Positions 1 through 64,000 of a stretch of DNA of 64,000 nucleotides are shown here, piece after piece. A model generated the notes under the pieces. It searched no databases. It saw only the letters and a program-made list of their open reading frames with translations, and was not told where the DNA came from. This DNA comes from an uncultured Gemmatimonadota bacterium (lineage in GTDB: Bacteria; Gemmatimonadota; Gemmatimonadetes; Palauibacterales; Palauibacteraceae), in assembly GCA_913043255.1 (NCBI GenBank), contig CAJWLK010000001.1, positions 324,288 through 388,287 on the forward strand, read 5' to 3'. The stretch's first letter is position 1. Each line of letters begins with the position of its first letter. The translations under genes and the position numbers were made by a program.

Positions 1-183
1 CGGAAGGTGTAAGGCCAACCCCAGCCCAATTGAAGAGGCCAACCCCATCGCATGTTGTAGGTAGAAGAAGTTTTCCCTGTGCCCCAAGTCATAGAGTTCC
101 TGGGCACAGGCACCCATGATGGTCACAACCAATTTATCATCAAGCTCTGAGTAGATTTGCTCGAGACACTCTGCGCGTTCCAT
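1..183 (-). CDS. TPP-dependent sulfopyruvate/phosphonopyruvate decarboxylase beta-half-like protein; N-terminal fragment, runs off window start
   Basis: Minus-strand translation from ATG (183-181) reads MERAECLEQIYSELDDKLVVTIMGACAQELYDLGHRENFFYLQHAMGLASSIGLGLALHLP. The segment HAMGLASSIGLGLAL matches the conserved GSMGxASSIxLGxAL TPP-binding segment of ComE/Ppd beta halves. The start overlaps the stop of the upstream alpha gene (TGATG). Confidence 0.6.
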   Translation of the reverse strand, partial: MERAECLEQIYSELDDKLVVTIMGACAQELYDLGHRENFFYLQHAMGLASSIGLGLALHLP

Positions 184-695
184 CAGTCCTCCTCCATGAG
201 GTCACGCGTGAGGAGCAACGCAACTGGAGAAAGCGAACTCTCCGAAAATGTGTGAGCTTCTCGAATTTGCTTGGCAACCTTGCCCGGGTCCCGAGCGTAC
301 TCGAAAGGAATTCCGAGCGAACGTAGGACCTCTTCCGTTACGATCCCACCCCGGGTATGCCACGGGTAGGGTTCACCCCAGTGCCCCCGAACCGCGATAA
401 GCATGCAAAGTGGAATCCCATAGAGTTGTGCAAGGGAAACGATGCCATTGATCGCAGCCAAGAAGCCATGATTTTGCATCAGCAGGACGTGCGGCTCACC
501 AGCAAAATACGCTCCCGCCGCTACACCGATGGCCTCCTCCTCCTTAGCAACCTGGATCAGGTCTACCTCAGGGTCGTCATCAGCCCTCTGGAGAAGCAAT
601 CCGAGCCATGTCTCGGGCAGGGCAGAAATACTTCGAATCCCCGCAGCCTTGATGCCTTCAAATATGAGCCTCGAGTTATCGTACGAAACTGTCAT
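183..695 (-). CDS. TPP-dependent decarboxylase alpha-half (sulfopyruvate decarboxylase ComD / phosphonopyruvate decarboxylase N-terminal-like), 170 aa
   Basis: 170-aa ORF. The N-terminal segment IFEGIKAAGIRSISALPETWLGLLL and the size are typical of the split ComD/Ppd alpha half. It is translationally coupled to the beta half downstream. Confidence 0.6.
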   Translation of the reverse strand: MTVSYDNSRLIFEGIKAAGIRSISALPETWLGLLLQRADDDPEVDLIQVAKEEEAIGVAAGAYFAGEPHVLLMQNHGFLAAINGIVSLAQLYGIPLCMLIAVRGHWGEPYPWHTRGGIVTEEVLRSLGIPFEYARDPGKVAKQIREAHTFSESSLSPVALLLTRDLMEED

Positions 696-786
696 CGAGC
701 CTCCCTCCCACAGGCAATGTTTTTGACTTTTCGATGTTCAGAAATAGGAATAATCAAGATTAGTTAAATTATTATAAAATAATAAT

Positions 787-2859
787 TTACGACCCATTAG
801 TCGGCAACACAGGAAGAAGGATATGAGAAGCACGACTGGCCTCGTGGTATACGGTATTATTTGCAACACGCCACGTTCGATCATTCGGGTTCCCCGTATT
901 ACGATTGATGTCAAAGTTGGGGAAGCTGCTGCTATAAACATCAACACGAATACGATGGCCTGGTTTGAACTTGTTAGCCGAAGGTTCCAGTGGAAACTCG
1001 AGCCTATACACCTCTCCATTTTCCATTAGGCGTGGCTGTTCGAATCCATCTCGATACCGTGCCCGGAGGATACCTTCGGATACGGGGAATGCATAACCGC
1101 TGGGATAGTCAGCAGTACTTGGATGAACATCGAGAAGCTTCACAAAAAAGTCAGTGTCGGGAGCATCCGATGACACATAAAGTACCACGGAAACATTTCC
1201 CGTAATCGTCAGGGCCTCACTCAGGGGAACCGTTTGGAATACCAAGACATCCGGACGAGAAGCGATCGGCATCCCGGGAATCCCATGGCCCTTCAGAGTC
1301 TCCATCTCGATCTGGTCCCGAGGGCCCATACCCTGGAAACCAAACTCGAGTGCAGGCCCATAAGCTACGATGCATCGACCGTTACTGGAGACGGTATTTC
1401 GTGGATCATATGTGTAAGTGGTCGACGGCGTGCGGCTCGTCGGTTCGTCAAGGGCTAACGTCCCGTCCCCATCCAGATAAAGCGCAGTTTCTCGAACACT
1501 AGAAGGTGGCCAGTTATCTTCATAACGCCATTCCCCACCCTGGTTTATACGACCGTTCTCTGCACGACGGCCATCACCCCCTCCCATAATGAAGTACTTT
1601 GCGGGGGCCCAAATCTCCGCAGTCTCATCATCCTTTAGCCATCGATCGAACCATTTGAGTTCAAGGTTCAGATAATCATCATAGGTACGAATCCGCGCAC
1701 CTTTTTGACCAAAATTTACGTCCCCTATGGACGACTCAAAATTATTATGTGTCCATGGTCCAACGAGGAGGTGTTGGTTTTTCCGACCTAGACGAACCAT
1801 CTCTTGGTATCCATCACTGATTGTCCTTGGATACCAATCAAACCAACCAACTACCCAGAGGATGGGCATTTCCGGGAAAGACTCAAAATACTCGTCCATT
1901 CCCAAGCCAGGCTGCTTCCAAAAATCGTTGTAATCGTAATTCTCAAAGTACAACTGAAAAGCTGCCTCTTCGTAGGTAGGGGCGAGACTGAGCGGTGTCT
2001 CTCCACGCCTCCATGGAATACGTGAAGCCCATTCCAGAAAACCCTGCCCCTGACGCATGGCATCAATGGCTTTTGTAATCGCCGGATCTTTTATCGCTTC
2101 ATTTCCGTTAGAAGCCACAGAAAGAATCCATTGGAGCAACCCTAAGTGGAGAGCTCCCCCCCCCTTCATACTATAGGTATAAGCGTTCGTCGGTCCTTCG
2201 TAGGGGATCATTGTGACCAAGCTTGGCGGATTCAGTGTCGCAGTTTCAAACTGGACCCACGCCTGATATGAGACACCGTAGGTTCCTACTTTACCGTCAC
2301 AAGAGCTGTGGCGGGCAAGCCATTCTACTGTGTCGTAGCCATCCTCTGGTTCTTGGACGAAAGGAAAAAAGTCGCCCGGCGAGTTGAATCTCCCTCGGCA
2401 ATCCTGGACCACAGACACGTAGCCGTTAGTCGCGAAGAACATTGCATGTTCAATGGAAATCGGACGCATTTTATCATACGGAGTTCTTGCTAATACTGCC
2501 GGAAGCTTCTGTTCTAAGGGAACCCCGTTCTCCGCCGGCAAATACAAGTCCGTTGCCAGTTCAAGACCATCTCTCATCGGAACCATGACGTCTTTTACTA
2601 CCACCACATCGCCAGCAACCACACTAGGCAGCGAATTCGGATCTGGCTGAGGTCGCGGCATCTGTGCCACCACAGCGCCTTTCATTGACGCGCCGAGGCC
2701 GGCCGCCCCAGCGCCCGCCAGCCCTGCCCTGACAAACGACCTTCGATCCACTTGGCCTCCTTTTATGTATGTGGCCGCATCAACTGTATAATTGATCCGC
2801 GGCACATTATTTAAGATAAGAGTCCCGCTCAGCGCGTCCACCCGAAGCCGAATTTTCAA
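787..2859 (-). CDS. CocE/NonD family hydrolase (S15 X-Pro dipeptidyl-peptidase-like), Tat/Sec-exported
   Basis: 690 aa. The N-terminus has RRSFVRAGLAGAGAAGLGA (twin-arginine-like signal). A GxSYxG nucleophile motif (GVSYQAW) is present. The C-terminal region is typical of the CocE/NonD beta-sandwich. Confidence 0.8.
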   Translation of the reverse strand: MKIRLRVDALSGTLILNNVPRINYTVDAATYIKGGQVDRRSFVRAGLAGAGAAGLGASMKGAVVAQMPRPQPDPNSLPSVVAGDVVVVKDVMVPMRDGLELATDLYLPAENGVPLEQKLPAVLARTPYDKMRPISIEHAMFFATNGYVSVVQDCRGRFNSPGDFFPFVQEPEDGYDTVEWLARHSSCDGKVGTYGVSYQAWVQFETATLNPPSLVTMIPYEGPTNAYTYSMKGGGALHLGLLQWILSVASNGNEAIKDPAITKAIDAMRQGQGFLEWASRIPWRRGETPLSLAPTYEEAAFQLYFENYDYNDFWKQPGLGMDEYFESFPEMPILWVVGWFDWYPRTISDGYQEMVRLGRKNQHLLVGPWTHNNFESSIGDVNFGQKGARIRTYDDYLNLELKWFDRWLKDDETAEIWAPAKYFIMGGGDGRRAENGRINQGGEWRYEDNWPPSSVRETALYLDGDGTLALDEPTSRTPSTTYTYDPRNTVSSNGRCIVAYGPALEFGFQGMGPRDQIEMETLKGHGIPGMPIASRPDVLVFQTVPLSEALTITGNVSVVLYVSSDAPDTDFFVKLLDVHPSTADYPSGYAFPVSEGILRARYRDGFEQPRLMENGEVYRLEFPLEPSANKFKPGHRIRVDVYSSSFPNFDINRNTGNPNDRTWRVANNTVYHEASRASHILLPVLPTNGS

Positions 2860-2932
2860 GCAAGAAACAAAAAAACCCTTGCCAGTCTAAACAAATAGGG
2901 CTTGTCCCCATGGCTGGGCAATGAAATCATAG

Positions 2933-2975
2933 TTGACTCATAAGCTGACGTTACCGGGCGATACTGTTGACTATC
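2933..2975 (+). promoter_or_regulatory. candidate sigma70-like promoter / repeated TTGACT boxes upstream of the hyuA operon
   Basis: TTGACT at about 2933 is followed after 18 nt by GATACT. A second TTGACT lies about 34 nt downstream. This is 35-75 nt upstream of the hyuA ATG. Confidence 0.2.
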
Positions 2976-3009
2976 TCAAGAAAAGTCTGCCCTTAAAAAT
3001 AGGGTAACC

Positions 3010-5115
3010 ATGAGAACCAATCGTTTTCATCTGGGGATTGATGTGGGTGGCACCTTCACCGACGCAGTACTCATCTCAACAGATGGACAGATCGACACCG
3101 CCAAGGTTTCCTCAACACCCGATGATCCATCCCTTGGGTTCATGGCCGCGGTGTCGCGCATTTTGCAAAAGAGTGGGGTGGAGCCACAACTCGTTTCTCA
3201 CCTCGTCCATGGAACGACAGTCGCCACAAACGCCCTAATTGAAGGGAAGACACCAAAAACAGCATTCCTGACCACGAAGGGCTTCGGAGACATGCTTGAG
3301 ATCGGTCGACAGGTGAGACCAACTCTCTATGACGTTCATTTTGAGAAGCTCCAACCCCTCGTCCCGCGTGACCTTTGCTATGAGGTTCCAGAACGCTTAG
3401 ACGCAGAGGGCACGGTCCTGGAGTCTCTAAATGAGGACGCCGTTCGAGAGATCTCTCGAATGCTACAACAAGCGGACGTTCAATCTGTAGCCATATGCTT
3501 GCTTCACGCGTACGTGAATCCATCTCACGAAACCCGTGTGGCTGAGATTCTCCATGAGCACAATCCCGACATACCCCTGTCTTTGTCTTCCAGTGTGTGT
3601 CCGGAATTCCGCGAGTACTTCAGAGCCAGCACGAGCGTGATCAATGCCTGTATCATCCCTGTCGTGGCTCGATACCTTGCTGGTATCCGGGATGGCCTGA
3701 GAGACCACGGGATGGATGCAGAACTTCTCGTCATGCAGTCAAACGGTGGCGTTTTGACATTTTCACAGGCTGCAAATAAGCCCGTTTTCATGGTCGAGTC
3801 GGGGCCAGCAGCTGGAGTAGTTTCAGCCAATTTCATCGCGGAAAATTTAGGTCATACCAACCTCATCTCCTTTGATATGGGTGGTACTACCGCGAAGGCT
3901 GGTTTGATCTTAGATGGTCAACCCAAGGTCACCAAGGAATACGAGGTAGGAGCACAGGCCCAACCCGGCCAGGGGATGACACGTGCTAGTGGCTACCCAA
4001 TCCGTACACCGGTGATAGACCTGGTCGAGGTAGGAGCCGGTGGTGGAAGCATCGCTTGGATCGATCCCGGGGGAATCTTACGTGTGGGTCCTCAGAGTGC
4101 AGGTGCCGACCCAGGTCCGATCTGCTATGGAAAGGGCGGACAGGATCCAACCATAACTGATGCAAACCTGGTGCTGGGACGACTTAATCCAGAGTACTTC
4201 CTCGGTGGCGAAATACGACTTGATGAGGACGCTGCCATTAATGGTATTCGTGAACGATGCGCTGACCCATTAGGACTCACTGTTATCGAAGCAGCCAATG
4301 GGATCGTCGAAATAGCGAACGCCACCATGATCAACGCGCTGAGGCTCGTGACGGTTCGTCGAGGCTATGACCCAAGAGACTTAAAGATGGTCGCATTTGG
4401 GGGAGCGGGGCCGTTGCATGCCAACCGACTTTGCATTGAAATGCAAATTCCAACACTTGTGATTCCACCCAGTCCGGGAACAGCCTCTGCTCTAGGGCTT
4501 TTGGTCACAGACCTCAAGCACGAGTTCTCACGCACACGCATCATGCCTGCTGACATGAAAGACTTCGATCTGATTCAGGAGATCTTCGTATCAATGGAAG
4601 ATGAGGGCCGGCAAACACTCCTGCGCGAAGGTGTGACTGCTGCCGATATGGAATTTTTGCGTGAGATCGAGATGCGGTACACCGGCCAGTCGTCCGAATT
4701 GTCTATCCCATGCCCTGAGACACAAGTCGATGCTCATACACTCGGCCAAGTCGTCAAGAATTTTCATGTCCAACATGAGCGAGCATATGGGCACGGATAT
4801 CCTGAACAGGCCGTCGAACTGGTCAACTTCACTGTTACTGCTATTGGGAAGACCGCCAAACCGCGGCTTCCGAAGATCAGCTCGGAGGCAGGCACCCTGG
4901 AGGAGGCACTCATTGGGACGAAACGCGTGTTCTTTTCTGAAGACGCCGACTTCACAGATACAGCTGTCTACAAGCGGTCAGCACTCCAAATGAACCAAAC
5001 CCTAGAAGGCCCCGCCATTATAGAGGAAGTCGATTCCACAACACTGCTGCACCCTCGATCCAACGCCGACATTGACGAGTTCGGGAACCTCATCATCACG
5101 CCAAGCAAACCATGA
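3010..5115 (+). CDS. hyuA: hydantoinase/oxoprolinase family protein, A subunit (N-methylhydantoinase A / HyuA-like)
   Basis: 701 aa. The N-terminus LGIDVGGTFTDAVL is the Hydantoinase_A N-terminal ATPase motif. The RBS is AGGGTAACC upstream of the ATG. Confidence 0.85.
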   Translation: MRTNRFHLGIDVGGTFTDAVLISTDGQIDTAKVSSTPDDPSLGFMAAVSRILQKSGVEPQLVSHLVHGTTVATNALIEGKTPKTAFLTTKGFGDMLEIGRQVRPTLYDVHFEKLQPLVPRDLCYEVPERLDAEGTVLESLNEDAVREISRMLQQADVQSVAICLLHAYVNPSHETRVAEILHEHNPDIPLSLSSSVCPEFREYFRASTSVINACIIPVVARYLAGIRDGLRDHGMDAELLVMQSNGGVLTFSQAANKPVFMVESGPAAGVVSANFIAENLGHTNLISFDMGGTTAKAGLILDGQPKVTKEYEVGAQAQPGQGMTRASGYPIRTPVIDLVEVGAGGGSIAWIDPGGILRVGPQSAGADPGPICYGKGGQDPTITDANLVLGRLNPEYFLGGEIRLDEDAAINGIRERCADPLGLTVIEAANGIVEIANATMINALRLVTVRRGYDPRDLKMVAFGGAGPLHANRLCIEMQIPTLVIPPSPGTASALGLLVTDLKHEFSRTRIMPADMKDFDLIQEIFVSMEDEGRQTLLREGVTAADMEFLREIEMRYTGQSSELSIPCPETQVDAHTLGQVVKNFHVQHERAYGHGYPEQAVELVNFTVTAIGKTAKPRLPKISSEAGTLEEALIGTKRVFFSEDADFTDTAVYKRSALQMNQTLEGPAIIEEVDSTTLLHPRSNADIDEFGNLIITPSKP

Positions 5116-5288
5116 ACACACCCTTCCCGACCAGTCCAGAATCAAAGCACCCGGATATGGCCCACAATGAGGTCGATCCTATGGAAAGAGTTGATCTTCC
5201 GCGGATGAGCCCGTGGGTGGTGATCGTCTTCCTAGTCATGTTGGGGTTCGGATACATCGGGCTCTGGCGCTGGTTCCTCCGAGGGTAG
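5112..5288 (+). CDS. small single-TM membrane protein (58 aa, or 43 aa from the internal ATG at 5157), probable symporter-associated small subunit
   Basis: Not in the ORF track (below 60 aa). ATG 5112-5114 overlaps the hyuA stop (cATGAa). It reads MNTPFPTSPESKHPDMAHNEVDPMERVDLPRMSPWVVIVFLVMLGFGYIGLWRWFLRG, with one hydrophobic helix. The stop is 6 nt before the symporter ATG. Confidence 0.45.
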   Translation: MNTPFPTSPESKHPDMAHNEVDPMERVDLPRMSPWVVIVFLVMLGFGYIGLWRWFLRG

Positions 5289-5294
5289 ATAGGT

Positions 5295-6731
5295 ATGGAA
5301 GAAACTCAACCGTCATGGTGGCTTATTGCTGCCTACTTACTGCTCATGATGTCAATCGGCATATGGGGACGAAAACGAGTCGTATCGGTCGAAGATATGG
5401 CGGTCGCCGGACGGAACTCGGGTGTGTGGCTCATTGCATTCTCGGTCGCCGCCACCTGGATCAATGGAACTACTTTGATCGGGATTTCAGCACTTGGGGC
5501 AGATTTTGGGCTGGACGCTTACTGGAGCGGTGGCTCTTTCATGCTTGCAACAATCTGGATCGGGTACTTCATCATACCTAGGCTCTGGGAGACAGGAGTT
5601 ATAACCATCCCAGAACTTTTTGGGCGCTATTTCGGGCAGCGACACCGCACCGTTTCACTCTTTCTTGTAATCCTTCGCGACCTGGGCGTCACTGCTGGAA
5701 CCATCGGTGCTTTGACCGTTGTCACAACTGCAGTACTCAAAATCTCTGTGCTAGAGTCGCTAGTACTATGGCTCGGCGTGACCTCGGCATATGTGTTCCT
5801 CGGCGGAATGTGGGCAGTAATGGTGACGGACGCGATCCAGTTTTTCATCATCTTGGCGGGCTCCATCGGCCTACTTATCGCGGGCGTAGCTCAGGCCGGC
5901 GGAGTCAGTGGTCTCAGGAACACGTTCGATCCCGCTCTGCTCGACATCTTTGGCCGCGCAGGGGTCACACAAGTACTTGCCTGGATCGTTATTGGGCTCG
6001 CTATCACGGGTTCGTATCAAGGACTCATCCAGCGCGGCTTTGCGGCTTCGAGTGCATTAGTAGCTCGCAGGGGTTTCTTATATGGAGGAGTGATTGCTTC
6101 GCTGTGGTACATAACACCACCACTGATCGGGATGATAGGCCGGACGATTTATGGGCCTGATCTTGTAGCTGAAGATGCGTTCGTCACGCTGGCATTCGGC
6201 GTAGCGGGAAACCAGTTCGCCAGCTTAATCATAGTGTGCGTGCTGGCTGCAAGTATGTCGACACTCTCAAGTACTATTAACACGATTGCGTCCAACTTCA
6301 CCTTGGACCTTTATGCCCGTTTTGTAGAACCAACTGCCAGTACAGTTAAACAGCTTTGGGTCTATCGAATTAACGTGCTCATCGTCGCAGGACTAGCTGC
6401 CCTTATCTACTCTGCACTCCCACTATTAATTGAACTGATGTGGATTGGAGGGCGCATCATGGGGGCATCTGTTGCCCCCGCATTGATCGGACTAGTCCTG
6501 TTCCCATCTGTGCGGAAAGCCCCTACCACGGTCATGGCCGCGATGCTCATTGGCGGTGGGATTCAGGCTTTTTGGCAGACCTTCGGAGCAATACGAGAGG
6601 TAAGTTCTGTTGTCATCATCTGGGATTTGGATCCAATCTTGATCGGGCTGCCAATAACAATCGGAATACTGTTAATCGGAACCCATATAGAAACCCGGCA
6701 ATCGGAGGATGAACTTGCCACCGCAGCTTGA
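5295..6731 (+). CDS. sodium:solute symporter family (SSF) transporter
   Basis: 478 aa, polytopic, with SSF-like N-terminal topology and conserved glycine-rich helices. It is embedded between hyuA and hyuB. Confidence 0.8.
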   Translation: MEETQPSWWLIAAYLLLMMSIGIWGRKRVVSVEDMAVAGRNSGVWLIAFSVAATWINGTTLIGISALGADFGLDAYWSGGSFMLATIWIGYFIIPRLWETGVITIPELFGRYFGQRHRTVSLFLVILRDLGVTAGTIGALTVVTTAVLKISVLESLVLWLGVTSAYVFLGGMWAVMVTDAIQFFIILAGSIGLLIAGVAQAGGVSGLRNTFDPALLDIFGRAGVTQVLAWIVIGLAITGSYQGLIQRGFAASSALVARRGFLYGGVIASLWYITPPLIGMIGRTIYGPDLVAEDAFVTLAFGVAGNQFASLIIVCVLAASMSTLSSTINTIASNFTLDLYARFVEPTASTVKQLWVYRINVLIVAGLAALIYSALPLLIELMWIGGRIMGASVAPALIGLVLFPSVRKAPTTVMAAMLIGGGIQAFWQTFGAIREVSSVVIIWDLDPILIGLPITIGILLIGTHIETRQSEDELATAA

Positions 6732-8517
6732 GAATCAAACCAAAGTGAACGCCGACGCAGACCAGAAGTCGGCTACGGATCCCGTGCTCTTTGAGGTGAT
6801 CCGAAATGCGCTCGTTGAGGCAACTGAAGAAATGTCTGTCTCTCTTCAGCGAACCGCATACTCAACCAATATCAAAACACGTCTTGATTATTCATGCGCG
6901 TTTGTGGACGCAGACGGTCAAATGATCGCGCAGGCATTTTGTCAACCAGCCCACCTTGTCACAATCGGAAGATTGGTTCCTCGTGCGGTAGCGGAATATG
7001 GGGTCGAGAATCTCAATCCGGGCGATGCCCTGCTGGTCAACGACCCGCACCGCCAAGGGAGCCATCTCAACGACATATTCCTCATCTCCCCCTTTTACTA
7101 CGAAGATGAGTTGATCGGCTATGTGGCCAACTGCTGCCACCACGTTGACGTCGGCGGCGGCGCACCAGCTAGCGTCGGAGCCTTCCGTGAAATTTATCAG
7201 GAAGGGATCATCTTGCCGGTTGTCAAATTAATATCCAACGGCGAAATCGTAGAAGATATACTGAAATTTGTGCTCGCTAACGTGCGAGCCAAGAAGGAAG
7301 TAGCTGGCGACCTCAGGGCACAGGGAGCTGCGAACGAAATGGGGATGCGGCGACTTTCTGCTTTGATGGATCGCTACGGTCTGAAAACCGTTTGCTCTTA
7401 TATGAACAGCCTGATCGATTATAGCGAACGAAGACTTCTTGCAGAGCTGGCAAAACTCCCGCAGGGTGACTTTGAAGCTGAAGGATGGCTCGACGACGAC
7501 GGCATTACAGATGAACCGGTGCACTTAAAGGTTCGAATCAGCTTAGACGGAACCACGGCAAAATTCGACTTCACGGGGACGGATCCGCAGCGCGCCGCTC
7601 CCATGAACTGCAACCTCACTCAGTGCTTTACTGCATGCGTCTATGTTCTAAAGTGCCTAGTGGATTCCGACATCCCAGTGAATGAAGGTTTCTATCGTCC
7701 AATTGACGTGGTTGCACCGGAGGGCTCGGTCGTTAATGTGCGACCACCTGTTGGGGTTGTCGGTGGCTGGGAAGTAGCCATGCGACTCTGCGATGTGATG
7801 TTCAAGGCTTTATCCGACCCAATGCCTGAACACGTTCCAGCCGGTACCAAGGGGATGATCTGTCACGTGGGATTCGGGGGAGAAGATCCACGGACCGGTG
7901 AGTACTACTGCTTCCTAGAAACTCTCGCTGGCGGGTACGGTGGCCGCTTTAATTCAGACGGTCCGGACTCGGTCCAAACTCATATCCAGAACACCCAGAA
8001 TGCTCCTATAGAAGAGACGGAGTTGAATTATCCCGTGCGAATACATGAGTACAGCCTGGTAGCAAATTCAGAAGGGGCTGGCCGTTATCGAGGCGGACTC
8101 GGCTTATGTCGCGAGTATAGTTTTGTAGACCATGAACCGATGTTCACAACTCTGGCTGACCGAGCACGGTTTCCCGCTTGGGGTCTTCATGGAGGTGGTG
8201 ACGGGAAGGTCGCAAGCTATCGATTGATTTCCAGCGAAGGCACAAGTGACCTGGGGTCTAAAGCCACAGTTCAGCTAGCGAGCGGAGACCATGTACGGAT
8301 CGAGACGGCAGGGGGTGGAGGGTATGAGCCACCCGAGAGACGCGATCCAATTGCAGTACTGCGAGACGCTAGGGAGGGAAAGATCAGCTGCACCAGAGCT
8401 CGCGAAGTCTACCGGGTACACATCAATTCAGATACGTGGACAATCGACGACGATGAAACGGCCTCACTTCGGCAATCGAGCACTCCATTAAACGACAGAT
8501 ACGGTGATCGATCATGA
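6709..8517 (+). CDS. hyuB: hydantoinase B/oxoprolinase family protein (HyuB-like)
   Basis: 602 aa. Hydantoinase_B features are present: DPVLFEVIRNALVEATEEM and YSCAFVDADGQMIAQA. It overlaps the symporter stop by about 23 nt. Confidence 0.85.
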   Translation: MNLPPQLENQTKVNADADQKSATDPVLFEVIRNALVEATEEMSVSLQRTAYSTNIKTRLDYSCAFVDADGQMIAQAFCQPAHLVTIGRLVPRAVAEYGVENLNPGDALLVNDPHRQGSHLNDIFLISPFYYEDELIGYVANCCHHVDVGGGAPASVGAFREIYQEGIILPVVKLISNGEIVEDILKFVLANVRAKKEVAGDLRAQGAANEMGMRRLSALMDRYGLKTVCSYMNSLIDYSERRLLAELAKLPQGDFEAEGWLDDDGITDEPVHLKVRISLDGTTAKFDFTGTDPQRAAPMNCNLTQCFTACVYVLKCLVDSDIPVNEGFYRPIDVVAPEGSVVNVRPPVGVVGGWEVAMRLCDVMFKALSDPMPEHVPAGTKGMICHVGFGGEDPRTGEYYCFLETLAGGYGGRFNSDGPDSVQTHIQNTQNAPIEETELNYPVRIHEYSLVANSEGAGRYRGGLGLCREYSFVDHEPMFTTLADRARFPAWGLHGGGDGKVASYRLISSEGTSDLGSKATVQLASGDHVRIETAGGGGYEPPERRDPIAVLRDAREGKISCTRAREVYRVHINSDTWTIDDDETASLRQSSTPLNDRYGDRS

Positions 8518-9680
8518 AGACAGCGGATGCAGTCATCATTGGGGGGGGGATCATGGGGGCCAGCGCCGCACACTTCCTTGCCAAGAACCGGTTCGGAAAG
8601 ATCGTGCTTCTTGAAGCAAAACATCTGGCAGCGGTCAGCACAGGTCATTCGGCTGCCAACGTCCGAACCTATTATACAAATCATATCACACTTGAGCTCG
8701 CTAAACGCGCCCTTCATATGTTTGAGGATGAGCATGACGAGCTCGGCGGCGATTGTGGATTCCAACAAGTGGGTTTTCTGCTACTGGTTGACCCCAACTC
8801 TCTCTCTGTGGGCAATCGCATTGTTGAGTTGGAGAGTAAGCACGGGCTCGATGTAAAAGACCTTTCGCCAGACGATATCCGAGAACTCGCACCCCAGCTC
8901 TCTCTTACCAACGTGGTCAAGGGAGTCTTTGAACCGCGTTCCGGGTATGCAGACCCTGTTAAGACAACACAGAGCCTAATCAGTCGTGCAGAAGAATGGG
9001 GCCTAAAAGCATACCAGGGGAGCGCTGCAACAGGGATTCGCAAAAAGGCAGGACAAATCACTGGAGTGGAGACCTCAGACGGAGCAATCGAAACTCCCGT
9101 CGTCATCAATGCGGCAGGGGCTTGGGCCGGACACATCGATTCGTGGCTTGACGTCAAAACTTCACTTCGATGGAGTCGCGAGAGTGACCTGTTTGTTGAG
9201 ATGCCCGCGGACTTTGGACCTCTCCCGGTGGTTTCCGACCCATACCATCGATCTTACTTCCGCCCGCACTCCCAAAACAGAATTATGGCAGGATTGGGAG
9301 CACCCAAGGAGATAGAACCCTTACACCCGGATGATTACGACTCCAGCTTAGACCCAAAAACACGACAACGTATCGAGCAGCCTTTATTTAAAAGGGTTGC
9401 TGCCTTAGAGACGGCAAAGCATTTGGGAGGCTACGCTTCGATTTATACGATCACCGATGACTGGCACCCAATTGTAGGAGCTCGACCGGAAGTGGAGGGT
9501 TATTTTGCATTCTTCGGAGGTAGCGGTCATGGCTTTAAGCTTGCGCCACCAATTGGCGAAGCACTCGCCAGCATTATCTGCGGAGAGAGCCCGGCCATCG
9601 ACATTAAGGCGTTCAGACCAGAACGCTTCATTGAAGGAGAACCCATCACGTCCGCTTGGGGTGAAGGTAACCGCGGGTAA
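8514..9680 (+). CDS. FAD-dependent oxidoreductase (DAO family, sarcosine-oxidase-beta / glycine-oxidase-like)
   Basis: 388 aa. The N-terminal GxGxxG motif is AVIIGGGIMGASAAHFLA. It overlaps the hyuB stop by ATGA. The C-terminal fold is DAO-like. Confidence 0.8.
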   Translation: MKTADAVIIGGGIMGASAAHFLAKNRFGKIVLLEAKHLAAVSTGHSAANVRTYYTNHITLELAKRALHMFEDEHDELGGDCGFQQVGFLLLVDPNSLSVGNRIVELESKHGLDVKDLSPDDIRELAPQLSLTNVVKGVFEPRSGYADPVKTTQSLISRAEEWGLKAYQGSAATGIRKKAGQITGVETSDGAIETPVVINAAGAWAGHIDSWLDVKTSLRWSRESDLFVEMPADFGPLPVVSDPYHRSYFRPHSQNRIMAGLGAPKEIEPLHPDDYDSSLDPKTRQRIEQPLFKRVAALETAKHLGGYASIYTITDDWHPIVGARPEVEGYFAFFGGSGHGFKLAPPIGEALASIICGESPAIDIKAFRPERFIEGEPITSAWGEGNRG

Positions 9681-9711
9681 CGAGGTCTTCTCGTGTTGTT
9701 TGAAAACAGTA

Positions 9712-9798
9712 TGCCGGGGGTGGGATTTGAACCCACACGGGGGTTACCCCCCTTCGGATTTTAAGTCCGATGCGTCTGCCGATTCCGCCACCCCGGCG
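9712..9798 (-). tRNA. tRNA-Leu (anticodon TAA), class II with long variable arm
   Basis: Reverse complement reads GCCGGGGTGGCGGAATCGGCAGACGCATCGGACTTAAAATCCGAAGGGGGGTAACCCCCGTGTGGGTTCAAATCCCACCCCCGGCA. It has a 7-bp acceptor stem, anticodon loop CT-TAA-AA, a long extra arm and a TPsiC GTTCAAATC. Confidence 0.85.
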
Positions 9799-9900
9799 TT
9801 ACATCTTCCAAGCTAAGTAACAACCCGCCAACTGCACACGTTTAACATATTTCAACCCTACTAACGTGACATCATCCCCTGCGGGCGATCAGGTCCAAAC

Positions 9901-11790
9901 TCAATACCCTCTTTGTTTATTTACAACGGATAGCAACGGCTCTCCCTTCGCAAAACGGCGTAGGTTCTCTCTAAATAGCAGCCACATACGTTCCATATGA
10001 CCATCACCATCCCCCCCTAAGTGTGGGGTGATAATGACGTTTGGCATTCCCCAAAGATCATGATTTTCCGGGAGCGGTTCGGGATCAGTCACGTCTAGAC
10101 CTGCCCCTAAAATTCGTCCCTCACGCAAAGCTGACATGAGAGCTTCGGTATCGACTGTTCCGCCCCTTCCGATATTAATTAAAAACGATGTTGGTTTTGT
10201 TCTGGAAAAAAACTCGTTGCCGAACAGTTTTTCAGTGGTGGGAGTAAGGGGTAGGCTGTTAACGATAACATCTGCTTCTGGCACCAAATCCAAGAGTTCT
10301 GACGCAAGGCCCACATACTCTACAAATGGTGGCCCGTGTCGGCTGCTACCCCGTGTGGCGATAACGCGCATGCCAATTCCGTTTGCTACGCGGGCCACTT
10401 CCGTGCCAATACCACCCAATCCAACTACTAAGAGCGTGCGCCCTCGCAGTTCGAGAAGTTCGCTCCCCTTTCCTATGTAGGGTGTCGCACCAGTTAAGGG
10501 AGTTATATCCCAACGACGTTTACGCTGTAGTTCTAGGGCTACATTTAGGCGGCGGCTCAGCATCAACACCATCCCCAAAACATGTTCTGCACCGCCCGGA
10601 CCGAAAATTCGCTGAGCATTAGATAAGACGACGTCGCTCTCGTTCAACCCTGGTATTCCCAGGTATCTCTCCACACCAGCAGAACTAAGCTGCACCCATC
10701 GCAAGTTCTGTGCCTCGTTAAAGATCTGCGGTGTTAGCCACCCTAGAACGGCATCAGCATCGCGTCCCAATTCAGCCGCTTCACTAGGGTCACCTGCTAC
10801 GACAACGTCGACCCCCGGGGCAACCAAAGCCAACTGCCCTGTCCGTCCTGGCCAAAGATCAGCCACAACGATTTTGGTGGGGCGGGTCCATCCCGGGCTT
10901 ACAGCTGTTGGAGAAGGGCCTTCTTGAAGCCCCAGATCATCTATAAAAGTTGTGGCAGGCCGGAGACCCACGAGTTCGTCGTATATTTTCCCGAAGGCAA
11001 ACTCCGATATTGCCCCAAAATCTTCTGGCTTCACAATGTCGAACACCTGTTTTCGATTCTTAGCATACCCCAGCGCATCAAAAAAACGTTCTTTAAGCTT
11101 CTCAAGCGTACTGCGAGTTTCGACGATGATTTCGGGACCCAGAACCTGCCCGTTACCCGCAACAACGATTTTAGGATTCATGCCTTCAAAGCGTTTCAGC
11201 GCTCGGATCCAACCCTCTATTGGTAAAAGAGATGGACTTCGACCGGAACCGACAAGATCACCGGCGAAGAGGACGCCAGAATCAGGAACGTAGACAGCGA
11301 GAGATCCACTTTCTCGATCGTTCACGTGGTGGAACTCCACGAGATGATGGGAGTCTTGGAGAATAGTTCCTGACTGAACCTCTAATACACTACCGGAGAC
11401 CACGGATGATACGTGTGTCGAATCAGCCATGTCCCCGCGTTTTTGGGGAGCAATAAAATCGGATTCCAAGGCCGTGAGCCAAACCACATCTGCAAAGTGA
11501 TCTTCTGATACCTTCTCACCACTCCCAAATGTGCGCACTCCAAAACGAATGGGTTTCCCCGAATAACGTCGGGCAATTTCGGCCACCCTCGGTTTCCCAT
11601 CTACAATCGTTTCATCAATTACGAGCACATAATCATCAAATTCGATCCACCCTGCATTTCCAGATAGGCCACCTGCCTGCGAAGGAGTGGTAAGTACAGC
11701 CACGTCATCAGCTACCCATTCGGGCACCTGGGAAGAAATCGGTGAAGTTCCAACCAATATCCATGCAAGCAGTATGATCGCGGGCTTCAT
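9901..11790 (-). CDS. signal-peptide-bearing fusion: N-terminal MBL-fold-like domain (degenerate metal motif) + C-terminal D-isomer-specific 2-hydroxyacid dehydrogenase (NAD-binding)
   Basis: 629 aa. The N-terminus MKPAIILLAWILVGTSPISSQ is signal-like. NAGWIEFDDYVLVID and HHVND...GVLFAGDL resemble MBL strands, but the canonical HxHxDH motif is replaced (TFGSGEKVSEDHF). The C-terminal half has GLGGIGTEVA (GxGxxG), a catalytic His in ITPHLGG and the D-2-HADH layout. Confidence 0.7.
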   Translation of the reverse strand: MKPAIILLAWILVGTSPISSQVPEWVADDVAVLTTPSQAGGLSGNAGWIEFDDYVLVIDETIVDGKPRVAEIARRYSGKPIRFGVRTFGSGEKVSEDHFADVVWLTALESDFIAPQKRGDMADSTHVSSVVSGSVLEVQSGTILQDSHHLVEFHHVNDRESGSLAVYVPDSGVLFAGDLVGSGRSPSLLPIEGWIRALKRFEGMNPKIVVAGNGQVLGPEIIVETRSTLEKLKERFFDALGYAKNRKQVFDIVKPEDFGAISEFAFGKIYDELVGLRPATTFIDDLGLQEGPSPTAVSPGWTRPTKIVVADLWPGRTGQLALVAPGVDVVVAGDPSEAAELGRDADAVLGWLTPQIFNEAQNLRWVQLSSAGVERYLGIPGLNESDVVLSNAQRIFGPGGAEHVLGMVLMLSRRLNVALELQRKRRWDITPLTGATPYIGKGSELLELRGRTLLVVGLGGIGTEVARVANGIGMRVIATRGSSRHGPPFVEYVGLASELLDLVPEADVIVNSLPLTPTTEKLFGNEFFSRTKPTSFLINIGRGGTVDTEALMSALREGRILGAGLDVTDPEPLPENHDLWGMPNVIITPHLGGDGDGHMERMWLLFRENLRRFAKGEPLLSVVNKQRGY

Positions 11791-12003
11791 GTAAACTCCT
11801 ACTTGGTCCTTAGAAGAGAAGGCGATTCAGGCTGCCCGTTGGACGCAGCCTAACTAATGGTGGGTGAAGCGGACTGAGTTGTCTCAGTGCAGACATTTTT
11901 AGACTATGGGAACAACTCCATGTCCGCTGATAGACAACTCCTAAATTGCCATCATCAAATAGCAATCACTGGAGAACCGCGCCACGCACTCTCCTGTCAC
12001 GGC

Positions 12004-12216
12004 TTAACGATCAGTTACCTCAACAAGCAAGATCACTAGTAGCGCAATTAGGACAGGTATTCCGATGAGCCAGTCCTGCCATTCGGGCATCTCCACCTCC
12101 GCCTTATCGATATCGACAACCAAAACCATACGAGATAAACATGCCCCTTCTTCGTGGAGCAGCGGTCGTTCCCCAACCTGCTTTAGTAGCTGCTCCAATG
12201 CAAAGACAGGAAGCAC
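12004..12216 (-). CDS. hypothetical small membrane protein (70 aa)
   Basis: ORF with a C-terminal hydrophobic helix (LIGIPVLIALLVILLV). It sits between dut and the fusion dehydrogenase on the same strand. No recognisable family. Confidence 0.25.
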   Translation of the reverse strand: MLPVFALEQLLKQVGERPLLHEEGACLSRMVLVVDIDKAEVEMPEWQDWLIGIPVLIALLVILLVEVTDR

Positions 12217-12247
12217 TTCGTCGTGCGTTTATCACCCAGGGGCAAAC

Positions 12248-12784
12248 CTACTCGATTCCAGTACTTCCTAAACCACCTACCCGATCCGTTGAAACCGAGA
12301 CCTCTCCTTCCTCCCAGTCAAATACAGCAAATCGGTTGAGGACAATCTGGGCGATGCGTTCCCCATGTGTAATTTTCACGGGGTGAGGTGAGGAATTGAG
12401 AACGAGGACAAACCATTCGTCTGGGTAATCAGCATCCACTGTACCTGGGGCGTTTGGAACGGTAAGGCCACACTTCCAGGCAAGCGAGGAGCGTATTCGG
12501 ATCTGCGCTTCATAACCCCTAGGAAGTTGAGCCCGAAAACCGGTCGGAATAAGGGCCCGGTCTCCAGGTTCGAGTATGATGGCCGGATCTGACCCAACAT
12601 CGGAAACGGGGGCTTCTTCTGATACAGCCTCTATCGCACTGCGGTGAATCTTGATCCGCCCACGTGTCAGGTGTGCTCTGACGTCGTAGCCGGCCGAAAG
12701 CTCTGTTGATCGAACTGGTTTCTGGACATCTGGAGCGAGGCTCTCAAAGACTACCCGTTCACTGGAGGAATTCTTCACCCGCAT
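12248..12784 (-). CDS. dut: dUTP diphosphatase (dUTPase)
   Basis: dUTPase motifs are present: SAGYDVRA, GDRALIPTG, IRIRSSLAWKCGL and GTVDADYPDE. The likely start is the internal Met at 12784 (MRVKN...). It abuts the FMN reductase stop. Confidence 0.8.
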   Translation of the reverse strand: MRVKNSSSERVVFESLAPDVQKPVRSTELSAGYDVRAHLTRGRIKIHRSAIEAVSEEAPVSDVGSDPAIILEPGDRALIPTGFRAQLPRGYEAQIRIRSSLAWKCGLTVPNAPGTVDADYPDEWFVLVLNSSPHPVKITHGERIAQIVLNRFAVFDWEEGEVSVSTDRVGGLGSTGIE

Positions 12785-13350
12785 CAGCTCCCCTGAAAGA
12801 GTCTGGCCCATTCTATAGCTGAGCTTATGAATTTTTCGAGGCGCTCGATAGCGGCTTCATCTGCCAGCTTAAAATCTTGACCGAAGAGTGAACTCGCCCC
12901 TCCCAAAAGCAGCCGAGGTTGCGGCATTACCCGTGCATTATTCGAGCCCAGACACTCCCGAAGCGCTCTCTGTGCTGCCGCTGTTCCTAGGGGACTAGGC
13001 GTTGTACCCATAATTGCAACCGGCTTTCCATCCCAAGCTTGAGGACGTGGTGGGCGAGACGCCCAATCGATCATGTTTTTCGTTACGGCCGACATGCCTT
13101 GGTTGTATTCAGGCGTCACAATGAACACTAGGTCAGAAGAATGAATTTTGCTCTTTAGAGTTAAAACCGAATCTGGGTCTCCGTCAGCCTCAAGGTCAGC
13201 GTTATAAAACGGCAACGGAGCCAAATTAAATACGTCAATCTCCAATTCCCTAGGCGATCGCTCAATCACAGCTCGCAGAAGGGCTTGGTTATATGAAGCG
13301 ACGCGAAGACTTCCCACGAACGCGAGGGCTTGAATCGTCGAATTGGTCAT
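12784..13350 (-). CDS. NAD(P)H-dependent FMN reductase family protein (flavodoxin-like fold)
   Basis: IQALAFVGSLRVASYNQALLRAV and LVFIVTPEYNQGMSAVTKNMIDWASRP match the NADPH-dependent FMN reductase family. The preferred start is M at about 13350 rather than the track start at 13410. Confidence 0.7.
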   Translation of the reverse strand: MTNSTIQALAFVGSLRVASYNQALLRAVIERSPRELEIDVFNLAPLPFYNADLEADGDPDSVLTLKSKIHSSDLVFIVTPEYNQGMSAVTKNMIDWASRPPRPQAWDGKPVAIMGTTPSPLGTAAAQRALRECLGSNNARVMPQPRLLLGGASSLFGQDFKLADEAAIERLEKFISSAIEWARLFQGS

Positions 13351-13676
13351 ATCATCTCCGTGAGAACCAACCTGCGCCATTTGTAACAAGTAAAACATAT
13401 TCCGAAACATAACTCATGGGATGGGCTGCCTCCTCCCTTCCTGTAGCTTAGCCAAAGTAACTAGCATTCTGCACAAGCCCTTCATGTCCATTCCACGAGG
13501 CACCTGCATGCTCGGGACTCTGGAGTCATCCGACGACCTGTGGCAACCTCAATCAGGAAAAAACGCAAAGAGATGCCAGCATTATACAGTAGAGATGTTG
13601 ACAGTGGCCTCCACCCCCCATTTCATCATTGTGATCGAATATACCCGGCTTATCAAACCCGTTCAGGAGAATCCTG

Positions 13677-16600
13677 ATGGACCGTCGCATCTCTTGTAAT
13701 CACAAAGCACGTTCTCGCCACCTTCTGATGATCACTGCATTTACCGTTGTCTTTTTCTCCATTTTCACCACACAACTAGTAGCACAGAACGTGATGCAAG
13801 AAGAAGAAAGCGACCCGACAAATGAGAATCTTCCTCTCGAACCAGATCGATGGGTTCCTATTGATATGACTGAAGGGAGTTGGATATCACTTGATGTGAG
13901 TCCCGACGGTCAAGCGATCGTGTTTGACTACCTTGGCGACCTCTTCACAATGCCGATCACAGGGGGCGCCGCGACCCAGATCACTTCCGGGATGGCATTT
14001 GACGCTCAGCCACGATTTTCTCCAGATGGTGCTCAGATCGTGTACAGCTCGGACCACGATGGCGGACAAAACATCTGGGTCATGTCATCCGATGGTTCGG
14101 ATCCCACCCAAATTTCTACGGGCAAGGCTAATCGCGCAGAGTCGCCCGAGTGGCTACCCGGTGGCGAGTATGTCATCGCTTCGATCGGAGATTTCCGCGG
14201 CGGAGCTCTCCCTAAACTGAAGATGTTCCACGTAGAGGGCGGTAGTGGGATCAAACTCATCTCAGAGCCTGACAATCTCAAGATGATTGGACCTGCAGTC
14301 TCACCCGACGGCCGGCATATCTGGTACTCCCGTAGGACAAGTGACTGGACCTACAACGCACAGTTTCCACAGTATCAAATAGAGGCATATGACCGAGAAA
14401 CAGGAGAGCGTTATACCAAGTCGGCTCGATATGGCTCGGCTATTCGGCCTACACTCTCCCCGGATGGTCGCTGGGTCGTGTTCGGTACGCGACACGAAGA
14501 CCAGACAGGGCTCATCCTCCGAAATCTCGAAACAAGTGAAGAGCGCTGGCTTGCTTATCCAGTCCAGCACGATGACCAAGAATCTCGTGCAACGTTAGAC
14601 CTCCTGCCCGGAATGTCGTTCACACCCGACTCTCAACATTTGATAGTCTCTTACGGTGGTAAGATTTGGAAACTTCCCATAGAGAACGGCGAAGTTGAAG
14701 AAGTCCCATTCCAAGTAAAATTCGATCTAGGACTCGGGCCTCAGGTAGATTTCGACTATCCTATCGAAGACACCCCAACATTCACCGTTCGGCAGATCCG
14801 GGATGCTGCACCTTCACCAAGCGGAGATCGACTGGCTTTCACCGCTCTTGACCGACTGTGGACATCTGCCTCGGATGGGTCCAATCCCGAGCGCCTAACC
14901 GATGAAGACATATCTGAACATTTTCCCGCATGGTCGCCTGACGGTGAGTGGATTGCCTACTCAACCTGGGATGGAGACGAAGGGCACCTCTATAAGACAC
15001 GAGCAAACGGGCGAGGAAATCCCATTCGCCTTACGGAGAAAGCCGCGACCTATTTCTCTCCAGCTTGGGGACCCGGTGACCGGATCGTAACTGTGCGGGG
15101 ATTTGTTCGTTCATTCAAGACACAAGGTGAGGGTGGCACTCCCGGTTCAGAGATCGTGTGGGTTTCGGCGAACCCCGATGGTGACACTGGAGGCGAAGCC
15201 AGGGTGATTGCACCAACCGATAGGCGCGCGAACCCACATTTTGTTGACGGTGTAGAACGCATTTACCTATTCCGTTCTCCAGACATATTGGTTTCAATCC
15301 GTTGGGATGGAACCGATGAGAAACAACATATCAAGGTGCGGGGAGCCACCCTTACCGGGGCAAGCCAAGGCTTGACCCCCACAGCCATCTGGATGGCACC
15401 ACGCGGCGATCAAGCGTTGGTAGAGCTACAACGTCAAATCTATTCAGTGACTGTCCCACAAGTTGGAACTGCCCCCACCATCAACATCACAGACCCTGAG
15501 AAAGCCTCCTTTCCATCCCGCCAACTAACCGACATCGGCGGCGAGTTTCCGACTTGGGAGGCCGATGGTCGTAGGATCCACTGGTCTTTAGGAAACGCGC
15601 ATTTTGTTTATGATCTCGATGACGCTCGAACTGTAGAAGACAGTGTGGCGGCAGCCAACGAAGAGGAGACCGATGACAAAGAACACGATGAACAGAACGA
15701 TAGCCACTATAAGGCGAGCGAGTTTCGTGTCTTAATAGAGGCACCCCGCGACATCCCAACCTCACTGGCGGTACTCCGCGGGGGACACGCTATCACAATG
15801 CACGACAACCAAGTTATTGAGAATGCAGACATTGTCATCCGAAACAACCGCATTGAAGCGGTGGGAATCCAAGGTTCAGTCAACGTGCCCACCGAGGCGG
15901 AGGTAATCGATGTTAGCGGGCGGTGGATTCTACCCGGATTCGTTGACACGCATGCGCACCTTAGAGCACGAGATGAACTGCACCGAAGCGATATATGGCC
16001 CTACTTAGCTAACCTAGCCTACGGAGTGACAACAACTCGAGATCCCCAGACAGGCAACACTGAGGTTTTGTCCTATGCAGATATGGTTCGGTCGGGTGCT
16101 GTGCTTGGCCCACGCGTCTATTCAACTGGGCCTGGCGTGATGTGGCAAGACGGCATCGACACCGCGGATGAGGCAAAAGACGTCCTCTCCCGATACTCAA
16201 ATTACTTCGACACCAAAACTATCAAGATGTATGTCGCTGCCGCACGCAAAGGACGACAACACATCATCATGGCCGCACGCGAGTTGGGTCTCATGCCTAC
16301 AACAGAAGGCTCACTTAACATCCGGCAAAATTTAACCGAAACGATCGATGGATATCCTGGACTTGAGCACTCCATCCCCATCTTCCCCGTCTACGGTGAC
16401 TACGTGAAGCTATTCGCTGAAACCGGGCGCGTGTACACCCCAACATTACTCGTCTCGTACGGTGGGCCATGGGCAGAGAACTACTACTACAGCAGGGAGA
16501 ACCCACACGACGATGTGAAGCTCAGGCGGTTTATCCCACATGATGAAGTCGACGCTCGCACGTTGCGTCGACCACAGTGGTTCCGAACAGACCAGCATGT

Positions 16601-17018
16601 CTTTGCTCGTCACGCAGAGTTCGTGAAAAACCTCGTTGAGGCCGGGGGGAAGGCAGGTGTAGGAAGCCATGGCCAACTTCAAGGGCTGGGATATCATTGG
16701 GAGTTGTGGAGTATGGCAGCTTCGGAACTCGACGAATATGACGCGCTACGGATGGCCACAATTTTCGGAGCTGATGCCATCGGCCTCGATCAGGATTTGG
16801 GCTCAATCGAACCAGGCAAACTCGCTGACCTCGTGATCTTGAGCGCAAACCCGCTTGATGATCTTCGTAACACGAATACCGTCAAGCAGGTGATGCTCAA
16901 CGGCCGCCTGTACGACGGCGACACGCTAAACGAACTGTACCCGCGCCAACGCCCTCTAGCACCACTCTGGTGGTGGGATGAAGAGCCTGACGGGGTACCA
17001 GGACTCCGGAGACCTTAG
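13677..17018 (+). CDS. secreted TolB-like PD40 beta-propeller repeats fused to amidohydrolase family domain
   Basis: 1113 aa with a signal-like N-terminus. Repeated SPDG/FSPDG...W propeller blades run through residues about 60-480. The C-terminal part has GFVDTHAHL (HxH metal motif) and the amidohydrolase TIM-barrel layout. Confidence 0.8.
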   Translation: MDRRISCNHKARSRHLLMITAFTVVFFSIFTTQLVAQNVMQEEESDPTNENLPLEPDRWVPIDMTEGSWISLDVSPDGQAIVFDYLGDLFTMPITGGAATQITSGMAFDAQPRFSPDGAQIVYSSDHDGGQNIWVMSSDGSDPTQISTGKANRAESPEWLPGGEYVIASIGDFRGGALPKLKMFHVEGGSGIKLISEPDNLKMIGPAVSPDGRHIWYSRRTSDWTYNAQFPQYQIEAYDRETGERYTKSARYGSAIRPTLSPDGRWVVFGTRHEDQTGLILRNLETSEERWLAYPVQHDDQESRATLDLLPGMSFTPDSQHLIVSYGGKIWKLPIENGEVEEVPFQVKFDLGLGPQVDFDYPIEDTPTFTVRQIRDAAPSPSGDRLAFTALDRLWTSASDGSNPERLTDEDISEHFPAWSPDGEWIAYSTWDGDEGHLYKTRANGRGNPIRLTEKAATYFSPAWGPGDRIVTVRGFVRSFKTQGEGGTPGSEIVWVSANPDGDTGGEARVIAPTDRRANPHFVDGVERIYLFRSPDILVSIRWDGTDEKQHIKVRGATLTGASQGLTPTAIWMAPRGDQALVELQRQIYSVTVPQVGTAPTINITDPEKASFPSRQLTDIGGEFPTWEADGRRIHWSLGNAHFVYDLDDARTVEDSVAAANEEETDDKEHDEQNDSHYKASEFRVLIEAPRDIPTSLAVLRGGHAITMHDNQVIENADIVIRNNRIEAVGIQGSVNVPTEAEVIDVSGRWILPGFVDTHAHLRARDELHRSDIWPYLANLAYGVTTTRDPQTGNTEVLSYADMVRSGAVLGPRVYSTGPGVMWQDGIDTADEAKDVLSRYSNYFDTKTIKMYVAAARKGRQHIIMAARELGLMPTTEGSLNIRQNLTETIDGYPGLEHSIPIFPVYGDYVKLFAETGRVYTPTLLVSYGGPWAENYYYSRENPHDDVKLRRFIPHDEVDARTLRRPQWFRTDQHVFARHAEFVKNLVEAGGKAGVGSHGQLQGLGYHWELWSMAASELDEYDALRMATIFGADAIGLDQDLGSIEPGKLADLVILSANPLDDLRNTNTVKQVMLNGRLYDGDTLNELYPRQRPLAPLWWWDEEPDGVPGLRRP

Positions 17019-17045
17019 GTCTCGAGTGTAGTAAATGATTTCGGT

Positions 17046-18986
17046 TTAACGATACACTTGGAGTGGAAGACTAACAGCTCCCAGAGGAGCATCAGCAGTG
17101 TGGAGGGACAACTCTAGGTGGTTATTCAGTAAGTCATGTAGCATGTGCGCTGTGAGTTTGAGGCTGCCCTCGGCCGCTGCATTCCCCGGTCCCGATACCC
17201 GGTGAACGATAGCGTCAGGCCCGGCACCATCGCGACGTCGGATAACAATTGCATGCACCTCGTCATCGGGGAGACCACCTGAAACGATAAGGTAGCTCAG
17301 GTTCCCACCCGGAAGATCAAGGCTAAAACTTGCGTCTAGCTGCACTCCAGTCGGCCTTCCCAACCAATCGGCCTCGCCCGAGGCACTAAAAATAAGCGCC
17401 TCAGGAACCCGTGCTTCGACGAGTTCCGGTGTGCGATGCGGTGCCCGGCGCGGCGTCGTGGCCTGCTCTAGGCCGTATGCCAGCGAAACAAGCCGAACGT
17501 CGTCAAAGGGACGCCCTAAGAGCTCAATGCCTACAGGCAAATGCATTTCGGTGAACCCCGCAGGGGCGCTGATGGCCGGAAGTCCACTGTGTGCGGCCAG
17601 TGAGCAGGTACGACCTCCACGAGGCGCAGTTCCAATCAGCGTCGGCTCCTCTCTGAGCGTTGGATACGCAATCGCATCCAGACCATGTTCGTCCATCAAG
17701 TCGACCAAGGCTTTTCGGAGTGTTACCTGGCGATCTAGGGTCTCGCGGTATTCGTCTTCATCCCGTTCCTCCGCAAAACTCCTACGCCGATATGTCCCGT
17801 CCAGCACTTCATGATGGAGACCAAGCTCGACGATTTGAGGCAAGCCATCGATTGGAGTGCTCGACACCCCAGCTAGATAGTTTGCTAGATCGATCACGAA
17901 TTCTAGTCCAATAACGCTCGAGTTTATCAGAAGTGAATCGAGGTTTGGAATGGTGATATCGACCACCTCGGCACCTTCATCAGTCATGGCGGTCAGGGCA
18001 CGCCGCACAACCGTAGTCACCTGCCCCTCACCGCCCTCTTCACCAAGCCAAGCTTCTAGAGCCCCAATCTTCGCACCGCGCAATTCGTCCCTGTCCAAGT
18101 TAGCCAAAAAGTGAGGAGCCTCACGGTCTTTGAGCGTGTGTGTAGCTGGATCGGCCAAATCAAAGCCGACAGTCGCATCAAGTGCAATGGCCAGGTCGAC
18201 CACAGAACGCGCTAGTGGCCCACCTGTATCTTGTGTGTGTGAGAGCGGCACAATGCCATCGATACTTGAGAGTCCTTTAGTCGGCCTCAAACCGACGAGG
18301 TTGTGGACGGATGACGGAATCCGAATTGAACCACACGTATCTGACCCCCAGCCTACCGCAGCAAAACTTGCAGCCACACCGGCCCCAGTTCCACCGGAAG
18401 ATCCCCCAGGGTTGCGCTCAGGGGCGTACGGATTCCGTGTTTGACCTCCGAGTGAGCTGACACTTGTTATGCCCGCCGCCAGTTCATGGAGGTTAGTCTT
18501 CGCCAGAATGATCGCCCCTGCTTCTCGCAGCCTCCGTACCTGGAATGCATCATCGGGGGGGACTGAACCGGCCAAGGCAAGAGTCGATCCCGTAGTCGGC
18601 ATGTCGAACGTGTCATAATTATCCTTAAGGAGGATTGGGATACCGTGCAGCAAACCCCGCACTTGACCATCTGCTCGTTCTCGATCGAGTCGCACTGCTT
18701 GTGCACGCGCTTCTGGGTGGACACGGATAATGGCGTTGATCATCGGCCCTGATTTGTCATATGCCCTAATCCGATCCAGATATGCCTCCACAAGGTCGAC
18801 CGAAGTGACGTGACCCGAATCTAGCGCCGCCCTCAACTCTGGGATCGACGCTTCCATGACTTCGAACACAACCGACTCTTGTGACCACAAAGCAGTTACA
18901 AGTGAAGAGCCGGGGAGAACGCTCAAAACCAGAGTCATCATCCCAACCAAAAGTGCAAAACGACGGATCATGGGAGTACGCTCCAT
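17046..18986 (-). CDS. amidase (amidase-signature family) with signal peptide and extra C-terminal domain
   Basis: The signature GGSSGGTGAGVAASFAAVGWGSDTCGSIRIPSS is present. The N-terminus MIRRFALLVGMMTLVLSVLPGSS is signal-like. About 150 additional C-terminal residues are present. Confidence 0.85.
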   Translation of the reverse strand: MERTPMIRRFALLVGMMTLVLSVLPGSSLVTALWSQESVVFEVMEASIPELRAALDSGHVTSVDLVEAYLDRIRAYDKSGPMINAIIRVHPEARAQAVRLDRERADGQVRGLLHGIPILLKDNYDTFDMPTTGSTLALAGSVPPDDAFQVRRLREAGAIILAKTNLHELAAGITSVSSLGGQTRNPYAPERNPGGSSGGTGAGVAASFAAVGWGSDTCGSIRIPSSVHNLVGLRPTKGLSSIDGIVPLSHTQDTGGPLARSVVDLAIALDATVGFDLADPATHTLKDREAPHFLANLDRDELRGAKIGALEAWLGEEGGEGQVTTVVRRALTAMTDEGAEVVDITIPNLDSLLINSSVIGLEFVIDLANYLAGVSSTPIDGLPQIVELGLHHEVLDGTYRRRSFAEERDEDEYRETLDRQVTLRKALVDLMDEHGLDAIAYPTLREEPTLIGTAPRGGRTCSLAAHSGLPAISAPAGFTEMHLPVGIELLGRPFDDVRLVSLAYGLEQATTPRRAPHRTPELVEARVPEALIFSASGEADWLGRPTGVQLDASFSLDLPGGNLSYLIVSGGLPDDEVHAIVIRRRDGAGPDAIVHRVSGPGNAAAEGSLKLTAHMLHDLLNNHLELSLHTADAPLGAVSLPLQVYR

Positions 18987-19038
18987 GAATTAAAGGGTTT
19001 AGGGTGACCAAAGGATGCTACGGTAGATAGTCCTATAG

Positions 19039-19512
19039 CTACCACGCATCATGGGCAGGGTGACCCTCACGGATCTCAACAAACGTACCAGAGCAGGTCG
19101 CGGTTACCTCTCCTCCTGATGTGAGTTCTGCTTCTACAACTGCCTTCCGATCAGTCGCCTCAGACACCCAAGCCCGAAGACGGACCGGTTCACTGGAGGC
19201 GGTTGGTCGCCGGAGCCTGACCGAGTATTCAGCCGTGACGGTAATTTGCGGACGATCCGCACCGCGCATCTGCATGAAATAATGGGCAGCAGCCCAGTTA
19301 CAGTGGCAATCGAACAGTGTGCCTATGATCCCACCATTTAGAACTCCAGGGAACGAGGCATGGTTTGGCCCGGGCGTCCATTCCGCGACCACCTCGTCAC
19401 CCTGCGCGAAGCTTCTGAGGTGAAGCCCCTCTGGATTCGATGGTCCACAACCCCAACACACCGACCCTCGGGCATACCTTTCCTGGAGGCCTTCACTCAC
19501 TTCAGGGTCCAA
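19039..19512 (-). CDS. PaaI/hotdog-fold thioesterase family protein
   Basis: Hotdog-fold motifs are present (GVLNGGIIGTLFDCHCNWAAA). The start was trimmed to TTG/GTG at about 19512/19500, because the track ORF start (19620) would overlap the upstream ligase by about 107 nt. Confidence 0.6.
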   Translation of the reverse strand: MDPEVSEGLQERYARGSVCWGCGPSNPEGLHLRSFAQGDEVVAEWTPGPNHASFPGVLNGGIIGTLFDCHCNWAAAHYFMQMRGADRPQITVTAEYSVRLRRPTASSEPVRLRAWVSEATDRKAVVEAELTSGGEVTATCSGTFVEIREGHPAHDAW

Positions 19513-19513
19513 T

Positions 19514-21103
19514 TCACAAGTGCGAGGGGTCAGACAACTTGGCACGCTCCTGCTCAACAAGAAGACGGCGGAGGATCTTGCCTGAGGGTGACTTTGGGAT
19601 CTCATCTGTGAACTCGACAAGTCGGACCTTCTTATACGGAGCTACCCGCTCGGCCACGTAAGCCTTGAGTTCTTCCTCTCCTATCGGATCCGCGAGAACG
19701 ACAAAGGCCTTAGGGATCTCTCCAGCCTCTTCGTCTGGGACCGGGATGACAGCAACATCCGCTACAGATGGGTGGGAGAGCAAAACATCTTCGAGTTCTG
19801 CGGGTGGAACTTGAAAAGCCTTGTACTTGATCAACTCTTTCGCGCGATCCACGATTAACAGATAGCCATCTTCATCAATGAAGCCAACATCACCCGTATG
19901 CAGCCATCCTTCTTCGTCAACTGTATGTGCTGTTGCTTCCGGATTATTGAGATATCCTACCATAACCTGAGGCCCACGGACCCAAATCTCACCTGGCTGA
20001 TTCGGCCCAACAGGTTTGCCTGAATCCAAATCAATAATGAGAGTTTCCGTATTGGATACCGCCTGCCCGACCGTCGCGATCTTACGCGGGCCGACATCTC
20101 TTGAACACAGGTGCGTGACGGGGCTCGCTTCCGTCAAACCATACCCCTGGAAGACCCGACATCCCAAGCGTTCCTGACAAGCCATCGCAACTTCCTCACC
20201 CAACGGAGCTGCCCCCGACATAACCCATTCGACTGAAGAAAGATCATATTGTTCGACGATCGGATGTTTAGCTAATGCGAGGACAATCGGTGGTACCACG
20301 TAGGCACGGTTGACCTCAAACTTCTGGATTGTGTGCAGGAAGTCTTCGAGGTCGAATCGTGGCATCGTAACAAGAGTGGCCCCCTCGCGGAGGCAAACAC
20401 TCATTACCACTACCATCCCGTATATGTGAAAAAATGGGAGGACGGCAATGATCACATCGTCAGCTTCAATCTTATCAGCTGCAAGATACTGTTCGATGTT
20501 TGCTACAAGGTTTTGATGCGTAAGCATCACCCCCTTCGGGCGCCCCGTCGTACCGCTCGAGTACGGCAGCGTCACGATATCCGTGGCGGTAACACAGCCC
20601 TTATCAAGTTCAACATCCATTTCCATGCCCGTCTTGATAAGCTCGGCGAATGCCGTGACTCCATCAGCTTCCCCAAATACAAAGATCTCTTCAATACCAA
20701 CTTGAGCAGCAGCTCGTTGCACTTTTTCTAATAGGGGCGGGATGGTGATAATCCAACCAGCATCCGAATCGCCGAGCTGGTGAACGAGTTCTTCTTCAGT
20801 GTTCAGCGGGTTTAGTGTGGTGCTGCAGCCACCCGCCATAGCAATAGCGTGAAAAGCAATCGCGTACTCCGGCATATTTGGGCTAGATATCGCGACGACT
20901 CCCCCACGCTTGAGTCCACGGCCAGACAAGCCTTTAGCGGCAGCCTCAGCCTGATCTCGGAGTTGTCCATACGTTACAATTCGCCCGGTCGGACCTTCAA
21001 TGAAGGCTGGCTTATCTTCTCGTCCATCGAGAGAGCCAAGCAGATATTCGGACAGCGTCAACTCGGGCACGGTAATTGTTGGGCGCGAGCTTTCGAAAAT
21101 CAT
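19514..21103 (-). CDS. AMP-dependent acyl-CoA synthetase/ligase (4-coumarate-CoA-ligase-like)
   Basis: AMP-binding motifs are present: YSSGTTGRPKGVMLTH, GYGLTEASP and a C-terminal PKSPSGKILRR. The start is moved to the internal Met MIFESS at about 21103. Confidence 0.85.
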   Translation of the reverse strand: MIFESSRPTITVPELTLSEYLLGSLDGREDKPAFIEGPTGRIVTYGQLRDQAEAAAKGLSGRGLKRGGVVAISSPNMPEYAIAFHAIAMAGGCSTTLNPLNTEEELVHQLGDSDAGWIITIPPLLEKVQRAAAQVGIEEIFVFGEADGVTAFAELIKTGMEMDVELDKGCVTATDIVTLPYSSGTTGRPKGVMLTHQNLVANIEQYLAADKIEADDVIIAVLPFFHIYGMVVVMSVCLREGATLVTMPRFDLEDFLHTIQKFEVNRAYVVPPIVLALAKHPIVEQYDLSSVEWVMSGAAPLGEEVAMACQERLGCRVFQGYGLTEASPVTHLCSRDVGPRKIATVGQAVSNTETLIIDLDSGKPVGPNQPGEIWVRGPQVMVGYLNNPEATAHTVDEEGWLHTGDVGFIDEDGYLLIVDRAKELIKYKAFQVPPAELEDVLLSHPSVADVAVIPVPDEEAGEIPKAFVVLADPIGEEELKAYVAERVAPYKKVRLVEFTDEIPKSPSGKILRRLLVEQERAKLSDPSHL

Positions 21104-21357
21104 AGCGTTCACTCTATTTCCTAACTTCAGATGGCCTAGAACCTGGCTCGTTTGGCAAGATCTAGCTTTGAGCCACAGGCAGGCAAGACGCAACGGTCGG
21201 ATCAGAAAAAAACAATCCACACCAATGGGCTTCTCGTAGCCCCCTCGTCACTTTATCGAATACAAACATCCAACTGACACTTCTTGTCGAAAACAGTTTC
21301 GATGTATACTAGCTCATGAATCGGTAGACTCGTTCCCTGAGTTGATCATAATCAGGT

Positions 21358-22161
21358 ATGGTATTGCTCAAATTCTTCGAATCCCGAGGCTTTGCATTGG
21401 CACTGAATCGAAAGATCCTTCTCTGTACGATCGCTCTTGGCTTGAGTGGATTGTTTGTTTGTCTTGGATTCTGGCAGTTAACTCGACGAGCGGAAAATTT
21501 AGCAGGCGCCCAAACTCGCCTCGAGCGTTTCGCCCAACCACCATTCGAGTGGAGGGACGGACAATCCCTACCTGCTGACACGACTGGCATTTTGGGACGG
21601 AAGGCTCGCCTCAGTGGGCGTTGGGATTTCGAACGTGAAGTCATCATCCGGAGTCGGACCTCTGAAGGACGCCCTGGGGTCGAAGTTTTGACCCCTTTGC
21701 TGTTGGGTGAGACAGGCAGGTACGCCGTTATGGTACTCCGTGGATGGTTGCCCGCACCTGATGGACTTCGCGCAAATTTGACATCTGCTTGGCCCGCTGA
21801 TCTCGAGGCGGCTGAATTTCATGTCGTACAGGTCGAAGGTGTGCTTATCTCTTCGAGAGATGGCCGGGGCGGCCCTCTCATCCATGTGCCCGTCGAAAAC
21901 AAAGAACACATTGCGCTCGGAGGGCTGGACTTGGCCCAAATACGGAAACATCTCGACTACAGAGTGTCGAACTTTGTCTTACGTGCTTCCGATCCAGAGC
22001 CCGGGACGAGCGCCCTGAAACCGGCCCGGACAATTAAAACTGGGGGTGGCCTAAATTTATCATACGCACTCCAATGGTTTTCGTTCGCCATCATCACACT
22101 CGCCGGCACGATCATTCTTCTCAGGAAGGAGCGAGCGCATGAGCAATCGAAGGTTCTCTGA
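21358..22161 (+). CDS. SURF1 family protein (cytochrome oxidase assembly-like)
   Basis: 267 aa. An N-terminal TM is followed by WQLxRxxxK-like GFWQLTRRAENL, and there is a C-terminal TM. This is the SURF1 topology. Confidence 0.7.
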   Translation: MVLLKFFESRGFALALNRKILLCTIALGLSGLFVCLGFWQLTRRAENLAGAQTRLERFAQPPFEWRDGQSLPADTTGILGRKARLSGRWDFEREVIIRSRTSEGRPGVEVLTPLLLGETGRYAVMVLRGWLPAPDGLRANLTSAWPADLEAAEFHVVQVEGVLISSRDGRGGPLIHVPVENKEHIALGGLDLAQIRKHLDYRVSNFVLRASDPEPGTSALKPARTIKTGGGLNLSYALQWFSFAIITLAGTIILLRKERAHEQSKVL

Positions 22162-22420
22162 CTGGCAAAGGAAACAATGGGAAGTTCAGGTGACATCGAA
22201 ATCGGAATGGCAGTTCAACCCAATCGGTGGTAACAACGCCTCGGCCCGGCGTGTCTGTCCGCCACTGTACGCGGGGGACGATCCCTTCGAACTCAGCGAA
22301 CAAGAGCTTCAAAAAATCTTAGGAAATTCGACGACCCCGCCAATCTCGACTAAGCCGTCTCCGTTTGGAGACGACTATTCACCACCCGAGAAAAAATCTC
22401 CGTTTCTAGATGACCTGTGA
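22139..22420 (+). CDS. hypothetical protein (93 aa)
   Basis: ORF with AGGAG 8 nt upstream of the ATG. It overlaps the SURF1 3' end by 23 nt. It is Pro/Ser-rich with no recognisable domain. Confidence 0.25.
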   Translation: MSNRRFSDWQRKQWEVQVTSKSEWQFNPIGGNNASARRVCPPLYAGDDPFELSEQELQKILGNSTTPPISTKPSPFGDDYSPPEKKSPFLDDL

Positions 22421-22432
22421 GTCAAACTCAGT

Positions 22433-23095
22433 TCAACGATTAAATCGCAAATCGCGTTCGTCATCCCTGAGAGCCATGGGCGGTCCCAAAATCTCTGCTA
22501 AGAGAATAGCACGCTGCAACGGCGGATAACGATCGAAATAACCAAACGCTCTGATTTCATCTGATCGTGAACTCCGTATACGTGTCCTTCCTGCACCCGA
22601 TTGTTGGTACGATCCCACTCCACGTTGGGAAGCGGTCACTGCCTGGCTCCCTTGTGCGGGTGGAGTCGTGAGTATCGACTGCCCCCCCTCTTGCAAAACC
22701 TTCCGACCTGCTCTGAAGGCGGTTTCATCGAAATCGTCATCTTCCACATGGGCGACAAAACTCCCGGGGCGACCCTCTCCCGCAGCCTCCTGCATTTGGC
22801 GCTCGATCTGGCGGGCCATACCGGTCCACTGGTCGCGGAGAGCTCTGCCACGTTCTGCTAAGGGAACCGAACGAGGCAAACCAGGAGCGACCTTACGTGG
22901 AGTCGAACGGTTGGGCTGTTCCCTTTGGTGAGGTGTTCTACTCGGGCCACTCTCGACCTCAATGCCCGTCTCCTCATGGCTTAAATCTTCATTTTCAGCG
23001 GCCTCGCGATGACGCTGGGCCGCACGCCTGAGACCTCGCAGCCAAAGGGTGGCAAGAATAATTCCCCAAAAGATGAGTTCAAAAGATTCTGGCAT
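22433..23095 (-). CDS. hypothetical membrane-anchored protein, third gene of nfeD-floA operon
   Basis: 220 aa. The N-terminal TM is IFWGIILATLWL, followed by a charged region. It lies 15 nt downstream of floA on the same strand. Confidence 0.5.
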   Translation of the reverse strand: MPESFELIFWGIILATLWLRGLRRAAQRHREAAENEDLSHEETGIEVESGPSRTPHQREQPNRSTPRKVAPGLPRSVPLAERGRALRDQWTGMARQIERQMQEAAGEGRPGSFVAHVEDDDFDETAFRAGRKVLQEGGQSILTTPPAQGSQAVTASQRGVGSYQQSGAGRTRIRSSRSDEIRAFGYFDRYPPLQRAILLAEILGPPMALRDDERDLRFNR

Positions 23096-23110
23096 TTAAC
23101 GAGACTCCAA

Positions 23111-24133
23111 TTAGTCCAGATCGCTGTCCCGACCACCTTCTGGCGACTTCGCTATCGAACCTCTCATCTCCGTGTCACTCTGTATGTTACGGTACTTCAT
23201 ATAATCCATAATGCCAAGGTTCCCATCCCGGAATGCGTCAGCTACCGCAAGTGGAACCTGAGCTTCTGCCTTCACGACCTCGGCCTGCATTTCCTCTACT
23301 AACGCCTTGTTCTCCTGTTCTGCCGCAACCGCCATCGCACGCCGCTCTTCCGCCTTGGCTTGGGCAATCCGTTTATCCGCCTCTGCCTGATCGGTCTGGA
23401 GTTCCGCACCGATGTTCTTGCCCACATCCACGTCCGCAATATCAATCGAAAGGATTTCAAACGCTGTTCCGCTATCAAGGCCTTTCGCTAACACGGTCTT
23501 TGAGATGTTGTCTGGGTTTTCGAGCACTCTTTTATGTGTTTCGGCTGATCCTATGGTGGACACGATGCCCTCACCTACACGGGCCAAAATGGTTTCTTCC
23601 CCTGCCCCACCAACCAGCCGGTTGATGTTCGCACGAACTGTGACACGAGCAGTTGCGATGAGCTGGATCCCATCCTTTGCCATCGCCGCCACTTTTGGTG
23701 TTTGAATCACACGCGGGTTCACAGAGACTTGGACAGCATCCAACACATCTCGGCCTGCAAGATCGATGGCTGCAGCTTGTTGAAAAGGAAGGTCGATGTT
23801 CGCCTTGTCGGCCGAAATCAGCGCGTTTACCACGCGTTCCACATCCCCCCCCGCAAGGTAGTGTGACTCAAGTTCGTTGGTTGCGAGAGGAAGTCCCGCC
23901 TTTTCAGAGCTAATCAGGGGGTAAACAATACTCGGGGGATGAACCTTTCGAAGCCGCATACCAACAAGGCTGCCAAGGCCCACTCGAACTCCAGAAGCCA
24001 ACGCCGCAACCCACAACCGAACCGGTATGGCCCACATGAGAAGTAAGAGAAAAAATGCGACAATTAGAACGAGAACTATGCTGGTGCCAGCAAAACCTTG
24101 CATCAGAAAACCTTGGTAAAGGGTTGTCGACAA
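23111..24133 (-). CDS. floA: flotillin-like protein FloA (SPFH/band-7, UPF0365)
   Basis: It is near-colinear with Bacillus FloA/YqfA: [82 protein letters not shown] and [14 protein letters not shown]. Confidence 0.9.
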
Positions 24134-24200
24134 CGCCGATCTTTAAGAATCACTCGGCGCCATATCACACCTACTTTTATAAAGTCGGACTGCAGTATTT

Positions 24201-25628
24201 CTACGATTCTTCATTAGCATCGGGCGAAGGTTCGGACTCATGCTTCGGATCCAGAGCACGTACAACGTGTCGGTAGCTTTCGGCCTGAACGACGCGGACC
24301 TCAGTATTAGCCTCAATCCATGGACCTTCAGTGACTACATCGATGCGTTCATCGTTGACCAAAGCCGTACCAGCAGGCCGAAGATCCGTCACTGCGATTC
24401 CGACCTCACCTACCAGATCTTCTCGCTCAGGTGCAGACAAATATCCCGTCTCTCGACTCGTCGATGATCGGAGAAAGATTCCCGCCAGGCGTCGGCTACT
24501 AGGAAGACGTCGCAGAAGTACCCAACCAAAAACCACGACCAGAATAATCGAGAAGGAAACAAGTCCGGCAGCATTAAAAACCTGATCGAATGTTGGGAAC
24601 TGCCCAACCATAGCCAACACAGAGCTCCCTAAAACAGCTCCCGTACCAAGAATGCCTGCGATACCAAACCCGGGGATGAGAAATACCTCCGCTGCGATTA
24701 GGATGACACCAGCCCCTAGAAGAAGTATCTCCTCAAGGCCCGCCAAGTGAACAAGGTGGTGTGCGCCGAAGAATGCGGCCAGCGCTAGCAACCCAATTGC
24801 TCCCGCCAGTCCAAATGTCGGCGTCCGGATCTCTACCAATAGCCCGAGGAATCCGAGACTCATCAACAGTGGTGCAACAACTGGGTTCGTGAGAAAACGA
24901 ACGATCGCTTCAGCCCAGTTTGGCGTCACCTCTCTCGTCGCTCCAGGCGGAAGGCCTACAGTTTGGAATAACTCTATGAGGTCTTGCACTTGAGCATCCG
25001 CCACTTCGAGTGCAATGGCTTCTTCAGTCGTTAAGGTGAGCAGCTTTCCGGCCTCAACAACATCCGGAACTTCGATGCTCTCATCTACCATGGCCTCCGC
25101 AAGCTGAGGGTCAAATCCGCGTTCTTCTGCAAGCGCACGAAATTCAGACCGCATCGCACTTACCATCTTTTCCGAGGCTTTCTCACCTGCTCCTGTAATT
25201 GGCGTTGCCGCCCCGATGGTCGAACCCGGTCGCATGTACAGACGGTCAGCCGCCAGTGCAATCATCGCACCTGCCGACAGCGCTCGCCGATTTACGTACG
25301 CATAAACAGGAACCGAAGTTTCCCGAACGTCATCGATAATTTTCCAGGCTGCGTCTACACGACCACCGGGCGTATCCAAGTCAAGGATGACCGCAGGGGC
25401 TCCAGTAGACACTGCGTCAGACAGGGCGCGTGAGACGAAAGGCGCCAGGCCAAGTTCAATCGTCCCGGTAATTGGGATGCGCACTACCTCGGAGCCAGCC
25501 TGTTCAAACGAACGGCTAATGGGTGTCGTCGATCCCTCGGACACAAAACCATACATCGTGCTTCCGAGAAAAAATAACACCAACACCGAACCAAGCCCGG
25601 GACGCAGGGAGAGTCCTTTCCATACCAT
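24201..25628 (-). CDS. NfeD-like membrane-bound ClpP-class serine protease (YqeZ-like)
   Basis: 475 aa. It has an N-terminal signal/TM, a ClpP-like protease domain (GGRVDAAWKIID, ALSAGAMIALAADRLYMRPGSTIGAA), multiple TMs and a C-terminal OB-like domain. It lies upstream of floA, the classical pairing. Confidence 0.8.
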   Translation of the reverse strand: MVWKGLSLRPGLGSVLVLFFLGSTMYGFVSEGSTTPISRSFEQAGSEVVRIPITGTIELGLAPFVSRALSDAVSTGAPAVILDLDTPGGRVDAAWKIIDDVRETSVPVYAYVNRRALSAGAMIALAADRLYMRPGSTIGAATPITGAGEKASEKMVSAMRSEFRALAEERGFDPQLAEAMVDESIEVPDVVEAGKLLTLTTEEAIALEVADAQVQDLIELFQTVGLPPGATREVTPNWAEAIVRFLTNPVVAPLLMSLGFLGLLVEIRTPTFGLAGAIGLLALAAFFGAHHLVHLAGLEEILLLGAGVILIAAEVFLIPGFGIAGILGTGAVLGSSVLAMVGQFPTFDQVFNAAGLVSFSIILVVVFGWVLLRRLPSSRRLAGIFLRSSTSRETGYLSAPEREDLVGEVGIAVTDLRPAGTALVNDERIDVVTEGPWIEANTEVRVVQAESYRHVVRALDPKHESEPSPDANEES

Positions 25629-25692
25629 GGACAGAATCTAACCTAGAGTATGTCGCCGGCCCAGTTCATCAAGCCTCCGTGTTTCAGGAACC

Positions 25693-28600
25693 CTAGCCCG
25701 TTGGCCTTACAGGTAAGTCGATTGTCTCGCCAAGGGTCGGCAAAACCGCATCTGCGTACAGTCGCTCATTTAGGGCTGGAACCCGGGTTAGCACAAGAAC
25801 GTTTAACCGATCAAGGATGCCGGGCATTACTTCCCAAGCGCGATCTACTTGCCACAAGTGGTCTTCGGTCGGCAGCGTCGAAGACCCCTGGATTGCCGAA
25901 GCAACACCAGTATATCCTCGAGCCGTGTTTAGTTCATCACGTATGGCGTCCAACTCTTCCTCAAGAGCCGCGAGTTCCCCCGCAAGCTCTTCAGGCGACT
26001 CGTCCGCCCCTTCCATTAACTCTTTCGCCGCCACCAATTGTTCATTCACGCTATCTATCGCTTGCCTGGCCTCGTGGATTGGCTTGGCAAGGACGTGCAA
26101 ACTCATGAGCGCGTTCTGGCGAGTGATACGATCTCCGGATGTCATGGGACGACGCGGTTCCGCAACTATCTCAACCAAAGAGGAGTAACTTTCACCATTA
26201 ATTTTCATGCTCACGGTGTAGTTTCCAGGCATTACAATTGGGCCCTGGGGGGTACCCCTGAACATGCCGCCGGGTCCACCACCTTCGGTCTCACTATCAC
26301 TAGGCCGTTCGTAGGGCGGGTCATATCGCCAATCCCAAATCACTTCGTTAATACCAGGTGAACTCGGAGCCTCAAGTGTACGGACATGCTTTCCGCTCAT
26401 GTCCGTGACCGTCAGGGAAAAAACTTCACCGTCTGCTTCATCGTGCGACCCATCACCATCGTCAATTGCCGTAACATCGCTTGGGGCGTCACGCAGGTAG
26501 TAACGAATTCGTGCCCCTCTCGGAGGATTGGGCGCGCTAAACGTTGCTCCATAGAACGGCCAGTCCCCACGCTCTGCCCACATGATCGAGCGACTCGGGA
26601 AAACCCGTCCATCTTCAGCCATCATATCAGGTGACAGGTGTTCGAGCGGAGTGATATCTGACATGATGTACATACCCCGACCATGCGTCCCCACAATAAG
26701 ATCATTCTCACGTGGGTGGATTAGAATGTCGTCGACAGGAACCACCGGCAGGTTATTTTTGAATCGCGCCCAATTCTGACCGCGATCTACCGAAACATAC
26801 ACACCCACCTCGTTCCCAAGGAACAGTAGGTTGGGGGCTCGATGGTGCTCAACAATAACATTCACAGACCAACCGTCGGGCAGCCCACCCGTGATCGGGT
26901 CCCAAGTTTGGCCATAATCCTCACTGAGGTAAACATACGGCGCATAGTCGCCATTTCGGTGTCCATCAAATGTCGCATAAACTCGCCCACCCGCGTGAGA
27001 CGAAGCTTCAACACGACTCACATACGTGCGATCCGGGAGCCCAGGGATCTGGTCCACGACATTCTCCCACGTACTGCCATCGTCCCTTGTAACCTGAAGG
27101 TTTCCATCATCTGTCCCGATGTAGATGAGCCCCGGGACGAGGGGAGATTCGGCGAGAGTCGTGAGATTGCCGTACGTCGATATCCCATCATTGATCGACA
27201 GCTGTGCTTCAGACCCAGACACTCCCATAATCTCAAGTGTTTCCCGGTCAATTTGTTTGGTCAGATCTATGCCGCCGACTTCTTCCCATGTCATACCGTG
27301 GTCACGCGAACGCATGAGATAGTTTGCCCCGAGGTAAACCGTCGCTGGGTCATGCGGGGAAAGCTGAAGCGGCGAATTCCAGTTAAACCGGTATACCTTT
27401 GTTGTATCTCCATCCTCACGTGGACCTGTAATCGGTCGCATGGGCGTTTTCTCGCCAGTCGTCAGATCGTACCGATTCATATTCCCGCCCTGCGATTCCG
27501 AAAAAACGATGGTTGAATCGGTCGGGTCAACAATCGTGAAGAACCCATCACCATACACAGTCTCGTACCAATCCTGGTTTCGAATCCCATGAAACGAGCG
27601 CGTGTTTGAAGGGCCACACCAAGCGTCATTGTCTTGAAGTCCCCCACAAACGAAATACGGGTCCCGCATGTCAAATCCGATCGCGTAAAACTGAGCAAGT
27701 GGGATATTGTCAAACATGCGCCAGTGTCTAGTACCATCCCACGACACAGACACGCCACCGTCACTTCCAAGGATCAGGTGATCCGAATCATTTGGATCAA
27801 TCCACAGAGCATGGTGATCTACGTGCACCTGTATGACTCCATCGCTTCGGAACGTGCGGCCTGCATCATCAGACACCATGAGTTGCGTAGCGAGCACATA
27901 GATTCGATCCGGGTTACTTGGGTCAATGCGAATCTGCGAATAATACATCGGACGCGGATTCGTGTCCGACATCTTCTCCCATGTTTTTCCCCGATCCAAC
28001 GATCGATACGTACCCCCATCGCTCGTCCGACTAGGGGTTCGGAATCCTGCGGAAGGTTCCCGCGCATCAGCTTCAATCAGTGCATACACGACATTTCCAT
28101 CCTGTCGATAGATATCGATTCCGATACGGCCTTTATCACCCTCAGGAAGCCCATCCGTCAACTCGACCCAGTTTTCACCTCCGTCAACCGTCCGATAGAG
28201 ACCACTACCAGGTCCCCCGCCGTTAAACCCCCATCCGGTTCGTTGTCGTTGGTACATTGCGGCGAAGATCGTGTTAGGGTCCCCGGGGTCCATGGCAAGA
28301 TCAATCGCGCCGGTGTGCTCGTCGATATACAGCACTCTGTCCCAAGTATTACCACCATCTCGAGTTCGGAAGACACCTCGTTCCTCGTTTGGTCCCCAAA
28401 GGTCGCCTACCGCTGCGACGTATACTACGTCCGGATTTCGGGGGTGAATGAGGATTCGACCAATATGTTTGGTTTCTGCCAGACCCATGTGGGCCCAAGT
28501 ATTTCCAGCATCCGTAGATTTATATACCCCATTTCCCCACGGAGACGATTGTCTGTTTTGCGGCTCTCCTGTACCTACCCATAAGAGGTTCGGGTTCGCT

Positions 28601-28989
28601 TGGAAGATCGTAACATCACCAATCGAACTGGTTGTTTGATCATCAAACAACGGGGTCCACGAAGTTCCATGATTCTCAGTCTTCCACAAACCACCCGTAG
28701 CTGTAGCGACGTAGAACATCTGTGGCTTGGACGCGACCACCTCGAGGTCAGAAATCCGACCTCCCATGAGGGCTGGACCGATTCCGCGATATTCCAAGTG
28801 TGAGATGGCGGTTTCAAGCGATGTTTGCGCTTGAGCATCGGCACCAAAATGGAACATGCTGATGAGAGCTATCGCAAGGATCTGACTTACCTTCATGATG
28901 GTCCCTCGAATTACAGTAATGGGGGTCGGTTGCGATGACTCGCTCGACAGATCGACCCCTGTAAGGGAAGAACGTACAAACTCTTCCAC
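25693..28989 (-). CDS. secreted sortilin/VPS10-like BNR-repeat protein with coiled-coil C-terminal region
   Basis: 1098 aa with a signal peptide. There are at least ten BNR/Asp-box repeats, including STDAGNTW, TRDGGNTW, TVDGGENW, SLDRGKTW, SRDHGMTW, TRDDGSTW, SEDYGQTW and SVDRGQNW. The C-terminal roughly 200 aa is E/L-rich and predicted coiled-coil. Confidence 0.85.
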   Translation of the reverse strand: MEEFVRSSLTGVDLSSESSQPTPITVIRGTIMKVSQILAIALISMFHFGADAQAQTSLETAISHLEYRGIGPALMGGRISDLEVVASKPQMFYVATATGGLWKTENHGTSWTPLFDDQTTSSIGDVTIFQANPNLLWVGTGEPQNRQSSPWGNGVYKSTDAGNTWAHMGLAETKHIGRILIHPRNPDVVYVAAVGDLWGPNEERGVFRTRDGGNTWDRVLYIDEHTGAIDLAMDPGDPNTIFAAMYQRQRTGWGFNGGGPGSGLYRTVDGGENWVELTDGLPEGDKGRIGIDIYRQDGNVVYALIEADAREPSAGFRTPSRTSDGGTYRSLDRGKTWEKMSDTNPRPMYYSQIRIDPSNPDRIYVLATQLMVSDDAGRTFRSDGVIQVHVDHHALWIDPNDSDHLILGSDGGVSVSWDGTRHWRMFDNIPLAQFYAIGFDMRDPYFVCGGLQDNDAWCGPSNTRSFHGIRNQDWYETVYGDGFFTIVDPTDSTIVFSESQGGNMNRYDLTTGEKTPMRPITGPREDGDTTKVYRFNWNSPLQLSPHDPATVYLGANYLMRSRDHGMTWEEVGGIDLTKQIDRETLEIMGVSGSEAQLSINDGISTYGNLTTLAESPLVPGLIYIGTDDGNLQVTRDDGSTWENVVDQIPGLPDRTYVSRVEASSHAGGRVYATFDGHRNGDYAPYVYLSEDYGQTWDPITGGLPDGWSVNVIVEHHRAPNLLFLGNEVGVYVSVDRGQNWARFKNNLPVVPVDDILIHPRENDLIVGTHGRGMYIMSDITPLEHLSPDMMAEDGRVFPSRSIMWAERGDWPFYGATFSAPNPPRGARIRYYLRDAPSDVTAIDDGDGSHDEADGEVFSLTVTDMSGKHVRTLEAPSSPGINEVIWDWRYDPPYERPSDSETEGGGPGGMFRGTPQGPIVMPGNYTVSMKINGESYSSLVEIVAEPRRPMTSGDRITRQNALMSLHVLAKPIHEARQAIDSVNEQLVAAKELMEGADESPEELAGELAALEEELDAIRDELNTARGYTGVASAIQGSSTLPTEDHLWQVDRAWEVMPGILDRLNVLVLTRVPALNERLYADAVLPTLGETIDLPVRPTG

Positions 28990-29079
28990 CCTCTATTCTG
29001 CACACAAGCGGGATGGGCGCAAGCGGAAGCAAACAAATTCCTTTTTTGGGGCTACCGAGTTCAAAAGCAACTCTGACGT

Positions 29080-29808
29080 TCAGACACCCTCATCTAAAAT
29101 ATTTGCAATCCAACTCGCAGTTCGCATCGTAAGCTCTTGCGCGACCTCTTCGTTCGTCCGCCCGCTTCGCTTAAGAACGTGAAAAGAATGATCAGCTCCA
29201 TCTGAAATATGGAGTGTCGCAAAATCTCCAAGTGAGGCACAGATGGGATCGAGCAGAGCAAGATTGGCCAAACGATCACGCGTACCCTGGAGAAACAACA
29301 TCGGGACTTTGACGGCTGATAAGTGTGCTGCTCTTTCGGAAGAAGATTGTCCTGCAGGGTGCAGGGGGAAACCAAAGAAGACAATCCCGCAAACGCCGTC
29401 GAGAGGACGCTCTGCAGCAGCGATCGAGGTCATCCTTCCACCCATGGATTTGCCCGCGGCAATAAGCGGAAGGTCCGCAGCCACCTCCCGCGACCTAGCG
29501 ACTGCCGCACGGACAGTTTCGACGAGGATGCGCGGTCGATCTGGAGGTTTGCGTTGACCAGACAGAACCTGTGATTCCATGAACGGAAAATGATACCGAA
29601 AGGTCGCAATACCACACGCAGCGAGTCGCTGAGCCATATCAGCCATAAATAGATGCTCAATACCCGCACCCGCACCGTGGGAGAACGCCATCATCGCTAT
29701 TGGCTTCGAGGGTCGCACCAGAAGCGCAGACACCTTCCCCCACTCAAGTGTCACACAATCAACTTGCTGGGGAAACCGTTGTGTCGGACTCGTGTCGGGA
29801 TCCGTCAT
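29080..29808 (-). CDS. alpha/beta hydrolase (dienelactone hydrolase-like)
   Basis: The GxSxG nucleophile is AGKSMGGR, and there is a catalytic His region (DGADHSF). The start was trimmed to the internal Met (MTDPD) to avoid a 38-nt overlap with the upstream MFS gene. Confidence 0.7.
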   Translation of the reverse strand: MTDPDTSPTQRFPQQVDCVTLEWGKVSALLVRPSKPIAMMAFSHGAGAGIEHLFMADMAQRLAACGIATFRYHFPFMESQVLSGQRKPPDRPRILVETVRAAVARSREVAADLPLIAAGKSMGGRMTSIAAAERPLDGVCGIVFFGFPLHPAGQSSSERAAHLSAVKVPMLFLQGTRDRLANLALLDPICASLGDFATLHISDGADHSFHVLKRSGRTNEEVAQELTMRTASWIANILDEGV

Positions 29809-29839
29809 CTCAACCACATACAAAAATGGTGACCCAATA

Positions 29840-31105
29840 TCATGATCCAGTCGAATCGCGGGTTTCACCTGAATCATGTGCTGTCACTGGACCGCCCCAC
29901 TGATGGCCAGGTTCAATCTTTTCCTCAACGTCCTGCTTATGGGGCGAGGGTATCCGAACGGAAAGAATGACCGCGATGGTTGACAAAGATGCACCCACGA
30001 GGAATGGGCTCCCAATCGCATACGTCTGAAATAATGCTCCGGCCCACAAAGGACCGACCACTCGTCCTAGTCCGCCCGCGAGCTGGCTTCCACCAAGCAC
30101 AGAGCCCTGTGAGTACTCATCAGTTGCCCGTGAAATGAGGGAATGAAGTGATGGGAAAAGCATTCCCGTGGCTATTGCCCAGAGTGGCACTAGTAGCGCC
30201 AACCACCACCGATTGGGAATGAATGCGATCATGCCGACACTGACCGCTAGCAACAAACATCCAGCACGAACTGTCGAAGGCTCTCCAAACATTTTCACGA
30301 TGCGGCCGACAAGAACACCTCGAACCACAACCGTAACTGCCCCAGCTAGTGTAAACACTAGCCCCATGTCAGCGGCCGTCATTGAGAATACGCGCTGCAT
30401 ATACAGCGCTAATACAGACGTCATCGACGTGAAGGAGCTAATCGTAAGAAAATATACGGCGAGGAGGAGCCCCAATGGGAACTCCGTCAATGAGCGTACC
30501 CAACTACTAAGCGTCGCTGCCTGACCCTTTGCCCTGCCTGCCAAGCGTTCTTGGAATTGGCGCGATTCCGGAAGAAACGCGATGGCAGCGAAGGCATTGA
30601 GAAGACATAAACCTGCAGCGACGAGACCTGGTGCACCAAGGCCATATCGACTGAAATAACCTCCAATCGCAGGCCCAAGCATGATACCCAACCCCGATGC
30701 CGCGCCTACCATGCCCAGTCCACGTGCCCGCTCGTCCCCTTCGGTCGAATCCGCCACGTAAGCATGTGCAACAGAGATCGTTCCACCCGCCGCACCTGCT
30801 GCCATCCGGGAAAGCAAGAGAACAGTTATCGAATTTGCGAGCGCAAACAATAAATACGATATCGCGGACGCGAAAAGCCCTATGATAATAAGCATCCGAC
30901 GACCACGGCGGTCTGAAAAACGGCCCCAAATTGGGGCAGCGACAAGCTGTAGGGCCGAAAAAGAAGCGATGATCAACGTAACTTCAAACGGTGAGGCCCC
31001 AAGATCTTCCGCATAGAAAGGAAGGAGCGGGAGAACGATTCCAAATCCTATCATGTCCACAAGTACCGTCGCGAACAAAACACTAAGACCCGTTCGTCTC
31101 AGCAT
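29840..31105 (-). CDS. MFS transporter (TCR/TetA-like 12-TM)
   Basis: 421 aa. The N-terminus is LFATVLVDMIGFGIVLPLLPFY, and the MFS motif-A-like segment is GRFSDRRGRRMLII. Confidence 0.8.
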   Translation of the reverse strand: MLRRTGLSVLFATVLVDMIGFGIVLPLLPFYAEDLGASPFEVTLIIASFSALQLVAAPIWGRFSDRRGRRMLIIIGLFASAISYLLFALANSITVLLLSRMAAGAAGGTISVAHAYVADSTEGDERARGLGMVGAASGLGIMLGPAIGGYFSRYGLGAPGLVAAGLCLLNAFAAIAFLPESRQFQERLAGRAKGQAATLSSWVRSLTEFPLGLLLAVYFLTISSFTSMTSVLALYMQRVFSMTAADMGLVFTLAGAVTVVVRGVLVGRIVKMFGEPSTVRAGCLLLAVSVGMIAFIPNRWWLALLVPLWAIATGMLFPSLHSLISRATDEYSQGSVLGGSQLAGGLGRVVGPLWAGALFQTYAIGSPFLVGASLSTIAVILSVRIPSPHKQDVEEKIEPGHQWGGPVTAHDSGETRDSTGS

Positions 31106-31511
31106 GCGGACTCCGCTTGCACTCCCATCACGATCGAAACCGTGTACTGGTGATTGCAGTCGGGCTCTGTGTCCAAAGCGATCAAATCAATGGTCATTCC
31201 AAGGACACTTAGTGGCCCCTTTTGTAAGCCAACCGGCTTTTGGCGGCATTTTGTGAGAAACGCTGGGCCAACACATCTGGTAAAGGATCAACGTTGTCGC
31301 GAATCATCGTGTTCCGCAGCTGTCACTCTCTTTACGCGACGACGAATGTTAGCCTCCGACAGCAGCTATTTCGAGGCCCGCTTCATCAATCTGCAAGTTG
31401 TCTGGTACTGTGCCGACGGGATAGTTTTGATTCCCGCCGATCGCCAAGAAAAAAATCATCCGATCCATGAGAAGATACTCACAGGTCGGTTCTTAACGCG
31501 GAAGGAACCCG

Positions 31512-32306
31512 ATGGCTAATAAGCTGATCAAGTACGGAGTTGAGGACGGTGTCGCAATCCTAACGATTGATGACCCTCCTGCGAACACCTACACATATGA
31601 AATGATGCAAGATCTAGATGACGCTATCCTGCAGGCCCGTTTCGATGAAAATGTCCATGTGATCGTACTTCGTGGGGGTGGGGAAAAGTTCTTTTCTGCC
31701 GGAGCGAACATCAATATGCTCCAAACCTCCGACCCTTACTTTAAATACTTCTTCTGTCTACACGCGAATGAAACACTCACCCGTCTCGAACAAACACCCA
31801 AACTGGTGATTGGCGCACTCAATGGACATACAGTCGGGGGTGGCCTTGAGATTGCGCTTGCTTGTGATATTCGGATCGCCCGAAAAGATGCGGGTAAAAT
31901 TGGCCTTCCAGAGGTCAACTTGGGCGTGCTACCAGGTACCGGCGGAACCCAGCGACTTGGCCGAATCCTTGGAAAGTCTAAGTCGATCGAGCTTATGGTA
32001 GAGGGACGCACGTTTGGGTTTAGTGAGGCGCTCGAGCTAGGGCTCATAAACAAGATTCTCGAAGGCGACAATGAAGAATTCTTTAGCCAAGTAATGGAAT
32101 ACGCGAAGCAGTTCACACCACCCCATAAAGCTTCCCGTGCGGTAGGTCGAATCAAACGATCTGTTTGTAGTGGTACCGAGGTTCCCTTCTCCGAGGGCCT
32201 CGCAATCGAGCGCGAACTTCAGCAACTTTTGTTCCAGGGAGAGGACGCTAAAGAAGGTCTCGCAGCCTACACCGAGAAGCGGAATCCCACTTTCACTGGA
32301 AGATAG
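31512..32306 (+). CDS. enoyl-CoA hydratase/isomerase (crotonase) family protein
   Basis: Crotonase motifs are present: FSAGANINML, GGGLEIALACDIRIA and GLPEVNLGVLPGTGGTQRL. Confidence 0.85.
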   Translation: MANKLIKYGVEDGVAILTIDDPPANTYTYEMMQDLDDAILQARFDENVHVIVLRGGGEKFFSAGANINMLQTSDPYFKYFFCLHANETLTRLEQTPKLVIGALNGHTVGGGLEIALACDIRIARKDAGKIGLPEVNLGVLPGTGGTQRLGRILGKSKSIELMVEGRTFGFSEALELGLINKILEGDNEEFFSQVMEYAKQFTPPHKASRAVGRIKRSVCSGTEVPFSEGLAIERELQQLLFQGEDAKEGLAAYTEKRNPTFTGR

Positions 32307-32333
32307 GGCTGTGCCAACTAGCGAGTCCATCGC

Positions 32334-33551
32334 GTGAATCCGAACGACCGCGACCCAGTCATCATCGACGCCGTCCGCACTCCTGTCGGGCGGGCGGGCG
32401 GCGCCCTTTCTTCGGTACGTCCGGACGACCTGCTCGCACATACGATTCGCGAATTGATCAGGCGAACGGGCATCCCAGCAGATCGTATCGAGGACATCAT
32501 CGCTGGTTGTACGAACGGTGCAGGTGAAGACAACCGCAACGTAGCAAGGATGGCGGGCCTACTCGCCGGACTACCCATCGAGGTGCCCGGACAAACTGTG
32601 AACCGACTCTGTGGCTCCGGTTTGCAGGCTGTGGTGTCCGCGGGGCACGCCATCCAGGCTGGTGCAGGTGATGTCTTTATTGCAGGGGGTGTGGAGAGCA
32701 TGTCGCGAGCACCCTGGGTCATGCTCAAGCCAACAACCGGATTTTCACGTGTTCCTCCACCCGTAGCAGATACAACTGTGGGCTGGAGGTTCACAAATCC
32801 AACCATGCCCAAATCTTGGACGATCTCATTGGGCGAAACGGCGGAAGTCGTCGCTGAACAGAGTTCGGTGAGTCGTGAGGATCAAGATGCATTCGCCCTT
32901 GAAAGCCAACAGCGAGCTGTTCGAGCCATTGAGGAGGGGCGGTTTATTGATGAAATCGTCTCCATTGACATACCACAGCGTAAAGGTGCTCCAATAACCG
33001 TTGACCACGATGAACACCCCCGGCCTGATCTTACGCTCGAAAAGCTCTCAACGCTCCGACCAGCCTTCCGTGATAATGGCACTGTCACTGCGGGTAACGC
33101 TTCTGGCATCAACGATGGTGCAGCTGCACTTCTTATAACAAGTCGGACCGCCGCGGAGGAACTAGGCTTTCGCCCGATGGCCCGACTTGGATCGTCCGCC
33201 GTCGTTGGGGTGGACCCCGCACATATGGGATTGGGGCCAGTTCCCGCGACCCGTAAAGCACTCCAACGCGCCGGCCTTTCGGTTGACGATCTTGATCTAA
33301 TTGAAATCAATGAAGCCTTCGCAGCCCAAGCGCTTCCTTGCATCGAGCAGCTTGGTTTTGATCCAGAACGAACTAACGTGAATGGTGGCGCCATTGCACT
33401 TGGCCATCCGCTTGGGTGTACCGGAGCTAAACTCATCACCACACTCACGCACGAACTCCGACGTCGCGGCGCATCAATTGGCCTCGTCACAATGTGCATT
33501 GGAGTCGGGCAAGGAATCGCTCTCGTCGTACATATGGAGGATCCCGCGTGA
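32334..33551 (+). CDS. acetyl-CoA C-acyltransferase (thiolase), 3-oxoadipyl-CoA thiolase-like
   Basis: Thiolase motifs are present: [12 protein letters not shown] (active-site Cys), NEAFAAQAL and [11 protein letters not shown]. Confidence 0.85.
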
Positions 33552-34366
33552 GCAATCCGCAGGTTCTCATCGAAGTCAACGAGGGGATCGGGACGCTGAC
33601 CCTCAACCGCCCCGAGAAGCTCAACTCGTTCATCGGAACTATGCGAGATGAGATCGCAAATGGTATCGACAAATTGTCCAGAGACGAGTCAGTGCGGTGC
33701 GTCATTGTGACAGGAGCAGGCCGTGCTTTCTGTGCGGGTGCTGACGTCACCTATCTGACCAAGCTCATAGAGACACAGGCTGTCGACGAAGCGATCGCAC
33801 TTGTGGAAGCCGGACGCCAAGTCACAACAGCTATTCGAGAGATGCCAAAGCCAGTGATTGCAGCGATCAATGGTGCTGCAGCGGGTGGAGGAGCCAACAT
33901 GGCTTTGGCTTGTGATCTAAGAATCGCAGCGGAAAACGCTTCCATTGGGCAGACGTTCAACCGCATCGGCCTACACCCTGACTGGGGTGGAACCTATGCA
34001 GTTCCGCGTCTCGTCGGGCCAGCCCGAGCAGCCGAACTATTCTTCTTTGCCGAGATGGTCCCCGCCTTAGAAGCTGAGAGAATCGGGCTCATTAATCGTG
34101 TGGTACCGCCAGAAGCCTTGATGCCCACGGCGCATGAATGGGCAGCACATTTAGCCGCCAAGCCTCCCCTTGCCATACAGTTGGCCAAGCAAGCGATTCA
34201 GTTGAGTCTCAACTCAAGTTTTGAAGAAATGCTCAACTATGAAACCGAAGCCCAGCGAGCCTGCTTCAAGTCTGAGGACGCACTTGAGGGCGTGCGCGCG
34301 TTCATCGAAAAACGCGAACCAAGATTCAGTACAGGACAGTCATCCAATTTGGCTTCTGGAGGTTAG
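33548..34366 (+). CDS. enoyl-CoA hydratase/isomerase family protein
   Basis: Crotonase motifs are present: [10 protein letters not shown] and [15 protein letters not shown]. The start is probably GTG at about 33548, overlapping the thiolase stop as GTGA. The track ATG at 33494 would give a 58-nt overlap. Confidence 0.75.
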
Positions 34367-34443
34367 AAAATGAAGGTAGAGGTGGGACCTTGTGATCCAC
34401 ATTGGTACCATCTATCGGTCATTTCACAGGCAACCCCAAGTTC

Positions 34444-35301
34444 ATGAATCACGACACTCTAACCGTTATTGGTGCTGGAACCATGGGTCACGGTATCGCT
34501 CAAGTGGCAGCGATGGCGGGCTATGAGACTCGGCTTTTCGACCTGGAACCTGAGGCGCTTGAAGCTGCTCAAGTACGCATAGCGTCTAACCTAGCCAAAG
34601 GCATCAAGCGTGGTAAAGTCGACCCGAAAGAGATGGAACGCACACGTGATGCCCTATCGATGACCACTGACCTCGCCGAAGCAACCAATGGAGCTTCGGT
34701 CGTGATCGAAGCGGTTCCGGAGAAACTTTCACTCAAGCAAAACCTCCTACTTGAGTGCGCTAACTTAACAAGCCACGGTGTTCTTCTTGCGAGCAATACG
34801 TCTTCGTTATCGATCAGTCGGATTGCCCAGAAAGTTCCGTCGCCTGAGCGCGTGGTTGGCATGCACTTCTTCAACCCCGTGCACATCATGGAACTGGTCG
34901 AGATCGTTCAGGGAGAGGAAACCTCCTCGGAGACCGTGGAACGGGCACGGACCCTCACCAAGCACCTAGGTAAAACGCCTATCGTTGTGAAAGACTCTCC
35001 TGGTTTCGCATCGTCTCGACTCGGAGTGGCGATCGGTCTCGAGGCCATACGTATGGTTGAAGAAGGGGTCGCATCACCAGAGGACATCGATACTGCAATG
35101 ATGTTAGGGTATCGCTATCCAGTCGGGCCCCTCAGGCTGGGAGATCTCGTGGGTCTCGATGTGCGGCTGGATATTGCGCAACATCTATTCGAGGAGCTCA
35201 ACTCGCCAAGATTCAAACCCCCTGCCTTGCTTGAGCAAATGGTACGAGAAGGAAAGCTCGGAAAGAAGAGCGGTGAAGGCTTCTATCGATGGGAAGACTG
35301 A
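34444..35301 (+). CDS. 3-hydroxyacyl-CoA dehydrogenase (HBD/PaaH-like), NAD-binding
   Basis: LTVIGAGTMGHGIAQV is the Rossmann motif. The 3HCDH_N and C domains are present. The start was moved to the internal Met (MNHDTL). Confidence 0.8.
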   Translation: MNHDTLTVIGAGTMGHGIAQVAAMAGYETRLFDLEPEALEAAQVRIASNLAKGIKRGKVDPKEMERTRDALSMTTDLAEATNGASVVIEAVPEKLSLKQNLLLECANLTSHGVLLASNTSSLSISRIAQKVPSPERVVGMHFFNPVHIMELVEIVQGEETSSETVERARTLTKHLGKTPIVVKDSPGFASSRLGVAIGLEAIRMVEEGVASPEDIDTAMMLGYRYPVGPLRLGDLVGLDVRLDIAQHLFEELNSPRFKPPALLEQMVREGKLGKKSGEGFYRWED

Positions 35302-35468
35302 CCCCGTTCTAGTTACTTGCGCAGAGCCCTCTACACACTCGACCTTCCACGATCAACCTTACCTCTGATGGAATTCTGATTGGAATGTGCGATGTTCCGT
35401 GGACCACAGAACGTCAAACCCCTAACTATACTTTAGAGGACGCAGCCCAGTATTGAGGAGAACGTAAC

Positions 35469-36842
35469 ATGAACGATATACAGACTATTGAGCCTAAAGT
35501 TGAGGATCCGATCAAGGATTCTGCATCCAACAATGAGGGGTCTATGAAACCGCAATCATCGGGAAGGGAGAGCCAGTCACAACAGGGCGATTATTTGTAC
35601 CCATGGGTACGACCGTATTACGAGGATCCACTTGTAATGTCCTCCGCAGAGGGTGTGTGGGTCCGCGATGTAGACGACAATCAATTCCTAGACCTATTCG
35701 CGGGGATCCTAACAACATCAATCGGACACTGCCATCCAGTGGTTCAAGAAGCGGTACACGAACAAATGGCGCGTCTCGGACATACTTCGACGCTGTACAT
35801 TACCGAGGGGCAGATCGAAGCTGCAAAATCTCTCGCACAAATAACACCAGGCGAATTGCAGACGACCTGCTTTACTAACAGCGGCACTGAAGCGGTTGAG
35901 TCTGCGATCGCTACAGCCCGCCTCTATACCGGCCGTCACGAGATCGTGGCACTTCGTCTTTCGTATTCGGGTCGTAGCACACTGACGAGTCACATGACCG
36001 CACAAAGGGCTTGGCGACTCCCATTTGGCGGGGCTTCAGGAGTCGTCCATGCTCGCTCACCATATCCGTATCGGTCACCAGTTGGAGATGGGGCCGAGTG
36101 CAGCGACTTCTTTATCGACGACCTGGTCGAGGTAATCGAAACTACCACCGGCGGTCAACCCGCCGCCTTCTTCGCTGAAACGATCCAAGGGGTAGCCGGA
36201 TACATTGTTCCACCCCCTGACTATTTTCAGCGTGCAGCCGAAGTCATTCGAAGTTATGGAGGGCTTTTCATCATCGATGAGGTACAGGCAGGCTTCGGAA
36301 GAACGGGGAAACACTGGTTCGGCATAGAGCACTGGGATGTTGAACCCGACATCATGGTCATGGCCAAAGGCATCGCAAATGGGTTCCCTGTCGGAGCAAC
36401 TGTCACCCGCCCCGAGATAGCGGAAGCATGGCAAGGACCGTCGATCGCAACCTTTGGGGGCAATCCAATCGCGATGGCCGCGATGAGAGCTACCCAAAAT
36501 GTAATGAATCGTGAGGACGTTCCAACACGAGCCCACGAGAGAGGAACTCAGCTGCGGCTTGGGCTGGACCAGCTTCGCGACAAGTATTCCTGGGTTGGTG
36601 AGGTTCGAGGAATGGGGCTCATGCAAGGGATCGAACTAGTGACCGATCGAGCCACCAAAACCCCAGATGGGGGCCGGGCAGAAAAACTCCTTGAGGCAAC
36701 CAAAGAGGAAGGTTTACTGGTTGGACGTGGAGGACTCTTCGGCCATGTAATACGGGTTGGCCCTTCACTCCTCATCACAGAAGACGAAATCGAAGAGGCG
36801 TTAAAACGTTTCGGGGCCGCATGTGAACGAGTAGACGGATGA
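35469..36842 (+). CDS. class-III (omega) PLP-dependent aminotransferase with about 50-aa low-complexity N-terminal extension
   Basis: The conserved core is LVMSSAEGVWVRDVDDNQFLDLFAGILTTSIGHCHP ... DEVQAGFGRTGKHW ... MAKGIANGFP, with the PLP lysine in MAKG. The RBS GAGGAG precedes the ATG. Confidence 0.8.
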   Translation: MNDIQTIEPKVEDPIKDSASNNEGSMKPQSSGRESQSQQGDYLYPWVRPYYEDPLVMSSAEGVWVRDVDDNQFLDLFAGILTTSIGHCHPVVQEAVHEQMARLGHTSTLYITEGQIEAAKSLAQITPGELQTTCFTNSGTEAVESAIATARLYTGRHEIVALRLSYSGRSTLTSHMTAQRAWRLPFGGASGVVHARSPYPYRSPVGDGAECSDFFIDDLVEVIETTTGGQPAAFFAETIQGVAGYIVPPPDYFQRAAEVIRSYGGLFIIDEVQAGFGRTGKHWFGIEHWDVEPDIMVMAKGIANGFPVGATVTRPEIAEAWQGPSIATFGGNPIAMAAMRATQNVMNREDVPTRAHERGTQLRLGLDQLRDKYSWVGEVRGMGLMQGIELVTDRATKTPDGGRAEKLLEATKEEGLLVGRGGLFGHVIRVGPSLLITEDEIEEALKRFGAACERVDG

Positions 36843-36969
36843 TTGCCGGCCTCTCTTGGCAAACGTGGCTCCTTGCCGCTGCCGCTGTGATTCCTGGACT
36901 TGCTATCACTTTCAGCTTCTACCATGTCCAAAGAGACCGTGCTGCGGACAGATCCGAAGGCCCTGAAGT

Positions 36970-37887
36970 GTGAATCGACTTGAAGGGCGGACCGCAATTG
37001 TTACTGGGGCCGGACGCGGTATTGGACGAGAGCATGCTCGGGCACTGGCAAGCGAAGGCGCAGCCGTAATCGTCAATGATCTAGGCACAGAAGTGGATGG
37101 GAACGGTACAGAATCAAAGCTGGCAGACCGTGTCTGCGAAGAGATTTGTTCAAGCGGTGGTAACGCCATTCCTAGCCGACACGATGTGTCAGATTGGCAC
37201 CAAGCGAGCCAGCTTATCGATCTCGCCATCTCCTCGTTCGGCGGACTCGACATCCTTGTAAATAATGCCGGGATACTTCGAGATCGCGCTTTTTTCAACA
37301 TGAGTGAAGACGAATGGGACGCGGTAATTACTGTACACCTAAAAGGTCATGCCGCACCTAGCCGACACGCGATGGCATATTGGCGCACGGAGTCCAAGGC
37401 AGGCCGATCGCGACTAGCCTCGGTTATCCACACCACCTCATCATCTGGCTTGTGTGGCAACTTCGGTCAAGTCAACTACGGTGCTGCGAAGATGGGTATC
37501 GTGGGTCTATCAAAGGTCCTATCGATCGAAGGCATAAAATACGGGGTGCGTTCGAACGTGATCTCACCATCCGCACGCACTCGTATGACCGATCAACAGG
37601 CTGGAGCCGAGATATTGGGCGAGCCTGATGAGACTGGATATGATCCCTACGGTGCCAAACACATCGCGATCGTGGCAGCCTGGCTAGCTGAGGCCAATTG
37701 CCCGGCAAACAACCAGGTATTCCACGTTTCCGGTCGCCGGATCAGCGTACTCGAGATTCCTCGAATTTCCTATGAGGTCCGGTCAGAATTAGCAGACTGG
37801 ACGCCTGAGGGGCTCAGTGAAGCACTGATCGACGGACTGGTATCGCCACTCGGAGCATATGAGCTGATTCTGGGGAGAGAATTCTGA
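36970..37887 (+). CDS. SDR family NAD(P)-dependent oxidoreductase (MFE-2-like hydroxyacyl-CoA dehydrogenase type) with C-terminal extension
   Basis: TAIVTGAGRGIGRE (TGxxxGxG) and YGAAK (YxxxK) are present, as is an NNAG motif. Confidence 0.8.
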   Translation: MNRLEGRTAIVTGAGRGIGREHARALASEGAAVIVNDLGTEVDGNGTESKLADRVCEEICSSGGNAIPSRHDVSDWHQASQLIDLAISSFGGLDILVNNAGILRDRAFFNMSEDEWDAVITVHLKGHAAPSRHAMAYWRTESKAGRSRLASVIHTTSSSGLCGNFGQVNYGAAKMGIVGLSKVLSIEGIKYGVRSNVISPSARTRMTDQQAGAEILGEPDETGYDPYGAKHIAIVAAWLAEANCPANNQVFHVSGRRISVLEIPRISYEVRSELADWTPEGLSEALIDGLVSPLGAYELILGREF

Positions 37888-37892
37888 CCAAG

Positions 37893-38366
37893 TTATGTTG
37901 CCACCATCTTTTTTAGCGCCATAATCACCCCAGTATGTATTCCCTCATGAAACTGATTGAAAATAACGCCGTCCTCAAACGTATTTAGTTCAAGTCCAGT
38001 CGATGTACTGTAGCCTTGGTAATCGACAAAAAGACCAGCTTCCAGATCTTCTTTGAACCGACCGGGCAACTCTCGAACGAATGCCTTGATCTGTATGATA
38101 TCCGGCGTCGACTGCCAATCGGCCGGTGAGGTTCCTCCGCGAAACTCAGCAATAAACTCATCTGACACATACATATCCAATCCAGACAGCTTATAGGTCA
38201 GTAGCTGCTGTGCTGCCACAATGTGCCCGAGATTCCACAAGATATTATTTGAATAGCCAGCGGGGACGACGCACAGAGCATCATCGTTCACGTCATCAAT
38301 CAATCTCTCAAGTAACGCACGTTCCTGCTTGTGCAACATCGCAGCGTTGTTAAGCCTATTGGTCAT
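37893..38366 (-). CDS. DinB/YfiT-like putative metal-dependent hydrolase family protein
   Basis: 157 aa. WNLGHIVAAQQ is the DinB_2-type His-containing helix. It is convergent with the SDR gene. Confidence 0.55.
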   Translation of the reverse strand: MTNRLNNAAMLHKQERALLERLIDDVNDDALCVVPAGYSNNILWNLGHIVAAQQLLTYKLSGLDMYVSDEFIAEFRGGTSPADWQSTPDIIQIKAFVRELPGRFKEDLEAGLFVDYQGYSTSTGLELNTFEDGVIFNQFHEGIHTGVIMALKKMVAT

Positions 38367-38465
38367 ATAATCTCCAGTACTCGATCACGCCACAATTCCG
38401 CAGGAGAGAACTTGCGGAGTACGTGTCCAGGGGGGGAATTTACAGTCAGTCTAGGAGGCAACATA

Positions 38466-39371
38466 ATGGGAAGCATACGATACATTGTCACGACCTTTAC
38501 CACATTTTTACTTGTACCGATCGTCGTGTCAGCCCAAGCGACCAGCCAAGACCTAACCCCTGAGCAGCGTGCCCGAATGCAGATGGAGCGCGAGACTCGA
38601 GTAGCCGCAGAACTCATTTCACGTCGACCAATCGAAGCCCTGAACTCCATCTGGATTGAAGAACTGACCTGGATGGAAGTCCGCGACCTACTCCAAACTG
38701 GCACAAATACGGCAATCATATCCACGGGCGGAATCGAGCAGAATGGACCATACGTCGCGACCGGCAAGCATAATTATGTGCTTGAGGGCACATGCGAAGG
38801 GATCGCGTTGAAACTCGGGAATGCGCTTTGCGCTCCCATTATGAAGCTGGTTCCGGAAGGAGACATCGACGAACCGTCTGGCCACATGCGGTACTCAGGT
38901 ACGATCTCACTGCGCCAGGAAACATTTGAAGCGGTGCTCGAAGATGTCGCCTCAAGTCTTGAAGCCCACGGGTTTGAACATATTGTATTTATTGGGGACA
39001 GTGGCGGGAACCAGCGCGGCATGGAAAACGTCGCGAGAACACTTAATGAACGTTGGCACAAGGCACACGCACATTTTATCCCCGAATACTACCAATACGG
39101 CGGATCCGAATTCCTCGAGTCTGAGTTGGGCATCGTACAAACCGAAAACGATGGAATACACGACAGCTTCGGCATTACCAGTCTAATGATGGTCATTGAC
39201 CCTACGGTCGTTCGTTACACGCAGCGCGTGGACGCCGGGCTTGCTAAGATCAATGGGGTCCCTATAGCACCCAAGGAAGAGACGATCGAGGTCGGCAAGA
39301 AACTCATGGCGTTTCGGGTCAACCTGACCGTAGACAAGATCCACGAATCGATTGCTAAAACAAAACCGTAA
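38466..39371 (+). CDS. creatininase-family amidohydrolase (creatinine amidohydrolase/MftE-like fold) with N-terminal signal peptide
   Basis: The start is at the internal ATG (38466), preceded by AGGAGG. The N-terminus MGSIRYIVTTFTTFLLVPIVVSAQA is signal-like. STGGIEQNGPYVATG matches the creatininase GSxEQHGPHLP segment, with Q/N substitutions. HIVFIGDSGGNQ matches the second metal-binding block. Confidence 0.6.
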   Translation: MGSIRYIVTTFTTFLLVPIVVSAQATSQDLTPEQRARMQMERETRVAAELISRRPIEALNSIWIEELTWMEVRDLLQTGTNTAIISTGGIEQNGPYVATGKHNYVLEGTCEGIALKLGNALCAPIMKLVPEGDIDEPSGHMRYSGTISLRQETFEAVLEDVASSLEAHGFEHIVFIGDSGGNQRGMENVARTLNERWHKAHAHFIPEYYQYGGSEFLESELGIVQTENDGIHDSFGITSLMMVIDPTVVRYTQRVDAGLAKINGVPIAPKEETIEVGKKLMAFRVNLTVDKIHESIAKTKP

Positions 39372-39401
39372 AATGCGTCGGCACCAGGTGAGAAAACACC
39401 C

Positions 39402-41822
39402 ATGAAAAAACTTGCGACCATCATCCCTCTAGCACTGTTGTTGGGATTCGGCTTAGGGATTTCATCCGAACCACCGGTATTCAGACCAGGCAGTCTTAGC
39501 GCACGAGAGTTTTCTCCAGATACGCTTCCCCAAACAATCGTCAGGGAAGTGTGCTCCCAGTGTCATAACGATCAACGCCTACGAGGGAACCTTTCGCTCG
39601 AAACTTTCAACGTGGAAACGGCCGACACCCAGCCGGAAATTTCTGAAAAAATGATCCGAAAACTGAGGGCTGGGATGATGCCTCCGCCTGGTGTACGTCG
39701 ACCAACCGAAGCCAACCTTCTTGACCTCGTGGAGGCACTAGAAGCACGAGTAGATGCCCGTGCCTCTGTGCAACCAAACCCGGGGCATCGAAGTTCTCAA
39801 CGACTTAACCGATCAGAATATGAGCGATCAATTAAGGACTTGCTCGGAATCGACATTGATGCTTCCGCCTATCTTCCTAACGAGACGGTCAGTGCAGGAT
39901 TCGACAACATAGCTGACGTACAAGATCTCTCGGCGACGTTAATCAACGGTTACCTGACTGCCGCAAGCGAGATTAGTCGGATAGCTCTCGGAGACCCCGA
40001 CGCAACACCGAGCGAAACGGAATACGAGGTGCCACGGTATGCAGAGCAACGTCAGCACGTTGAAGGGGCACCAATCGGCACACGGGGAGGTCTCTCAATT
40101 GTCCATAATTTCGTAGCAGACGGCGAATACCTGTTTCGTATTGCATTCCAGCATGAATCGACCGGAAACTTTTTCGGTCAAACAACCCCATTTGATGAAC
40201 AAGTCGAACTCTCTATCGACGGCGAACGCCGAGCATTGATGGACATCGATCGTTGGATGCACCGTCAGGATCCGGATGGCGTTCAGATCGAAACGGGGCC
40301 AATAGCAGTGACAGCTGGGCCACATCGAGTCTCGGCAGCTTTCATCAAACGGTTTGACGGACCCTTGGATGATCTGATGTCTCCGCATGAATGGAGCCTC
40401 GCAGATAAAAAGATTGGGTATTCACACGGCATTACAGTCGTAGCACATCTGCGAGACCTTACAATTCGAGGGCCTTTCCGAGTTACTGGAGCCTCTGATA
40501 TATCGAGCCGTAGGCAGATCATGACCTGCGAACCAGAGTCTCCCGATGAAAGTCGCGCTTGTGCTCAAACAATCATTGAGCGGCTTGCGACCCAGGCTTA
40601 TCGGCGTCCATTGAATACAGAGGACATAGAACCGCTTCTCACGCTATATGAGTTAGGGGCGGAGGACGATGGTTTTGAAGCTGGGGTCCGTACAGCACTT
40701 CAGGGAATACTTGCCAGCCCCGACTTTGTATTCCGGTTTGAAAAACCTCCCACAACAGGGCAGGAGGAAGACACCTATCGAATCTCCGACCTCGACCTAG
40801 CATCACGGCTCTCGTTCTTCTTGTGGGCCATGCCTCCGGATAAAGAACTAATTGAGGCCGCTCGGACCGGACAACTATCCGAAATCGAAGGTCGTACAGC
40901 ACAGGTCCGACGCATGCTCGCCGATCCTCGAGCTGAGGCACTCGGTTCTAGGTTCGCTGATCAGTGGTTTCGATTGCAGGACCTCGATAAAGTTCACCCA
41001 GACGCAATTCGCTTCCCCGACTTCTACCAACAGCTTGCGGACGACATGCGCCGCGAGACCCAGCTCTTTTTCGAACACTTAGTCCGGGAAGACCGACCAT
41101 TTTTCGAGTTGTTCACTGCGGGCTATACATTCGTAAACGAACGACTCGCGCGGCATTATGGGATGGAGAACATTTCTGGAACACACTTCCGCTTGGCTCA
41201 ATATCCAGATGAGAGTCGGCGTGGCATTCTGGGACATGCGAGTATACTTACGCAGACCTCACATGCAAATCGTACATCCCCAGTGTTACGTGGGAAGTGG
41301 GTGATGGAAGTACTGTTCGGGACTCCTCCTCCTCCCCCACCACCGGACATACCCGACCTCGAAGCTACCGTAGAATCAGAAGCGGGCCGATTTCTTACTA
41401 TACGTGAGCGAATGGAGATGCACCGAAAAAGCCCTGCGTGTCGCTCGTGCCACCGTGTTATCGATCCACTTGGCCTGGCGTTAGAGAACTTTGACGTAAC
41501 TGGTGCGTGGCGCATTAAAGACCAAGGACAAGTGGTCGACCCGACGGGTGAACTATATGACGGCACGTCGATGAACGGCCCCGTGGATCTCCGGGCAGCC
41601 CTCTTACGCCGTCCAGAGTCATTGGTTCGGACGTTCCTCGAAAATCTGCTGGCCTACGGACTCGGGCGTCGCATTGAATATTTTGACATGCCAACAATCA
41701 GAGCAATCGCGCGAAAAGCGGAAATGGATGAATATCGGATGTCCGCCTTCATACTGGGGGTCGTAAACAGTCCAGCTTTCCTCATGAATCGACGCGAGGC
41801 CATGGTCGAACAAGGCGGGTAA
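39402..41822 (+). CDS. DUF1592/DUF1587/DUF1588/DUF1585-type protein with two c-type haem-binding CxxCH motifs (Planctomycete-type cytochrome c protein)
   Basis: 806 aa with a signal peptide. The N-proximal haem motif is CSQCH and the C-proximal one is CRSCHRVIDPLGLALENFD. Family-typical blocks are present: LSFFLWAMPPD, GILGHASILTQTSHANRTSPVLRGKW and the poly-Pro GTPPPPPPPD. Confidence 0.75.
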   Translation: MKKLATIIPLALLLGFGLGISSEPPVFRPGSLSAREFSPDTLPQTIVREVCSQCHNDQRLRGNLSLETFNVETADTQPEISEKMIRKLRAGMMPPPGVRRPTEANLLDLVEALEARVDARASVQPNPGHRSSQRLNRSEYERSIKDLLGIDIDASAYLPNETVSAGFDNIADVQDLSATLINGYLTAASEISRIALGDPDATPSETEYEVPRYAEQRQHVEGAPIGTRGGLSIVHNFVADGEYLFRIAFQHESTGNFFGQTTPFDEQVELSIDGERRALMDIDRWMHRQDPDGVQIETGPIAVTAGPHRVSAAFIKRFDGPLDDLMSPHEWSLADKKIGYSHGITVVAHLRDLTIRGPFRVTGASDISSRRQIMTCEPESPDESRACAQTIIERLATQAYRRPLNTEDIEPLLTLYELGAEDDGFEAGVRTALQGILASPDFVFRFEKPPTTGQEEDTYRISDLDLASRLSFFLWAMPPDKELIEAARTGQLSEIEGRTAQVRRMLADPRAEALGSRFADQWFRLQDLDKVHPDAIRFPDFYQQLADDMRRETQLFFEHLVREDRPFFELFTAGYTFVNERLARHYGMENISGTHFRLAQYPDESRRGILGHASILTQTSHANRTSPVLRGKWVMEVLFGTPPPPPPPDIPDLEATVESEAGRFLTIRERMEMHRKSPACRSCHRVIDPLGLALENFDVTGAWRIKDQGQVVDPTGELYDGTSMNGPVDLRAALLRRPESLVRTFLENLLAYGLGRRIEYFDMPTIRAIARKAEMDEYRMSAFILGVVNSPAFLMNRREAMVEQGG

Positions 41823-41840
41823 GCAAGGAGATCGCAGACG

Positions 41841-43229
41841 ATGGAAGTCATAATTGGAAAACACATACCACGTCGTACGTTTTTACAAGGTATCGGAGCC
41901 ACGATCGCGCTTCCCTTCCTCGATGCGATGATTCCGGCGGGGCGCTTGTCGGGGCTAAGTGCGGCGATCGATCCCACTCGCCTCATATGTATTGAAATGG
42001 TACATGGGGCTGCGGGCAGTTCTCAGTACGGCGCTTCCCGTAACCTATGGTCACCTGCAAGTACGGGACGAAATTTCGATTTGGCCCCGACTGCACTCAG
42101 CTCACTCGAGCCGTTCCGAAAGTATCTAACCATCGTTTCCGATACCGATGTGAGCTCCGCAGAGGCAACCAAACCTCAAGAAATTGGTGGAGATCATTTC
42201 CGCTCAAGTGCAACTTTTTTGACACAGTCCCACCCCCGGCAAACTGAGGGTTCGGATATTTATGTAGGGACGTCAATGGATCAGTTATACGCAGCGCAAT
42301 TTGGGCAAGAGACACCTATCCCATCGATGCAACTCTGTATAGAAAACGTAGACCAATCAGGTGGCTGCGCATACGGTTATGCGTGCGTCTACACGGACAC
42401 AATCAGCTGGAAATCCCCCACGGAACCACTACCGATGATTCGGGATCCGCGCGTCGCATTTGACCAGCTGTTCGGGGCGGGCGGGAGTGCTGAGGAACGC
42501 GCAATCCGACGACGTGCTAACAAGAGCGTGCTAGACTTCATAGCCGATAGAGTACGCGAACTTAAGCGTGAACTTGGCCCGGACGATTCGAGACGAATCG
42601 ACCGATACCTAGAGAGCGTACGGGAAATTGAACGTAGGATTGAGATGGTCGAGATACAGAATAGTAATGGGGAACTGCGAGAGCTTCCAGAAGCACCAGC
42701 CGGCGTCCCTGATTCCTTTGAGGAACACGTGAAGCTGATGTTTGATTTACAGGTGCTCGCATTCGCTTCTGATATGACTCGTGTATTCTCCTTTAAGCTT
42801 GGTCGTGACTCTTCCGCACGAGTATTCCCTGAGAGTGGCGTGGACAAACCATTCCATCCAACCTCCCACCACGGAGGAAACGAAAAAAACATCGAAGACT
42901 TTGCACGGATCAACCGATACCATGTGAGCATGATTCCATACCTATTGGGCCGTTTAGAGGACACAATGGAAGGTGATACTCACCTGCTCGATAAGACGAT
43001 GATCATATATGGTTCGCCAATGGGAGATCCGAACGTACATAACCACAAACGCTGCCCCCTTTTCATAGCAGGAGGCGCGAATGGAAAACTAGACGGTGGC
43101 ATTCATGTTCGAGCGAAACCGGACACTCCGATGGCGAACGTGATGTTGACACTGATGCACACACTTGGGCTTGAAGAAATGGCAAGGTTTGGTGATAGCA
43201 CCAAACCTTTTTCACTAAATACCTGGTGA
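41841..43229 (+). CDS. DUF1552 domain protein with twin-arginine (Tat) signal
   Basis: The N-terminus IPRRTFLQGIGATIALPFLDAMIP is the hallmark DUF1552 Tat-signal block. It starts 18 nt after the DUF1592 stop. Confidence 0.75.
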   Translation: MEVIIGKHIPRRTFLQGIGATIALPFLDAMIPAGRLSGLSAAIDPTRLICIEMVHGAAGSSQYGASRNLWSPASTGRNFDLAPTALSSLEPFRKYLTIVSDTDVSSAEATKPQEIGGDHFRSSATFLTQSHPRQTEGSDIYVGTSMDQLYAAQFGQETPIPSMQLCIENVDQSGGCAYGYACVYTDTISWKSPTEPLPMIRDPRVAFDQLFGAGGSAEERAIRRRANKSVLDFIADRVRELKRELGPDDSRRIDRYLESVREIERRIEMVEIQNSNGELRELPEAPAGVPDSFEEHVKLMFDLQVLAFASDMTRVFSFKLGRDSSARVFPESGVDKPFHPTSHHGGNEKNIEDFARINRYHVSMIPYLLGRLEDTMEGDTHLLDKTMIIYGSPMGDPNVHNHKRCPLFIAGGANGKLDGGIHVRAKPDTPMANVMLTLMHTLGLEEMARFGDSTKPFSLNTW

Positions 43230-43236
43230 TCGCAAG

Positions 43237-45015
43237 ATGCATATAAGCATGCGAATCCGGACTTTCATAACCGCTTTCCTAATAAGTGTTTGGGCCTCGG
43301 AAGCCGCATCTTATAATGACCCGGATGTATCTGAGACTCCACTTGCCGATGCTGCTATGCGTGGCGATGTGACAAGTGTCCAACGACTTCTTGAAGCGGG
43401 TGTTAATGTAAACGAAGCTCAGGGTGATGGTATGACCGCACTTCACTGGGCTGCTCGCAATTCCGATGCTCAGCTGGCAGAGCTTTTGGTCTCAGAGGGG
43501 TCTAGGGTCAATACGGTTACGAGGATTGGAGCGTACACTCCCCTCCATCTCGCCAGTCAAGTCGGGAATGCCGAAATCATCAAAATCTTACTGGGAGCAG
43601 GAAGTCTCCTACAACCGACAAGTAACTCGGTAGGCGGAACGATGCCCCTGCACTTTGCAGCTGCGTCGGGGAGCGTCGGTGCGGTACGTGCACTCCTTAA
43701 TGCTGGCGCACAACCAAATGTGATCGAAGCCACATGGGGTCAAACCCCGCTTATGTTCGGAGCAGCTAAGGGACGGACTGATGTCGTTCGTGTTCTACTT
43801 GAAGGCGGGGCGAACCCAGCCATCACGACCAAAGTCACAAACATCGCAGCCAAAGCAGAACAAGCACAGGAAGAACGACGAGCTCGGAATGCACGTATTC
43901 GAAAAACACCACCCACGGGCCAAAACTTACTAGGACAGACTGGAGTAAAGGCAGGTCAAGTTGAGCAACTTCTAACTATTGAGGAGCAGGAAGAATACGA
44001 TCGACCAATTGAAGAGCCTGAACCCCTTAGTTATGGCCAATTGATCGGAAGGCATGGAGGTATGACCGCCCTGCTCCACGCTGCCCGTGAAGGTCATATC
44101 GGCACAGGGATGGCACTCCTAGATGGCGGCGCAGACATTAATCAGACAAGTGGAAGTGACCGGACCAGTCCGATGTTGATGGCAATGATTAACGGGCACT
44201 TTGATATGGCCATACAACTCTTGAGGCGTGGAGCAGACCCTACGGTCGCATCTGAGGCGGGTGCAACACCACTTTACGCAGCAATCAACGCTCAGTGGTC
44301 ACCAAAATCACGTTACCCGCAACAACACGCGTCCCAACAACAAAAGGTGACCTATCTAGAGGTAATGCAAAGATTATTAGAAGCTGGTGTCAACCCAAAT
44401 GTAAAGCTCAAAAAGCACCTGTGGTGGATGTCGTTCAACTTCGATCTTCTTCAAATCGATACCAAAGGAGCCACACCATTTTGGCGCGCAGCCTACGGAC
44501 TAGATGTGAATGCTATGCGCCTTCTTGTTTCGTATGGCGCCGATCCAAACATCGCTACGGAAAAAGTCCCACCGCGACGCAGGCCGGTGTGGGACCAGGA
44601 GAGTAAAGACCTGTCGGGGTTCCCTCCAACCCCGATCGGAGGGCCAGCCGACTACCCTATTCACGCAGCATCTGGAATCGGCTATGGACAAGGTTTCCCG
44701 AGTAATGCACACCGTTATGTGCCGGATGGTTGGATGGCTTCAGTCAAGTATCTGATTGAAGAACTTGGAGCCGACGCCAATCAACGAGATGACGAGGGCT
44801 ACACGCCACTTCACAATGCCGCTTCTCGAGGAGATGTTGAAATGATCCGTTATCTAGTTGAGCATGGTGCTGACGTCACCGCGGTCAGTCGAGTGGGACA
44901 AACAACAGCTGACATGGCCAACGGACCTTATCAGAGGACGCAACCATTTCCTGAGGCAGTAGCACTCTTAGAAAGTCTAGGATCAAAAAACAACCATAAC
45001 TGCGTGTCTTGCTAA
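43237..45015 (+). CDS. secreted ankyrin-repeat protein
   Basis: 592 aa with a signal peptide (FITAFLISVWASEAAS). Multiple 33-aa ANK repeats are present (GMTALHWAARN, TPLHLASQVGN, MPLHFAAASGS, TPLMFGAAKGR, TALLHAAREGH, TPLHNAASRGD). The two ANK blocks are split by a charged linker. It starts 7 nt after the DUF1552 gene. Confidence 0.85.
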   Translation: MHISMRIRTFITAFLISVWASEAASYNDPDVSETPLADAAMRGDVTSVQRLLEAGVNVNEAQGDGMTALHWAARNSDAQLAELLVSEGSRVNTVTRIGAYTPLHLASQVGNAEIIKILLGAGSLLQPTSNSVGGTMPLHFAAASGSVGAVRALLNAGAQPNVIEATWGQTPLMFGAAKGRTDVVRVLLEGGANPAITTKVTNIAAKAEQAQEERRARNARIRKTPPTGQNLLGQTGVKAGQVEQLLTIEEQEEYDRPIEEPEPLSYGQLIGRHGGMTALLHAAREGHIGTGMALLDGGADINQTSGSDRTSPMLMAMINGHFDMAIQLLRRGADPTVASEAGATPLYAAINAQWSPKSRYPQQHASQQQKVTYLEVMQRLLEAGVNPNVKLKKHLWWMSFNFDLLQIDTKGATPFWRAAYGLDVNAMRLLVSYGADPNIATEKVPPRRRPVWDQESKDLSGFPPTPIGGPADYPIHAASGIGYGQGFPSNAHRYVPDGWMASVKYLIEELGADANQRDDEGYTPLHNAASRGDVEMIRYLVEHGADVTAVSRVGQTTADMANGPYQRTQPFPEAVALLESLGSKNNHNCVSC

Positions 45016-45223
45016 GAAGATTGTTGGTAGGTAGTGAGCCCACAGCCAAGCTGTACATCCTAGGGCTACGGAAAATGGGTTCACCCGCGAGTTCAAAATG
45101 AGGAGCTTGATCTCAAGAATACCTCTTAGCGAACCTTTATCACTAGTATAACCACACTCGATTACTACTGCGGCTAACATTTACGAGCTGCTGACACCAC
45201 GAAAGATCTCTGATCTCGTAAAC

Positions 45224-47182
45224 ATGATTTCGGTATCCGGACTCAAGAAGTCTTTTGGCGACCAAACACTATTCCAAGATGTGTCGTTCTTACTCAACCC
45301 AGGAGAGTGCTACGGGCTCGTGGGTGCGAACGGATCTGGGAAAACCACTCTCCTCAATATCCTGAGCGGTGAGGAAGATCCAACCGAAGGATCCGTCACC
45401 CTACCAAAGCGTCTCAACCTAGGGATTCTCCGTCAAGACCAGTTTTTGTATGAAGACGAAGAGATCTTAGGTGTCGCTATGCGGGGCAACTTGGAGTTGT
45501 GGCAAGCCATGGTTGAGAAGGAAGCTCTAATCGCCGAAGATGGTAGAAGCTTCGATGCAGATCGATTCTCTGAACTTGAGGAAATCGTACAGCGGCATGA
45601 CGGATATTCCGCCGAAGCCCGTGCTAGCGAAATTCTCGAAGGACTCGGATTCTCTACCGAAATTCACCGACGGACCTTATCCACACTATCAGGCGGATTC
45701 AAACTTCGCGTCCTACTTGCTCAAGCGCTGGCGAGTTCACCCGACGTTTTGTTGTTAGACGAGCCCACAAACCACCTCGACATCCTCTCCATCCGATGGT
45801 TGGAAAAGTTTCTGCGAGATTTTAATGGGCCAGTAGTGGTCATTTCACACGACCACCGGTTCCTAGATAATGTGTCGACACACATACTGGACGTCGATTA
45901 CGAAACAGTCCTGCTCTTCAAGGGGAACTACACCAATTTCCTAAATAATAAACAGACTGAACGTGAACGGCGTGAAAAAGAAATCGCCACTCGTGAAAGA
46001 GAGATTGCACATCACCGACAGTTTGTGGATCGGTTCCGTGCTAAGGCCAGCAAGGCTCGTCAAGCGCAGAGCAAATTACGGCTCATAGAGAAGAAGGCGG
46101 CAAGCCTTGAAGTGCTAGCTGAAAGCTCACGTCGATACCCAATGTTTCGATTTGAACAGCAGCGCTCATCCGGCCAACAGGTACTCGACATTACCGGGAT
46201 AAAAAAGGCGTTCGCTGATAATGAAGTGCTGCATGGGGTCAACTTGACGGTGAACCGCGGAGATCGCCTCGCAATCATGGGGCCTAATGGCATCGGAAAA
46301 TCGACTTTACTCAAGATTGTCATGCAAGAACTTGAAGCCGATGCTGGCACGGTCGAGTGGGGGTACGAAACCCATCCTAGCTACTTTGCACAAGACCACA
46401 AAGAGCATTTTGAAGCACAAAAACATAGCGCCGAAGATTGGATCACGGGGTTCTGTTCCGGCCAAACAACCGGGTTCATCAGGGGTGAAATGGGCCGAGT
46501 GCTTTTTTCCGGAGACGACGCCAAAAAACCGCTTCGCGCTCTATCCGGTGGCGAAGCCGCACGACTTGTATTCTGCCGTATCGCGATAGAGCGGCCCAAT
46601 GTGCTCGTCCTCGATGAGCCTACCAATCATTTGGACCTCGAGTCGATCGAGTCACTCGTCGAAGGGCTTATAAGCTTTGACGGAACGCTTGTATTTGTTT
46701 CACACGACCGTTGGCTGGTATCGCAACTCGCAACCCGAATTATCGAAATCACTGAAGACGGGATACGTGATTATCAAGGGACGTATGAGGACTACGTTCA
46801 CTTTTGTGGAGACGATCATCTCGACGTCGATTCAGTGGTTCTCAAGGCTCGTAAGGAGAAGCGAGCAGCTAAAGCAAATACGAAAAACAATCGACGTCGC
46901 AAGAGGGCGGGAAAACCAACGCGAAGCGGCCAGAATGCCTACAAGGGGCAACACCTCAGTGAACGCCGTGATAAGCTTACCGCACAGATCGAGGACTGTG
47001 AGACTCGCCTCGCAGAAATCGATGAAAAGTTCAGTGATCCAAAGTTTTACGAAGTGACCTCTCGCGAAGAGATTCGTCGAATCGAGTCTGAGCGCAGCAT
47101 CCAGAAATCTGACGTCGATAAACTATTGACGGAATGGGAAGAAATAGAAAAGCAACTAGCCGACCTAAAATCTTCAAGCTAG
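45224..47182 (+). CDS. ABC-F family ATPase (tandem ABC domains, Uup/EttA-like) with C-terminal basic/coiled-coil tail
   Basis: There are two Walker A motifs (GANGSGKTT, GPNGIGKST), two signature motifs (LSGGFKLR, LSGGEAAR) and no TM domain. The C-terminus has a K/R-rich segment followed by a coiled coil. Confidence 0.85.
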   Translation: MISVSGLKKSFGDQTLFQDVSFLLNPGECYGLVGANGSGKTTLLNILSGEEDPTEGSVTLPKRLNLGILRQDQFLYEDEEILGVAMRGNLELWQAMVEKEALIAEDGRSFDADRFSELEEIVQRHDGYSAEARASEILEGLGFSTEIHRRTLSTLSGGFKLRVLLAQALASSPDVLLLDEPTNHLDILSIRWLEKFLRDFNGPVVVISHDHRFLDNVSTHILDVDYETVLLFKGNYTNFLNNKQTERERREKEIATREREIAHHRQFVDRFRAKASKARQAQSKLRLIEKKAASLEVLAESSRRYPMFRFEQQRSSGQQVLDITGIKKAFADNEVLHGVNLTVNRGDRLAIMGPNGIGKSTLLKIVMQELEADAGTVEWGYETHPSYFAQDHKEHFEAQKHSAEDWITGFCSGQTTGFIRGEMGRVLFSGDDAKKPLRALSGGEAARLVFCRIAIERPNVLVLDEPTNHLDLESIESLVEGLISFDGTLVFVSHDRWLVSQLATRIIEITEDGIRDYQGTYEDYVHFCGDDHLDVDSVVLKARKEKRAAKANTKNNRRRKRAGKPTRSGQNAYKGQHLSERRDKLTAQIEDCETRLAEIDEKFSDPKFYEVTSREEIRRIESERSIQKSDVDKLLTEWEEIEKQLADLKSSS

Positions 47183-47282
47183 GTCCCAAGCTCTACATCC
47201 ATATGGTCGGAGGAACTAGCAAAAAACCAAGGGAATAAGGCCACATATAAAAAGCCATAGCCCGGGGCTTCTCAGACTCTAG

Positions 47283-49646
47283 CTAACCCCGGAGTGGCCA
47301 TATCAGAGGGAGAACGAACACGACAAGCAACAACATCAACAAAAACAAAGGCGCACCAACGCGCGTGTAGTCAGTCACCTTATAACCACCAACTCCCATC
47401 ACAAGCAGGTTTACAGCGTGACCAAACGGGCTCAGAAAAGCGCACGAAGACCCAACGGCCACGACCATTAAAAGTGCATGTGGTGAGATCGAAAGCTCTG
47501 CGGCAGTACTAAGAGCAATTGGCGACATGAGCACGGCCACCGCTGAAGTTGGAACGACCTGAGCCGCAAGTCCACAAATGAGGAAGAGGCTCGCAATGAG
47601 TACACGCGGACCAACTCCTCCTGCTTGTCCTAAAACCTCTCGCGCAATCAATTCTGCGGTCCCGGATTCGCTCATAGCTAACCCGAGGGCAAGCATACCA
47701 CCGATCAGAACTATCACACGCCACTCTATAAGTCCGTAGACTTCATTCCCCTTAATACATCCGGCGAATACAATCAGAAGAGCACCAGCTAGTGCAGCAA
47801 TGTGCACCGGTAAAACATTAAGCCATGCGACGATAATAACAGAGCCCATAATGAGCGCCGCGACAGGCGCCTTCTTAACACGGAAAACTTCGCGAAGCTC
47901 AGCGGTCAGAACGAGGAAACGGGGGTCACGAGCGAGGAGAGCAAGTTTTTCGCGCTGGCCATAAACTAAAAGAGCATCCCCAAATTCGAGAGCCAGTCGT
48001 CTCATACGGACATTCGAATGAAATCCTTCACCCGCCCGCCAAATTGAGAGCAGTGTCAACCCATACGACTCTCGGAAGAAAATGTCCCGTAACGTCTTAC
48101 CCACAAGCGCAGAACTGGGAGCGAGCGTAACCTCAGCGAACCCCACATCCGTCGACTCTAGTTCACGGAGTGAAGGGTGGTCGTCTATGATTTCGAGCTC
48201 CTGCAGGGCCTCAAGAACGTCGTACCCTTTTCGCCTTCCCTCCACGATCATCATATCACCTGATCGCAACTCGTCGGTCGCCGAAGGTAAAATGATGCTT
48301 TCACCCTCGCGTTTGATCTCAAGAACCGAAAGATCGAATGCAAGGTTGAGTCGTGCCTCCTTCAGAGTGGTACCGTCTAGCGCAGAGTCAGGAGGTATGT
48401 CCAACCGCATAAGCCAGCGGTGTAACTCATACTCTTGAGTAGCTTTTCCTACATCCGTCCAGTGAAGTGCACAGAATTCGTTGGCATAACGAAGCTGTTG
48501 AAGCTGATCCTCTCGGCCAAGCAATAAGAGGGTGTCACCAGCCTCGAGATCCATCGTGGGAAAAGTGCTAGAGTGCAGTTGGCCATTTCGTTTGAAACCC
48601 ACGATGTGAGCTCTAAACCGGTTACGAAAGTCCAGTCCTCGTACGGTGTTTCCAATCAATACTGAGTCTTTGGCAATCTCAACTTCAATTAAGGCTGTCG
48701 AGTCCTCAACGAGGCGCCACAGGGCGGCTTCCGAGTTGGCCGCACCCTCAAGACGGCCCCAATTACAAATTGTTTGAAGAGCCTCAACCCGTCCTTCGAC
48801 AATGATCACATCCCCACACTCAAGCACAAAAGTTGGGTCGGGAGATCGCCGCAGGTGACCCTCGCGCCTGACTGCAAGAACGTTCAATCCCAAAGCGCGA
48901 CCCAAGCGTGCCTCCACAAGCGTTAAACCCTCAAGTGCTGACCCTTCCGGCAGCCTAAGTGAGAACAAGGTCTCTTGGAGTTTATATCGCCCTCGAAGGT
49001 TGACTTCTTCACTGGCATCTTCTTGGTCAGTCGGACGATCCGGGAGTAATCGTCGACCAACAACAACCATGTAAAAGATCCCGACAACAAGGGCAACCGC
49101 CCCAACGGGAGTGAAGTCAAACATGGCGAACGAACCCAGTCCGGCCCCATTTAGGGCTCCTGATATGAGGATGTTCGGACCTGTCCCGATAAGTGTGGTC
49201 ATCCCACCGAGGAGCGCCGCAAATGAAAGAGGAATTAACAGACGTGAAGGCTGAAGCCGCAGCCGGCGCGCAATATCCAGCACTACGGGTAATAGGAGTG
49301 CGGTGGCTGCGATGTTATTCATGATACCCGAAACCAAGCCTACAGTGAGCATCATGAGAGCTGTTACGCGAAGAGGAGACTCGCCCGCCAATCGCATCAC
49401 TTGATGGCCGACGAGGTTTGCAACACCCGTTTTGTATAATCCTCCACTCAAAACGAGCACTGCCGCGATGGTTACGACAGCAGGATTTGCGAAACCTTCG
49501 ATCGCACGGTCCATAGGGACCACACCAGTGAAGGCAAGTAAAAGTAGTACCACCACGGCAACCCCGTCGTACCGAACCCACTCAGTGACGAACAGCAAAA
49601 CTGCTATCCCGATGATCACAAGGACGAGGAACATATCCATCGTCAT
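47283..49646 (-). CDS. SLC13/DASS-family anion permease with two central TrkA_C (RCK_C) regulatory domains
   Basis: 787 aa. N- and C-terminal polytopic halves flank two soluble repeats of about 80 aa (LEGLTLVEARLGRALGLNVLAVRREG; LDGTTLKEARLNLAFDLSVLEIKREG), typical of RCK_C. Confidence 0.75.
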   Translation of the reverse strand: MTMDMFLVLVIIGIAVLLFVTEWVRYDGVAVVVLLLLAFTGVVPMDRAIEGFANPAVVTIAAVLVLSGGLYKTGVANLVGHQVMRLAGESPLRVTALMMLTVGLVSGIMNNIAATALLLPVVLDIARRLRLQPSRLLIPLSFAALLGGMTTLIGTGPNILISGALNGAGLGSFAMFDFTPVGAVALVVGIFYMVVVGRRLLPDRPTDQEDASEEVNLRGRYKLQETLFSLRLPEGSALEGLTLVEARLGRALGLNVLAVRREGHLRRSPDPTFVLECGDVIIVEGRVEALQTICNWGRLEGAANSEAALWRLVEDSTALIEVEIAKDSVLIGNTVRGLDFRNRFRAHIVGFKRNGQLHSSTFPTMDLEAGDTLLLLGREDQLQQLRYANEFCALHWTDVGKATQEYELHRWLMRLDIPPDSALDGTTLKEARLNLAFDLSVLEIKREGESIILPSATDELRSGDMMIVEGRRKGYDVLEALQELEIIDDHPSLRELESTDVGFAEVTLAPSSALVGKTLRDIFFRESYGLTLLSIWRAGEGFHSNVRMRRLALEFGDALLVYGQREKLALLARDPRFLVLTAELREVFRVKKAPVAALIMGSVIIVAWLNVLPVHIAALAGALLIVFAGCIKGNEVYGLIEWRVIVLIGGMLALGLAMSESGTAELIAREVLGQAGGVGPRVLIASLFLICGLAAQVVPTSAVAVLMSPIALSTAAELSISPHALLMVVAVGSSCAFLSPFGHAVNLLVMGVGGYKVTDYTRVGAPLFLLMLLLVVFVLPLIWPLRG

Positions 49647-51901
49647 CGCAAAATACCTCGAGTCGAAAAGCGGTCAGTTAATCCTGTACGAAGGAGTCTT
49701 GGTGAACGATTCGGGCGACGAGCGATTAATATGAGTGGCAAATCGGTTTCCTGAGCAATCGCGAGAGGAAGTTTCCCTAGCGCTGGTTGCCCGCGGTCAC
49801 CCCGCTGGATTCCCATCACAACGAGATCTGAATCTAGGGCACGTTTGATTATTGCCTCGCGTGGTTCATCCGTATATTCAAACACAACTTCATAAGGGCT
49901 CGCAGCCTCCTCCCGTGCCAATTCGCGAATAACGTGCTCAAATCGCCTTCGCGTATCCGGCTCTGTCGCTGTGGGCAAAGTCATTAGAAACGTGACTGAT
50001 CTATTGCTTGAGCGCGATAGACTAGCCAACAACCGCGCTCTTAGGTGACTATGGTCCCGGCGACCACCGAGTGGCACTAGCACACGTTCGGCTTCTGCCA
50101 TACGCCAACGGTGAGGGGCGCGTACAATAACAACATCAGCATCGAGTTCGGCAATAAGTCCCTCGAGTTTTGCTTCGATCCCATTCTTCATGAGCTTAGA
50201 GAGTCCCAGAAGGACGGTCTCACACCGGTGCCCACGCGCAACTCTAGCAATCTCCGACCATGTATCCGACGCAATGGTAAAAAGGGTTTCAGGGGCGAAA
50301 GAACTCTCGAGGCTGCGGGCCAGCGATTCGCCGAGAATTGCTTGGGCATTGCTAAGTGCCACGTCAGCATTCTCATCAGAATTTTGTAGCGCAGAGAGTA
50401 GCAAGATGCGACCTGACCCAGGCGTTCGAACCGTAGCGGCGACATCGACTAGACTAGCAGCACTCTCTGGGTTCGCTATGGGCACAAGTACGAGTGGACT
50501 CCGGCCACGCAAACGAGCCAAATCTGGATCGCGTGCCTCAGCGCTAGCATCGGCAAGTCGTGCGCTCGGAGCGAGAAGCGTCAGATATAGCGTAATCCCA
50601 ATTGCAAGCCATAGCGCAATAACCGCTCCCGCTTCAGGCACCGCAAAAGCTTGGAACAATGCTAGACCCAAACAGAGGGTAGCACCTAGGATCGGAACGA
50701 TGGGAGTGCCCCATTCGCCCGAACGGCGCCTCGCCAAAATCGCCGCCCAGTGGACGGTCGCGAACGAAATGAGGAAGATCAAGCTTGATGCTGCCCCCGC
50801 TGCGGCGACGTTACCAACTGCCATCACGATCGTGACCACCATTGCACCTGTTGCCACAACGGCAACTGCAGGTGTCCCCCTAGAACCATGCATGCGACCA
50901 ATCGGATGCGGAAGCGTTCGATCCCGTGCCATCGCGAATGCGACACGCGACGCCCCGAACAAGTTGGCATGTAGGGCCGAAAGCATCGATAGGACACCGG
51001 CACCAATCACAAGCCAGTATCCAGCCGAGCCCATGTATCGTTCAACCGCATCCGCCACGAGCCTTTCCGGACTGGCCGTTGCCAGTGTCGTAATCCCAGT
51101 CTCAGGCGAACCTACTGTTGCTAGCAGAAATAGCAGTGGGAGATAGATTGTGAGTGCAATGCCAAGCGACAAATACATAGCCCGAGGAACCGTTTTCACA
51201 GGATCTTTTACCTCACCGCTCACTGCTGCGATAAGGTCAAAGCCTTGGAGTGCAATGAATGTATAACCCATGGCCTGAAGTAGACCTACGGGCCCAGCCG
51301 ACACGAACGGACTCAATCGCCCCAAGAGTTCCGCAGGCGACTCTCCGATCCAAACCCAGCCACCGGCCGCAAGTAAAACAACGAACACGACAACCTTCCC
51401 AATAGTCACCGTACGGCCACCGGCGGCCGTACGGCGCAACAAGAGTATGGTGTATGATGTTGTAGCACCAACTGCGATGATGGTTGCTATGATGGGGCGA
51501 TCAAGCCATGCGACGGGCCATCCCAGAAGGGGGAGTAGACGGTGAAGCCCTTCGGACAAGAATACCGCAAAACCGATGGCGTACAGCACACCCGCTACAA
51601 TAGAGGCAAACCACACGACCCAACCAACTACAAATGCAACTTCGATGGAAAGAACCTTCTTCGCGTAGGTATAAGTGCCCCCTGACTCCGGAAAACGTCT
51701 GGCAAGCTGGGCAAAACTGACAATGGTTAGACAGGCGATCACGCCGTTGAGGGCAAAAGCAATGATCGCAGAAGGACCTGTTGTTGCGAACGCGATTCCA
51801 GCCAGGGCAAGAATACCACCACCCACGATAGCACCAACCCCTAGGGTTGTTGCTCCGAAAAGTCCTAGATGTCGCTCGCCGTTCATGGTTGAGCCTGTCA
51901 T
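49643..51901 (-). CDS. APC-family amino-acid/polyamine permease fused to tandem universal-stress-protein (UspA) domains
   Basis: The N-terminal 12-TM APC core is GATTLGVGAIVGGGILALAGIA. The C-terminal roughly 280 aa forms two Usp-like alpha/beta units (VLVPIANPESA..., VLVPLGGRRDHS...). Its stop overlaps the SLC13 start (4 nt). Confidence 0.75.
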   Translation of the reverse strand: MTGSTMNGERHLGLFGATTLGVGAIVGGGILALAGIAFATTGPSAIIAFALNGVIACLTIVSFAQLARRFPESGGTYTYAKKVLSIEVAFVVGWVVWFASIVAGVLYAIGFAVFLSEGLHRLLPLLGWPVAWLDRPIIATIIAVGATTSYTILLLRRTAAGGRTVTIGKVVVFVVLLAAGGWVWIGESPAELLGRLSPFVSAGPVGLLQAMGYTFIALQGFDLIAAVSGEVKDPVKTVPRAMYLSLGIALTIYLPLLFLLATVGSPETGITTLATASPERLVADAVERYMGSAGYWLVIGAGVLSMLSALHANLFGASRVAFAMARDRTLPHPIGRMHGSRGTPAVAVVATGAMVVTIVMAVGNVAAAGAASSLIFLISFATVHWAAILARRRSGEWGTPIVPILGATLCLGLALFQAFAVPEAGAVIALWLAIGITLYLTLLAPSARLADASAEARDPDLARLRGRSPLVLVPIANPESAASLVDVAATVRTPGSGRILLLSALQNSDENADVALSNAQAILGESLARSLESSFAPETLFTIASDTWSEIARVARGHRCETVLLGLSKLMKNGIEAKLEGLIAELDADVVIVRAPHRWRMAEAERVLVPLGGRRDHSHLRARLLASLSRSSNRSVTFLMTLPTATEPDTRRRFEHVIRELAREEAASPYEVVFEYTDEPREAIIKRALDSDLVVMGIQRGDRGQPALGKLPLAIAQETDLPLILIARRPNRSPRLLRTGLTDRFSTRGILR

Positions 51902-52106
51902 TTTCGAAAGCTACGGGCACTGCGCTCCAAAGTCGTATCTAGCGAACGTGAAGGTTCTGTAACCGGACCGATCGTTGTCATTGGTTTTCTTCACGGGTGA
52001 GAGTAGGGGTCACAAATGAAAGTGACCCCCGACACGTAATCTGGCCTGTCTTCTCCCGAACACTAGGTCCGCCAGCTACCCCTCGCCGGCGGACCCGGTG
52101 TACTGA

Positions 52107-53378
52107 CTATCGTTGAATCGTTCGGTAACGACCCAGATTTCGATAGCGTTCAAAAAGCCTCTCCTGCCGACTGTCATCTGGAAGCTCTTGCCCGCTGATG
52201 AACACGTGTTCCACTGAAGTCGACAGTTCAAACGGATCGCCTGACCAAACAACTAAATCGGCGACCTTTCCATTCTCGAGACTTCCCATTTCATTCTCCA
52301 AGCCCCAAACCGTAGCTGGCGCGAGCGTCACAGCCCTGAGCGCACCCGCGTGGGTCATTCCATTGGCAACGGCCAGACCGGCACTGTGACTAATCCCTCT
52401 GTCACCAGTTAGGAGCACTTCAACGCCAGCTCTTTCAAGGATTCCCGCATTCTCAAGAGAAGCGCCTAGACCATCGAACGTCGGCAAATTCGAGGGCACA
52501 TTCAATATCACAGGGACATTTGCTGCCGCGAGTTCATCGGCAACGCGCCAAGCTTCAGCACCCCCTAAAATGACCAGGCTGATCTCAAACTCTTCCTTGA
52601 GCTTGAGTGCAAGCCTCAAATCGCTAGCGCGATTCACCGTCACCACTATCGGTATCTGACCTGAAATGACTGCTTCAACGACCTCAAGCTCACGATCTGT
52701 CAAACTTGAGCGACCACCCTCAGCGAAGGGGTCCTCGTTATCATCGTTTTCGTCATGCTCTAAGGTTCTCGCCCGAGCATCCCACAGAGCATCATGGAGA
52801 CGCCGATAGTTCGCAGCTCGCGAGCCACCCGCACGTGAAGATCCACTCTCTCCCATCGCAGTGTACACCGCCACCGACTCGCTACGGAGCATAGCGTCAA
52901 GTGTTTCACCATAAAGAGCTATAACCGCACCTTGTCCTGTGAATAACTGATCACCACCGGGGACCACTACAACCGAAGTCAACCCGCGGATCCGAGCGAC
53001 CGGTATAAATGTGTTGGCTGGATTGACTGCCCACACCGGATTAAAAGAAGCACCGATATCCTCTTCACTCGTGGCAGCATCTTGTGAAGCACGCCCAAGC
53101 TCACGTAAGCCAAGTCCGGACGAAGAATCCATGAATCCTGGTGTGACCACCTTTCCTGTACCGTCTATAGTCCGGGCTCCAGATGGGACTGAAACATTCG
53201 AACCTACCGCTGTGATTCGACCATCTCGAACCACTATTGTTCCCCCATGAATCACTCCACTTGAAACCGTATGAATTTCTGCGTTTGTAATGGCGACCGT
53301 TTGAGCCAAGGTTGGCAGGGCAAACGCACCCATAAACACAATTAGCACCACGCTCATAAGACAGTTCGGGCGACTCAT
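52107..53378 (-). CDS. amidohydrolase-family protein, secreted, apparently lacking the HxH metal-binding motif (degenerate paralog)
   Basis: 423 aa with a signal peptide. At the position of the TIM-barrel HxH motif it has PGFMDSSSGLG. Downstream metal ligands are also sparse. Otherwise the fold is colinear with the adjacent paralog. Confidence 0.7.
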   Translation of the reverse strand: MSRPNCLMSVVLIVFMGAFALPTLAQTVAITNAEIHTVSSGVIHGGTIVVRDGRITAVGSNVSVPSGARTIDGTGKVVTPGFMDSSSGLGLRELGRASQDAATSEEDIGASFNPVWAVNPANTFIPVARIRGLTSVVVVPGGDQLFTGQGAVIALYGETLDAMLRSESVAVYTAMGESGSSRAGGSRAANYRRLHDALWDARARTLEHDENDDNEDPFAEGGRSSLTDRELEVVEAVISGQIPIVVTVNRASDLRLALKLKEEFEISLVILGGAEAWRVADELAAANVPVILNVPSNLPTFDGLGASLENAGILERAGVEVLLTGDRGISHSAGLAVANGMTHAGALRAVTLAPATVWGLENEMGSLENGKVADLVVWSGDPFELSTSVEHVFISGQELPDDSRQERLFERYRNLGRYRTIQR

Positions 53379-54769
53379 CGTCCCACCTCCTGATCCATTC
53401 GCACCATGAAATCACCAAAAATGATCGGATCTGGCGCATTTCGATCGTACATCAGTGCGCCATCAATGAAGACGTTTTCAGCATGCGTGTAAACGCTGAA
53501 GGGATTTCCTGTCCAGATCACAATATCCCCCATCTTCCCTTCCTCGATCGACCCCGTATGACCATCAATCCCCATAGACTTAGCAGGATTAGAAGTGATC
53601 CAGCGGATTGCTTCTTCATACGAGATGTCAATTCCTTCCTCACGTACAGCTCGAAGCGCAATAGCCGAGTGTTGGTTTAGTCGTTGGATCTCAACCGGGG
53701 AGTCAGAATGCACGATCGCACACGCACCCGCCTCATGAACAAGCCCAACGTTTTCCTCTATACCATCCCACGCCTCAAGCTTGAAACCCCAATTACCAGA
53801 ACCCCACATGGATGCACAGATCTCGTTTTCAGCCAAGTAATCGCGAACTTTGTACGCGGATACTGCGTGATGGAAAGACGCAATTGAATAACCAAACTCA
53901 TTGGCGATGTTAATCATGTTGACCATCTCATCGCCCCTGTAACAATGGTTGTGTACACGCACTTCACCCACGAGGACCGCCGCGAGAGTCTCCAGTTGAA
54001 GGTCACGTTCGGGCATATCAACAGGAACCGATCCACTATCCCACCACTGCTGCCAATCGCGTAGGTATTTCTGCGCCTTAATCCAACCCATTCGGTAGCC
54101 AGCACCGTTCCCCATAGCAGAACTAGGAGCTCGACCCAAGCCGCCGTAAACTCGTTTAGGATTCTCTCCACAGGCCATCTTTAGAGCATGTGGCGCGTTC
54201 GGGAACTTCATTCCTTGAACTGTCCGAGAGGGTACATTCTTGAGTGTGACGCCACGCCCCCCAAATAAATTTCCCGAGCCAGGCAAGATCTGAAGGGTGG
54301 TCACACCACCCGCGAGTGCGTACCCAAAACCGGGGTCTTGAGGCCATACCCCGTGCTCAGCCCACACCTCGGCCGTATTCGGGTCAGTCATCTCGTTCCC
54401 GTCCTGTTGGGACTCGATCCCTGGTGAAGGATAGTTCCCAAGGTGTGAATGTGTGTCGATAACACCCGGAGTAACCCACTTGCCAGAAGCGTCAATCACA
54501 GTTGCACCCGTTGGCACATTTACGTTTGTACCAACCACAGTGATCACTCCACCTTTCATCAGAATTGAACCGCCATCGATACGCTGACCAGTACCTGTCA
54601 GAATCGTTGCGTTCTCAATGACCGTTGTCCGTGACGGAAACGGTTCGTACGTCGAGGGAAAGGGATCAGGAAAGAACGAACCCTGTTGACCCGCAATCGT
54701 CCCAGGTATGCCGACGATGACTGCAAGCACCCAGGGGATAGGCATATGCTTCACATAGTTACTGCGCAT
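53375..54769 (-). CDS. amidohydrolase-family metallo-hydrolase, secreted (intact HxH motif)
   Basis: 464 aa with a signal peptide. PGVIDTHSHLG (HxH) is present. Conserved K/H/H/D ligand positions are present (KMACGENP, VHNHCYRGD, IVHSDS). Its stop overlaps the next gene start (4 nt). Confidence 0.8.
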   Translation of the reverse strand: MRSNYVKHMPIPWVLAVIVGIPGTIAGQQGSFFPDPFPSTYEPFPSRTTVIENATILTGTGQRIDGGSILMKGGVITVVGTNVNVPTGATVIDASGKWVTPGVIDTHSHLGNYPSPGIESQQDGNEMTDPNTAEVWAEHGVWPQDPGFGYALAGGVTTLQILPGSGNLFGGRGVTLKNVPSRTVQGMKFPNAPHALKMACGENPKRVYGGLGRAPSSAMGNGAGYRMGWIKAQKYLRDWQQWWDSGSVPVDMPERDLQLETLAAVLVGEVRVHNHCYRGDEMVNMINIANEFGYSIASFHHAVSAYKVRDYLAENEICASMWGSGNWGFKLEAWDGIEENVGLVHEAGACAIVHSDSPVEIQRLNQHSAIALRAVREEGIDISYEEAIRWITSNPAKSMGIDGHTGSIEEGKMGDIVIWTGNPFSVYTHAENVFIDGALMYDRNAPDPIIFGDFMVRMDQEVGR

Positions 54770-54983
54770 GGCGACCTCCTACTTTGGTTGCGTATTTCCT
54801 AATGGGAGCTTATGTGCGAGCCTAGTGAAGCGGAAGCCAAGTGACTTGAGCCGACAATCAACGCATACTCATGGAAGTAAGCTGAGGCACCACCCATCAT
54901 CTCGTCTGAACTTCAACCCATCCCATGGAAGCGCGATGCGTCAGGAGGACAGAAAGAACCCTGCCTGCGGGAAGGGACGCCCG

Positions 54984-55718
54984 ATGAAGCACGCCATACT
55001 ATTTGCCCTCGCTCTCGTGTCGATCGGATGTTCTGAGCCTTCACCTAGGAATTTGGATGATCTAGTTAAACAAAACTCCCTGTACCTAGATCCTGACACT
55101 CAAGAACCTTTCAGCGGTCCAGTCTTCAGAGTATCTCCAAACGACCCAGCTCAGATCGTACTAACAGTTGATCTCTTAAACGGAAGGCTACATGGCGACT
55201 TCGAAGACTTTGATCCGACGGGAGTTGAGCAAGGTCTCGGGCTCTACGCGACAGGGACATACCTAAACGGACGACGCGAAGGCCGTTATGAATACTTCTA
55301 TCCCAGTGGAGTGCGTCGAGGTCGGGGAACGTATAGAGATGACAAGCCAGATGGTCCATACGAATCATACTATGAAAATGGTCGGCTACGGTTGAAGCAC
55401 GTCTACAAAGGTGGTAAACCTGATGGGGCATTTGAAACCTACCGTGAAAACGGAACCCTAGAGTGGACAGGAACTTATAAGGATGGTGAACGACACGGTC
55501 CGTTTGAGGGCCACTATGAAAATGGACGATTGCAGTTGAAAGGAACCTACGAGAATGGCACTCTCCACCGCCTATTTGAGCGCTACTATCCAGACGGTGA
55601 AATTACCGTACGAGGAATCTACAATTTAGATGTGCGGTGTGGTGAGTGGATTGAGGTTACTAGAACTGTAAACTATCCACCCTGCCCCCCAACCTCGAAA
55701 AAGGAAGGAACTCAATAG
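54984..55718 (+). CDS. lipoprotein with MORN-variant repeats (YwqK-family-like)
   Basis: The start is at the internal ATG 54984, preceded by GGGAAGGGA. MKHAILFALALVSIGCS is a lipobox. At least six YxNGxLxxxGxYKDGxxxG repeats are present. Confidence 0.7.
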   Translation: MKHAILFALALVSIGCSEPSPRNLDDLVKQNSLYLDPDTQEPFSGPVFRVSPNDPAQIVLTVDLLNGRLHGDFEDFDPTGVEQGLGLYATGTYLNGRREGRYEYFYPSGVRRGRGTYRDDKPDGPYESYYENGRLRLKHVYKGGKPDGAFETYRENGTLEWTGTYKDGERHGPFEGHYENGRLQLKGTYENGTLHRLFERYYPDGEITVRGIYNLDVRCGEWIEVTRTVNYPPCPPTSKKEGTQ

Positions 55719-55720
55719 CA

Positions 55721-57214
55721 ATGACGTCGCCTATCATCGTTGGTGTATTAGTTGCCTATCTCATTCTTCTCTTGTTCATTGGCATTTGGGGAGGAAAGGG
55801 ATCGCACGACGTTGAGGGGTATTATGCGGCTGGGAAGAAACTCCCATCCTGGGTCCTTGCGTTTTCGTCAAACGCAACAGGAGAAAGCGCCTGGTTGCTT
55901 CTCGGCTTGACCGGGATGGGTTACGCAGTTGGCATGCACGCACTCTGGGTAGTCCTGGGCGAAGTGCTAGGCGTGGCTGTCGCATGGGTATTCGTCGCTA
56001 GACCATTCAAGGCGTTCACAGACAGATATAACTCCATTACGGTGGCCGACTATCTCGTAGCTCGCTTTAAAGACCCAACACACGCGTTCCGGATTGTGAG
56101 CGCCGTCATCATTCTATCTATGGTTGCAGCGTATACTGCTGCACAACTCACTGCGACGGGGAAGGCTTTTGACTCGTTCCTTGGAACAGGGTACCAGACA
56201 GGTGTCTTCCTCGGACTCGCAGTGATCCTATTTTACACCACCGTCGGCGGCTTCAAGGCCGTGGCTTATTCAGATGTCCTGCAAGGCGTCCTCATGTTTG
56301 GGTGTCTATTAACCCTTCCAGCAGTCGGAATTGCAGCGGTTGGCGGATGGGGATCGTTACTCGAGGGACTGCGCGCGGCTGATCCCAACCTCCTATTGCC
56401 AGGAGGAGGGTTAGGGTTCACTCCGTCAGGAATCGCGAGCGCGTTGGGCTTCGTGGGGATCGGCCTGGCTTTTCTTGGTGCGCCACAACTTCTTGGTCGA
56501 TTCATTGCGGCACGAGATCAGCGCGAAATCATCAAGGCAGGGCCCCTCGCGGTCATATGCATCGTCGTATTCGACATGGGGGCAGTACTCACCGGTATGG
56601 CAGGACGAGTCCTCTTCCCTGCTCTTACGGATCCTGAGACAATCCTCCCATTGATGTCTTCTGAGCTTTTTCCAGCCATCTTTACCGGACTTTTCTTTGT
56701 GGTCGTCCTTGCCGCAACAATGTCCACAGTGGACTCGGTCCTTATCCTTGCGTCGGCTGCCGCTGTTCGAGACATCTTTCAGAAAATATTTCGACCGAAC
56801 GCTCCACAGGTAACGCTGGCACGACTTGGCAAGGGCGTCACGGTCATACTCGGGCTACTGGGACTCGTACTCGCTCTTACAGAGGTACGGGTGATCTTCT
56901 GGTTCGTACTATTTGCATGGTCGGGCTTAGCATGTGCCTTCACCCCGGTGGTACTCTGCTCTTTATTCTGGGCACGTACGACTCGTGCTGGTGCTTTGGC
57001 AGGGATGGTTGCGGGGTTCTTAGTAACGGTCATTTGGGTCGTGGCCTTCAAGGCACAGTTTTACGACTTATACGAGATGATCCCCGGCTTTTTGGCTGGT
57101 TTTGTATTCACGGTCGGCGTGAGCTTACTTACTCGTCCTCCAGAAGGAGCGGAAAAAGAATTGCGAGAGATCCATGCCGAACTTGGCCCGGCATTCGGGC
57201 CGAAAAGAGATTAA
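55721..57214 (+). CDS. sodium:solute symporter family transporter (PutP/PanF-like)
   Basis: 497 aa with 13-TM SSF topology. It starts 3 nt after the MORN lipoprotein gene. Confidence 0.8.
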   Translation: MTSPIIVGVLVAYLILLLFIGIWGGKGSHDVEGYYAAGKKLPSWVLAFSSNATGESAWLLLGLTGMGYAVGMHALWVVLGEVLGVAVAWVFVARPFKAFTDRYNSITVADYLVARFKDPTHAFRIVSAVIILSMVAAYTAAQLTATGKAFDSFLGTGYQTGVFLGLAVILFYTTVGGFKAVAYSDVLQGVLMFGCLLTLPAVGIAAVGGWGSLLEGLRAADPNLLLPGGGLGFTPSGIASALGFVGIGLAFLGAPQLLGRFIAARDQREIIKAGPLAVICIVVFDMGAVLTGMAGRVLFPALTDPETILPLMSSELFPAIFTGLFFVVVLAATMSTVDSVLILASAAAVRDIFQKIFRPNAPQVTLARLGKGVTVILGLLGLVLALTEVRVIFWFVLFAWSGLACAFTPVVLCSLFWARTTRAGALAGMVAGFLVTVIWVVAFKAQFYDLYEMIPGFLAGFVFTVGVSLLTRPPEGAEKELREIHAELGPAFGPKRD

Positions 57215-57256
57215 GAACGTGCAGCAGAACAAACAAAAAAGTGTAAGGAGCGAGGG

Positions 57257-58975
57257 ATGAGCGAAGTAAGTCGTCGAGATTTCATGGCGTTGTCGGGGCT
57301 CGCCGCGGGAGGTGCTGTTTGGGCTGGTTGCACACCCACGAATAATGGCCAGGCAGACACCCCTTCATCGGGCGAAGCAGATCAGGTCGTTACGAACGGG
57401 AACATCTACACGATTGACGATACAACACCCCGTTCTCAGGCCTTTGCAATAAAAAACGGGCGCTTCCTCGCAGTAGGATCGAATTCCGATATCAACAACC
57501 TTATAGGTCCAGGAACCCAGGTCATCGATGCGGCTGGCATGACCGTGGTCCCCGGTTTCATCGACGCCCATAACCATCCTTTCTACTCAGGTACTAAACA
57601 CCTAAAGCAGGTTAATCTAGATATCAGAACGATCGAAGGAATCAAGAGCGCCCTCGCTGAGCGCGCACAAAACACACCACCCGGCCAATGGGTAGAAGGT
57701 TTCCTTTACGATGATACGAAACTAGAGGATGGTCGACCGATCACGCGTGCAGATATCGATGCGGCAGTCCCCGATCACCCCGTCTCTGTAACACACCGAG
57801 GTGGGCACACAGGCGTCTACAATTCACGAGCATTTGCACTCGCAGGGATTACTAGTGACACGCCGGATCCCGAAGGGGGAAAATTCTATAAAGAGAATGG
57901 CGAACTCACAGGACGTGTCGCAGAAAAAGCAAAAGACCCACTCGAAAGCCTTATCCCCTCCGGAACAACGCGTGAAGAACGTGCCGAAAGCATTCGATTA
58001 ATTGGGGGCTTGATGGCGAAGGCAGGCCTGACTTCGATTCATGAGACGGGTGGCGGGACCGAAAACCTTGTGGCCTACCAAGACGCACAGGAGTCCGGCG
58101 AACTGCATTTCCGAATCTATCTGTTTTCATCAGGTGGGACCTCAGGGATCGCAGGCCCACAACTCTTTGACGGTCTTAAACAGGCAGGAATCCGCTCAGG
58201 ATTTGGTGATGAATGGGTTAAAATCGGCGGGGTGAAATATGGGGCCGATGGCTCTGCATCAGAACGAACGATGGCCATGTCGACACCGTATGTAGGCCGT
58301 CCCAGCGATTACGGTATTCTGACCATGAGTCAGGACGAAATCTACGCGGCGGTCGAAGACGCAGTTCGACACGGGTTCCAGATTGGCATACATGCTAACG
58401 GAGACCTTGCCATCGAAATGTGTCTGAACGCGTTCGAGCGATCTCAAGCAAATATGCCTCAAGCTGATCCTCGATTCCGTCTTGAGCACTGTTCCTTGGT
58501 AAACGATGACCTGCTCCGAAGAATCAAGGATGTCGGTGCCATTCCAACCCCGTTTTATACATACGTGCACTATCATGGGAACAAATGGGGTGAGTACGGA
58601 GCAGATAAGATGGAGTGGATGTTCGCTCACCGAAGTTTTCTCGACTATGACATCCCGGTGGCTGGAGCTTCTGACTATCCGCCGGGTCCGTTTGAAGTAA
58701 TGATGGGGATCCAGAGCATGGTCACGCGCACAGACATGCAAGGGCGTGAATGGGGCGCGAGCCAAAAAATCTCAGTTCAAGAAGCATTGAAAATCTGTAC
58801 AATCAATGGAGCTCATGCTGCGTTCGAGGAAGGTAGCAAAGGTTCAATCACTGCCGGGAAACTGGCTGATTACGTGATTTTGTCAGATGATCCACACACG
58901 ACCGACCCATTCGCAATCAAAGAAATTCAGGTTGTTCGAACGGTGGTAGGCGGACGAACAACCCACGAAGCATGA
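57257..58975 (+). CDS. amidohydrolase_3 (YtcJ-like) metal-dependent hydrolase, Tat-signal lipoprotein, copy 1
   Basis: SRRDFMALSGLAAGGAVWAGC combines a twin-arginine motif and a lipobox Cys. PGFIDAHNHP is the HxH motif. The C-terminus is typical of the family (GKLADYVIL). Confidence 0.85.
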   Translation: MSEVSRRDFMALSGLAAGGAVWAGCTPTNNGQADTPSSGEADQVVTNGNIYTIDDTTPRSQAFAIKNGRFLAVGSNSDINNLIGPGTQVIDAAGMTVVPGFIDAHNHPFYSGTKHLKQVNLDIRTIEGIKSALAERAQNTPPGQWVEGFLYDDTKLEDGRPITRADIDAAVPDHPVSVTHRGGHTGVYNSRAFALAGITSDTPDPEGGKFYKENGELTGRVAEKAKDPLESLIPSGTTREERAESIRLIGGLMAKAGLTSIHETGGGTENLVAYQDAQESGELHFRIYLFSSGGTSGIAGPQLFDGLKQAGIRSGFGDEWVKIGGVKYGADGSASERTMAMSTPYVGRPSDYGILTMSQDEIYAAVEDAVRHGFQIGIHANGDLAIEMCLNAFERSQANMPQADPRFRLEHCSLVNDDLLRRIKDVGAIPTPFYTYVHYHGNKWGEYGADKMEWMFAHRSFLDYDIPVAGASDYPPGPFEVMMGIQSMVTRTDMQGREWGASQKISVQEALKICTINGAHAAFEEGSKGSITAGKLADYVILSDDPHTTDPFAIKEIQVVRTVVGGRTTHEA

Positions 58976-59027
58976 CCGTGTGGAATCAGTAGCAGCAAAA
59001 TGAATAAAAGAGTGCAAGGAGAGAGGG

Positions 59028-60728
59028 ATGAGTGAAGTAAGTCGTCGAGATTTCATGGCGTTGTCAGGGCTCGCCGCGGGAGGTGCTGTTTGGGCTGGCT
59101 GTACGCCCACGAATAATGGCCAGGCAGACACCACTTCATCGGGTGAAGCAGATCAGGTCGTTACGAATGCAAATGTTTACACGGTTGACGACGTTACGCC
59201 CCGGGCCGAGGCATTTGCCGTAAAAAGTGGCCGTTTTCTCGCTATTGGTCGCAATGACGAGGTTGCCAACTTGGTGGGCCGAGGGACCGAGGTGATCGAT
59301 GCAGCGGGAATGACTGTATTCCCAGGATTCATTGACGCTCACAACCACCCTTCGTCAGCTGGCATGAGACATCTAACCCAAGTTGACATGAATATCCGCA
59401 CAATCGAAGGCATGAAGAGTGCCCTCGCCGAGCGAGCACAAAATACTCCACCGGGCGAATGGGTTGTTGGCTTTCTTTACGACGACACCAAGATCCAGGA
59501 AGGTCGACCACTTACGCGTAAGGACATCGACGAGGCGGTTCCCAACCATCCAGTGGCAGTCACCCACCGTGGTGGCCATACCAGTGTTTACAATTCAAAA
59601 GCATTTCAGCTCGCAGGGCTCACCGTTGATACGCCTGATCCTCCAGGTGGACACTTTTATCGGGAAAATGGGGAACTCACCGGTAAGGTGGCTGAGCGCG
59701 CGAGGGCTCCTCTTAGCCGACTGATTCCCGGTGGTAGTACAAGAGAAGAGCGATCTGAGGGGGTCGCACTCATCGGCCGTTTAATGTCTGAGTCAGGTCT
59801 CACGTCGGTCCATGAAACGGGCGGAAGCAGTCAGGGGCTCACAGCACTACAAGATGCCTATGAAACGGGGGACCTCCGTTTCCGAATGTATTATTTCCCG
59901 AGCGGCGGCAGCGGTTTATTCCAAGCGCTAAAACAAGCCGGCATTCGTAGTGGTTTTGGAGATGAAATGCTTCGAGTCGGGGCTGTAAAATACGGCGCAG
60001 ACGGATCGGCATCAGAACGCACGATGGCGATGAGGACCCCTTATATAGGACGACCCGATGATTATGGCATCCTCACGATGACCCAGGATGAAATCTATGC
60101 AGCAGTTGATGACGCTGTGCAACATGGGTTCCAAATCGGTATACATGCCAATGGTGATAAAACCATAGATATGTGCCTCAATGCCTACGAGCGTGCACAG
60201 CGCGATATGCCCCAAGCGGACCCACGGTTTCGACTCGAGCATTGCTCCCTCGTCGATGATGAACTCCTCCAGCGGATCAAAAACATCGGTGCAATTCCGA
60301 CACCATTTTACACGTATATCCATTTCCATGGTGAGAAATGGCACGAGTATGGCGCCGATAAAATGGAGTGGATGTTTGCCCACCGCCGGTTCTTGGACTA
60401 CGGCATTCCCGTCGCGGGTGCCTCGGACTACCCACCGGGGCCATTTGAACCACTGATGGCGATCCAGAGTATGACCACACGTAAGGACATGTCGGGACAA
60501 GAATGGGGACCATCACAAAAAGTAACGGTTGAAGAAGCACTCCGGATCTGTACTATAAACGGAGCACATGCATCGTTCGAGGAGAGCATAAAGGGATCAA
60601 TCACCCCTGGGAAGCTCGCGGACTATGTAATTCTAGGAGACGACCCTCATACCGTGGACCCAGAATCAATCAAGCAAATTCCTGTCGTACGAACAGTGGT
60701 TGGAGGCCGAACCACCCATGAGGCCTGA
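59028..60728 (+). CDS. amidohydrolase_3 (YtcJ-like) metal-dependent hydrolase, Tat-signal lipoprotein, copy 2 (tandem paralog)
   Basis: About 75-80% aa identity to copy 1 over the full length. The first 35 residues are identical. About 110 nt at the 5' end, including the RBS region, are nearly identical. Confidence 0.85.
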   Translation: MSEVSRRDFMALSGLAAGGAVWAGCTPTNNGQADTTSSGEADQVVTNANVYTVDDVTPRAEAFAVKSGRFLAIGRNDEVANLVGRGTEVIDAAGMTVFPGFIDAHNHPSSAGMRHLTQVDMNIRTIEGMKSALAERAQNTPPGEWVVGFLYDDTKIQEGRPLTRKDIDEAVPNHPVAVTHRGGHTSVYNSKAFQLAGLTVDTPDPPGGHFYRENGELTGKVAERARAPLSRLIPGGSTREERSEGVALIGRLMSESGLTSVHETGGSSQGLTALQDAYETGDLRFRMYYFPSGGSGLFQALKQAGIRSGFGDEMLRVGAVKYGADGSASERTMAMRTPYIGRPDDYGILTMTQDEIYAAVDDAVQHGFQIGIHANGDKTIDMCLNAYERAQRDMPQADPRFRLEHCSLVDDELLQRIKNIGAIPTPFYTYIHFHGEKWHEYGADKMEWMFAHRRFLDYGIPVAGASDYPPGPFEPLMAIQSMTTRKDMSGQEWGPSQKVTVEEALRICTINGAHASFEESIKGSITPGKLADYVILGDDPHTVDPESIKQIPVVRTVVGGRTTHEA

Positions 60729-60785
60729 GACCTTGAGTGAATTTGACCATCACGAATACAAACCTAAGCCGAGAGCAAGACCCTC

Positions 60786-61565
60786 ATGAGTGATGTAGTG
60801 CGTGTAGAAAAAATCGATGGAAATATCGCAAAAATCACCATCAACCGACCAGACAAGCTAAACGCCCTAAATCGTGAAGTACGCCAAGGGATATTCGGCG
60901 CCTTAAATAACCTTACTGACGATGATGATATTCGTGTTGTTCTAATAACAGGAGCCGGTGATAAAGCATTCATCGCAGGTGCAGACATCGCCGAATTCAA
61001 GGATGCACGCCCTATCGAACAGTACCGCAGTATGAAGGCGGGAAACATCTATATGGCAATCGAGAGGTTTCACAAGCCTGTGATCGCTATGATTAATGGG
61101 TTTTGCTTAGGCGGCGGTTGCGAACTCGCCATGGCCTGTGATATGCGGATAGCATCCACATCTGCCAAGATCGGCCAACCCGAGATCAACCTGGGTCTCA
61201 TCCCAGGGGCCGGCGGAACTCAACGTCTTCCTCGACTCGTTGGAGAGGGCTGGGCTATGCGCTTAATCACAAGCGGCGAACTGATCTCAGGCGATACAGC
61301 TGCAAAGATTGGCTTGGTAGAAACAGCCGTCGCTCCCGAAGAACTCGAGACACATACCATGACGTTAGCTGCCAAAATTGGAAGTCGAAGCCCCGTAGCA
61401 CTACAAGCTGCCAAGGAATCAATCTTGGCTGCCCGGCGTATGCCGCTCGACGAGGGACTCAAGTTCGAGCAGGCTTGGTTCTCTCTCCTATTTTCTACAG
61501 ATGACATGGCAGAGGGTGTGAGTGCCTTCCTCGAGAAGAGGAAAGCTGAGTTCAAAGGCAGTTAA
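60786..61565 (+). CDS. enoyl-CoA hydratase/isomerase family protein
   Basis: Crotonase motifs are present: FIAGADIAEF, GGGCELAMACDMRIA and GLIPGAGGTQRL. Confidence 0.85.
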   Translation: MSDVVRVEKIDGNIAKITINRPDKLNALNREVRQGIFGALNNLTDDDDIRVVLITGAGDKAFIAGADIAEFKDARPIEQYRSMKAGNIYMAIERFHKPVIAMINGFCLGGGCELAMACDMRIASTSAKIGQPEINLGLIPGAGGTQRLPRLVGEGWAMRLITSGELISGDTAAKIGLVETAVAPEELETHTMTLAAKIGSRSPVALQAAKESILAARRMPLDEGLKFEQAWFSLLFSTDDMAEGVSAFLEKRKAEFKGS

Positions 61566-61625
61566 TCTCGGTATACGAACAGTCGGACGAACGTTATCCG
61601 TCATCACCAACCAAAGTTTACCGAC

Positions 61626-61662
61626 AAAAGCGCCCGAGACCTGATAGATCTCGGGCGCTTTG
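61626..61662. terminator. bidirectional intrinsic terminator hairpin between the crotonase gene and rpmA
   Basis: The 10-bp GC-rich stem GCGCCCGAGA / TCTCGGGCGC has a 9-nt loop. It is flanked by AAAA on one side and TTT on the other, giving a U-tract on both strands. Confidence 0.6.
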
Positions 61663-61700
61663 TGCGACATTCGAAGAATGGCTTCTTTTAAGGCATCCGC

Positions 61701-61961
61701 CTATGTCTCATTCGGGACCACGTTCACATACCTGCGACCACCTCGCCGGACCTGGAATTTGACGATCCCATCAGTAAGTGCGAACAGTGTATCATCGTTG
61801 CCCCGACCGACATTACGCCCCGGGTGAAACGGTGTTCCCCGTTGTCGAATCAGAATATTCCCTGCGACAACGCGCTGCCCTCCATACCGCTTCACGCCAA
61901 GATATTGTGGGTTTGAATCACGGCCATTTCTACTTGAACCAACCCCTTTTTTATGTGCCAT
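61701..61961 (-). CDS. rpmA: 50S ribosomal protein L27
   Basis: [29 protein letters not shown]... is the canonical L27 N-terminus. It is 86 aa. Confidence 0.95.
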
Positions 61962-62521
61962 TAGTCAGCTTCCTTGGCTTTAATCGCTTTGTCGATATCG
62001 CTTTTAAGGATACGACCGTCCTTCCCACTTCCTTCGATCTCATTAAGATCAATATCATGCGTTTCTGCTAACGCACGCGCCACATCTGTGATGTCAATGT
62101 CTGTTCGTGCAGACTTTGGCTGATCTGCTGTCTTTTTTGCTTTCGGGGACTTCTTCACTTCTGCGACAACCTCGGGCTTGCTCACCTTGCCCGACTCCGG
62201 TTTCCCCTTGGGGAGGGTGATCGTAACGATCTTAATCTCGGTATAACCCTGCCGATGGCCCTGCTTTCTCCGATACCCTTTTCGCCGTTTCATTTTGTAC
62301 ACGATGATCTTATCACCGCGGCCGTGCCCTATTACTTCAGCCGCTACTGATGCACCATCGACGGCGGGAGCTCCCACGTGTATAGCACCCTCCCGTTCGG
62401 CTAGCAGGACTTGGTCAAATTTCACCTTGTCCCCAGGATCTGCCTGTAACGTGGGGATCCGGATAACCGCATCCTTGACCGCCCGAAACTGTTTCCCTTG
62501 AGCCTGAAAAATCGCGTACAT
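61961..62521 (-). CDS. rplU: 50S ribosomal protein L21 with about 80-aa C-terminal extension (K/A/P-rich linker + peripheral-subunit-binding-domain-like motif)
   Basis: Residues 1-103 are canonical L21 ([17 protein letters not shown] ... [27 protein letters not shown]). The tail ends ...[35 protein letters not shown], resembling the E2 PSBD consensus ([14 protein letters not shown]). Confidence 0.85.
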
Positions 62522-62539
62522 ATCAGTAAACCATCATTC

Positions 62540-62610
62540 GGAAGGATGAGATGCCTTGGATGATCTTGTTAAGAATTCTAGCCGGGCAGTCTAGCTGTGA
62601 CTTTAGTCAA
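62540..62610 (-). promoter_or_regulatory. candidate promoter for rplU-rpmA
   Basis: The minus strand reads TTGACG-17 nt-TAGACT about 60 nt upstream of the rplU ATG. The region contains the palindrome GTCAAC-TTGAC. Confidence 0.2.
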
Positions 62611-62634
62611 CGTCAACTTGACAGCTTTTAAAAT

Positions 62635-64000
62635 CTAGTTCGAAACGTATTTATTCGTGACGTCCGTATCCGCCGGGTGTGCAAGAAGCCTGAACTCATC
62701 AAGCCCCAACATAGGGTTGTCACGCACCTCAAGAACAATCTTGGTGCGGGCCCTTTGACCCTTAAGAAAATCGGTCTCATTTTCGAGAAGGTGTAACGCA
62801 ATCACCGGGTGCGTGAGAATCGTGATTCCACGCTCTTTCCCTGCCGTCGATACCCGTTGGAGCGCACGTTCAATGCGACGGACAACCGTCTGTGGCGCAA
62901 GGATCCGCCCCGTCCCTTCACAGTATGTGCACGGCGTCATCATCTGCTGTTGAAGACTTGGGCTCACCCTCTGCCGACTCAGTTGGAGCAGCCCCAACTC
63001 CGAGATCCCAAAGACCTTGCTCCGGGCACGATCTCGACCCAGATGCATCCTCATCTTTTGCTCAACCTTAACCCGTGATTTTTCGTCATCCATGTCGATG
63101 AAATCAATGACGATGATCCCCCCTACATCGCGAAGCCGAAGCTGTCTGGCAATCTCGACGGCCGCATCCATGTTTGTGCGGAAAATAGTTTTAGAAGGAT
63201 CCTTACGTCCTGTGTAACTCCCAGTATTCACGTCGATCGACACAAGTGCTTCTGTTTGCTCAATAACGATGTGGCCACCTGATGACAAATCCACTTTGCG
63301 ACGGAATGCACGTCTGATTTCTTCTTCGATCCCCAACTCATCAAAAAGCGGCGCCTGGCCATTGTAAAGCGTAACACGATCAAGCAGATCTGGATCAACC
63401 TGGCCAAGATAAGACTTGATTTCATGGTGCAGGTCGGAAGAGTCAACGGTGAGCGAATCAACTCGATCGTTGAACAAATCACGTATCATACTGGACGTCA
63501 TACGGGCATCTTGGTATACCAGTGCCGGCGCCTTCATCCCTTGCGCACGCTTGCTCGCTTTTTCCCAAGATTTTCGAAGAGACTTAAGCTCTCCTTGGAA
63601 AGTTTTTTCCGTCAGTTCTTCCCCTACGGTTCGTATGATAACGCTATCTGAACTTCCCTTAAGTGCATCTTTGGCCATCTTTCGAAGACGTCTGCGCTCT
63701 TCCCGATCTTCGATCTTGCGACTAATTCCTACATGCGAGGAAGAAGGTATGTAAACGAGGAATCTCCCAGGTAACGATACCTGCGTGGTAACACGAGCTC
63801 CCTTTGTCCCAATAGGCTCCTTCGTAACCTGAACCATGATGGACTGACCCTTGGACACCACATCCTGGATTGGCGCATAGGTTCGATCACGCCATCTGCC
63901 AGTATTTTTTGATTTCGTGCGGGATCCCTTGCGACCACCCTTGGAACTTTTTGATGTACTATTGAGATCAACCGAACCCTCATCGTCTGCTTCGTCATCA
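62635..64000 (-). CDS. ribonuclease E/G family endoribonuclease, C-terminal about 450 aa (N-terminus beyond window end)
   Basis: The frame is open to the window edge. QSIMVQVTKEPIGTKGARVTTQVSLPGRFLVYIPS aligns with the S1/5'-sensor to DNase-I-like junction of RNase E/G. DVNTGSYTG and GGIIVIDFIDMD contain the Mg-binding aspartates. Confidence 0.8.
   Translation of the reverse strand, partial: DDEADDEGSVDLNSTSKSSKGGRKGSRTKSKNTGRWRDRTYAPIQDVVSKGQSIMVQVTKEPIGTKGARVTTQVSLPGRFLVYIPSSSHVGISRKIEDREERRRLRKMAKDALKGSSDSVIIRTVGEELTEKTFQGELKSLRKSWEKASKRAQGMKAPALVYQDARMTSSMIRDLFNDRVDSLTVDSSDLHHEIKSYLGQVDPDLLDRVTLYNGQAPLFDELGIEEEIRRAFRRKVDLSSGGHIVIEQTEALVSIDVNTGSYTGRKDPSKTIFRTNMDAAVEIARQLRLRDVGGIIVIDFIDMDDEKSRVKVEQKMRMHLGRDRARSKVFGISELGLLQLSRQRVSPSLQQQMMTPCTYCEGTGRILAPQTVVRRIERALQRVSTAGKERGITILTHPVIALHLLENETDFLKGQRARTKIVLEVRDNPMLGLDEFRLLAHPADTDVTNKYVSN

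What the first reader, a model, noticed from the sequence alone, without database searches (positions are those of the whole stretch)
9901..11790. Exported fusion of a metal-motif-degenerate MBL-like domain to an NAD-dependent D-2-hydroxyacid dehydrogenase
The 629-aa protein begins with a convincing Sec-type signal (MKPAIILLAWILVGTSPISSQ). Its first about 300 aa show the spacing of MBL-fold strands (NAGWIEFDDYVLVID ... HHVNDRESG ... GVLFAGDL), but the HxHxDH zinc motif is replaced by TFGSGEKVSEDHF. The C-terminal half is an unambiguous D-isomer-specific 2-hydroxyacid dehydrogenase with an NAD Rossmann motif (GLGGIGTEVA) and a catalytic His (ITPHLGG). An NAD(H)-dependent dehydrogenase targeted outside the cytoplasm is unexpected, because there is no periplasmic NAD pool. 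I know of no described fusion of this type.
Basis: partly seen in the sequence, partly recalled or inferred. Interest (0 to 1): 0.6.

Follow-up and report, generated by a model that had tools for sequence, protein, structure and literature searches.

The report
Exported dehydrogenase fused to dead metallo-hydrolase
This marine bacterial gene makes a protein that is sent outside the cytoplasm and joins a burnt-out metallo-beta-lactamase-like domain to a fully intact NAD(P)-type 2-hydroxyacid dehydrogenase; it belongs to a widespread, undescribed group of exported dehydrogenases whose cofactor supply outside the cell interior is unexplained.

Summary
ORF 9901-11790 (-) encodes a 629-aa protein with four parts: a canonical cleavable Sec signal (res 1-20), an MBL-fold domain that has lost 6 of 7 metal ligands (22-285), a conserved Pro-rich arm (286-305), and a complete 2-hydroxyacid dehydrogenase (306-629). 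The dehydrogenase keeps an invariant GLGGIG loop and Arg542/Glu571/His590 triad. Its cofactor loop (TRGSSR, no Asp) looks NADP-type, not NAD-type.

The fusion is real. At least 86 full-length homologues exist (37-65% identity), and about 12 of them keep an intact HxHxDH MBL site. Close single-domain relatives carry lipoprotein signals or N-terminal membrane anchors. More distant ones in Gammaproteobacteria, Planctomycetota, Verrucomicrobiota and Acidobacteriota carry Sec or lipoprotein signals. Firmicute and haloarchaeal relatives have none. So a whole 2-HADH clade appears to be extracytoplasmic, almost always via Sec-type rather than Tat signals, which means the cofactor cannot be co-exported.

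No conserved operon, no riboswitch and no literature description was found. My best reading is a periplasmic nicotinoprotein-like oxidoreductase with a pseudo-MBL accessory domain. The substrate and the cofactor-loading route are unknown. I rate it a new variant of a known kind, of moderate to high interest.

The parts
9901..11790 (-). Whole gene: 629-aa precursor (stop codon 9901-9903)
   Evidence: ORF list. The exact protein recurs on TARA ocean and other marine contigs.
11796..11800 (-). Shine-Dalgarno AGGAG, 5-nt spacer before the ATG
   Evidence: Sequence. It supports the start codon that includes the signal peptide.
11731..11790 (-). Sec type I signal peptide, residues 1-20 (MKPAIILLAWILVGTSPISS), predicted cleavage before Gln21
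   Evidence: n/h/c layout and conservation across the clade. Predicted helix 2-14 followed by a low-pLDDT stretch. No twin-arginine motif.
10936..11727 (-). Degenerate metallo-beta-lactamase-fold domain, residues 22-285 (ligand positions F88, S90, E92, K93, R159, D178, N213)
   Evidence: Pfam/NCBIfam partial hits. AF2 pLDDT 86 and Foldseek MBL hits at E about 1e-12. Ligand mapping.
11398..11466 (-). Variable, low-confidence insertion in the MBL-like domain, residues 109-131
   Evidence: pLDDT <50 for 110-131. Gapped in many relatives; P0006 lacks it.
10876..10935 (-). Conserved Pro-rich arm LGLQEGPSPTAVSPGWTRPT, residues 286-305 (W301 and P304 near-invariant or invariant)
   Evidence: Conserved in fusions, in short lipoprotein/TM forms and in signal-bearing gammaproteobacterial single-domain relatives. 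Absent from signal-less relatives.
9904..10875 (-). D-isomer-specific 2-hydroxyacid dehydrogenase, residues 306-629 (both lobes)
   Evidence: PF02826 1e-49, PF00389 weak. PDB sequence hits. Foldseek 5mh5 TMt 0.86.
10405..10422 (-). Dinucleotide-binding loop GLGGIG, residues 457-462
   Evidence: Invariant in 120/121 family sequences.
10339..10356 (-). Cofactor-specificity loop TRGSSR, residues 479-484 (Arg where NAD-specific enzymes have Asp)
   Evidence: Arg in 108/121, Asp in 11 (the intact-MBL clade). NADP fingerprint described in PMC6303947.
10165..10167 (-). Catalytic Arg542
   Evidence: Invariant 120/121.
10078..10080 (-). Catalytic Glu571
   Evidence: Invariant 120/121.
10021..10023 (-). 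Catalytic His590
   Evidence: 119/121.

Best explanation
The gene encodes a precursor that is exported through the Sec translocon. Signal peptidase I cleaves it after Ser20 (PISS|QVPE), releasing a soluble periplasmic two-domain protein.

Domain 1 has the metallo-beta-lactamase fold but has lost six of its seven metal ligands. It is therefore a pseudo-hydrolase, retained as a structural or ligand-binding module. Domain 2 is preceded by a conserved Pro-rich arm. It is a catalytically competent 2-hydroxyacid dehydrogenase of the DDH/GHRA-like type with an NADP-type cofactor loop.

The protein belongs to a cross-phylum clade of 2-HADHs that are all equipped for export. Within that clade, an intact periplasmic-type MBL was fused on, then decayed, and in some lineages was lost again.

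A Sec substrate crosses the membrane unfolded, and no periplasmic pyridine-nucleotide pool is known. I therefore infer that the enzyme works as a nicotinoprotein. It would acquire one NADP(H) after export and keep it bound. It would then shuttle hydride between a D-2-hydroxy acid and a 2-oxo acid (or another acceptor) in a ping-pong manner, as periplasmic glucose-fructose oxidoreductase does, rather than exchanging free cofactor.

Shown: the gene, the domain folds, ligand loss, catalytic-residue conservation, and signal features with their phylogenetic consistency. Inferred: actual export and cleavage, NADP preference, retained-cofactor mechanism, substrate class.
For: Gene and start.

Export signals:
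- The query has a canonical SPI signal. In its clade the signals are 20-22 aa, and 24 of 28 have a small residue at -1 and Gln at +1.
- The hydrophobic core of about 12 residues is too short for a stable anchor.
- Nested short homologues (65-77% identical in the DH domain) carry lipoboxes (LAGC/LVGC/VVGC, 11 sequences) or N-terminal TM segments.
- Signal- or lipobox-bearing single-domain relatives occur in Woeseiaceae, Steroidobacteraceae, Halieaceae (including the isolate Haliea sp. E17), Planctomycetota, Akkermansiaceae, Gemmatimonadota and Solibacteraceae. Clostridial and haloarchaeal relatives have no signal.
- The MBL partner is of the periplasmic SoxH-related/class-B-like type.
- The query has 0 Cys in 629 aa against a window frequency of 0.64%, and the clade is Cys-poor.
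- The organism uses Tat signals elsewhere, and RR motifs are rare in the family.

Catalytic competence: GLGGIG, R542, E571 and H590 are invariant in 119-120 of 121 sequences down to 37% identity.

MBL decay: 12 fusions have all seven ligands, and the query has one. The former motif-1 region is unconserved even within the query clade. The degenerate domain's close relatives are all fusions.

Precedent for a periplasmic enzyme with non-dissociable NADP: GFOR, as summarised in PMC8121099.
Against: - No signal-peptide predictor (SignalP, DeepTMHMM) was available, so export rests on hand-scored features and comparative consistency, not experiment.
- GFOR and its relatives use Tat to carry the cofactor. 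This family is overwhelmingly Sec-type, so the route by which any cofactor reaches the enzyme is unexplained, and the nicotinoprotein step is the weakest link.
- The NADP-type loop is shared with signal-less relatives, so it is not an adaptation to export.
- No conserved neighbour, redox partner or transporter was found.
- The topology of the TM-anchored short forms is ambiguous under the positive-inside rule.
- The NJ tree is crude, so the order of fusion, decay and loss is provisional.
Confidence: 0.55

Rival explanations
1. The protein is exported, but the dehydrogenase uses freely exchanging NAD(P)(H) from an extracytoplasmic pool. That pool could come from a dedicated exporter, leakage or lysis, or a particle-associated niche. 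The enzyme would be an ordinary NADPH-dependent 2-oxoacid reductase that happens to work in the periplasm.
For: The cofactor site is ordinary and indistinguishable in its key motifs from cytoplasmic DDH/GHRA enzymes. Sec export precludes pre-loading, so some external supply of cofactor is needed in any catalytic model. Other enzymes that need 'cytoplasmic' cofactors are also predicted to be periplasmic, for example the minimal ATP-dependent DNA ligases (PMC4220977).
Against: No periplasmic NAD(P)H pool or exporter is known (general knowledge). No transporter gene is linked to the family. Sustaining a reduced pool outside the membrane would be energetically costly.
Confidence: 0.2
2. The protein is exported, but the 2-HADH domain no longer transfers hydride. 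It would act as a binding or sensor module for 2-oxo/2-hydroxy acids or for a dinucleotide-like ligand, making the whole protein a double pseudoenzyme.
For: The partner domain is already a pseudoenzyme. The cofactor-supply paradox disappears if no turnover is needed.
Against: The full catalytic triad and the glycine loop are invariant across more than 120 sequences and several phyla. Pure binding function would not be expected to preserve this.
Confidence: 0.12
3. The protein is cytoplasmic or faces the cytoplasm. The N-terminal hydrophobic stretch would then be a mis-called start or an N-out/C-in anchor, so there is no paradox.
For: No experimental localisation exists. An in-frame GTG sits at codon 22. 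The TM-anchored short forms have basic residues on both flanks.
Against: - A strong SD precedes the ATG and none precedes GTG22.
- The signal's n/h/c features and the -1/+1 residues are conserved at the protein level across 37-65% identical homologues.
- Lipobox versions are by definition exported.
- The N-terminal Lys favours N-in/C-out.
- The MBL domain is of a periplasmic type.
- The protein is depleted in Cys.
Confidence: 0.08
4. The fusion is an assembly or frameshift artefact joining two separate genes.
For: None beyond prior caution about metagenomic data.
Against: The same architecture appears in at least 86 full-length proteins from independent assemblies, including megabase contigs. 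The exact protein appears on several independent contigs. AF2 gives pTM 0.81 for the whole chain.
Confidence: 0.01

Closest known systems
DDH / GHRA subfamilies of D-2-hydroxyacid dehydrogenases (Haloferax mediterranei D2-HDH 5mh5; GhrA-type NADPH glyoxylate/hydroxypyruvate reductases 4weq, 5tsd; phenylpyruvate reductase 8hpg)
   Same: Same two-lobed fold (TMt 0.81-0.86), the same Arg-Glu-His triad and glycine loop, and an Arg-rich NADP-type betaB-alphaD loop.
   Different: Those enzymes are cytoplasmic, single-domain and lack signals. This protein scores far below both curated cutoffs: 177 bits against 400 for NF041369, and 73 against 403 for GhrA. It also has a conserved Pro-rich N-terminal arm, an export signal and an MBL-fold partner. 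The 2HADH classification paper mentions no signal peptides, periplasm or lactamase fusions.
Zymomonas mobilis glucose-fructose oxidoreductase (GFOR) and Tat-exported Gfo/Idh/MocA relatives
   Same: A periplasmic nicotinamide-dependent oxidoreductase that solves the missing-pool problem with non-dissociable NADP and ping-pong chemistry (PMC8121099). This is the model for how the present enzyme may work.
   Different: It belongs to an unrelated Rossmann family and is exported folded with its cofactor by Tat. The present family has Sec-type or lipoprotein signals and almost no twin-arginine motifs.
SoxH-related 'quinoprotein relay system' zinc metallohydrolases (TIGR04558/TIGR04559), class B1/B2 beta-lactamases, and the uncharacterised MBL 8d2z
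   Same: These are the nearest sequence and fold relatives of the N-domain, and they are periplasmic-type MBLs.
   Different: Even the intact-motif fusion P0084 reaches only 115 bits against a cutoff of 280. The window's domain reaches 37 bits and lacks six of seven metal ligands.
Minimal periplasmic ATP-dependent DNA ligases (Lig E type)
   Same: A conceptual parallel: a signal-peptide-bearing enzyme whose co-substrate is thought to be absent from the periplasm (PMC4220977).
   Different: Unrelated fold and chemistry. It can be pre-charged by self-adenylation, which has no equivalent here.

Membership tests
D-isomer-specific 2-hydroxyacid dehydrogenase superfamily (PF02826/PF00389) | Rossmann cofactor-binding domain with GxGxxG | tested here: met
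   PF02826 E 1.3e-49, covering profile positions 1-178 of 178. GLGGIG is invariant.
D-isomer-specific 2-hydroxyacid dehydrogenase superfamily (PF02826/PF00389) | Catalytic Arg-Glu-His triad | tested here: met
   R542, E571 and H590 are present and 119-120/121 conserved.
D-isomer-specific 2-hydroxyacid dehydrogenase superfamily (PF02826/PF00389) | Discontinuous substrate-binding lobe flanking the cofactor domain | tested here: met
   PF00389 hit spans 334-624 (18 bits, below the 24.6 cutoff). The fold match to whole enzymes gives TMt 0.86.
D-isomer-specific 2-hydroxyacid dehydrogenase superfamily (PF02826/PF00389) | NAD(P)-dependent oxidoreduction of a D-2-hydroxy/2-oxo acid | not testable with these tools
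   Needs an enzyme assay.
GHRA (GhrA-type glyoxylate/hydroxypyruvate reductase) | Curated equivalog score, [ST]R[ST]x[RK] fingerprint and conserved Trp53 | tested here: not met
   NF012013 scores 73 bits against a cutoff of 403. The loop is TRGSSR, or TRNS[SR]R in relatives, which is similar to the fingerprint but not identical. The Trp after beta3 (W351) is not conserved in the family.
DDH (Haloferax-type D-2-hydroxyacid dehydrogenase, NF041369) | Curated equivalog score | tested here: not met
   177 bits against a cutoff of 400. It is nevertheless the best structural match.
Metallo-beta-lactamase superfamily (PF00753) | alpha-beta/beta-alpha sandwich fold | tested here: met
   27.1 bits against a cutoff of 22.7. 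AF2 plus Foldseek gives 543 PDB MBL hits, the best at E 2e-12.
Metallo-beta-lactamase superfamily (PF00753) | HxHxDH motif plus His196, Asp221 and His263 metal ligands | tested here: not met
   F88, S90, E92, K93, R159, D178, N213: only the Asp221 equivalent is kept. It has the fold but is not a metallohydrolase.
SoxH-related quinoprotein-relay zinc metallohydrolase (TIGR04558/9) | Curated score | tested here: not met
   37 and 26 bits against cutoffs of 300 and 280. Intact relative P0084 scores 115 and 84 bits.
Sec/SPI-exported proteins | Positively charged n-region, 7-15 residue h-region, c-region with small residues at -3/-1 | tested here: met
   MK / AIILLAWILVG / TSPISS|Q. The pattern is conserved in the clade. 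This was hand-scored, without SignalP.
Sec/SPI-exported proteins | Demonstrated translocation and cleavage | not testable with these tools
   Needs PhoA fusion, fractionation or N-terminal sequencing.
Tat substrates carrying pre-bound cofactor (GFOR-like export) | Twin-arginine motif in the n-region | tested here: not met
   The query has no RR. RR motifs are found in only a handful of family members. The organism does use classic Tat signals elsewhere.
Nicotinoproteins (non-dissociable NAD(P)) | Stoichiometric, non-exchangeable bound cofactor | not testable with these tools
   This is inference only. It needs cofactor analysis of the native or mature protein.

The most novel reading that the evidence does not exclude
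A cross-phylum clade of Sec-exported and lipoprotein-anchored, catalytically intact NAD(P)-type 2-hydroxyacid dehydrogenases exists. It spans Gemmatimonadota, Gammaproteobacteria, Planctomycetota, Verrucomicrobiota and Acidobacteriota. If real, diderm bacteria must have an unrecognised way to supply or retain pyridine-nucleotide cofactor outside the cytoplasmic membrane, by post-export loading or a periplasmic NADP(H) pool. That would open periplasmic 2-oxo/2-hydroxy-acid redox chemistry that current models exclude. The MBL fusion series (intact, then decayed, then lost) would record how an accessory hydrolase became dispensable.
Probability: 0.2. Interest if true: 0.85.

Novelty: new variant of a known kind. 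Interest (0 to 1): 0.62.

Why it matters
Textbook reasoning holds that nicotinamide-dependent dehydrogenases are cytoplasmic, or Tat-exported with the cofactor pre-bound. This family is Sec-routed or lipoprotein-routed, keeps its catalytic residues and spans several phyla, so it challenges that rule. It also offers a concrete test system: a cultured carrier (Haliea sp. E17) and a soluble mature domain. It would either reveal a route for cofactor delivery to the periplasm or define a new cofactor-retaining mechanism in the 2-HADH family. In addition, it adds an exported subfamily and a new domain architecture to the 2-HADH classification, and it gives a clean natural series of pseudoenzyme formation in the MBL fold.

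Tried and rejected
- **Gene-neighbourhood analysis.** I compared the window with 30 related loci by all-vs-all BLAST of flanking ORFs, and used Pfam-annotated contexts. There was no conserved partner beyond lineage-level synteny: the PD40-amidohydrolase in close relatives, split AhpC/TSA ORFs next to P0005/P0006, and Woeseiaceae-specific blocks.
- **Rfam scan of 9600-12400.** It found only the downstream tRNA-Leu and no riboswitch in the 457-nt upstream spacer.
- **Genome-collection scan.** Names on family members point to Gemmatimonadota and Acidobacteriota.
- **AFDB50 fold search.** The library was unavailable, so UniProt-level architecture and taxonomy could not be checked.
- **Literature searches.** I looked for exported or periplasmic 2-HADHs and for MBL+2-HADH fusions and found nothing relevant. 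The library covers open-access papers only.
- **Glyoxalase-II-like coupling idea.** A thioester hydrolase producing D-lactate for the dehydrogenase was considered for the intact fusions. It was not pursued, because the MBL domain groups with SoxH/class-B-like MBLs rather than glyoxalase II.
- **Cysteine depletion.** It is only weakly discriminating.
Full report
**1. The observation**

The ATG is preceded by AGGAG with a 5-nt spacer. The next in-frame start candidate that would skip the hydrophobic N-terminus (GTG at codon 22) has no such site.

The exact protein recurs on independent marine contigs, including TARA Oceans assemblies and contigs up to 552 kb. This is therefore neither an assembly artefact nor a frameshift fusion.

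**2. The dehydrogenase half**

Residues 306-629 are a complete D-isomer-specific 2-hydroxyacid dehydrogenase.
- Pfam PF02826 matches at E 1.3e-49 over the full profile.
- More than 170 PDB sequences match. The best are 3evt, the phenylpyruvate reductase 8hpg, and 3hg7.
- The AF2 model (pLDDT 85, pTM 0.81) superposes best on Haloferax D2-HDH 5mh5 (TMt 0.86), followed by GhrA/GhrB-type reductases.

All curated NCBIfam equivalogs are missed by a wide margin: 177 bits against 400 for Dhydh_Halo, and 73 against 403 for GhrA. It is thus a member of the superfamily but of no named subfamily.

Across 121 family sequences, the glycine loop GLGGIG, Arg542, Glu571 and His590 are conserved in 119-120. The position that is Asp in NAD-specific 2-HADHs is Arg in 108 of 121 (query: ATRGSSR). 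This resembles the [ST]R[ST]x[RK] NADP fingerprint described for GHRA in PMC6303947. This is an inference from the motif. Signal-less relatives share the same type of loop.

**3. The N-terminal half**

Pfam and NCBIfam see only the C-terminal half of an MBL domain: PF00753 at 27.1 bits against a cutoff of 22.7, and TIGR04558 at E 2e-9.

An AF2 model of residues 22-300 is confident (pLDDT 86). Foldseek returns 543 PDB MBL-fold matches at E<=1e-3, led by LACTB2, the uncharacterised Burkholderia MBL 8d2z, VIM/SPM-1 and chlorothalonil dehalogenase.

The decisive evidence is homology to fusion relatives that still carry a textbook site: FDTHYHGDH, GHAHTPGD, FTGD, APGHG. Aligned to these, the seven ligand positions in the window protein are F88, S90, E92, K93, R159, D178 and N213. 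Only the Asp221 equivalent survives.

The former motif-1 region is not conserved even within the query's own 27-sequence clade. The second half (LFAGDLVGxGRG ... WIxxLxRLERLxPxxVVPGxG) is conserved. The domain is thus a folded pseudo-hydrolase.

The intact version groups with the periplasmic SoxH-related 'quinoprotein relay' MBLs and class B1/B2 lactamases, but far below their cutoffs. An exhaustive search with the degenerate domain alone finds essentially only 580-670 aa fusions or fragments at E<1e-10. Free-standing MBLs of about 300 aa appear only at weaker scores.

**4. The fusion is a family, with a history**

The first homology search returned at least 86 full-length fusions at 37-65% identity. 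JGI auto-annotates some of them with both COG names.
- About 12 keep all seven MBL ligands. These also have the NAD-type Asp in the dehydrogenase.
- About 74 are degenerate in several different ways.
- Some 31 proteins of 360-420 aa lack the MBL domain. They are nevertheless 60-77% identical to the query's dehydrogenase, which is closer than most fusions are.

A rough NJ tree of the dehydrogenase domain orders the groups as follows: signal-less enzymes, signal-bearing single-domain enzymes, intact fusions, successive degenerate fusions, and then the short forms nested next to the query's clade. This suggests gain of an active MBL, its decay, and in some lineages its loss. The tree is crude and this order is provisional.

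A Pro-rich arm (LGLREGPSPTxxxPGWTxPxK; W301 near-invariant, P304 invariant) precedes the dehydrogenase. It occurs in the fusions, in the short forms and in gammaproteobacterial single-domain relatives, but not in signal-less relatives.

**5. Export**

No signal-peptide predictor was available, so I scored features directly. The query's N-terminus has the following features:
- Lys2 in the n-region.
- An 11-12 residue hydrophobic core, too short for a stable anchor.
- Pro at -5, Ser at -1 and Gln at +1.

In the query's clade, 24 of the 28 sequences examined (query included) have this 20-22 residue layout with Gln at +1. Of the 86 fusions, 71 have a net-positive n-region.

The nested short forms replace this with lipoboxes (LLLVGC, LLLAGC, LVVGC; 11 sequences) or with an N-terminal transmembrane segment.

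In reference genomes, single-domain relatives carry classic AxA signals or lipoboxes. They come from Woeseiaceae, Steroidobacteraceae, Halieaceae (including the isolate Haliea sp. E17), a Rhodobacterales MAG, Planctomycetota, Akkermansiaceae, Gemmatimonadota and Solibacteraceae. The next relatives out (Clostridia, Paenibacillus, haloarchaea) have none.

Three different export devices on one enzyme clade are hard to explain unless the enzyme really works outside the cytoplasm. Lipoprotein processing in particular requires translocation.

Supporting details:
- The MBL partner is of a periplasmic type.
- The query has no cysteine in 629 residues, where about 4 would be expected at the window's own frequency, and the clade is Cys-poor.
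An N-in anchor puts the C-terminal bulk outside.

**6. Sec, not Tat**

Twin-arginine motifs are rare in the family. The window's organism does use textbook Tat signals: two tandem amidohydrolase paralogues begin MSEVSRRDFMALSGLAAGGAVWAGC.

The known solution for a periplasmic nicotinamide enzyme is GFOR exported folded with non-dissociable NADP by Tat (PMC8121099). That route is therefore not the one used here. This is the real puzzle: the cofactor site and triad are under strong purifying selection, yet the polypeptide must cross the membrane unfolded.

**7. Context gives no help**

The gene is monocistronic in the window. A tRNA-Leu(TAA) lies 103 nt downstream on the same strand. A 457-nt spacer with no Rfam match lies upstream.

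The neighbours are unrelated: dUTPase-like, FMN reductase, DAO-family oxidoreductase, hydantoinase B and PD40-amidohydrolase. Across 30 related loci no neighbour is conserved beyond lineage-level synteny.

**8. Mechanism**

I commit to the following. It is a periplasmic, SPase-I-processed two-domain protein. The 2-HADH domain is the only catalytic part. It uses an NADP-type cofactor that is retained rather than exchanged, so hydride is passed between a D-2-hydroxy acid and a 2-oxo acid or another acceptor (GFOR-like ping-pong). The pseudo-MBL domain serves as a structural or ligand-binding appendage.

My confidence by step:

| Step | Confidence |
|---|---|
| Export | about 0.85 |
| Catalytically active dehydrogenase | about 0.7 |
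| NADP preference | about 0.6 |
| Retained-cofactor mechanism | about 0.3 |

Rivals are an exchangeable external NAD(P)H pool (0.2), a non-catalytic binding role (0.12), cytoplasmic location (0.08) and an artefactual fusion (0.01).

**9. Novelty**

The 2HADH classification paper (PMC6303947) contains no mention of signal peptides, periplasm, secretion, transmembrane segments or lactamase fusions. Full-text searches found no paper on an exported 2-HADH or on this architecture. No PDB chain spans both domains.

The library searched covers open-access papers only, and automated annotation already labels both domains. I therefore rate this as a new variant of a known kind, not categorically new. 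The variant is an exported 2-HADH clade with a decaying MBL fusion.

The conceptual parallel with signal-bearing ATP-dependent ligases (PMC4220977) shows that 'cytoplasmic-cofactor' enzymes predicted in the periplasm are not unique, though they remain unexplained.

Noticed in passing
window 57257-58975 (+) and 59028-60728 (+): Two tandem paralogous Amidohydro_3 proteins (572 and 566 aa). Their N-termini are identical and combine a textbook Tat motif with a lipobox (MSEVSRRDFMALSGLAAGGAVWAGC). This looks like a recent duplication of a Tat-exported lipoprotein amidohydrolase.
   Followed up: partly
window 11728-11730 (Gln21 of the query); also the N-termini of ORFs 52107-53378 (-), 53375-54769 (-), 13677-17018 (+): Predicted signal-peptidase sites are followed by Gln at +1 (PISS|QV, TLA|QT, IAG|QQ, LVA|QN). 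The same holds in 24 of 28 sequences of the query's clade. This resembles the 'Q-rule' reported as specific to Bacteroidetes (PMC5837995), here in a family otherwise labelled Gemmatimonadota. It may say something about the host lineage or about a wider spread of the rule.
   Followed up: partly
window 9712-9797 (-): tRNA-Leu (anticodon TAA) lies 103 nt downstream of the gene on the same strand. The spurious + strand ORF 9505-9816 reads through it.
   Followed up: yes
window 13677-17018 (+); L086 1440-4730; L090 1-1063: A 1113-aa signal-bearing PD40/TolB-like beta-propeller fused to an amidohydrolase lies near the fusion gene, both in the window and in two relatives. The window is generally rich in exported amidohydrolases and amidases (also 17046-18986, Amidase).
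   Followed up: partly
L001 9355-9975; L087/L088/L089 5327-5947: In the relatives carrying P0005 and P0006, two short AhpC/TSA-like ORFs sit directly upstream of the fusion gene on the same strand. They look like a split thioredoxin-fold gene. Nothing comparable is in the window's 457-nt upstream spacer.
   Followed up: no
window 11398-11466 (-), residues 109-131: A low-confidence, poorly conserved insertion in the pseudo-MBL domain. It is absent from some close relatives (P0006 is 589 aa). It lies where the loops around the former active site would be.
   Followed up: no
window 12248-12811 (-) and 12784-13410 (-): The dUTPase/dCTP-deaminase-like gene and the NADPH-dependent FMN reductase gene upstream overlap by 28 nt and are probably co-transcribed. 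This is an odd functional pairing.
   Followed up: no
window 41841-43229 (+) and 43237-45015 (+): A DUF1552 (HXXSHH) protein with a Tat-like N-terminus is followed by a signal-bearing 592-aa ankyrin-repeat protein. Exported ankyrin-repeat proteins are unusual in free-living bacteria.
   Followed up: no

Follow-up and report, generated by a model that had tools for sequence, protein, structure and literature searches.

The locus examined here, read from a window of 64,000 nucleotides (the whole stretch of DNA that was analyzed) from a marine Gemmatimonadota genome, raises the question of whether four closely spaced genes act as one system and, if they do not, which of them belong together. Four plus-strand ORFs (Table 1) were read from the sequence, and an initial annotation had described them as a four-gene exported module with intergenic gaps of 30, 18, and 7 nucleotides on one strand. 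The ORF coordinates give exactly these gaps. Public gene calls on identical contigs match genes 1 to 3 but start gene 4 at the ATG at 43249, yielding 588 aa versus the 592 aa counted from 43237. Because the neighboring upstream gene, DinB_2, lies on the opposite strand, any transcript would have to begin at gene 1; the next plus-strand gene after gene 4, encoding an ABC-F ATPase, follows 208 nucleotides further on.

Pfam profile searches with each ORF bear out all four family assignments made initially, among them the placement of the second and third ORFs in the DUF1592 and DUF1552 families. Export of all four products likewise stands as a prediction, based on a Tat motif in gene 3 and on signal-peptide-like N-terminal regions that a crude hydrophobicity heuristic recognizes in the other three gene products and the majority of their homologs. 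The outer-membrane location once offered as an option found no support, and the periplasmic reading is kept.

Table 1. Features of the locus, in coordinates of the 64,000-nucleotide window.
Feature	Coordinates	Strand	Remarks
DinB_2 gene	37893-38366	opposite	upstream neighbor of gene 1
Gene 1, exported divergent creatininase-fold protein, 301 aa	38466..39371	+	ATG preceded by AGGAGG
Gene 2, exported two-heme DUF1592-family protein, 806 aa	39402..41822	+	first of trio
CSQCH, first heme c attachment motif, aa 51-55	39552..39566	+	kept in 95/100 clade relatives
β-sandwich (jelly-roll) domain of gene 2	39999..40496	+	CBM6/35/36-like
CRSCH, second heme c attachment motif, aa 680-684	41439..41453	+	within PSCyt3/DUF1588; 100/100 clade relatives
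Gene 3, Tat-signal DUF1552 (HXXSHH) protein, 462 aa	41841..43229	+	predicted alkaline-phosphatase-superfamily fold
Tat motif RRTFLQG, aa 11-17	41871..41891	+	read directly from sequence
Family motif HPTSHH, aa 339-344	42855..42872	+	part of presumed His-rich metal site
Gene 4, exported ankyrin-repeat protein, 592 aa	43237..45015	+	third of trio; Pfam ankyrin matches
C-terminal tail NNHNCVSC-COOH of gene 4	44989..45012	+	His + CxxC at extreme end

Comparison with related genomes shows that the last three genes, in the order DUF1592, DUF1552, ankyrin, make up a conserved exported unit that is inherited and duplicated whole. In the DUF1552 subfamily surveyed, whose members share 64-80% identity with gene 3, an ankyrin ortholog of about 600 aa comes directly after the DUF1552 gene in all 105 cases with enough downstream sequence (105/105), and a DUF1592 gene precedes it in 103 of 107. 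Median gaps are 30 nucleotides between DUF1592 and DUF1552 and 17 nucleotides between DUF1552 and ankyrin genes. Looked at from the other end, each of five ankyrin homologs that were looked up directly follows a DUF1552 gene (5/5). The trio loci belong to Gemmatimonadota and Acidobacteriota and have unrelated flanks (for example, an IleRS/RluD/peptidase context), and the arrangement recurs in hundreds of genomes, so it is not a chance one. Two or three tandem trios are carried by 19 loci. Among such paralogous trios, the nearest neighbor by DUF1552 protein and the nearest by ankyrin protein are the same trio in 31 of 38 cases, and pairwise distances of the two proteins are correlated (Spearman 0.69). 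The module first proposed thus holds for the DUF1592, DUF1552, and ankyrin genes, the last of these confirmed as a member by its adjacency and co-duplication, while the creatininase-like gene is not a fixed part of it.

The trio is a three-part version of an already known two-gene pair. The pairing of DUF1592-type PSCyt3 proteins with DUF1552 was noted by He et al. 2017 (PMC5615132). The domains were defined in Rhodopirellula baltica, and the pair occurs in Planctomycetes and Verrucomicrobia, with the same Pfam series, two CxxCH motifs, and a Tat-signal DUF1552 gene directly downstream. What differs here, and across one whole Gemmatimonadota/Acidobacteriota subfamily, is that a gene for an ankyrin protein of about 600 aa is a fixed third member, and that trios are tandemly duplicated. 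A sample of more distant DUF1552 loci has the DUF1552 gene directly downstream of DUF1592 in 33 of 36 cases; an ankyrin gene is found on the downstream side in 3 of 46 and on the upstream side in 2 of 22. Some distant pairs (L091, L059/L076, L118, L153, L160, and others) carry other, distinct ankyrin genes. The ankyrin partner is therefore specific to certain clades rather than general to the pair and, since most pairs manage without one, cannot be essential to the core chemistry. As the initial annotation had said, no function is assigned to the pair in the searchable literature, where an ankyrin partner for DUF1592/DUF1552 also goes unmentioned.

Gene 2 matches PSD3/DUF1587 (PF07626, 73.7 bits), PSD5/DUF1595 (PF07637, 71.8 bits), PSD4/DUF1592 (PF07631, 155.3 bits), PSCyt3/DUF1588 (PF07627, 120.8 bits), and PSD2/DUF1585 (PF07624, 83.7 bits), all above curated cutoffs and in the order that, with all five present, defines membership; N-terminal matches to PSCyt1 and Cytochrome_CBB3 fall below cutoff. 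The protein starts with a signal peptide; residues ~42-123 form a cytochrome c domain, ~200-365 a β-sandwich, and ~368-800 a helical region comprising PSD5/PSD4/PSCyt3/PSD2. The two CxxCH motifs pointed out in the initial annotation, putative sites of heme c attachment, are well conserved within the clade (Table 1), and all 28 complete distant DUF1592 proteins have exactly two (28/28). Residues M93, P94, and P95 are invariant, the MPP forming part of GMMPPPG (aa 91-97), and by analogy with class I cytochrome c its Met is likely the axial ligand of the first heme. In the structure model, the large helical heme domain has no analog among solved structures. The β-sandwich may be called CBM-like, a label that is unspecific because β-jelly-rolls match C1q/TNF-like proteins too. 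Genes for PSCyt-type proteins are enriched among genomes of oxic lake layers, and the proteins sometimes bear carbohydrate-binding modules (PMC5615132); a Cellvibrio CBM2-DUF1592 protein has been detected in a lignocellulose metaproteome (PMC6004670).

Gene 3 matches HXXSHH/DUF1552 (PF07586) with E = 7e-87 and 292.3 bits against a cutoff of 30. The Tat signal reported for it is upheld at the level of the motif: in an alignment of 65 diverse DUF1552 proteins, R12 occurs in all and R11 in at least 90%. Across 65 DUF1552 sequences at 31-64% identity, H339 and H343 never vary and H119 and H400 almost never do. A structure model of moderate confidence (pLDDT 66, with loops round the presumed active site poorly modeled) suggests a core α/β fold of the alkaline-phosphatase superfamily, sulfatase/NPP-like, and the protein is presumed to be the catalytic subunit. 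Since H119, H339, H343, D396, and H400 are placed after β-strands in the model, HPTSHH together with H119, D396, and H400 presumably forms a His-rich metal site. The residue after β-strand 1 is His in the trio clade (IEMVHGAAG), whereas Asn (YVPNG) is typical of the family. At the sequence level, DUF1552 matches neither a solved structure nor any sulfatase or phosphatase Pfam family, and no canonical nucleophile of the superfamily (Ser, Thr, or formylglycine motif) is recognizable in it. It differs from S1 sulfatases, nucleotide pyrophosphatases/phosphodiesterases, and phosphoethanolamine transferases, to which it has no detectable sequence similarity, in having neither the CxPxR formylglycine motif nor an identifiable Ser/Thr nucleophile, and in having a long helical insertion (aa ~203-309) and an obligate cytochrome partner.

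Gene 4 scores E = 2.6e-65 for ankyrin repeats (Ank_2 217 bits with six matched stretches, Ank 201 bits), arranged as two blocks on either side of an unconserved linker (aa ~200-265). It has a full-length orthologous family at 58-70% identity, and by heuristic 103 of 120 ankyrin homologs have a signal-peptide-like N-terminus. The two Cys of its C-terminal tail and the Asn preceding them show at least 95% identity across 75 clade orthologs. The family pattern is NNHxCxSC, in which every common variant ends N-N-x-x-C-x-x-C and the His is usual but sometimes replaced by N or D. No such tail is seen in the ankyrin partners, of about 450 aa, that accompany distant DUF1592/DUF1552 pairs. In gene 4 this His/Cys-x-x-Cys end may serve as a metal-binding or thiol-redox arm.

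Exported ankyrin proteins beside heme proteins have precedent. AnkB-type ankyrin proteins are small. Both they and gene 4 are exported and encoded next to a heme protein, but theirs serve a catalase, whereas here the neighbors are a c-type cytochrome and a third partner of predicted alkaline-phosphatase fold, and the gene 4 protein, of about 600 aa, is set apart by two repeat blocks and a His/CxxC tail. In the known cases the ankyrin protein is required for heme delivery or for full activity of its partner. According to a review (PMC10294975), periplasmic ankyrin proteins co-encoded with a heme enzyme bind it and promote its activity or heme loading; the cases it cites include AnkB-KatB of Pseudomonas aeruginosa, Cj1386-KatA of Campylobacter jejuni, and AnkB-CatB of Xanthomonas oryzae (PMC94626, PMC4325098, and PMC5795068, as cited there). 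A dedicated ankyrin partner offers a new handle on a very large uncharacterized protein family.

We propose, at a probability of about one half, that the products of the trio form a complex of three proteins in the periplasm which processes imported substrates and in which the ankyrin protein is a dedicated adaptor or chaperone. Gene order and co-duplication are the grounds for supposing that the three proteins interact physically. Under this proposal DUF1552 would fold in the cytoplasm, probably with its metals, leave through Tat, and meet the other two proteins in the periplasm, where they would act on small or oligomeric substrates, entering in many relatives through a SusC/SusD-like TonB-dependent transporter. 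As a metalloenzyme with a His-rich center (H119, H339, H343, H344, D396, H400, H402), DUF1552 might act on a phosphate- or sulfate-ester-like group, cleaving or transferring it. DUF1592 would contribute a ligand-binding β-sandwich and two c-type hemes that could tie the reaction to the periplasmic electron pool, through a redox step on the substrate or by keeping the metal center active. The ankyrin protein may hold or mature the complex as a clade-specific adaptor or chaperone, much as AnkB does for the catalase KatB, and a creatininase-fold protein, where present, could trim an amide or lactam bond of compounds from the same imported pool. Counting against the scheme, alkaline-phosphatase-fold enzymes do not normally need an electron-transfer partner, and the window has no SusC/SusD genes near the trio.

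Gene 1 is the member whose place had to be reconsidered. It matches Creatininase (PF02633) with E = 2.6e-30 and aligns over its N-terminal half with the solved creatininases 3no4, 1q3k, and 1j2t, yet falls far below every NCBIfam equivalog cutoff (TIGR04448 48.9/235, TIGR03964 38.1/172, NF041098 33.7/245). The canonical metal ligands, which we take to be E34, H36, D45, H120, and E122 of the Pseudomonas putida enzyme, correspond in alignments to 1q3k and 3no4 to E91, N93, H102, S179, and G181, so that only the Glu is kept and four of five canonical ligands are lacking, a pattern conserved in the gene-1 family. The equivalog scores do not support assignment as MftE or IolN, and neither scores nor ligand set support assignment as creatinine amidohydrolase (EC 3.5.2.10); the match is to the broad fold family PF02633. 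Gene 1 differs further from these creatininase-fold proteins in carrying a predicted signal peptide; characterized members are, to our knowledge, cytoplasmic.

That the products of all four genes, the creatininase-fold hydrolase included, are obligate parts of a single redox/hydrolytic complex in the periplasm or outer membrane is a reading favored by the short gaps on one strand below a divergent upstream gene, by the four-gene order seen in close relatives (L001-L006), and by its occurrence twice in tandem in L020, where the creatininase-like proteins are 54-61% identical to gene 1. A second creatininase subfamily also lies near trios in L055, L073, L079, and L083. Of 80 trio loci, however, only 16 have a creatininase-family gene within 10 kb; this still makes the family, level with SusD-like genes, the commonest in the flanks, but the other 64 loci have none at that distance. 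Where present, its position and strand vary: it adjoins the trio directly in about 10 of the 80, on either strand and either side, and can be 3-5 kb away. In L007 two unrelated genes are inserted between the creatininase-like gene and the pair, in L172 the distance between them is 5.6 kb, and no trio lies within 8 kb of the gene-1 ortholog in L173. Among 80 distant DUF1552 loci, no creatininase-family gene was found. Within the window's own lineage, synteny links gene 1 to the upstream aminotransferase/SDR block no less than to the trio. An obligate four-gene complex is therefore improbable, and the creatininase-like gene, initially listed as a full member, is a loosely linked, facultative accessory, operon-adjacent in the window's lineage; its frequency beside trios makes a loose functional link plausible.

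Other readings concern the ankyrin protein, and of these its being solely a maturation factor, a heme or metal chaperone whose tail loads DUF1552 or DUF1592, strikes us as unlikely. Metallochaperones typically bear C-terminal His/Cys tails, and the high conservation of NNHxCxSC would suit such a role, as would the many pairs elsewhere that have no ankyrin gene, a distribution fitting an accessory. But attachment of heme c is the task of Ccm or Ccs systems, the Tat signal of DUF1552 points to cytoplasmic loading of its metal, and the tail is missing from the distant partners; each tandem trio, moreover, has its own ankyrin paralog only about 60% identical to its neighbor, as would be expected of a specific stoichiometric partner more than of a general chaperone. 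The Sox system invites another comparison, in which the tail's terminal Cys would hold a covalent intermediate as the GGCGG carrier SoxY does, DUF1592 would attach the substrate oxidatively like the cytochrome SoxAX, and DUF1552 would hydrolyze it off like SoxB. The sets run parallel (a cytochrome c with two hemes, a metallohydrolase exported by Tat, and a protein ending in conserved Cys), yet this analogy is very doubtful: neither in sequence nor in fold are the proteins related to SoxY, SoxAX, or SoxB, no Sox family appears among the Pfam or NCBIfam matches of the four genes, the tail is NNHNCVSC and not GGCGG, and the predicted alkaline-phosphatase fold of DUF1552 is not of SoxB type. The great majority of pairs, besides, have no ankyrin or other obvious carrier gene, and distant ankyrin partners do not have the Cys tail. 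It is hardly credible that gene 4 encodes a secreted "eukaryote-like" effector of host interaction that merely adjoins the pair. Host-effector roles have been proposed for the ankyrin proteins of sponge symbionts, some relatives come from sponge-associated MAGs (SB06xx bins), and gene 4 has NCBIfam matches to Legionella Dot/Icm ankyrin effectors, but these matches are far below threshold (about 100 bits versus 450-1400) and reflect the repeats only. Free-living Gemmatimonadota and Acidobacteriota of marine, freshwater, soil, and sediment habitats carry the trio as well, and the unbroken adjacency, short median gap, and co-duplication with the pair speak against a chance neighbor. For the maturation reading, a precedent is Cj1386, which the review describes as trafficking hemin to KatA (cited in PMC10294975).

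An adaptor or chaperone within a three-protein complex remains our preferred reading. Two other known systems invite comparison. The PSCyt1/PSCyt2/PSD1 (DUF1549/DUF1553) and DUF1501 pair of PVC bacteria has an analogous two-gene design, in which a large "planctomycete cytochrome" protein of several domains is encoded beside a second, functionally unassigned one; DUF1501 would likewise be Tat-exported and sulfatase-like. We know of no ankyrin association for that pair, which belongs to other Pfam families and is not present in the window. The pairing is mentioned in PMC5615132. Polysaccharide-utilization loci, in which SusC/SusD-like import precedes processing by periplasmic enzymes, come to mind because 16 of 80 relatives have SusD-like genes beside the trio and 14 have genes for TonB-dependent receptors (SusC-like). 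The window differs in having no SusC/SusD within about 15 kb, none being found from 23 to 59 kb, and no glycoside hydrolases were seen among the recurrent trio neighbors. Genes for M28 peptidases (9) and MA-type peptidases (10) also recur among the 80 loci, and in L073 and L079 the order is TBDR-SusD-creatininase-HpcH-trio-M28.

The four genes of the module lie on one strand with gaps of 30, 18 and 7 nt, as the initial annotation described, and its four family assignments are borne out by Pfam.

Genes of the module, with coordinates in the window
Feature	Position	Strand	Basis
gene 1, Creatininase	38466-39371	+	ORF; Pfam
gene 2, PSD3 + PSD5 + PSD4 + PSCyt3 + PSD2 (DUF1592)	39402-41822	+	ORF; Pfam, all five above cut-off
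gene 3, HXXSHH/DUF1552	41841-43229	+	ORF; Pfam
gene 4, ankyrin repeats	43237-45015	+	ORF; Pfam

Public calls made on marine metagenome contigs of 100% identity, one of them a TARA scaffold, match these coordinates except that gene 4 starts at 43249. AGGAGG precedes the ATG of gene 1. A longer GTG-initiated ORF for this gene (38331-39371) was rejected because it has no Shine-Dalgarno sequence and overlaps the DinB gene region, and because public calls use 38466. The flanking genes are DinB_2, upstream of gene 1 on the opposite strand, and an ABC-F ATPase, 208 nt downstream of gene 4. A promoter and terminator scan of the locus gave counts equal to those of shuffled sequence, and is therefore uninformative as to transcript boundaries.

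In this DUF1552 subfamily, the ankyrin gene genuinely belongs to the module as its third member. The nearest protein relatives are encoded in MAGs of Gemmatimonadota that carry the labels Longimicrobiales or Candidatus Palauibacter. A survey of the clade, with the clade alignment as query and one genome kept per species, collected 80 loci with DUF1552 proteins 64-78% identical to that of the window; neighbours were assigned by ORF-level BLAST on all loci. DUF1592 lies directly upstream in 103 of 107 full-length clade DUF1552 genes (median gap 30 nt). Two of the four exceptions sit at contig ends and two in rearranged loci; the rearranged order, TBDR-SusD-DUF1552-Ank-DUF1592, is seen in L035 and L037 (L-numbers designate related loci from other genomes). 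A gene 4-like ankyrin gene lies directly downstream in 105 of 107 (median gap 17 nt), and in both remaining cases the contig stops there. Reciprocally, all five ankyrin homologs looked up (59-62% identity) directly follow a DUF1552 gene. The flanks of the trio vary among lineages, with IleRS, pseudouridine synthase and peptidases, for example, in L008-L010.

By record title, 53 of the 80 loci belong to Gemmatimonadota and 21 to Acidobacteriota (mostly Vicinamibacterales); the other 6 are unclassified or bear other labels, the latter probably through mis-binning. Gemmatimonadota-like trios with DUF1552 66-69% identical to that of the window occur in MAGs labelled Gammaproteobacteria (sponge bins) and Candidatus Kuenenia stuttgartiensis (L035, L037, L069 and L089), probably as mis-binned contigs.

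Two or three complete tandem trios occur in 19 loci. Among paralogous trios, DUF1552 and the ankyrin protein point to the same trio as nearest relative in 31 of 38 cases, and pairwise distances for the two proteins correlate (Spearman 0.69). Trios were therefore duplicated and inherited as units.

Beyond the clade, we examined a distant set of 80 loci whose DUF1552 proteins share the CDSGYSCAY motif and are about 35-44% identical to that of the window. Of the 36 cases that could be assessed, 33 have DUF1592 upstream. Ankyrin genes are rare beside these DUF1552 genes, with 3 in 46 cases on the downstream side and 2 in 22 on the upstream side; these ankyrin proteins are shorter (about 450 aa) and lack the C-terminal Cys motif. 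The core DUF1592/DUF1552 pair usually works without an ankyrin partner, and clustering the flanking genes of distant pairs yielded no dominant partner family. Scattered cases exist. In L091, a DUF1552 gene at 44% identity is followed by an ankyrin gene, and two Vicinamibacterales loci (L059 15725-21374, L076 15072-21377) hold a second, distant module with another gene order, namely MBL-fold hydrolase, ankyrin protein of about 500 aa, DUF1592 and last DUF1552 (40% identity). Given the few ankyrin neighbours and these scattered cases, ankyrin partners are recurrent but clade-specific. The ankyrin protein of the Vicinamibacterales second module ends ...MMCHAxxGxLVRCAG; that module too is led by a hydrolase, of a superfamily other than creatininase. 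A tie of the ankyrin CxxC tail to the His55 form of DUF1552 was considered and set aside, since the two co-occur only inside this clade and so are inseparable from shared ancestry.

Unbiased clustering of every flanking ORF from the 80 clade loci ranked creatininase and SusD-like proteins first (16 loci each), then TonB-dependent receptors (14), Peptidase_MA_2 and HpcH-aldolase-like proteins (10 each), and M28 peptidases, a Zn-ribbon protein and DUF5916/CBM9 (9 each). The initial annotation had proposed a four-gene exported unit. For the ankyrin gene this stands, as it is co-located throughout the subfamily; the creatininase-like gene, found in only 16 of 80 loci, is loosely linked and varies in place and strand. 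It is operon-like on the same strand in the window lineage, L020 (twice), L083 and L085, divergent in L016, L023 and L052, and 3-5 kb away in L040, L067, L078 and L090. No creatininase gene was found near DUF1552 in the 80 distant-set loci.

Gene 1 may belong functionally to the β-oxidation/aminotransferase/SDR block upstream, because its synteny with that block persists even where the trio is 5.6 kb off. Palauibacter relatives keep the creatininase-like gene with the upstream aminotransferase/SDR genes, and the pair lies beyond two inserted genes in L007 and 5.6 kb away in L172; in L173 a gene 1 ortholog occurs with no trio within 8 kb, and in L174 one faces a trio 4.5 kb off. Identity as a true creatininase was rejected on metal ligands and scores: the protein falls far below cut-offs for creatininase, MftE and IolN, and in alignment to solved creatininases the canonical ligands are reduced to Glu, the remaining positions being N93, H102, S179 and G181. 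This non-canonical pattern is kept throughout the family, and every member has a signal-like region at its N-terminus. We read the gene 1 product as a facultative, loosely linked putative periplasmic hydrolase. The gene 1-type genes not adjacent to a trio, in L173 (8001-10871) and L174 (793-8915), lie near genes for AhpC/Redoxin-type thiol peroxidases, a DsbD-like thiol-disulfide transporter and an MBL-fold hydrolase, surroundings that hint at a periplasmic thiol-redox context.

Features of the core proteins noted in the window recur among relatives. The two CxxCH haem motifs of the DUF1592 protein are kept in 95/100 and 100/100 clade relatives, and complete distant DUF1592 proteins have exactly two each (28/28). 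The twin arginine of the DUF1552 Tat signal is conserved across 65 diverse family members; every one has R12, and at least 90% have R11. Export of the products of genes 1, 2 and 4, likewise predicted earlier, agrees with signal-peptide-like N-termini there and in most homologs by a simple hydrophobicity test. The predicted model of DUF1592 (pLDDT 81.7, pTM 0.82) has three parts, assigned as a cytochrome c domain, a sandwich resembling a CBM, and a helical haem domain that is new. The all-helical region, about 430 residues bearing the second haem motif, has no PDB analog by Foldseek, with nothing below E = 0.001. DUF1552 is modelled with an alkaline-phosphatase fold. Profile searches of both proteins against solved structures returned chance-level matches only, and a permissive Pfam scan of DUF1552 found no sulfatase, phosphatase or DUF1501 match.

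Ankyrin family members have two repeat blocks joined by an unconserved linker and end in NNHxCxSC-COOH, in which both Cys and the preceding Asn show at least 95% identity over 75 orthologs. A reading as a Legionella-type effector was rejected because matches were sub-threshold and rested on the repeats only. Cysteine pairs occur in the partner proteins as well. In DUF1592, C376 and C387 (TCEPESPDESRAC, start of PSD5; window 40527-40562, aa 376-387) are invariant in 100/100 relatives and probably form a structural disulfide. In DUF1552, C176 and C182 (window 42366-42386, aa 176-182) are nearly invariant family-wide and fall in a poorly modelled loop; the surrounding motif is GGCAYGYAC in the window and CDSGYSCAY in most of the family.

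The trio is a co-inherited module, predicted to be exported, with a modelled alkaline-phosphatase fold, a CBM-like domain, two conserved haem motifs and frequent SusC/SusD-like and peptidase/amidohydrolase neighbours. We propose that its proteins assemble as a periplasmic complex, in which Tat-exported DUF1552 would be a metallo-catalytic subunit attacking ester-type bonds of imported compounds, and DUF1592 would bind ligand and couple the reaction to electron transfer. The ankyrin protein may be a dedicated adaptor or chaperone, a role proposed on the precedent of periplasmic ankyrin proteins co-encoded with catalases, which bind catalase and promote activity or haem delivery (PMC10294975, citing PMC94626, PMC4325098, PMC5795068). 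Some PSCyt proteins bear carbohydrate-binding modules, and genomes from oxic lake layers are enriched in PSCyt genes (PMC5615132); a CBM2-DUF1592 protein of Cellvibrio is present in a lignocellulose metaproteome (PMC6004670). These reports fit a role in turnover of carbohydrate-like organic matter under oxic conditions. Why an alkaline-phosphatase-fold enzyme should need a cytochrome is both the main weakness of the model and its main point of interest. A bolder version, to which we give roughly one chance in eight, is that the trio is an unrecognised periplasmic enzyme system, an alkaline-phosphatase-fold metalloenzyme wired to a two-haem cytochrome, in which imported organic esters or glycans would be cleaved with redox coupling and not by hydrolysis alone. 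Between enzyme and cytochrome, the terminal His/CxxC arm of the ankyrin protein would then shuttle as a redox element or carrier, by a logic comparable to that of SoxY or cytochrome-fed LPMOs. In that case, the DUF1592/DUF1552 family would amount to a new oxidative path by which organic matter is turned over in aerobic Gemmatimonadota, Acidobacteriota and PVC bacteria.

Together, DUF1552 and its partner DUF1592 make up a very large bacterial family; the search made here alone recovered 13,604 DUF1552 clusters at 50% identity (E <= 0.001). Related PSCyt families, abundant in soil, freshwater and marine heterotrophs, reach dozens of copies per genome in some lineages by published counts. No functional study was found in the searchable literature on DUF1552, DUF1592, DUF1553, DUF1501 or PSCyt3, and the module goes unmentioned in the Palauibacterales ecogenomics paper. 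Earlier work has described the DUF1592/DUF1552 pairing. Four points appear new because they have no counterpart in the searchable literature: an ankyrin gene that is strictly conserved in third place and whose product ends in a His/CxxC tail, tandem copies of entire trios, the association with SusC/SusD-like genes, and the fold assignments, although structure databases may already record an alkaline-phosphatase-like fold for DUF1552. A three-gene form of the pair, strictly conserved, is now defined, folds for both core proteins offer structural anchors, and TonB-dependent uptake genes supply a physiological context. A dedicated ankyrin partner with a His/Cys tail, in phyla with cultured members such as Gemmatimonas and Vicinamibacter, makes experiments feasible. 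In annotation, an ankyrin protein in a symbiont MAG of Gemmatimonadota or Acidobacteriota should not automatically be taken for a host-interaction effector.

Several other features of the region merit mention. The block upstream of the module (window 31512-37887, +) encodes enoyl-CoA hydratase, thiolase, a further enoyl-CoA hydratase and 3-hydroxyacyl-CoA dehydrogenase for β-oxidation, then a class-III aminotransferase and an SDR. In the close relative L001, public annotation has a 44-aa ORF between the last two (2999-3133; window about 36839-36973), and a 36-aa ORF is called at the matching site of L005, whose neighbour genes show about 75% identity. A gene for a 1098-aa Sortilin-Vps10/BNR-repeat protein (window 25693-28989, -) lies some 10 kb upstream of the module; a similar gene directly follows the creatininase gene beside the double trio of L010 (18035-19827). 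A FloA flotillin and NfeD membrane-protease pair occupies 23111-25628 (-). Downstream, at 52107-58975, a MORN-repeat gene (54768-55718) and a gene for a sodium:solute symporter (55721-57214) lie amid three Amidohydro_1/3 genes, and the group may form a separate uptake and hydrolysis cluster.
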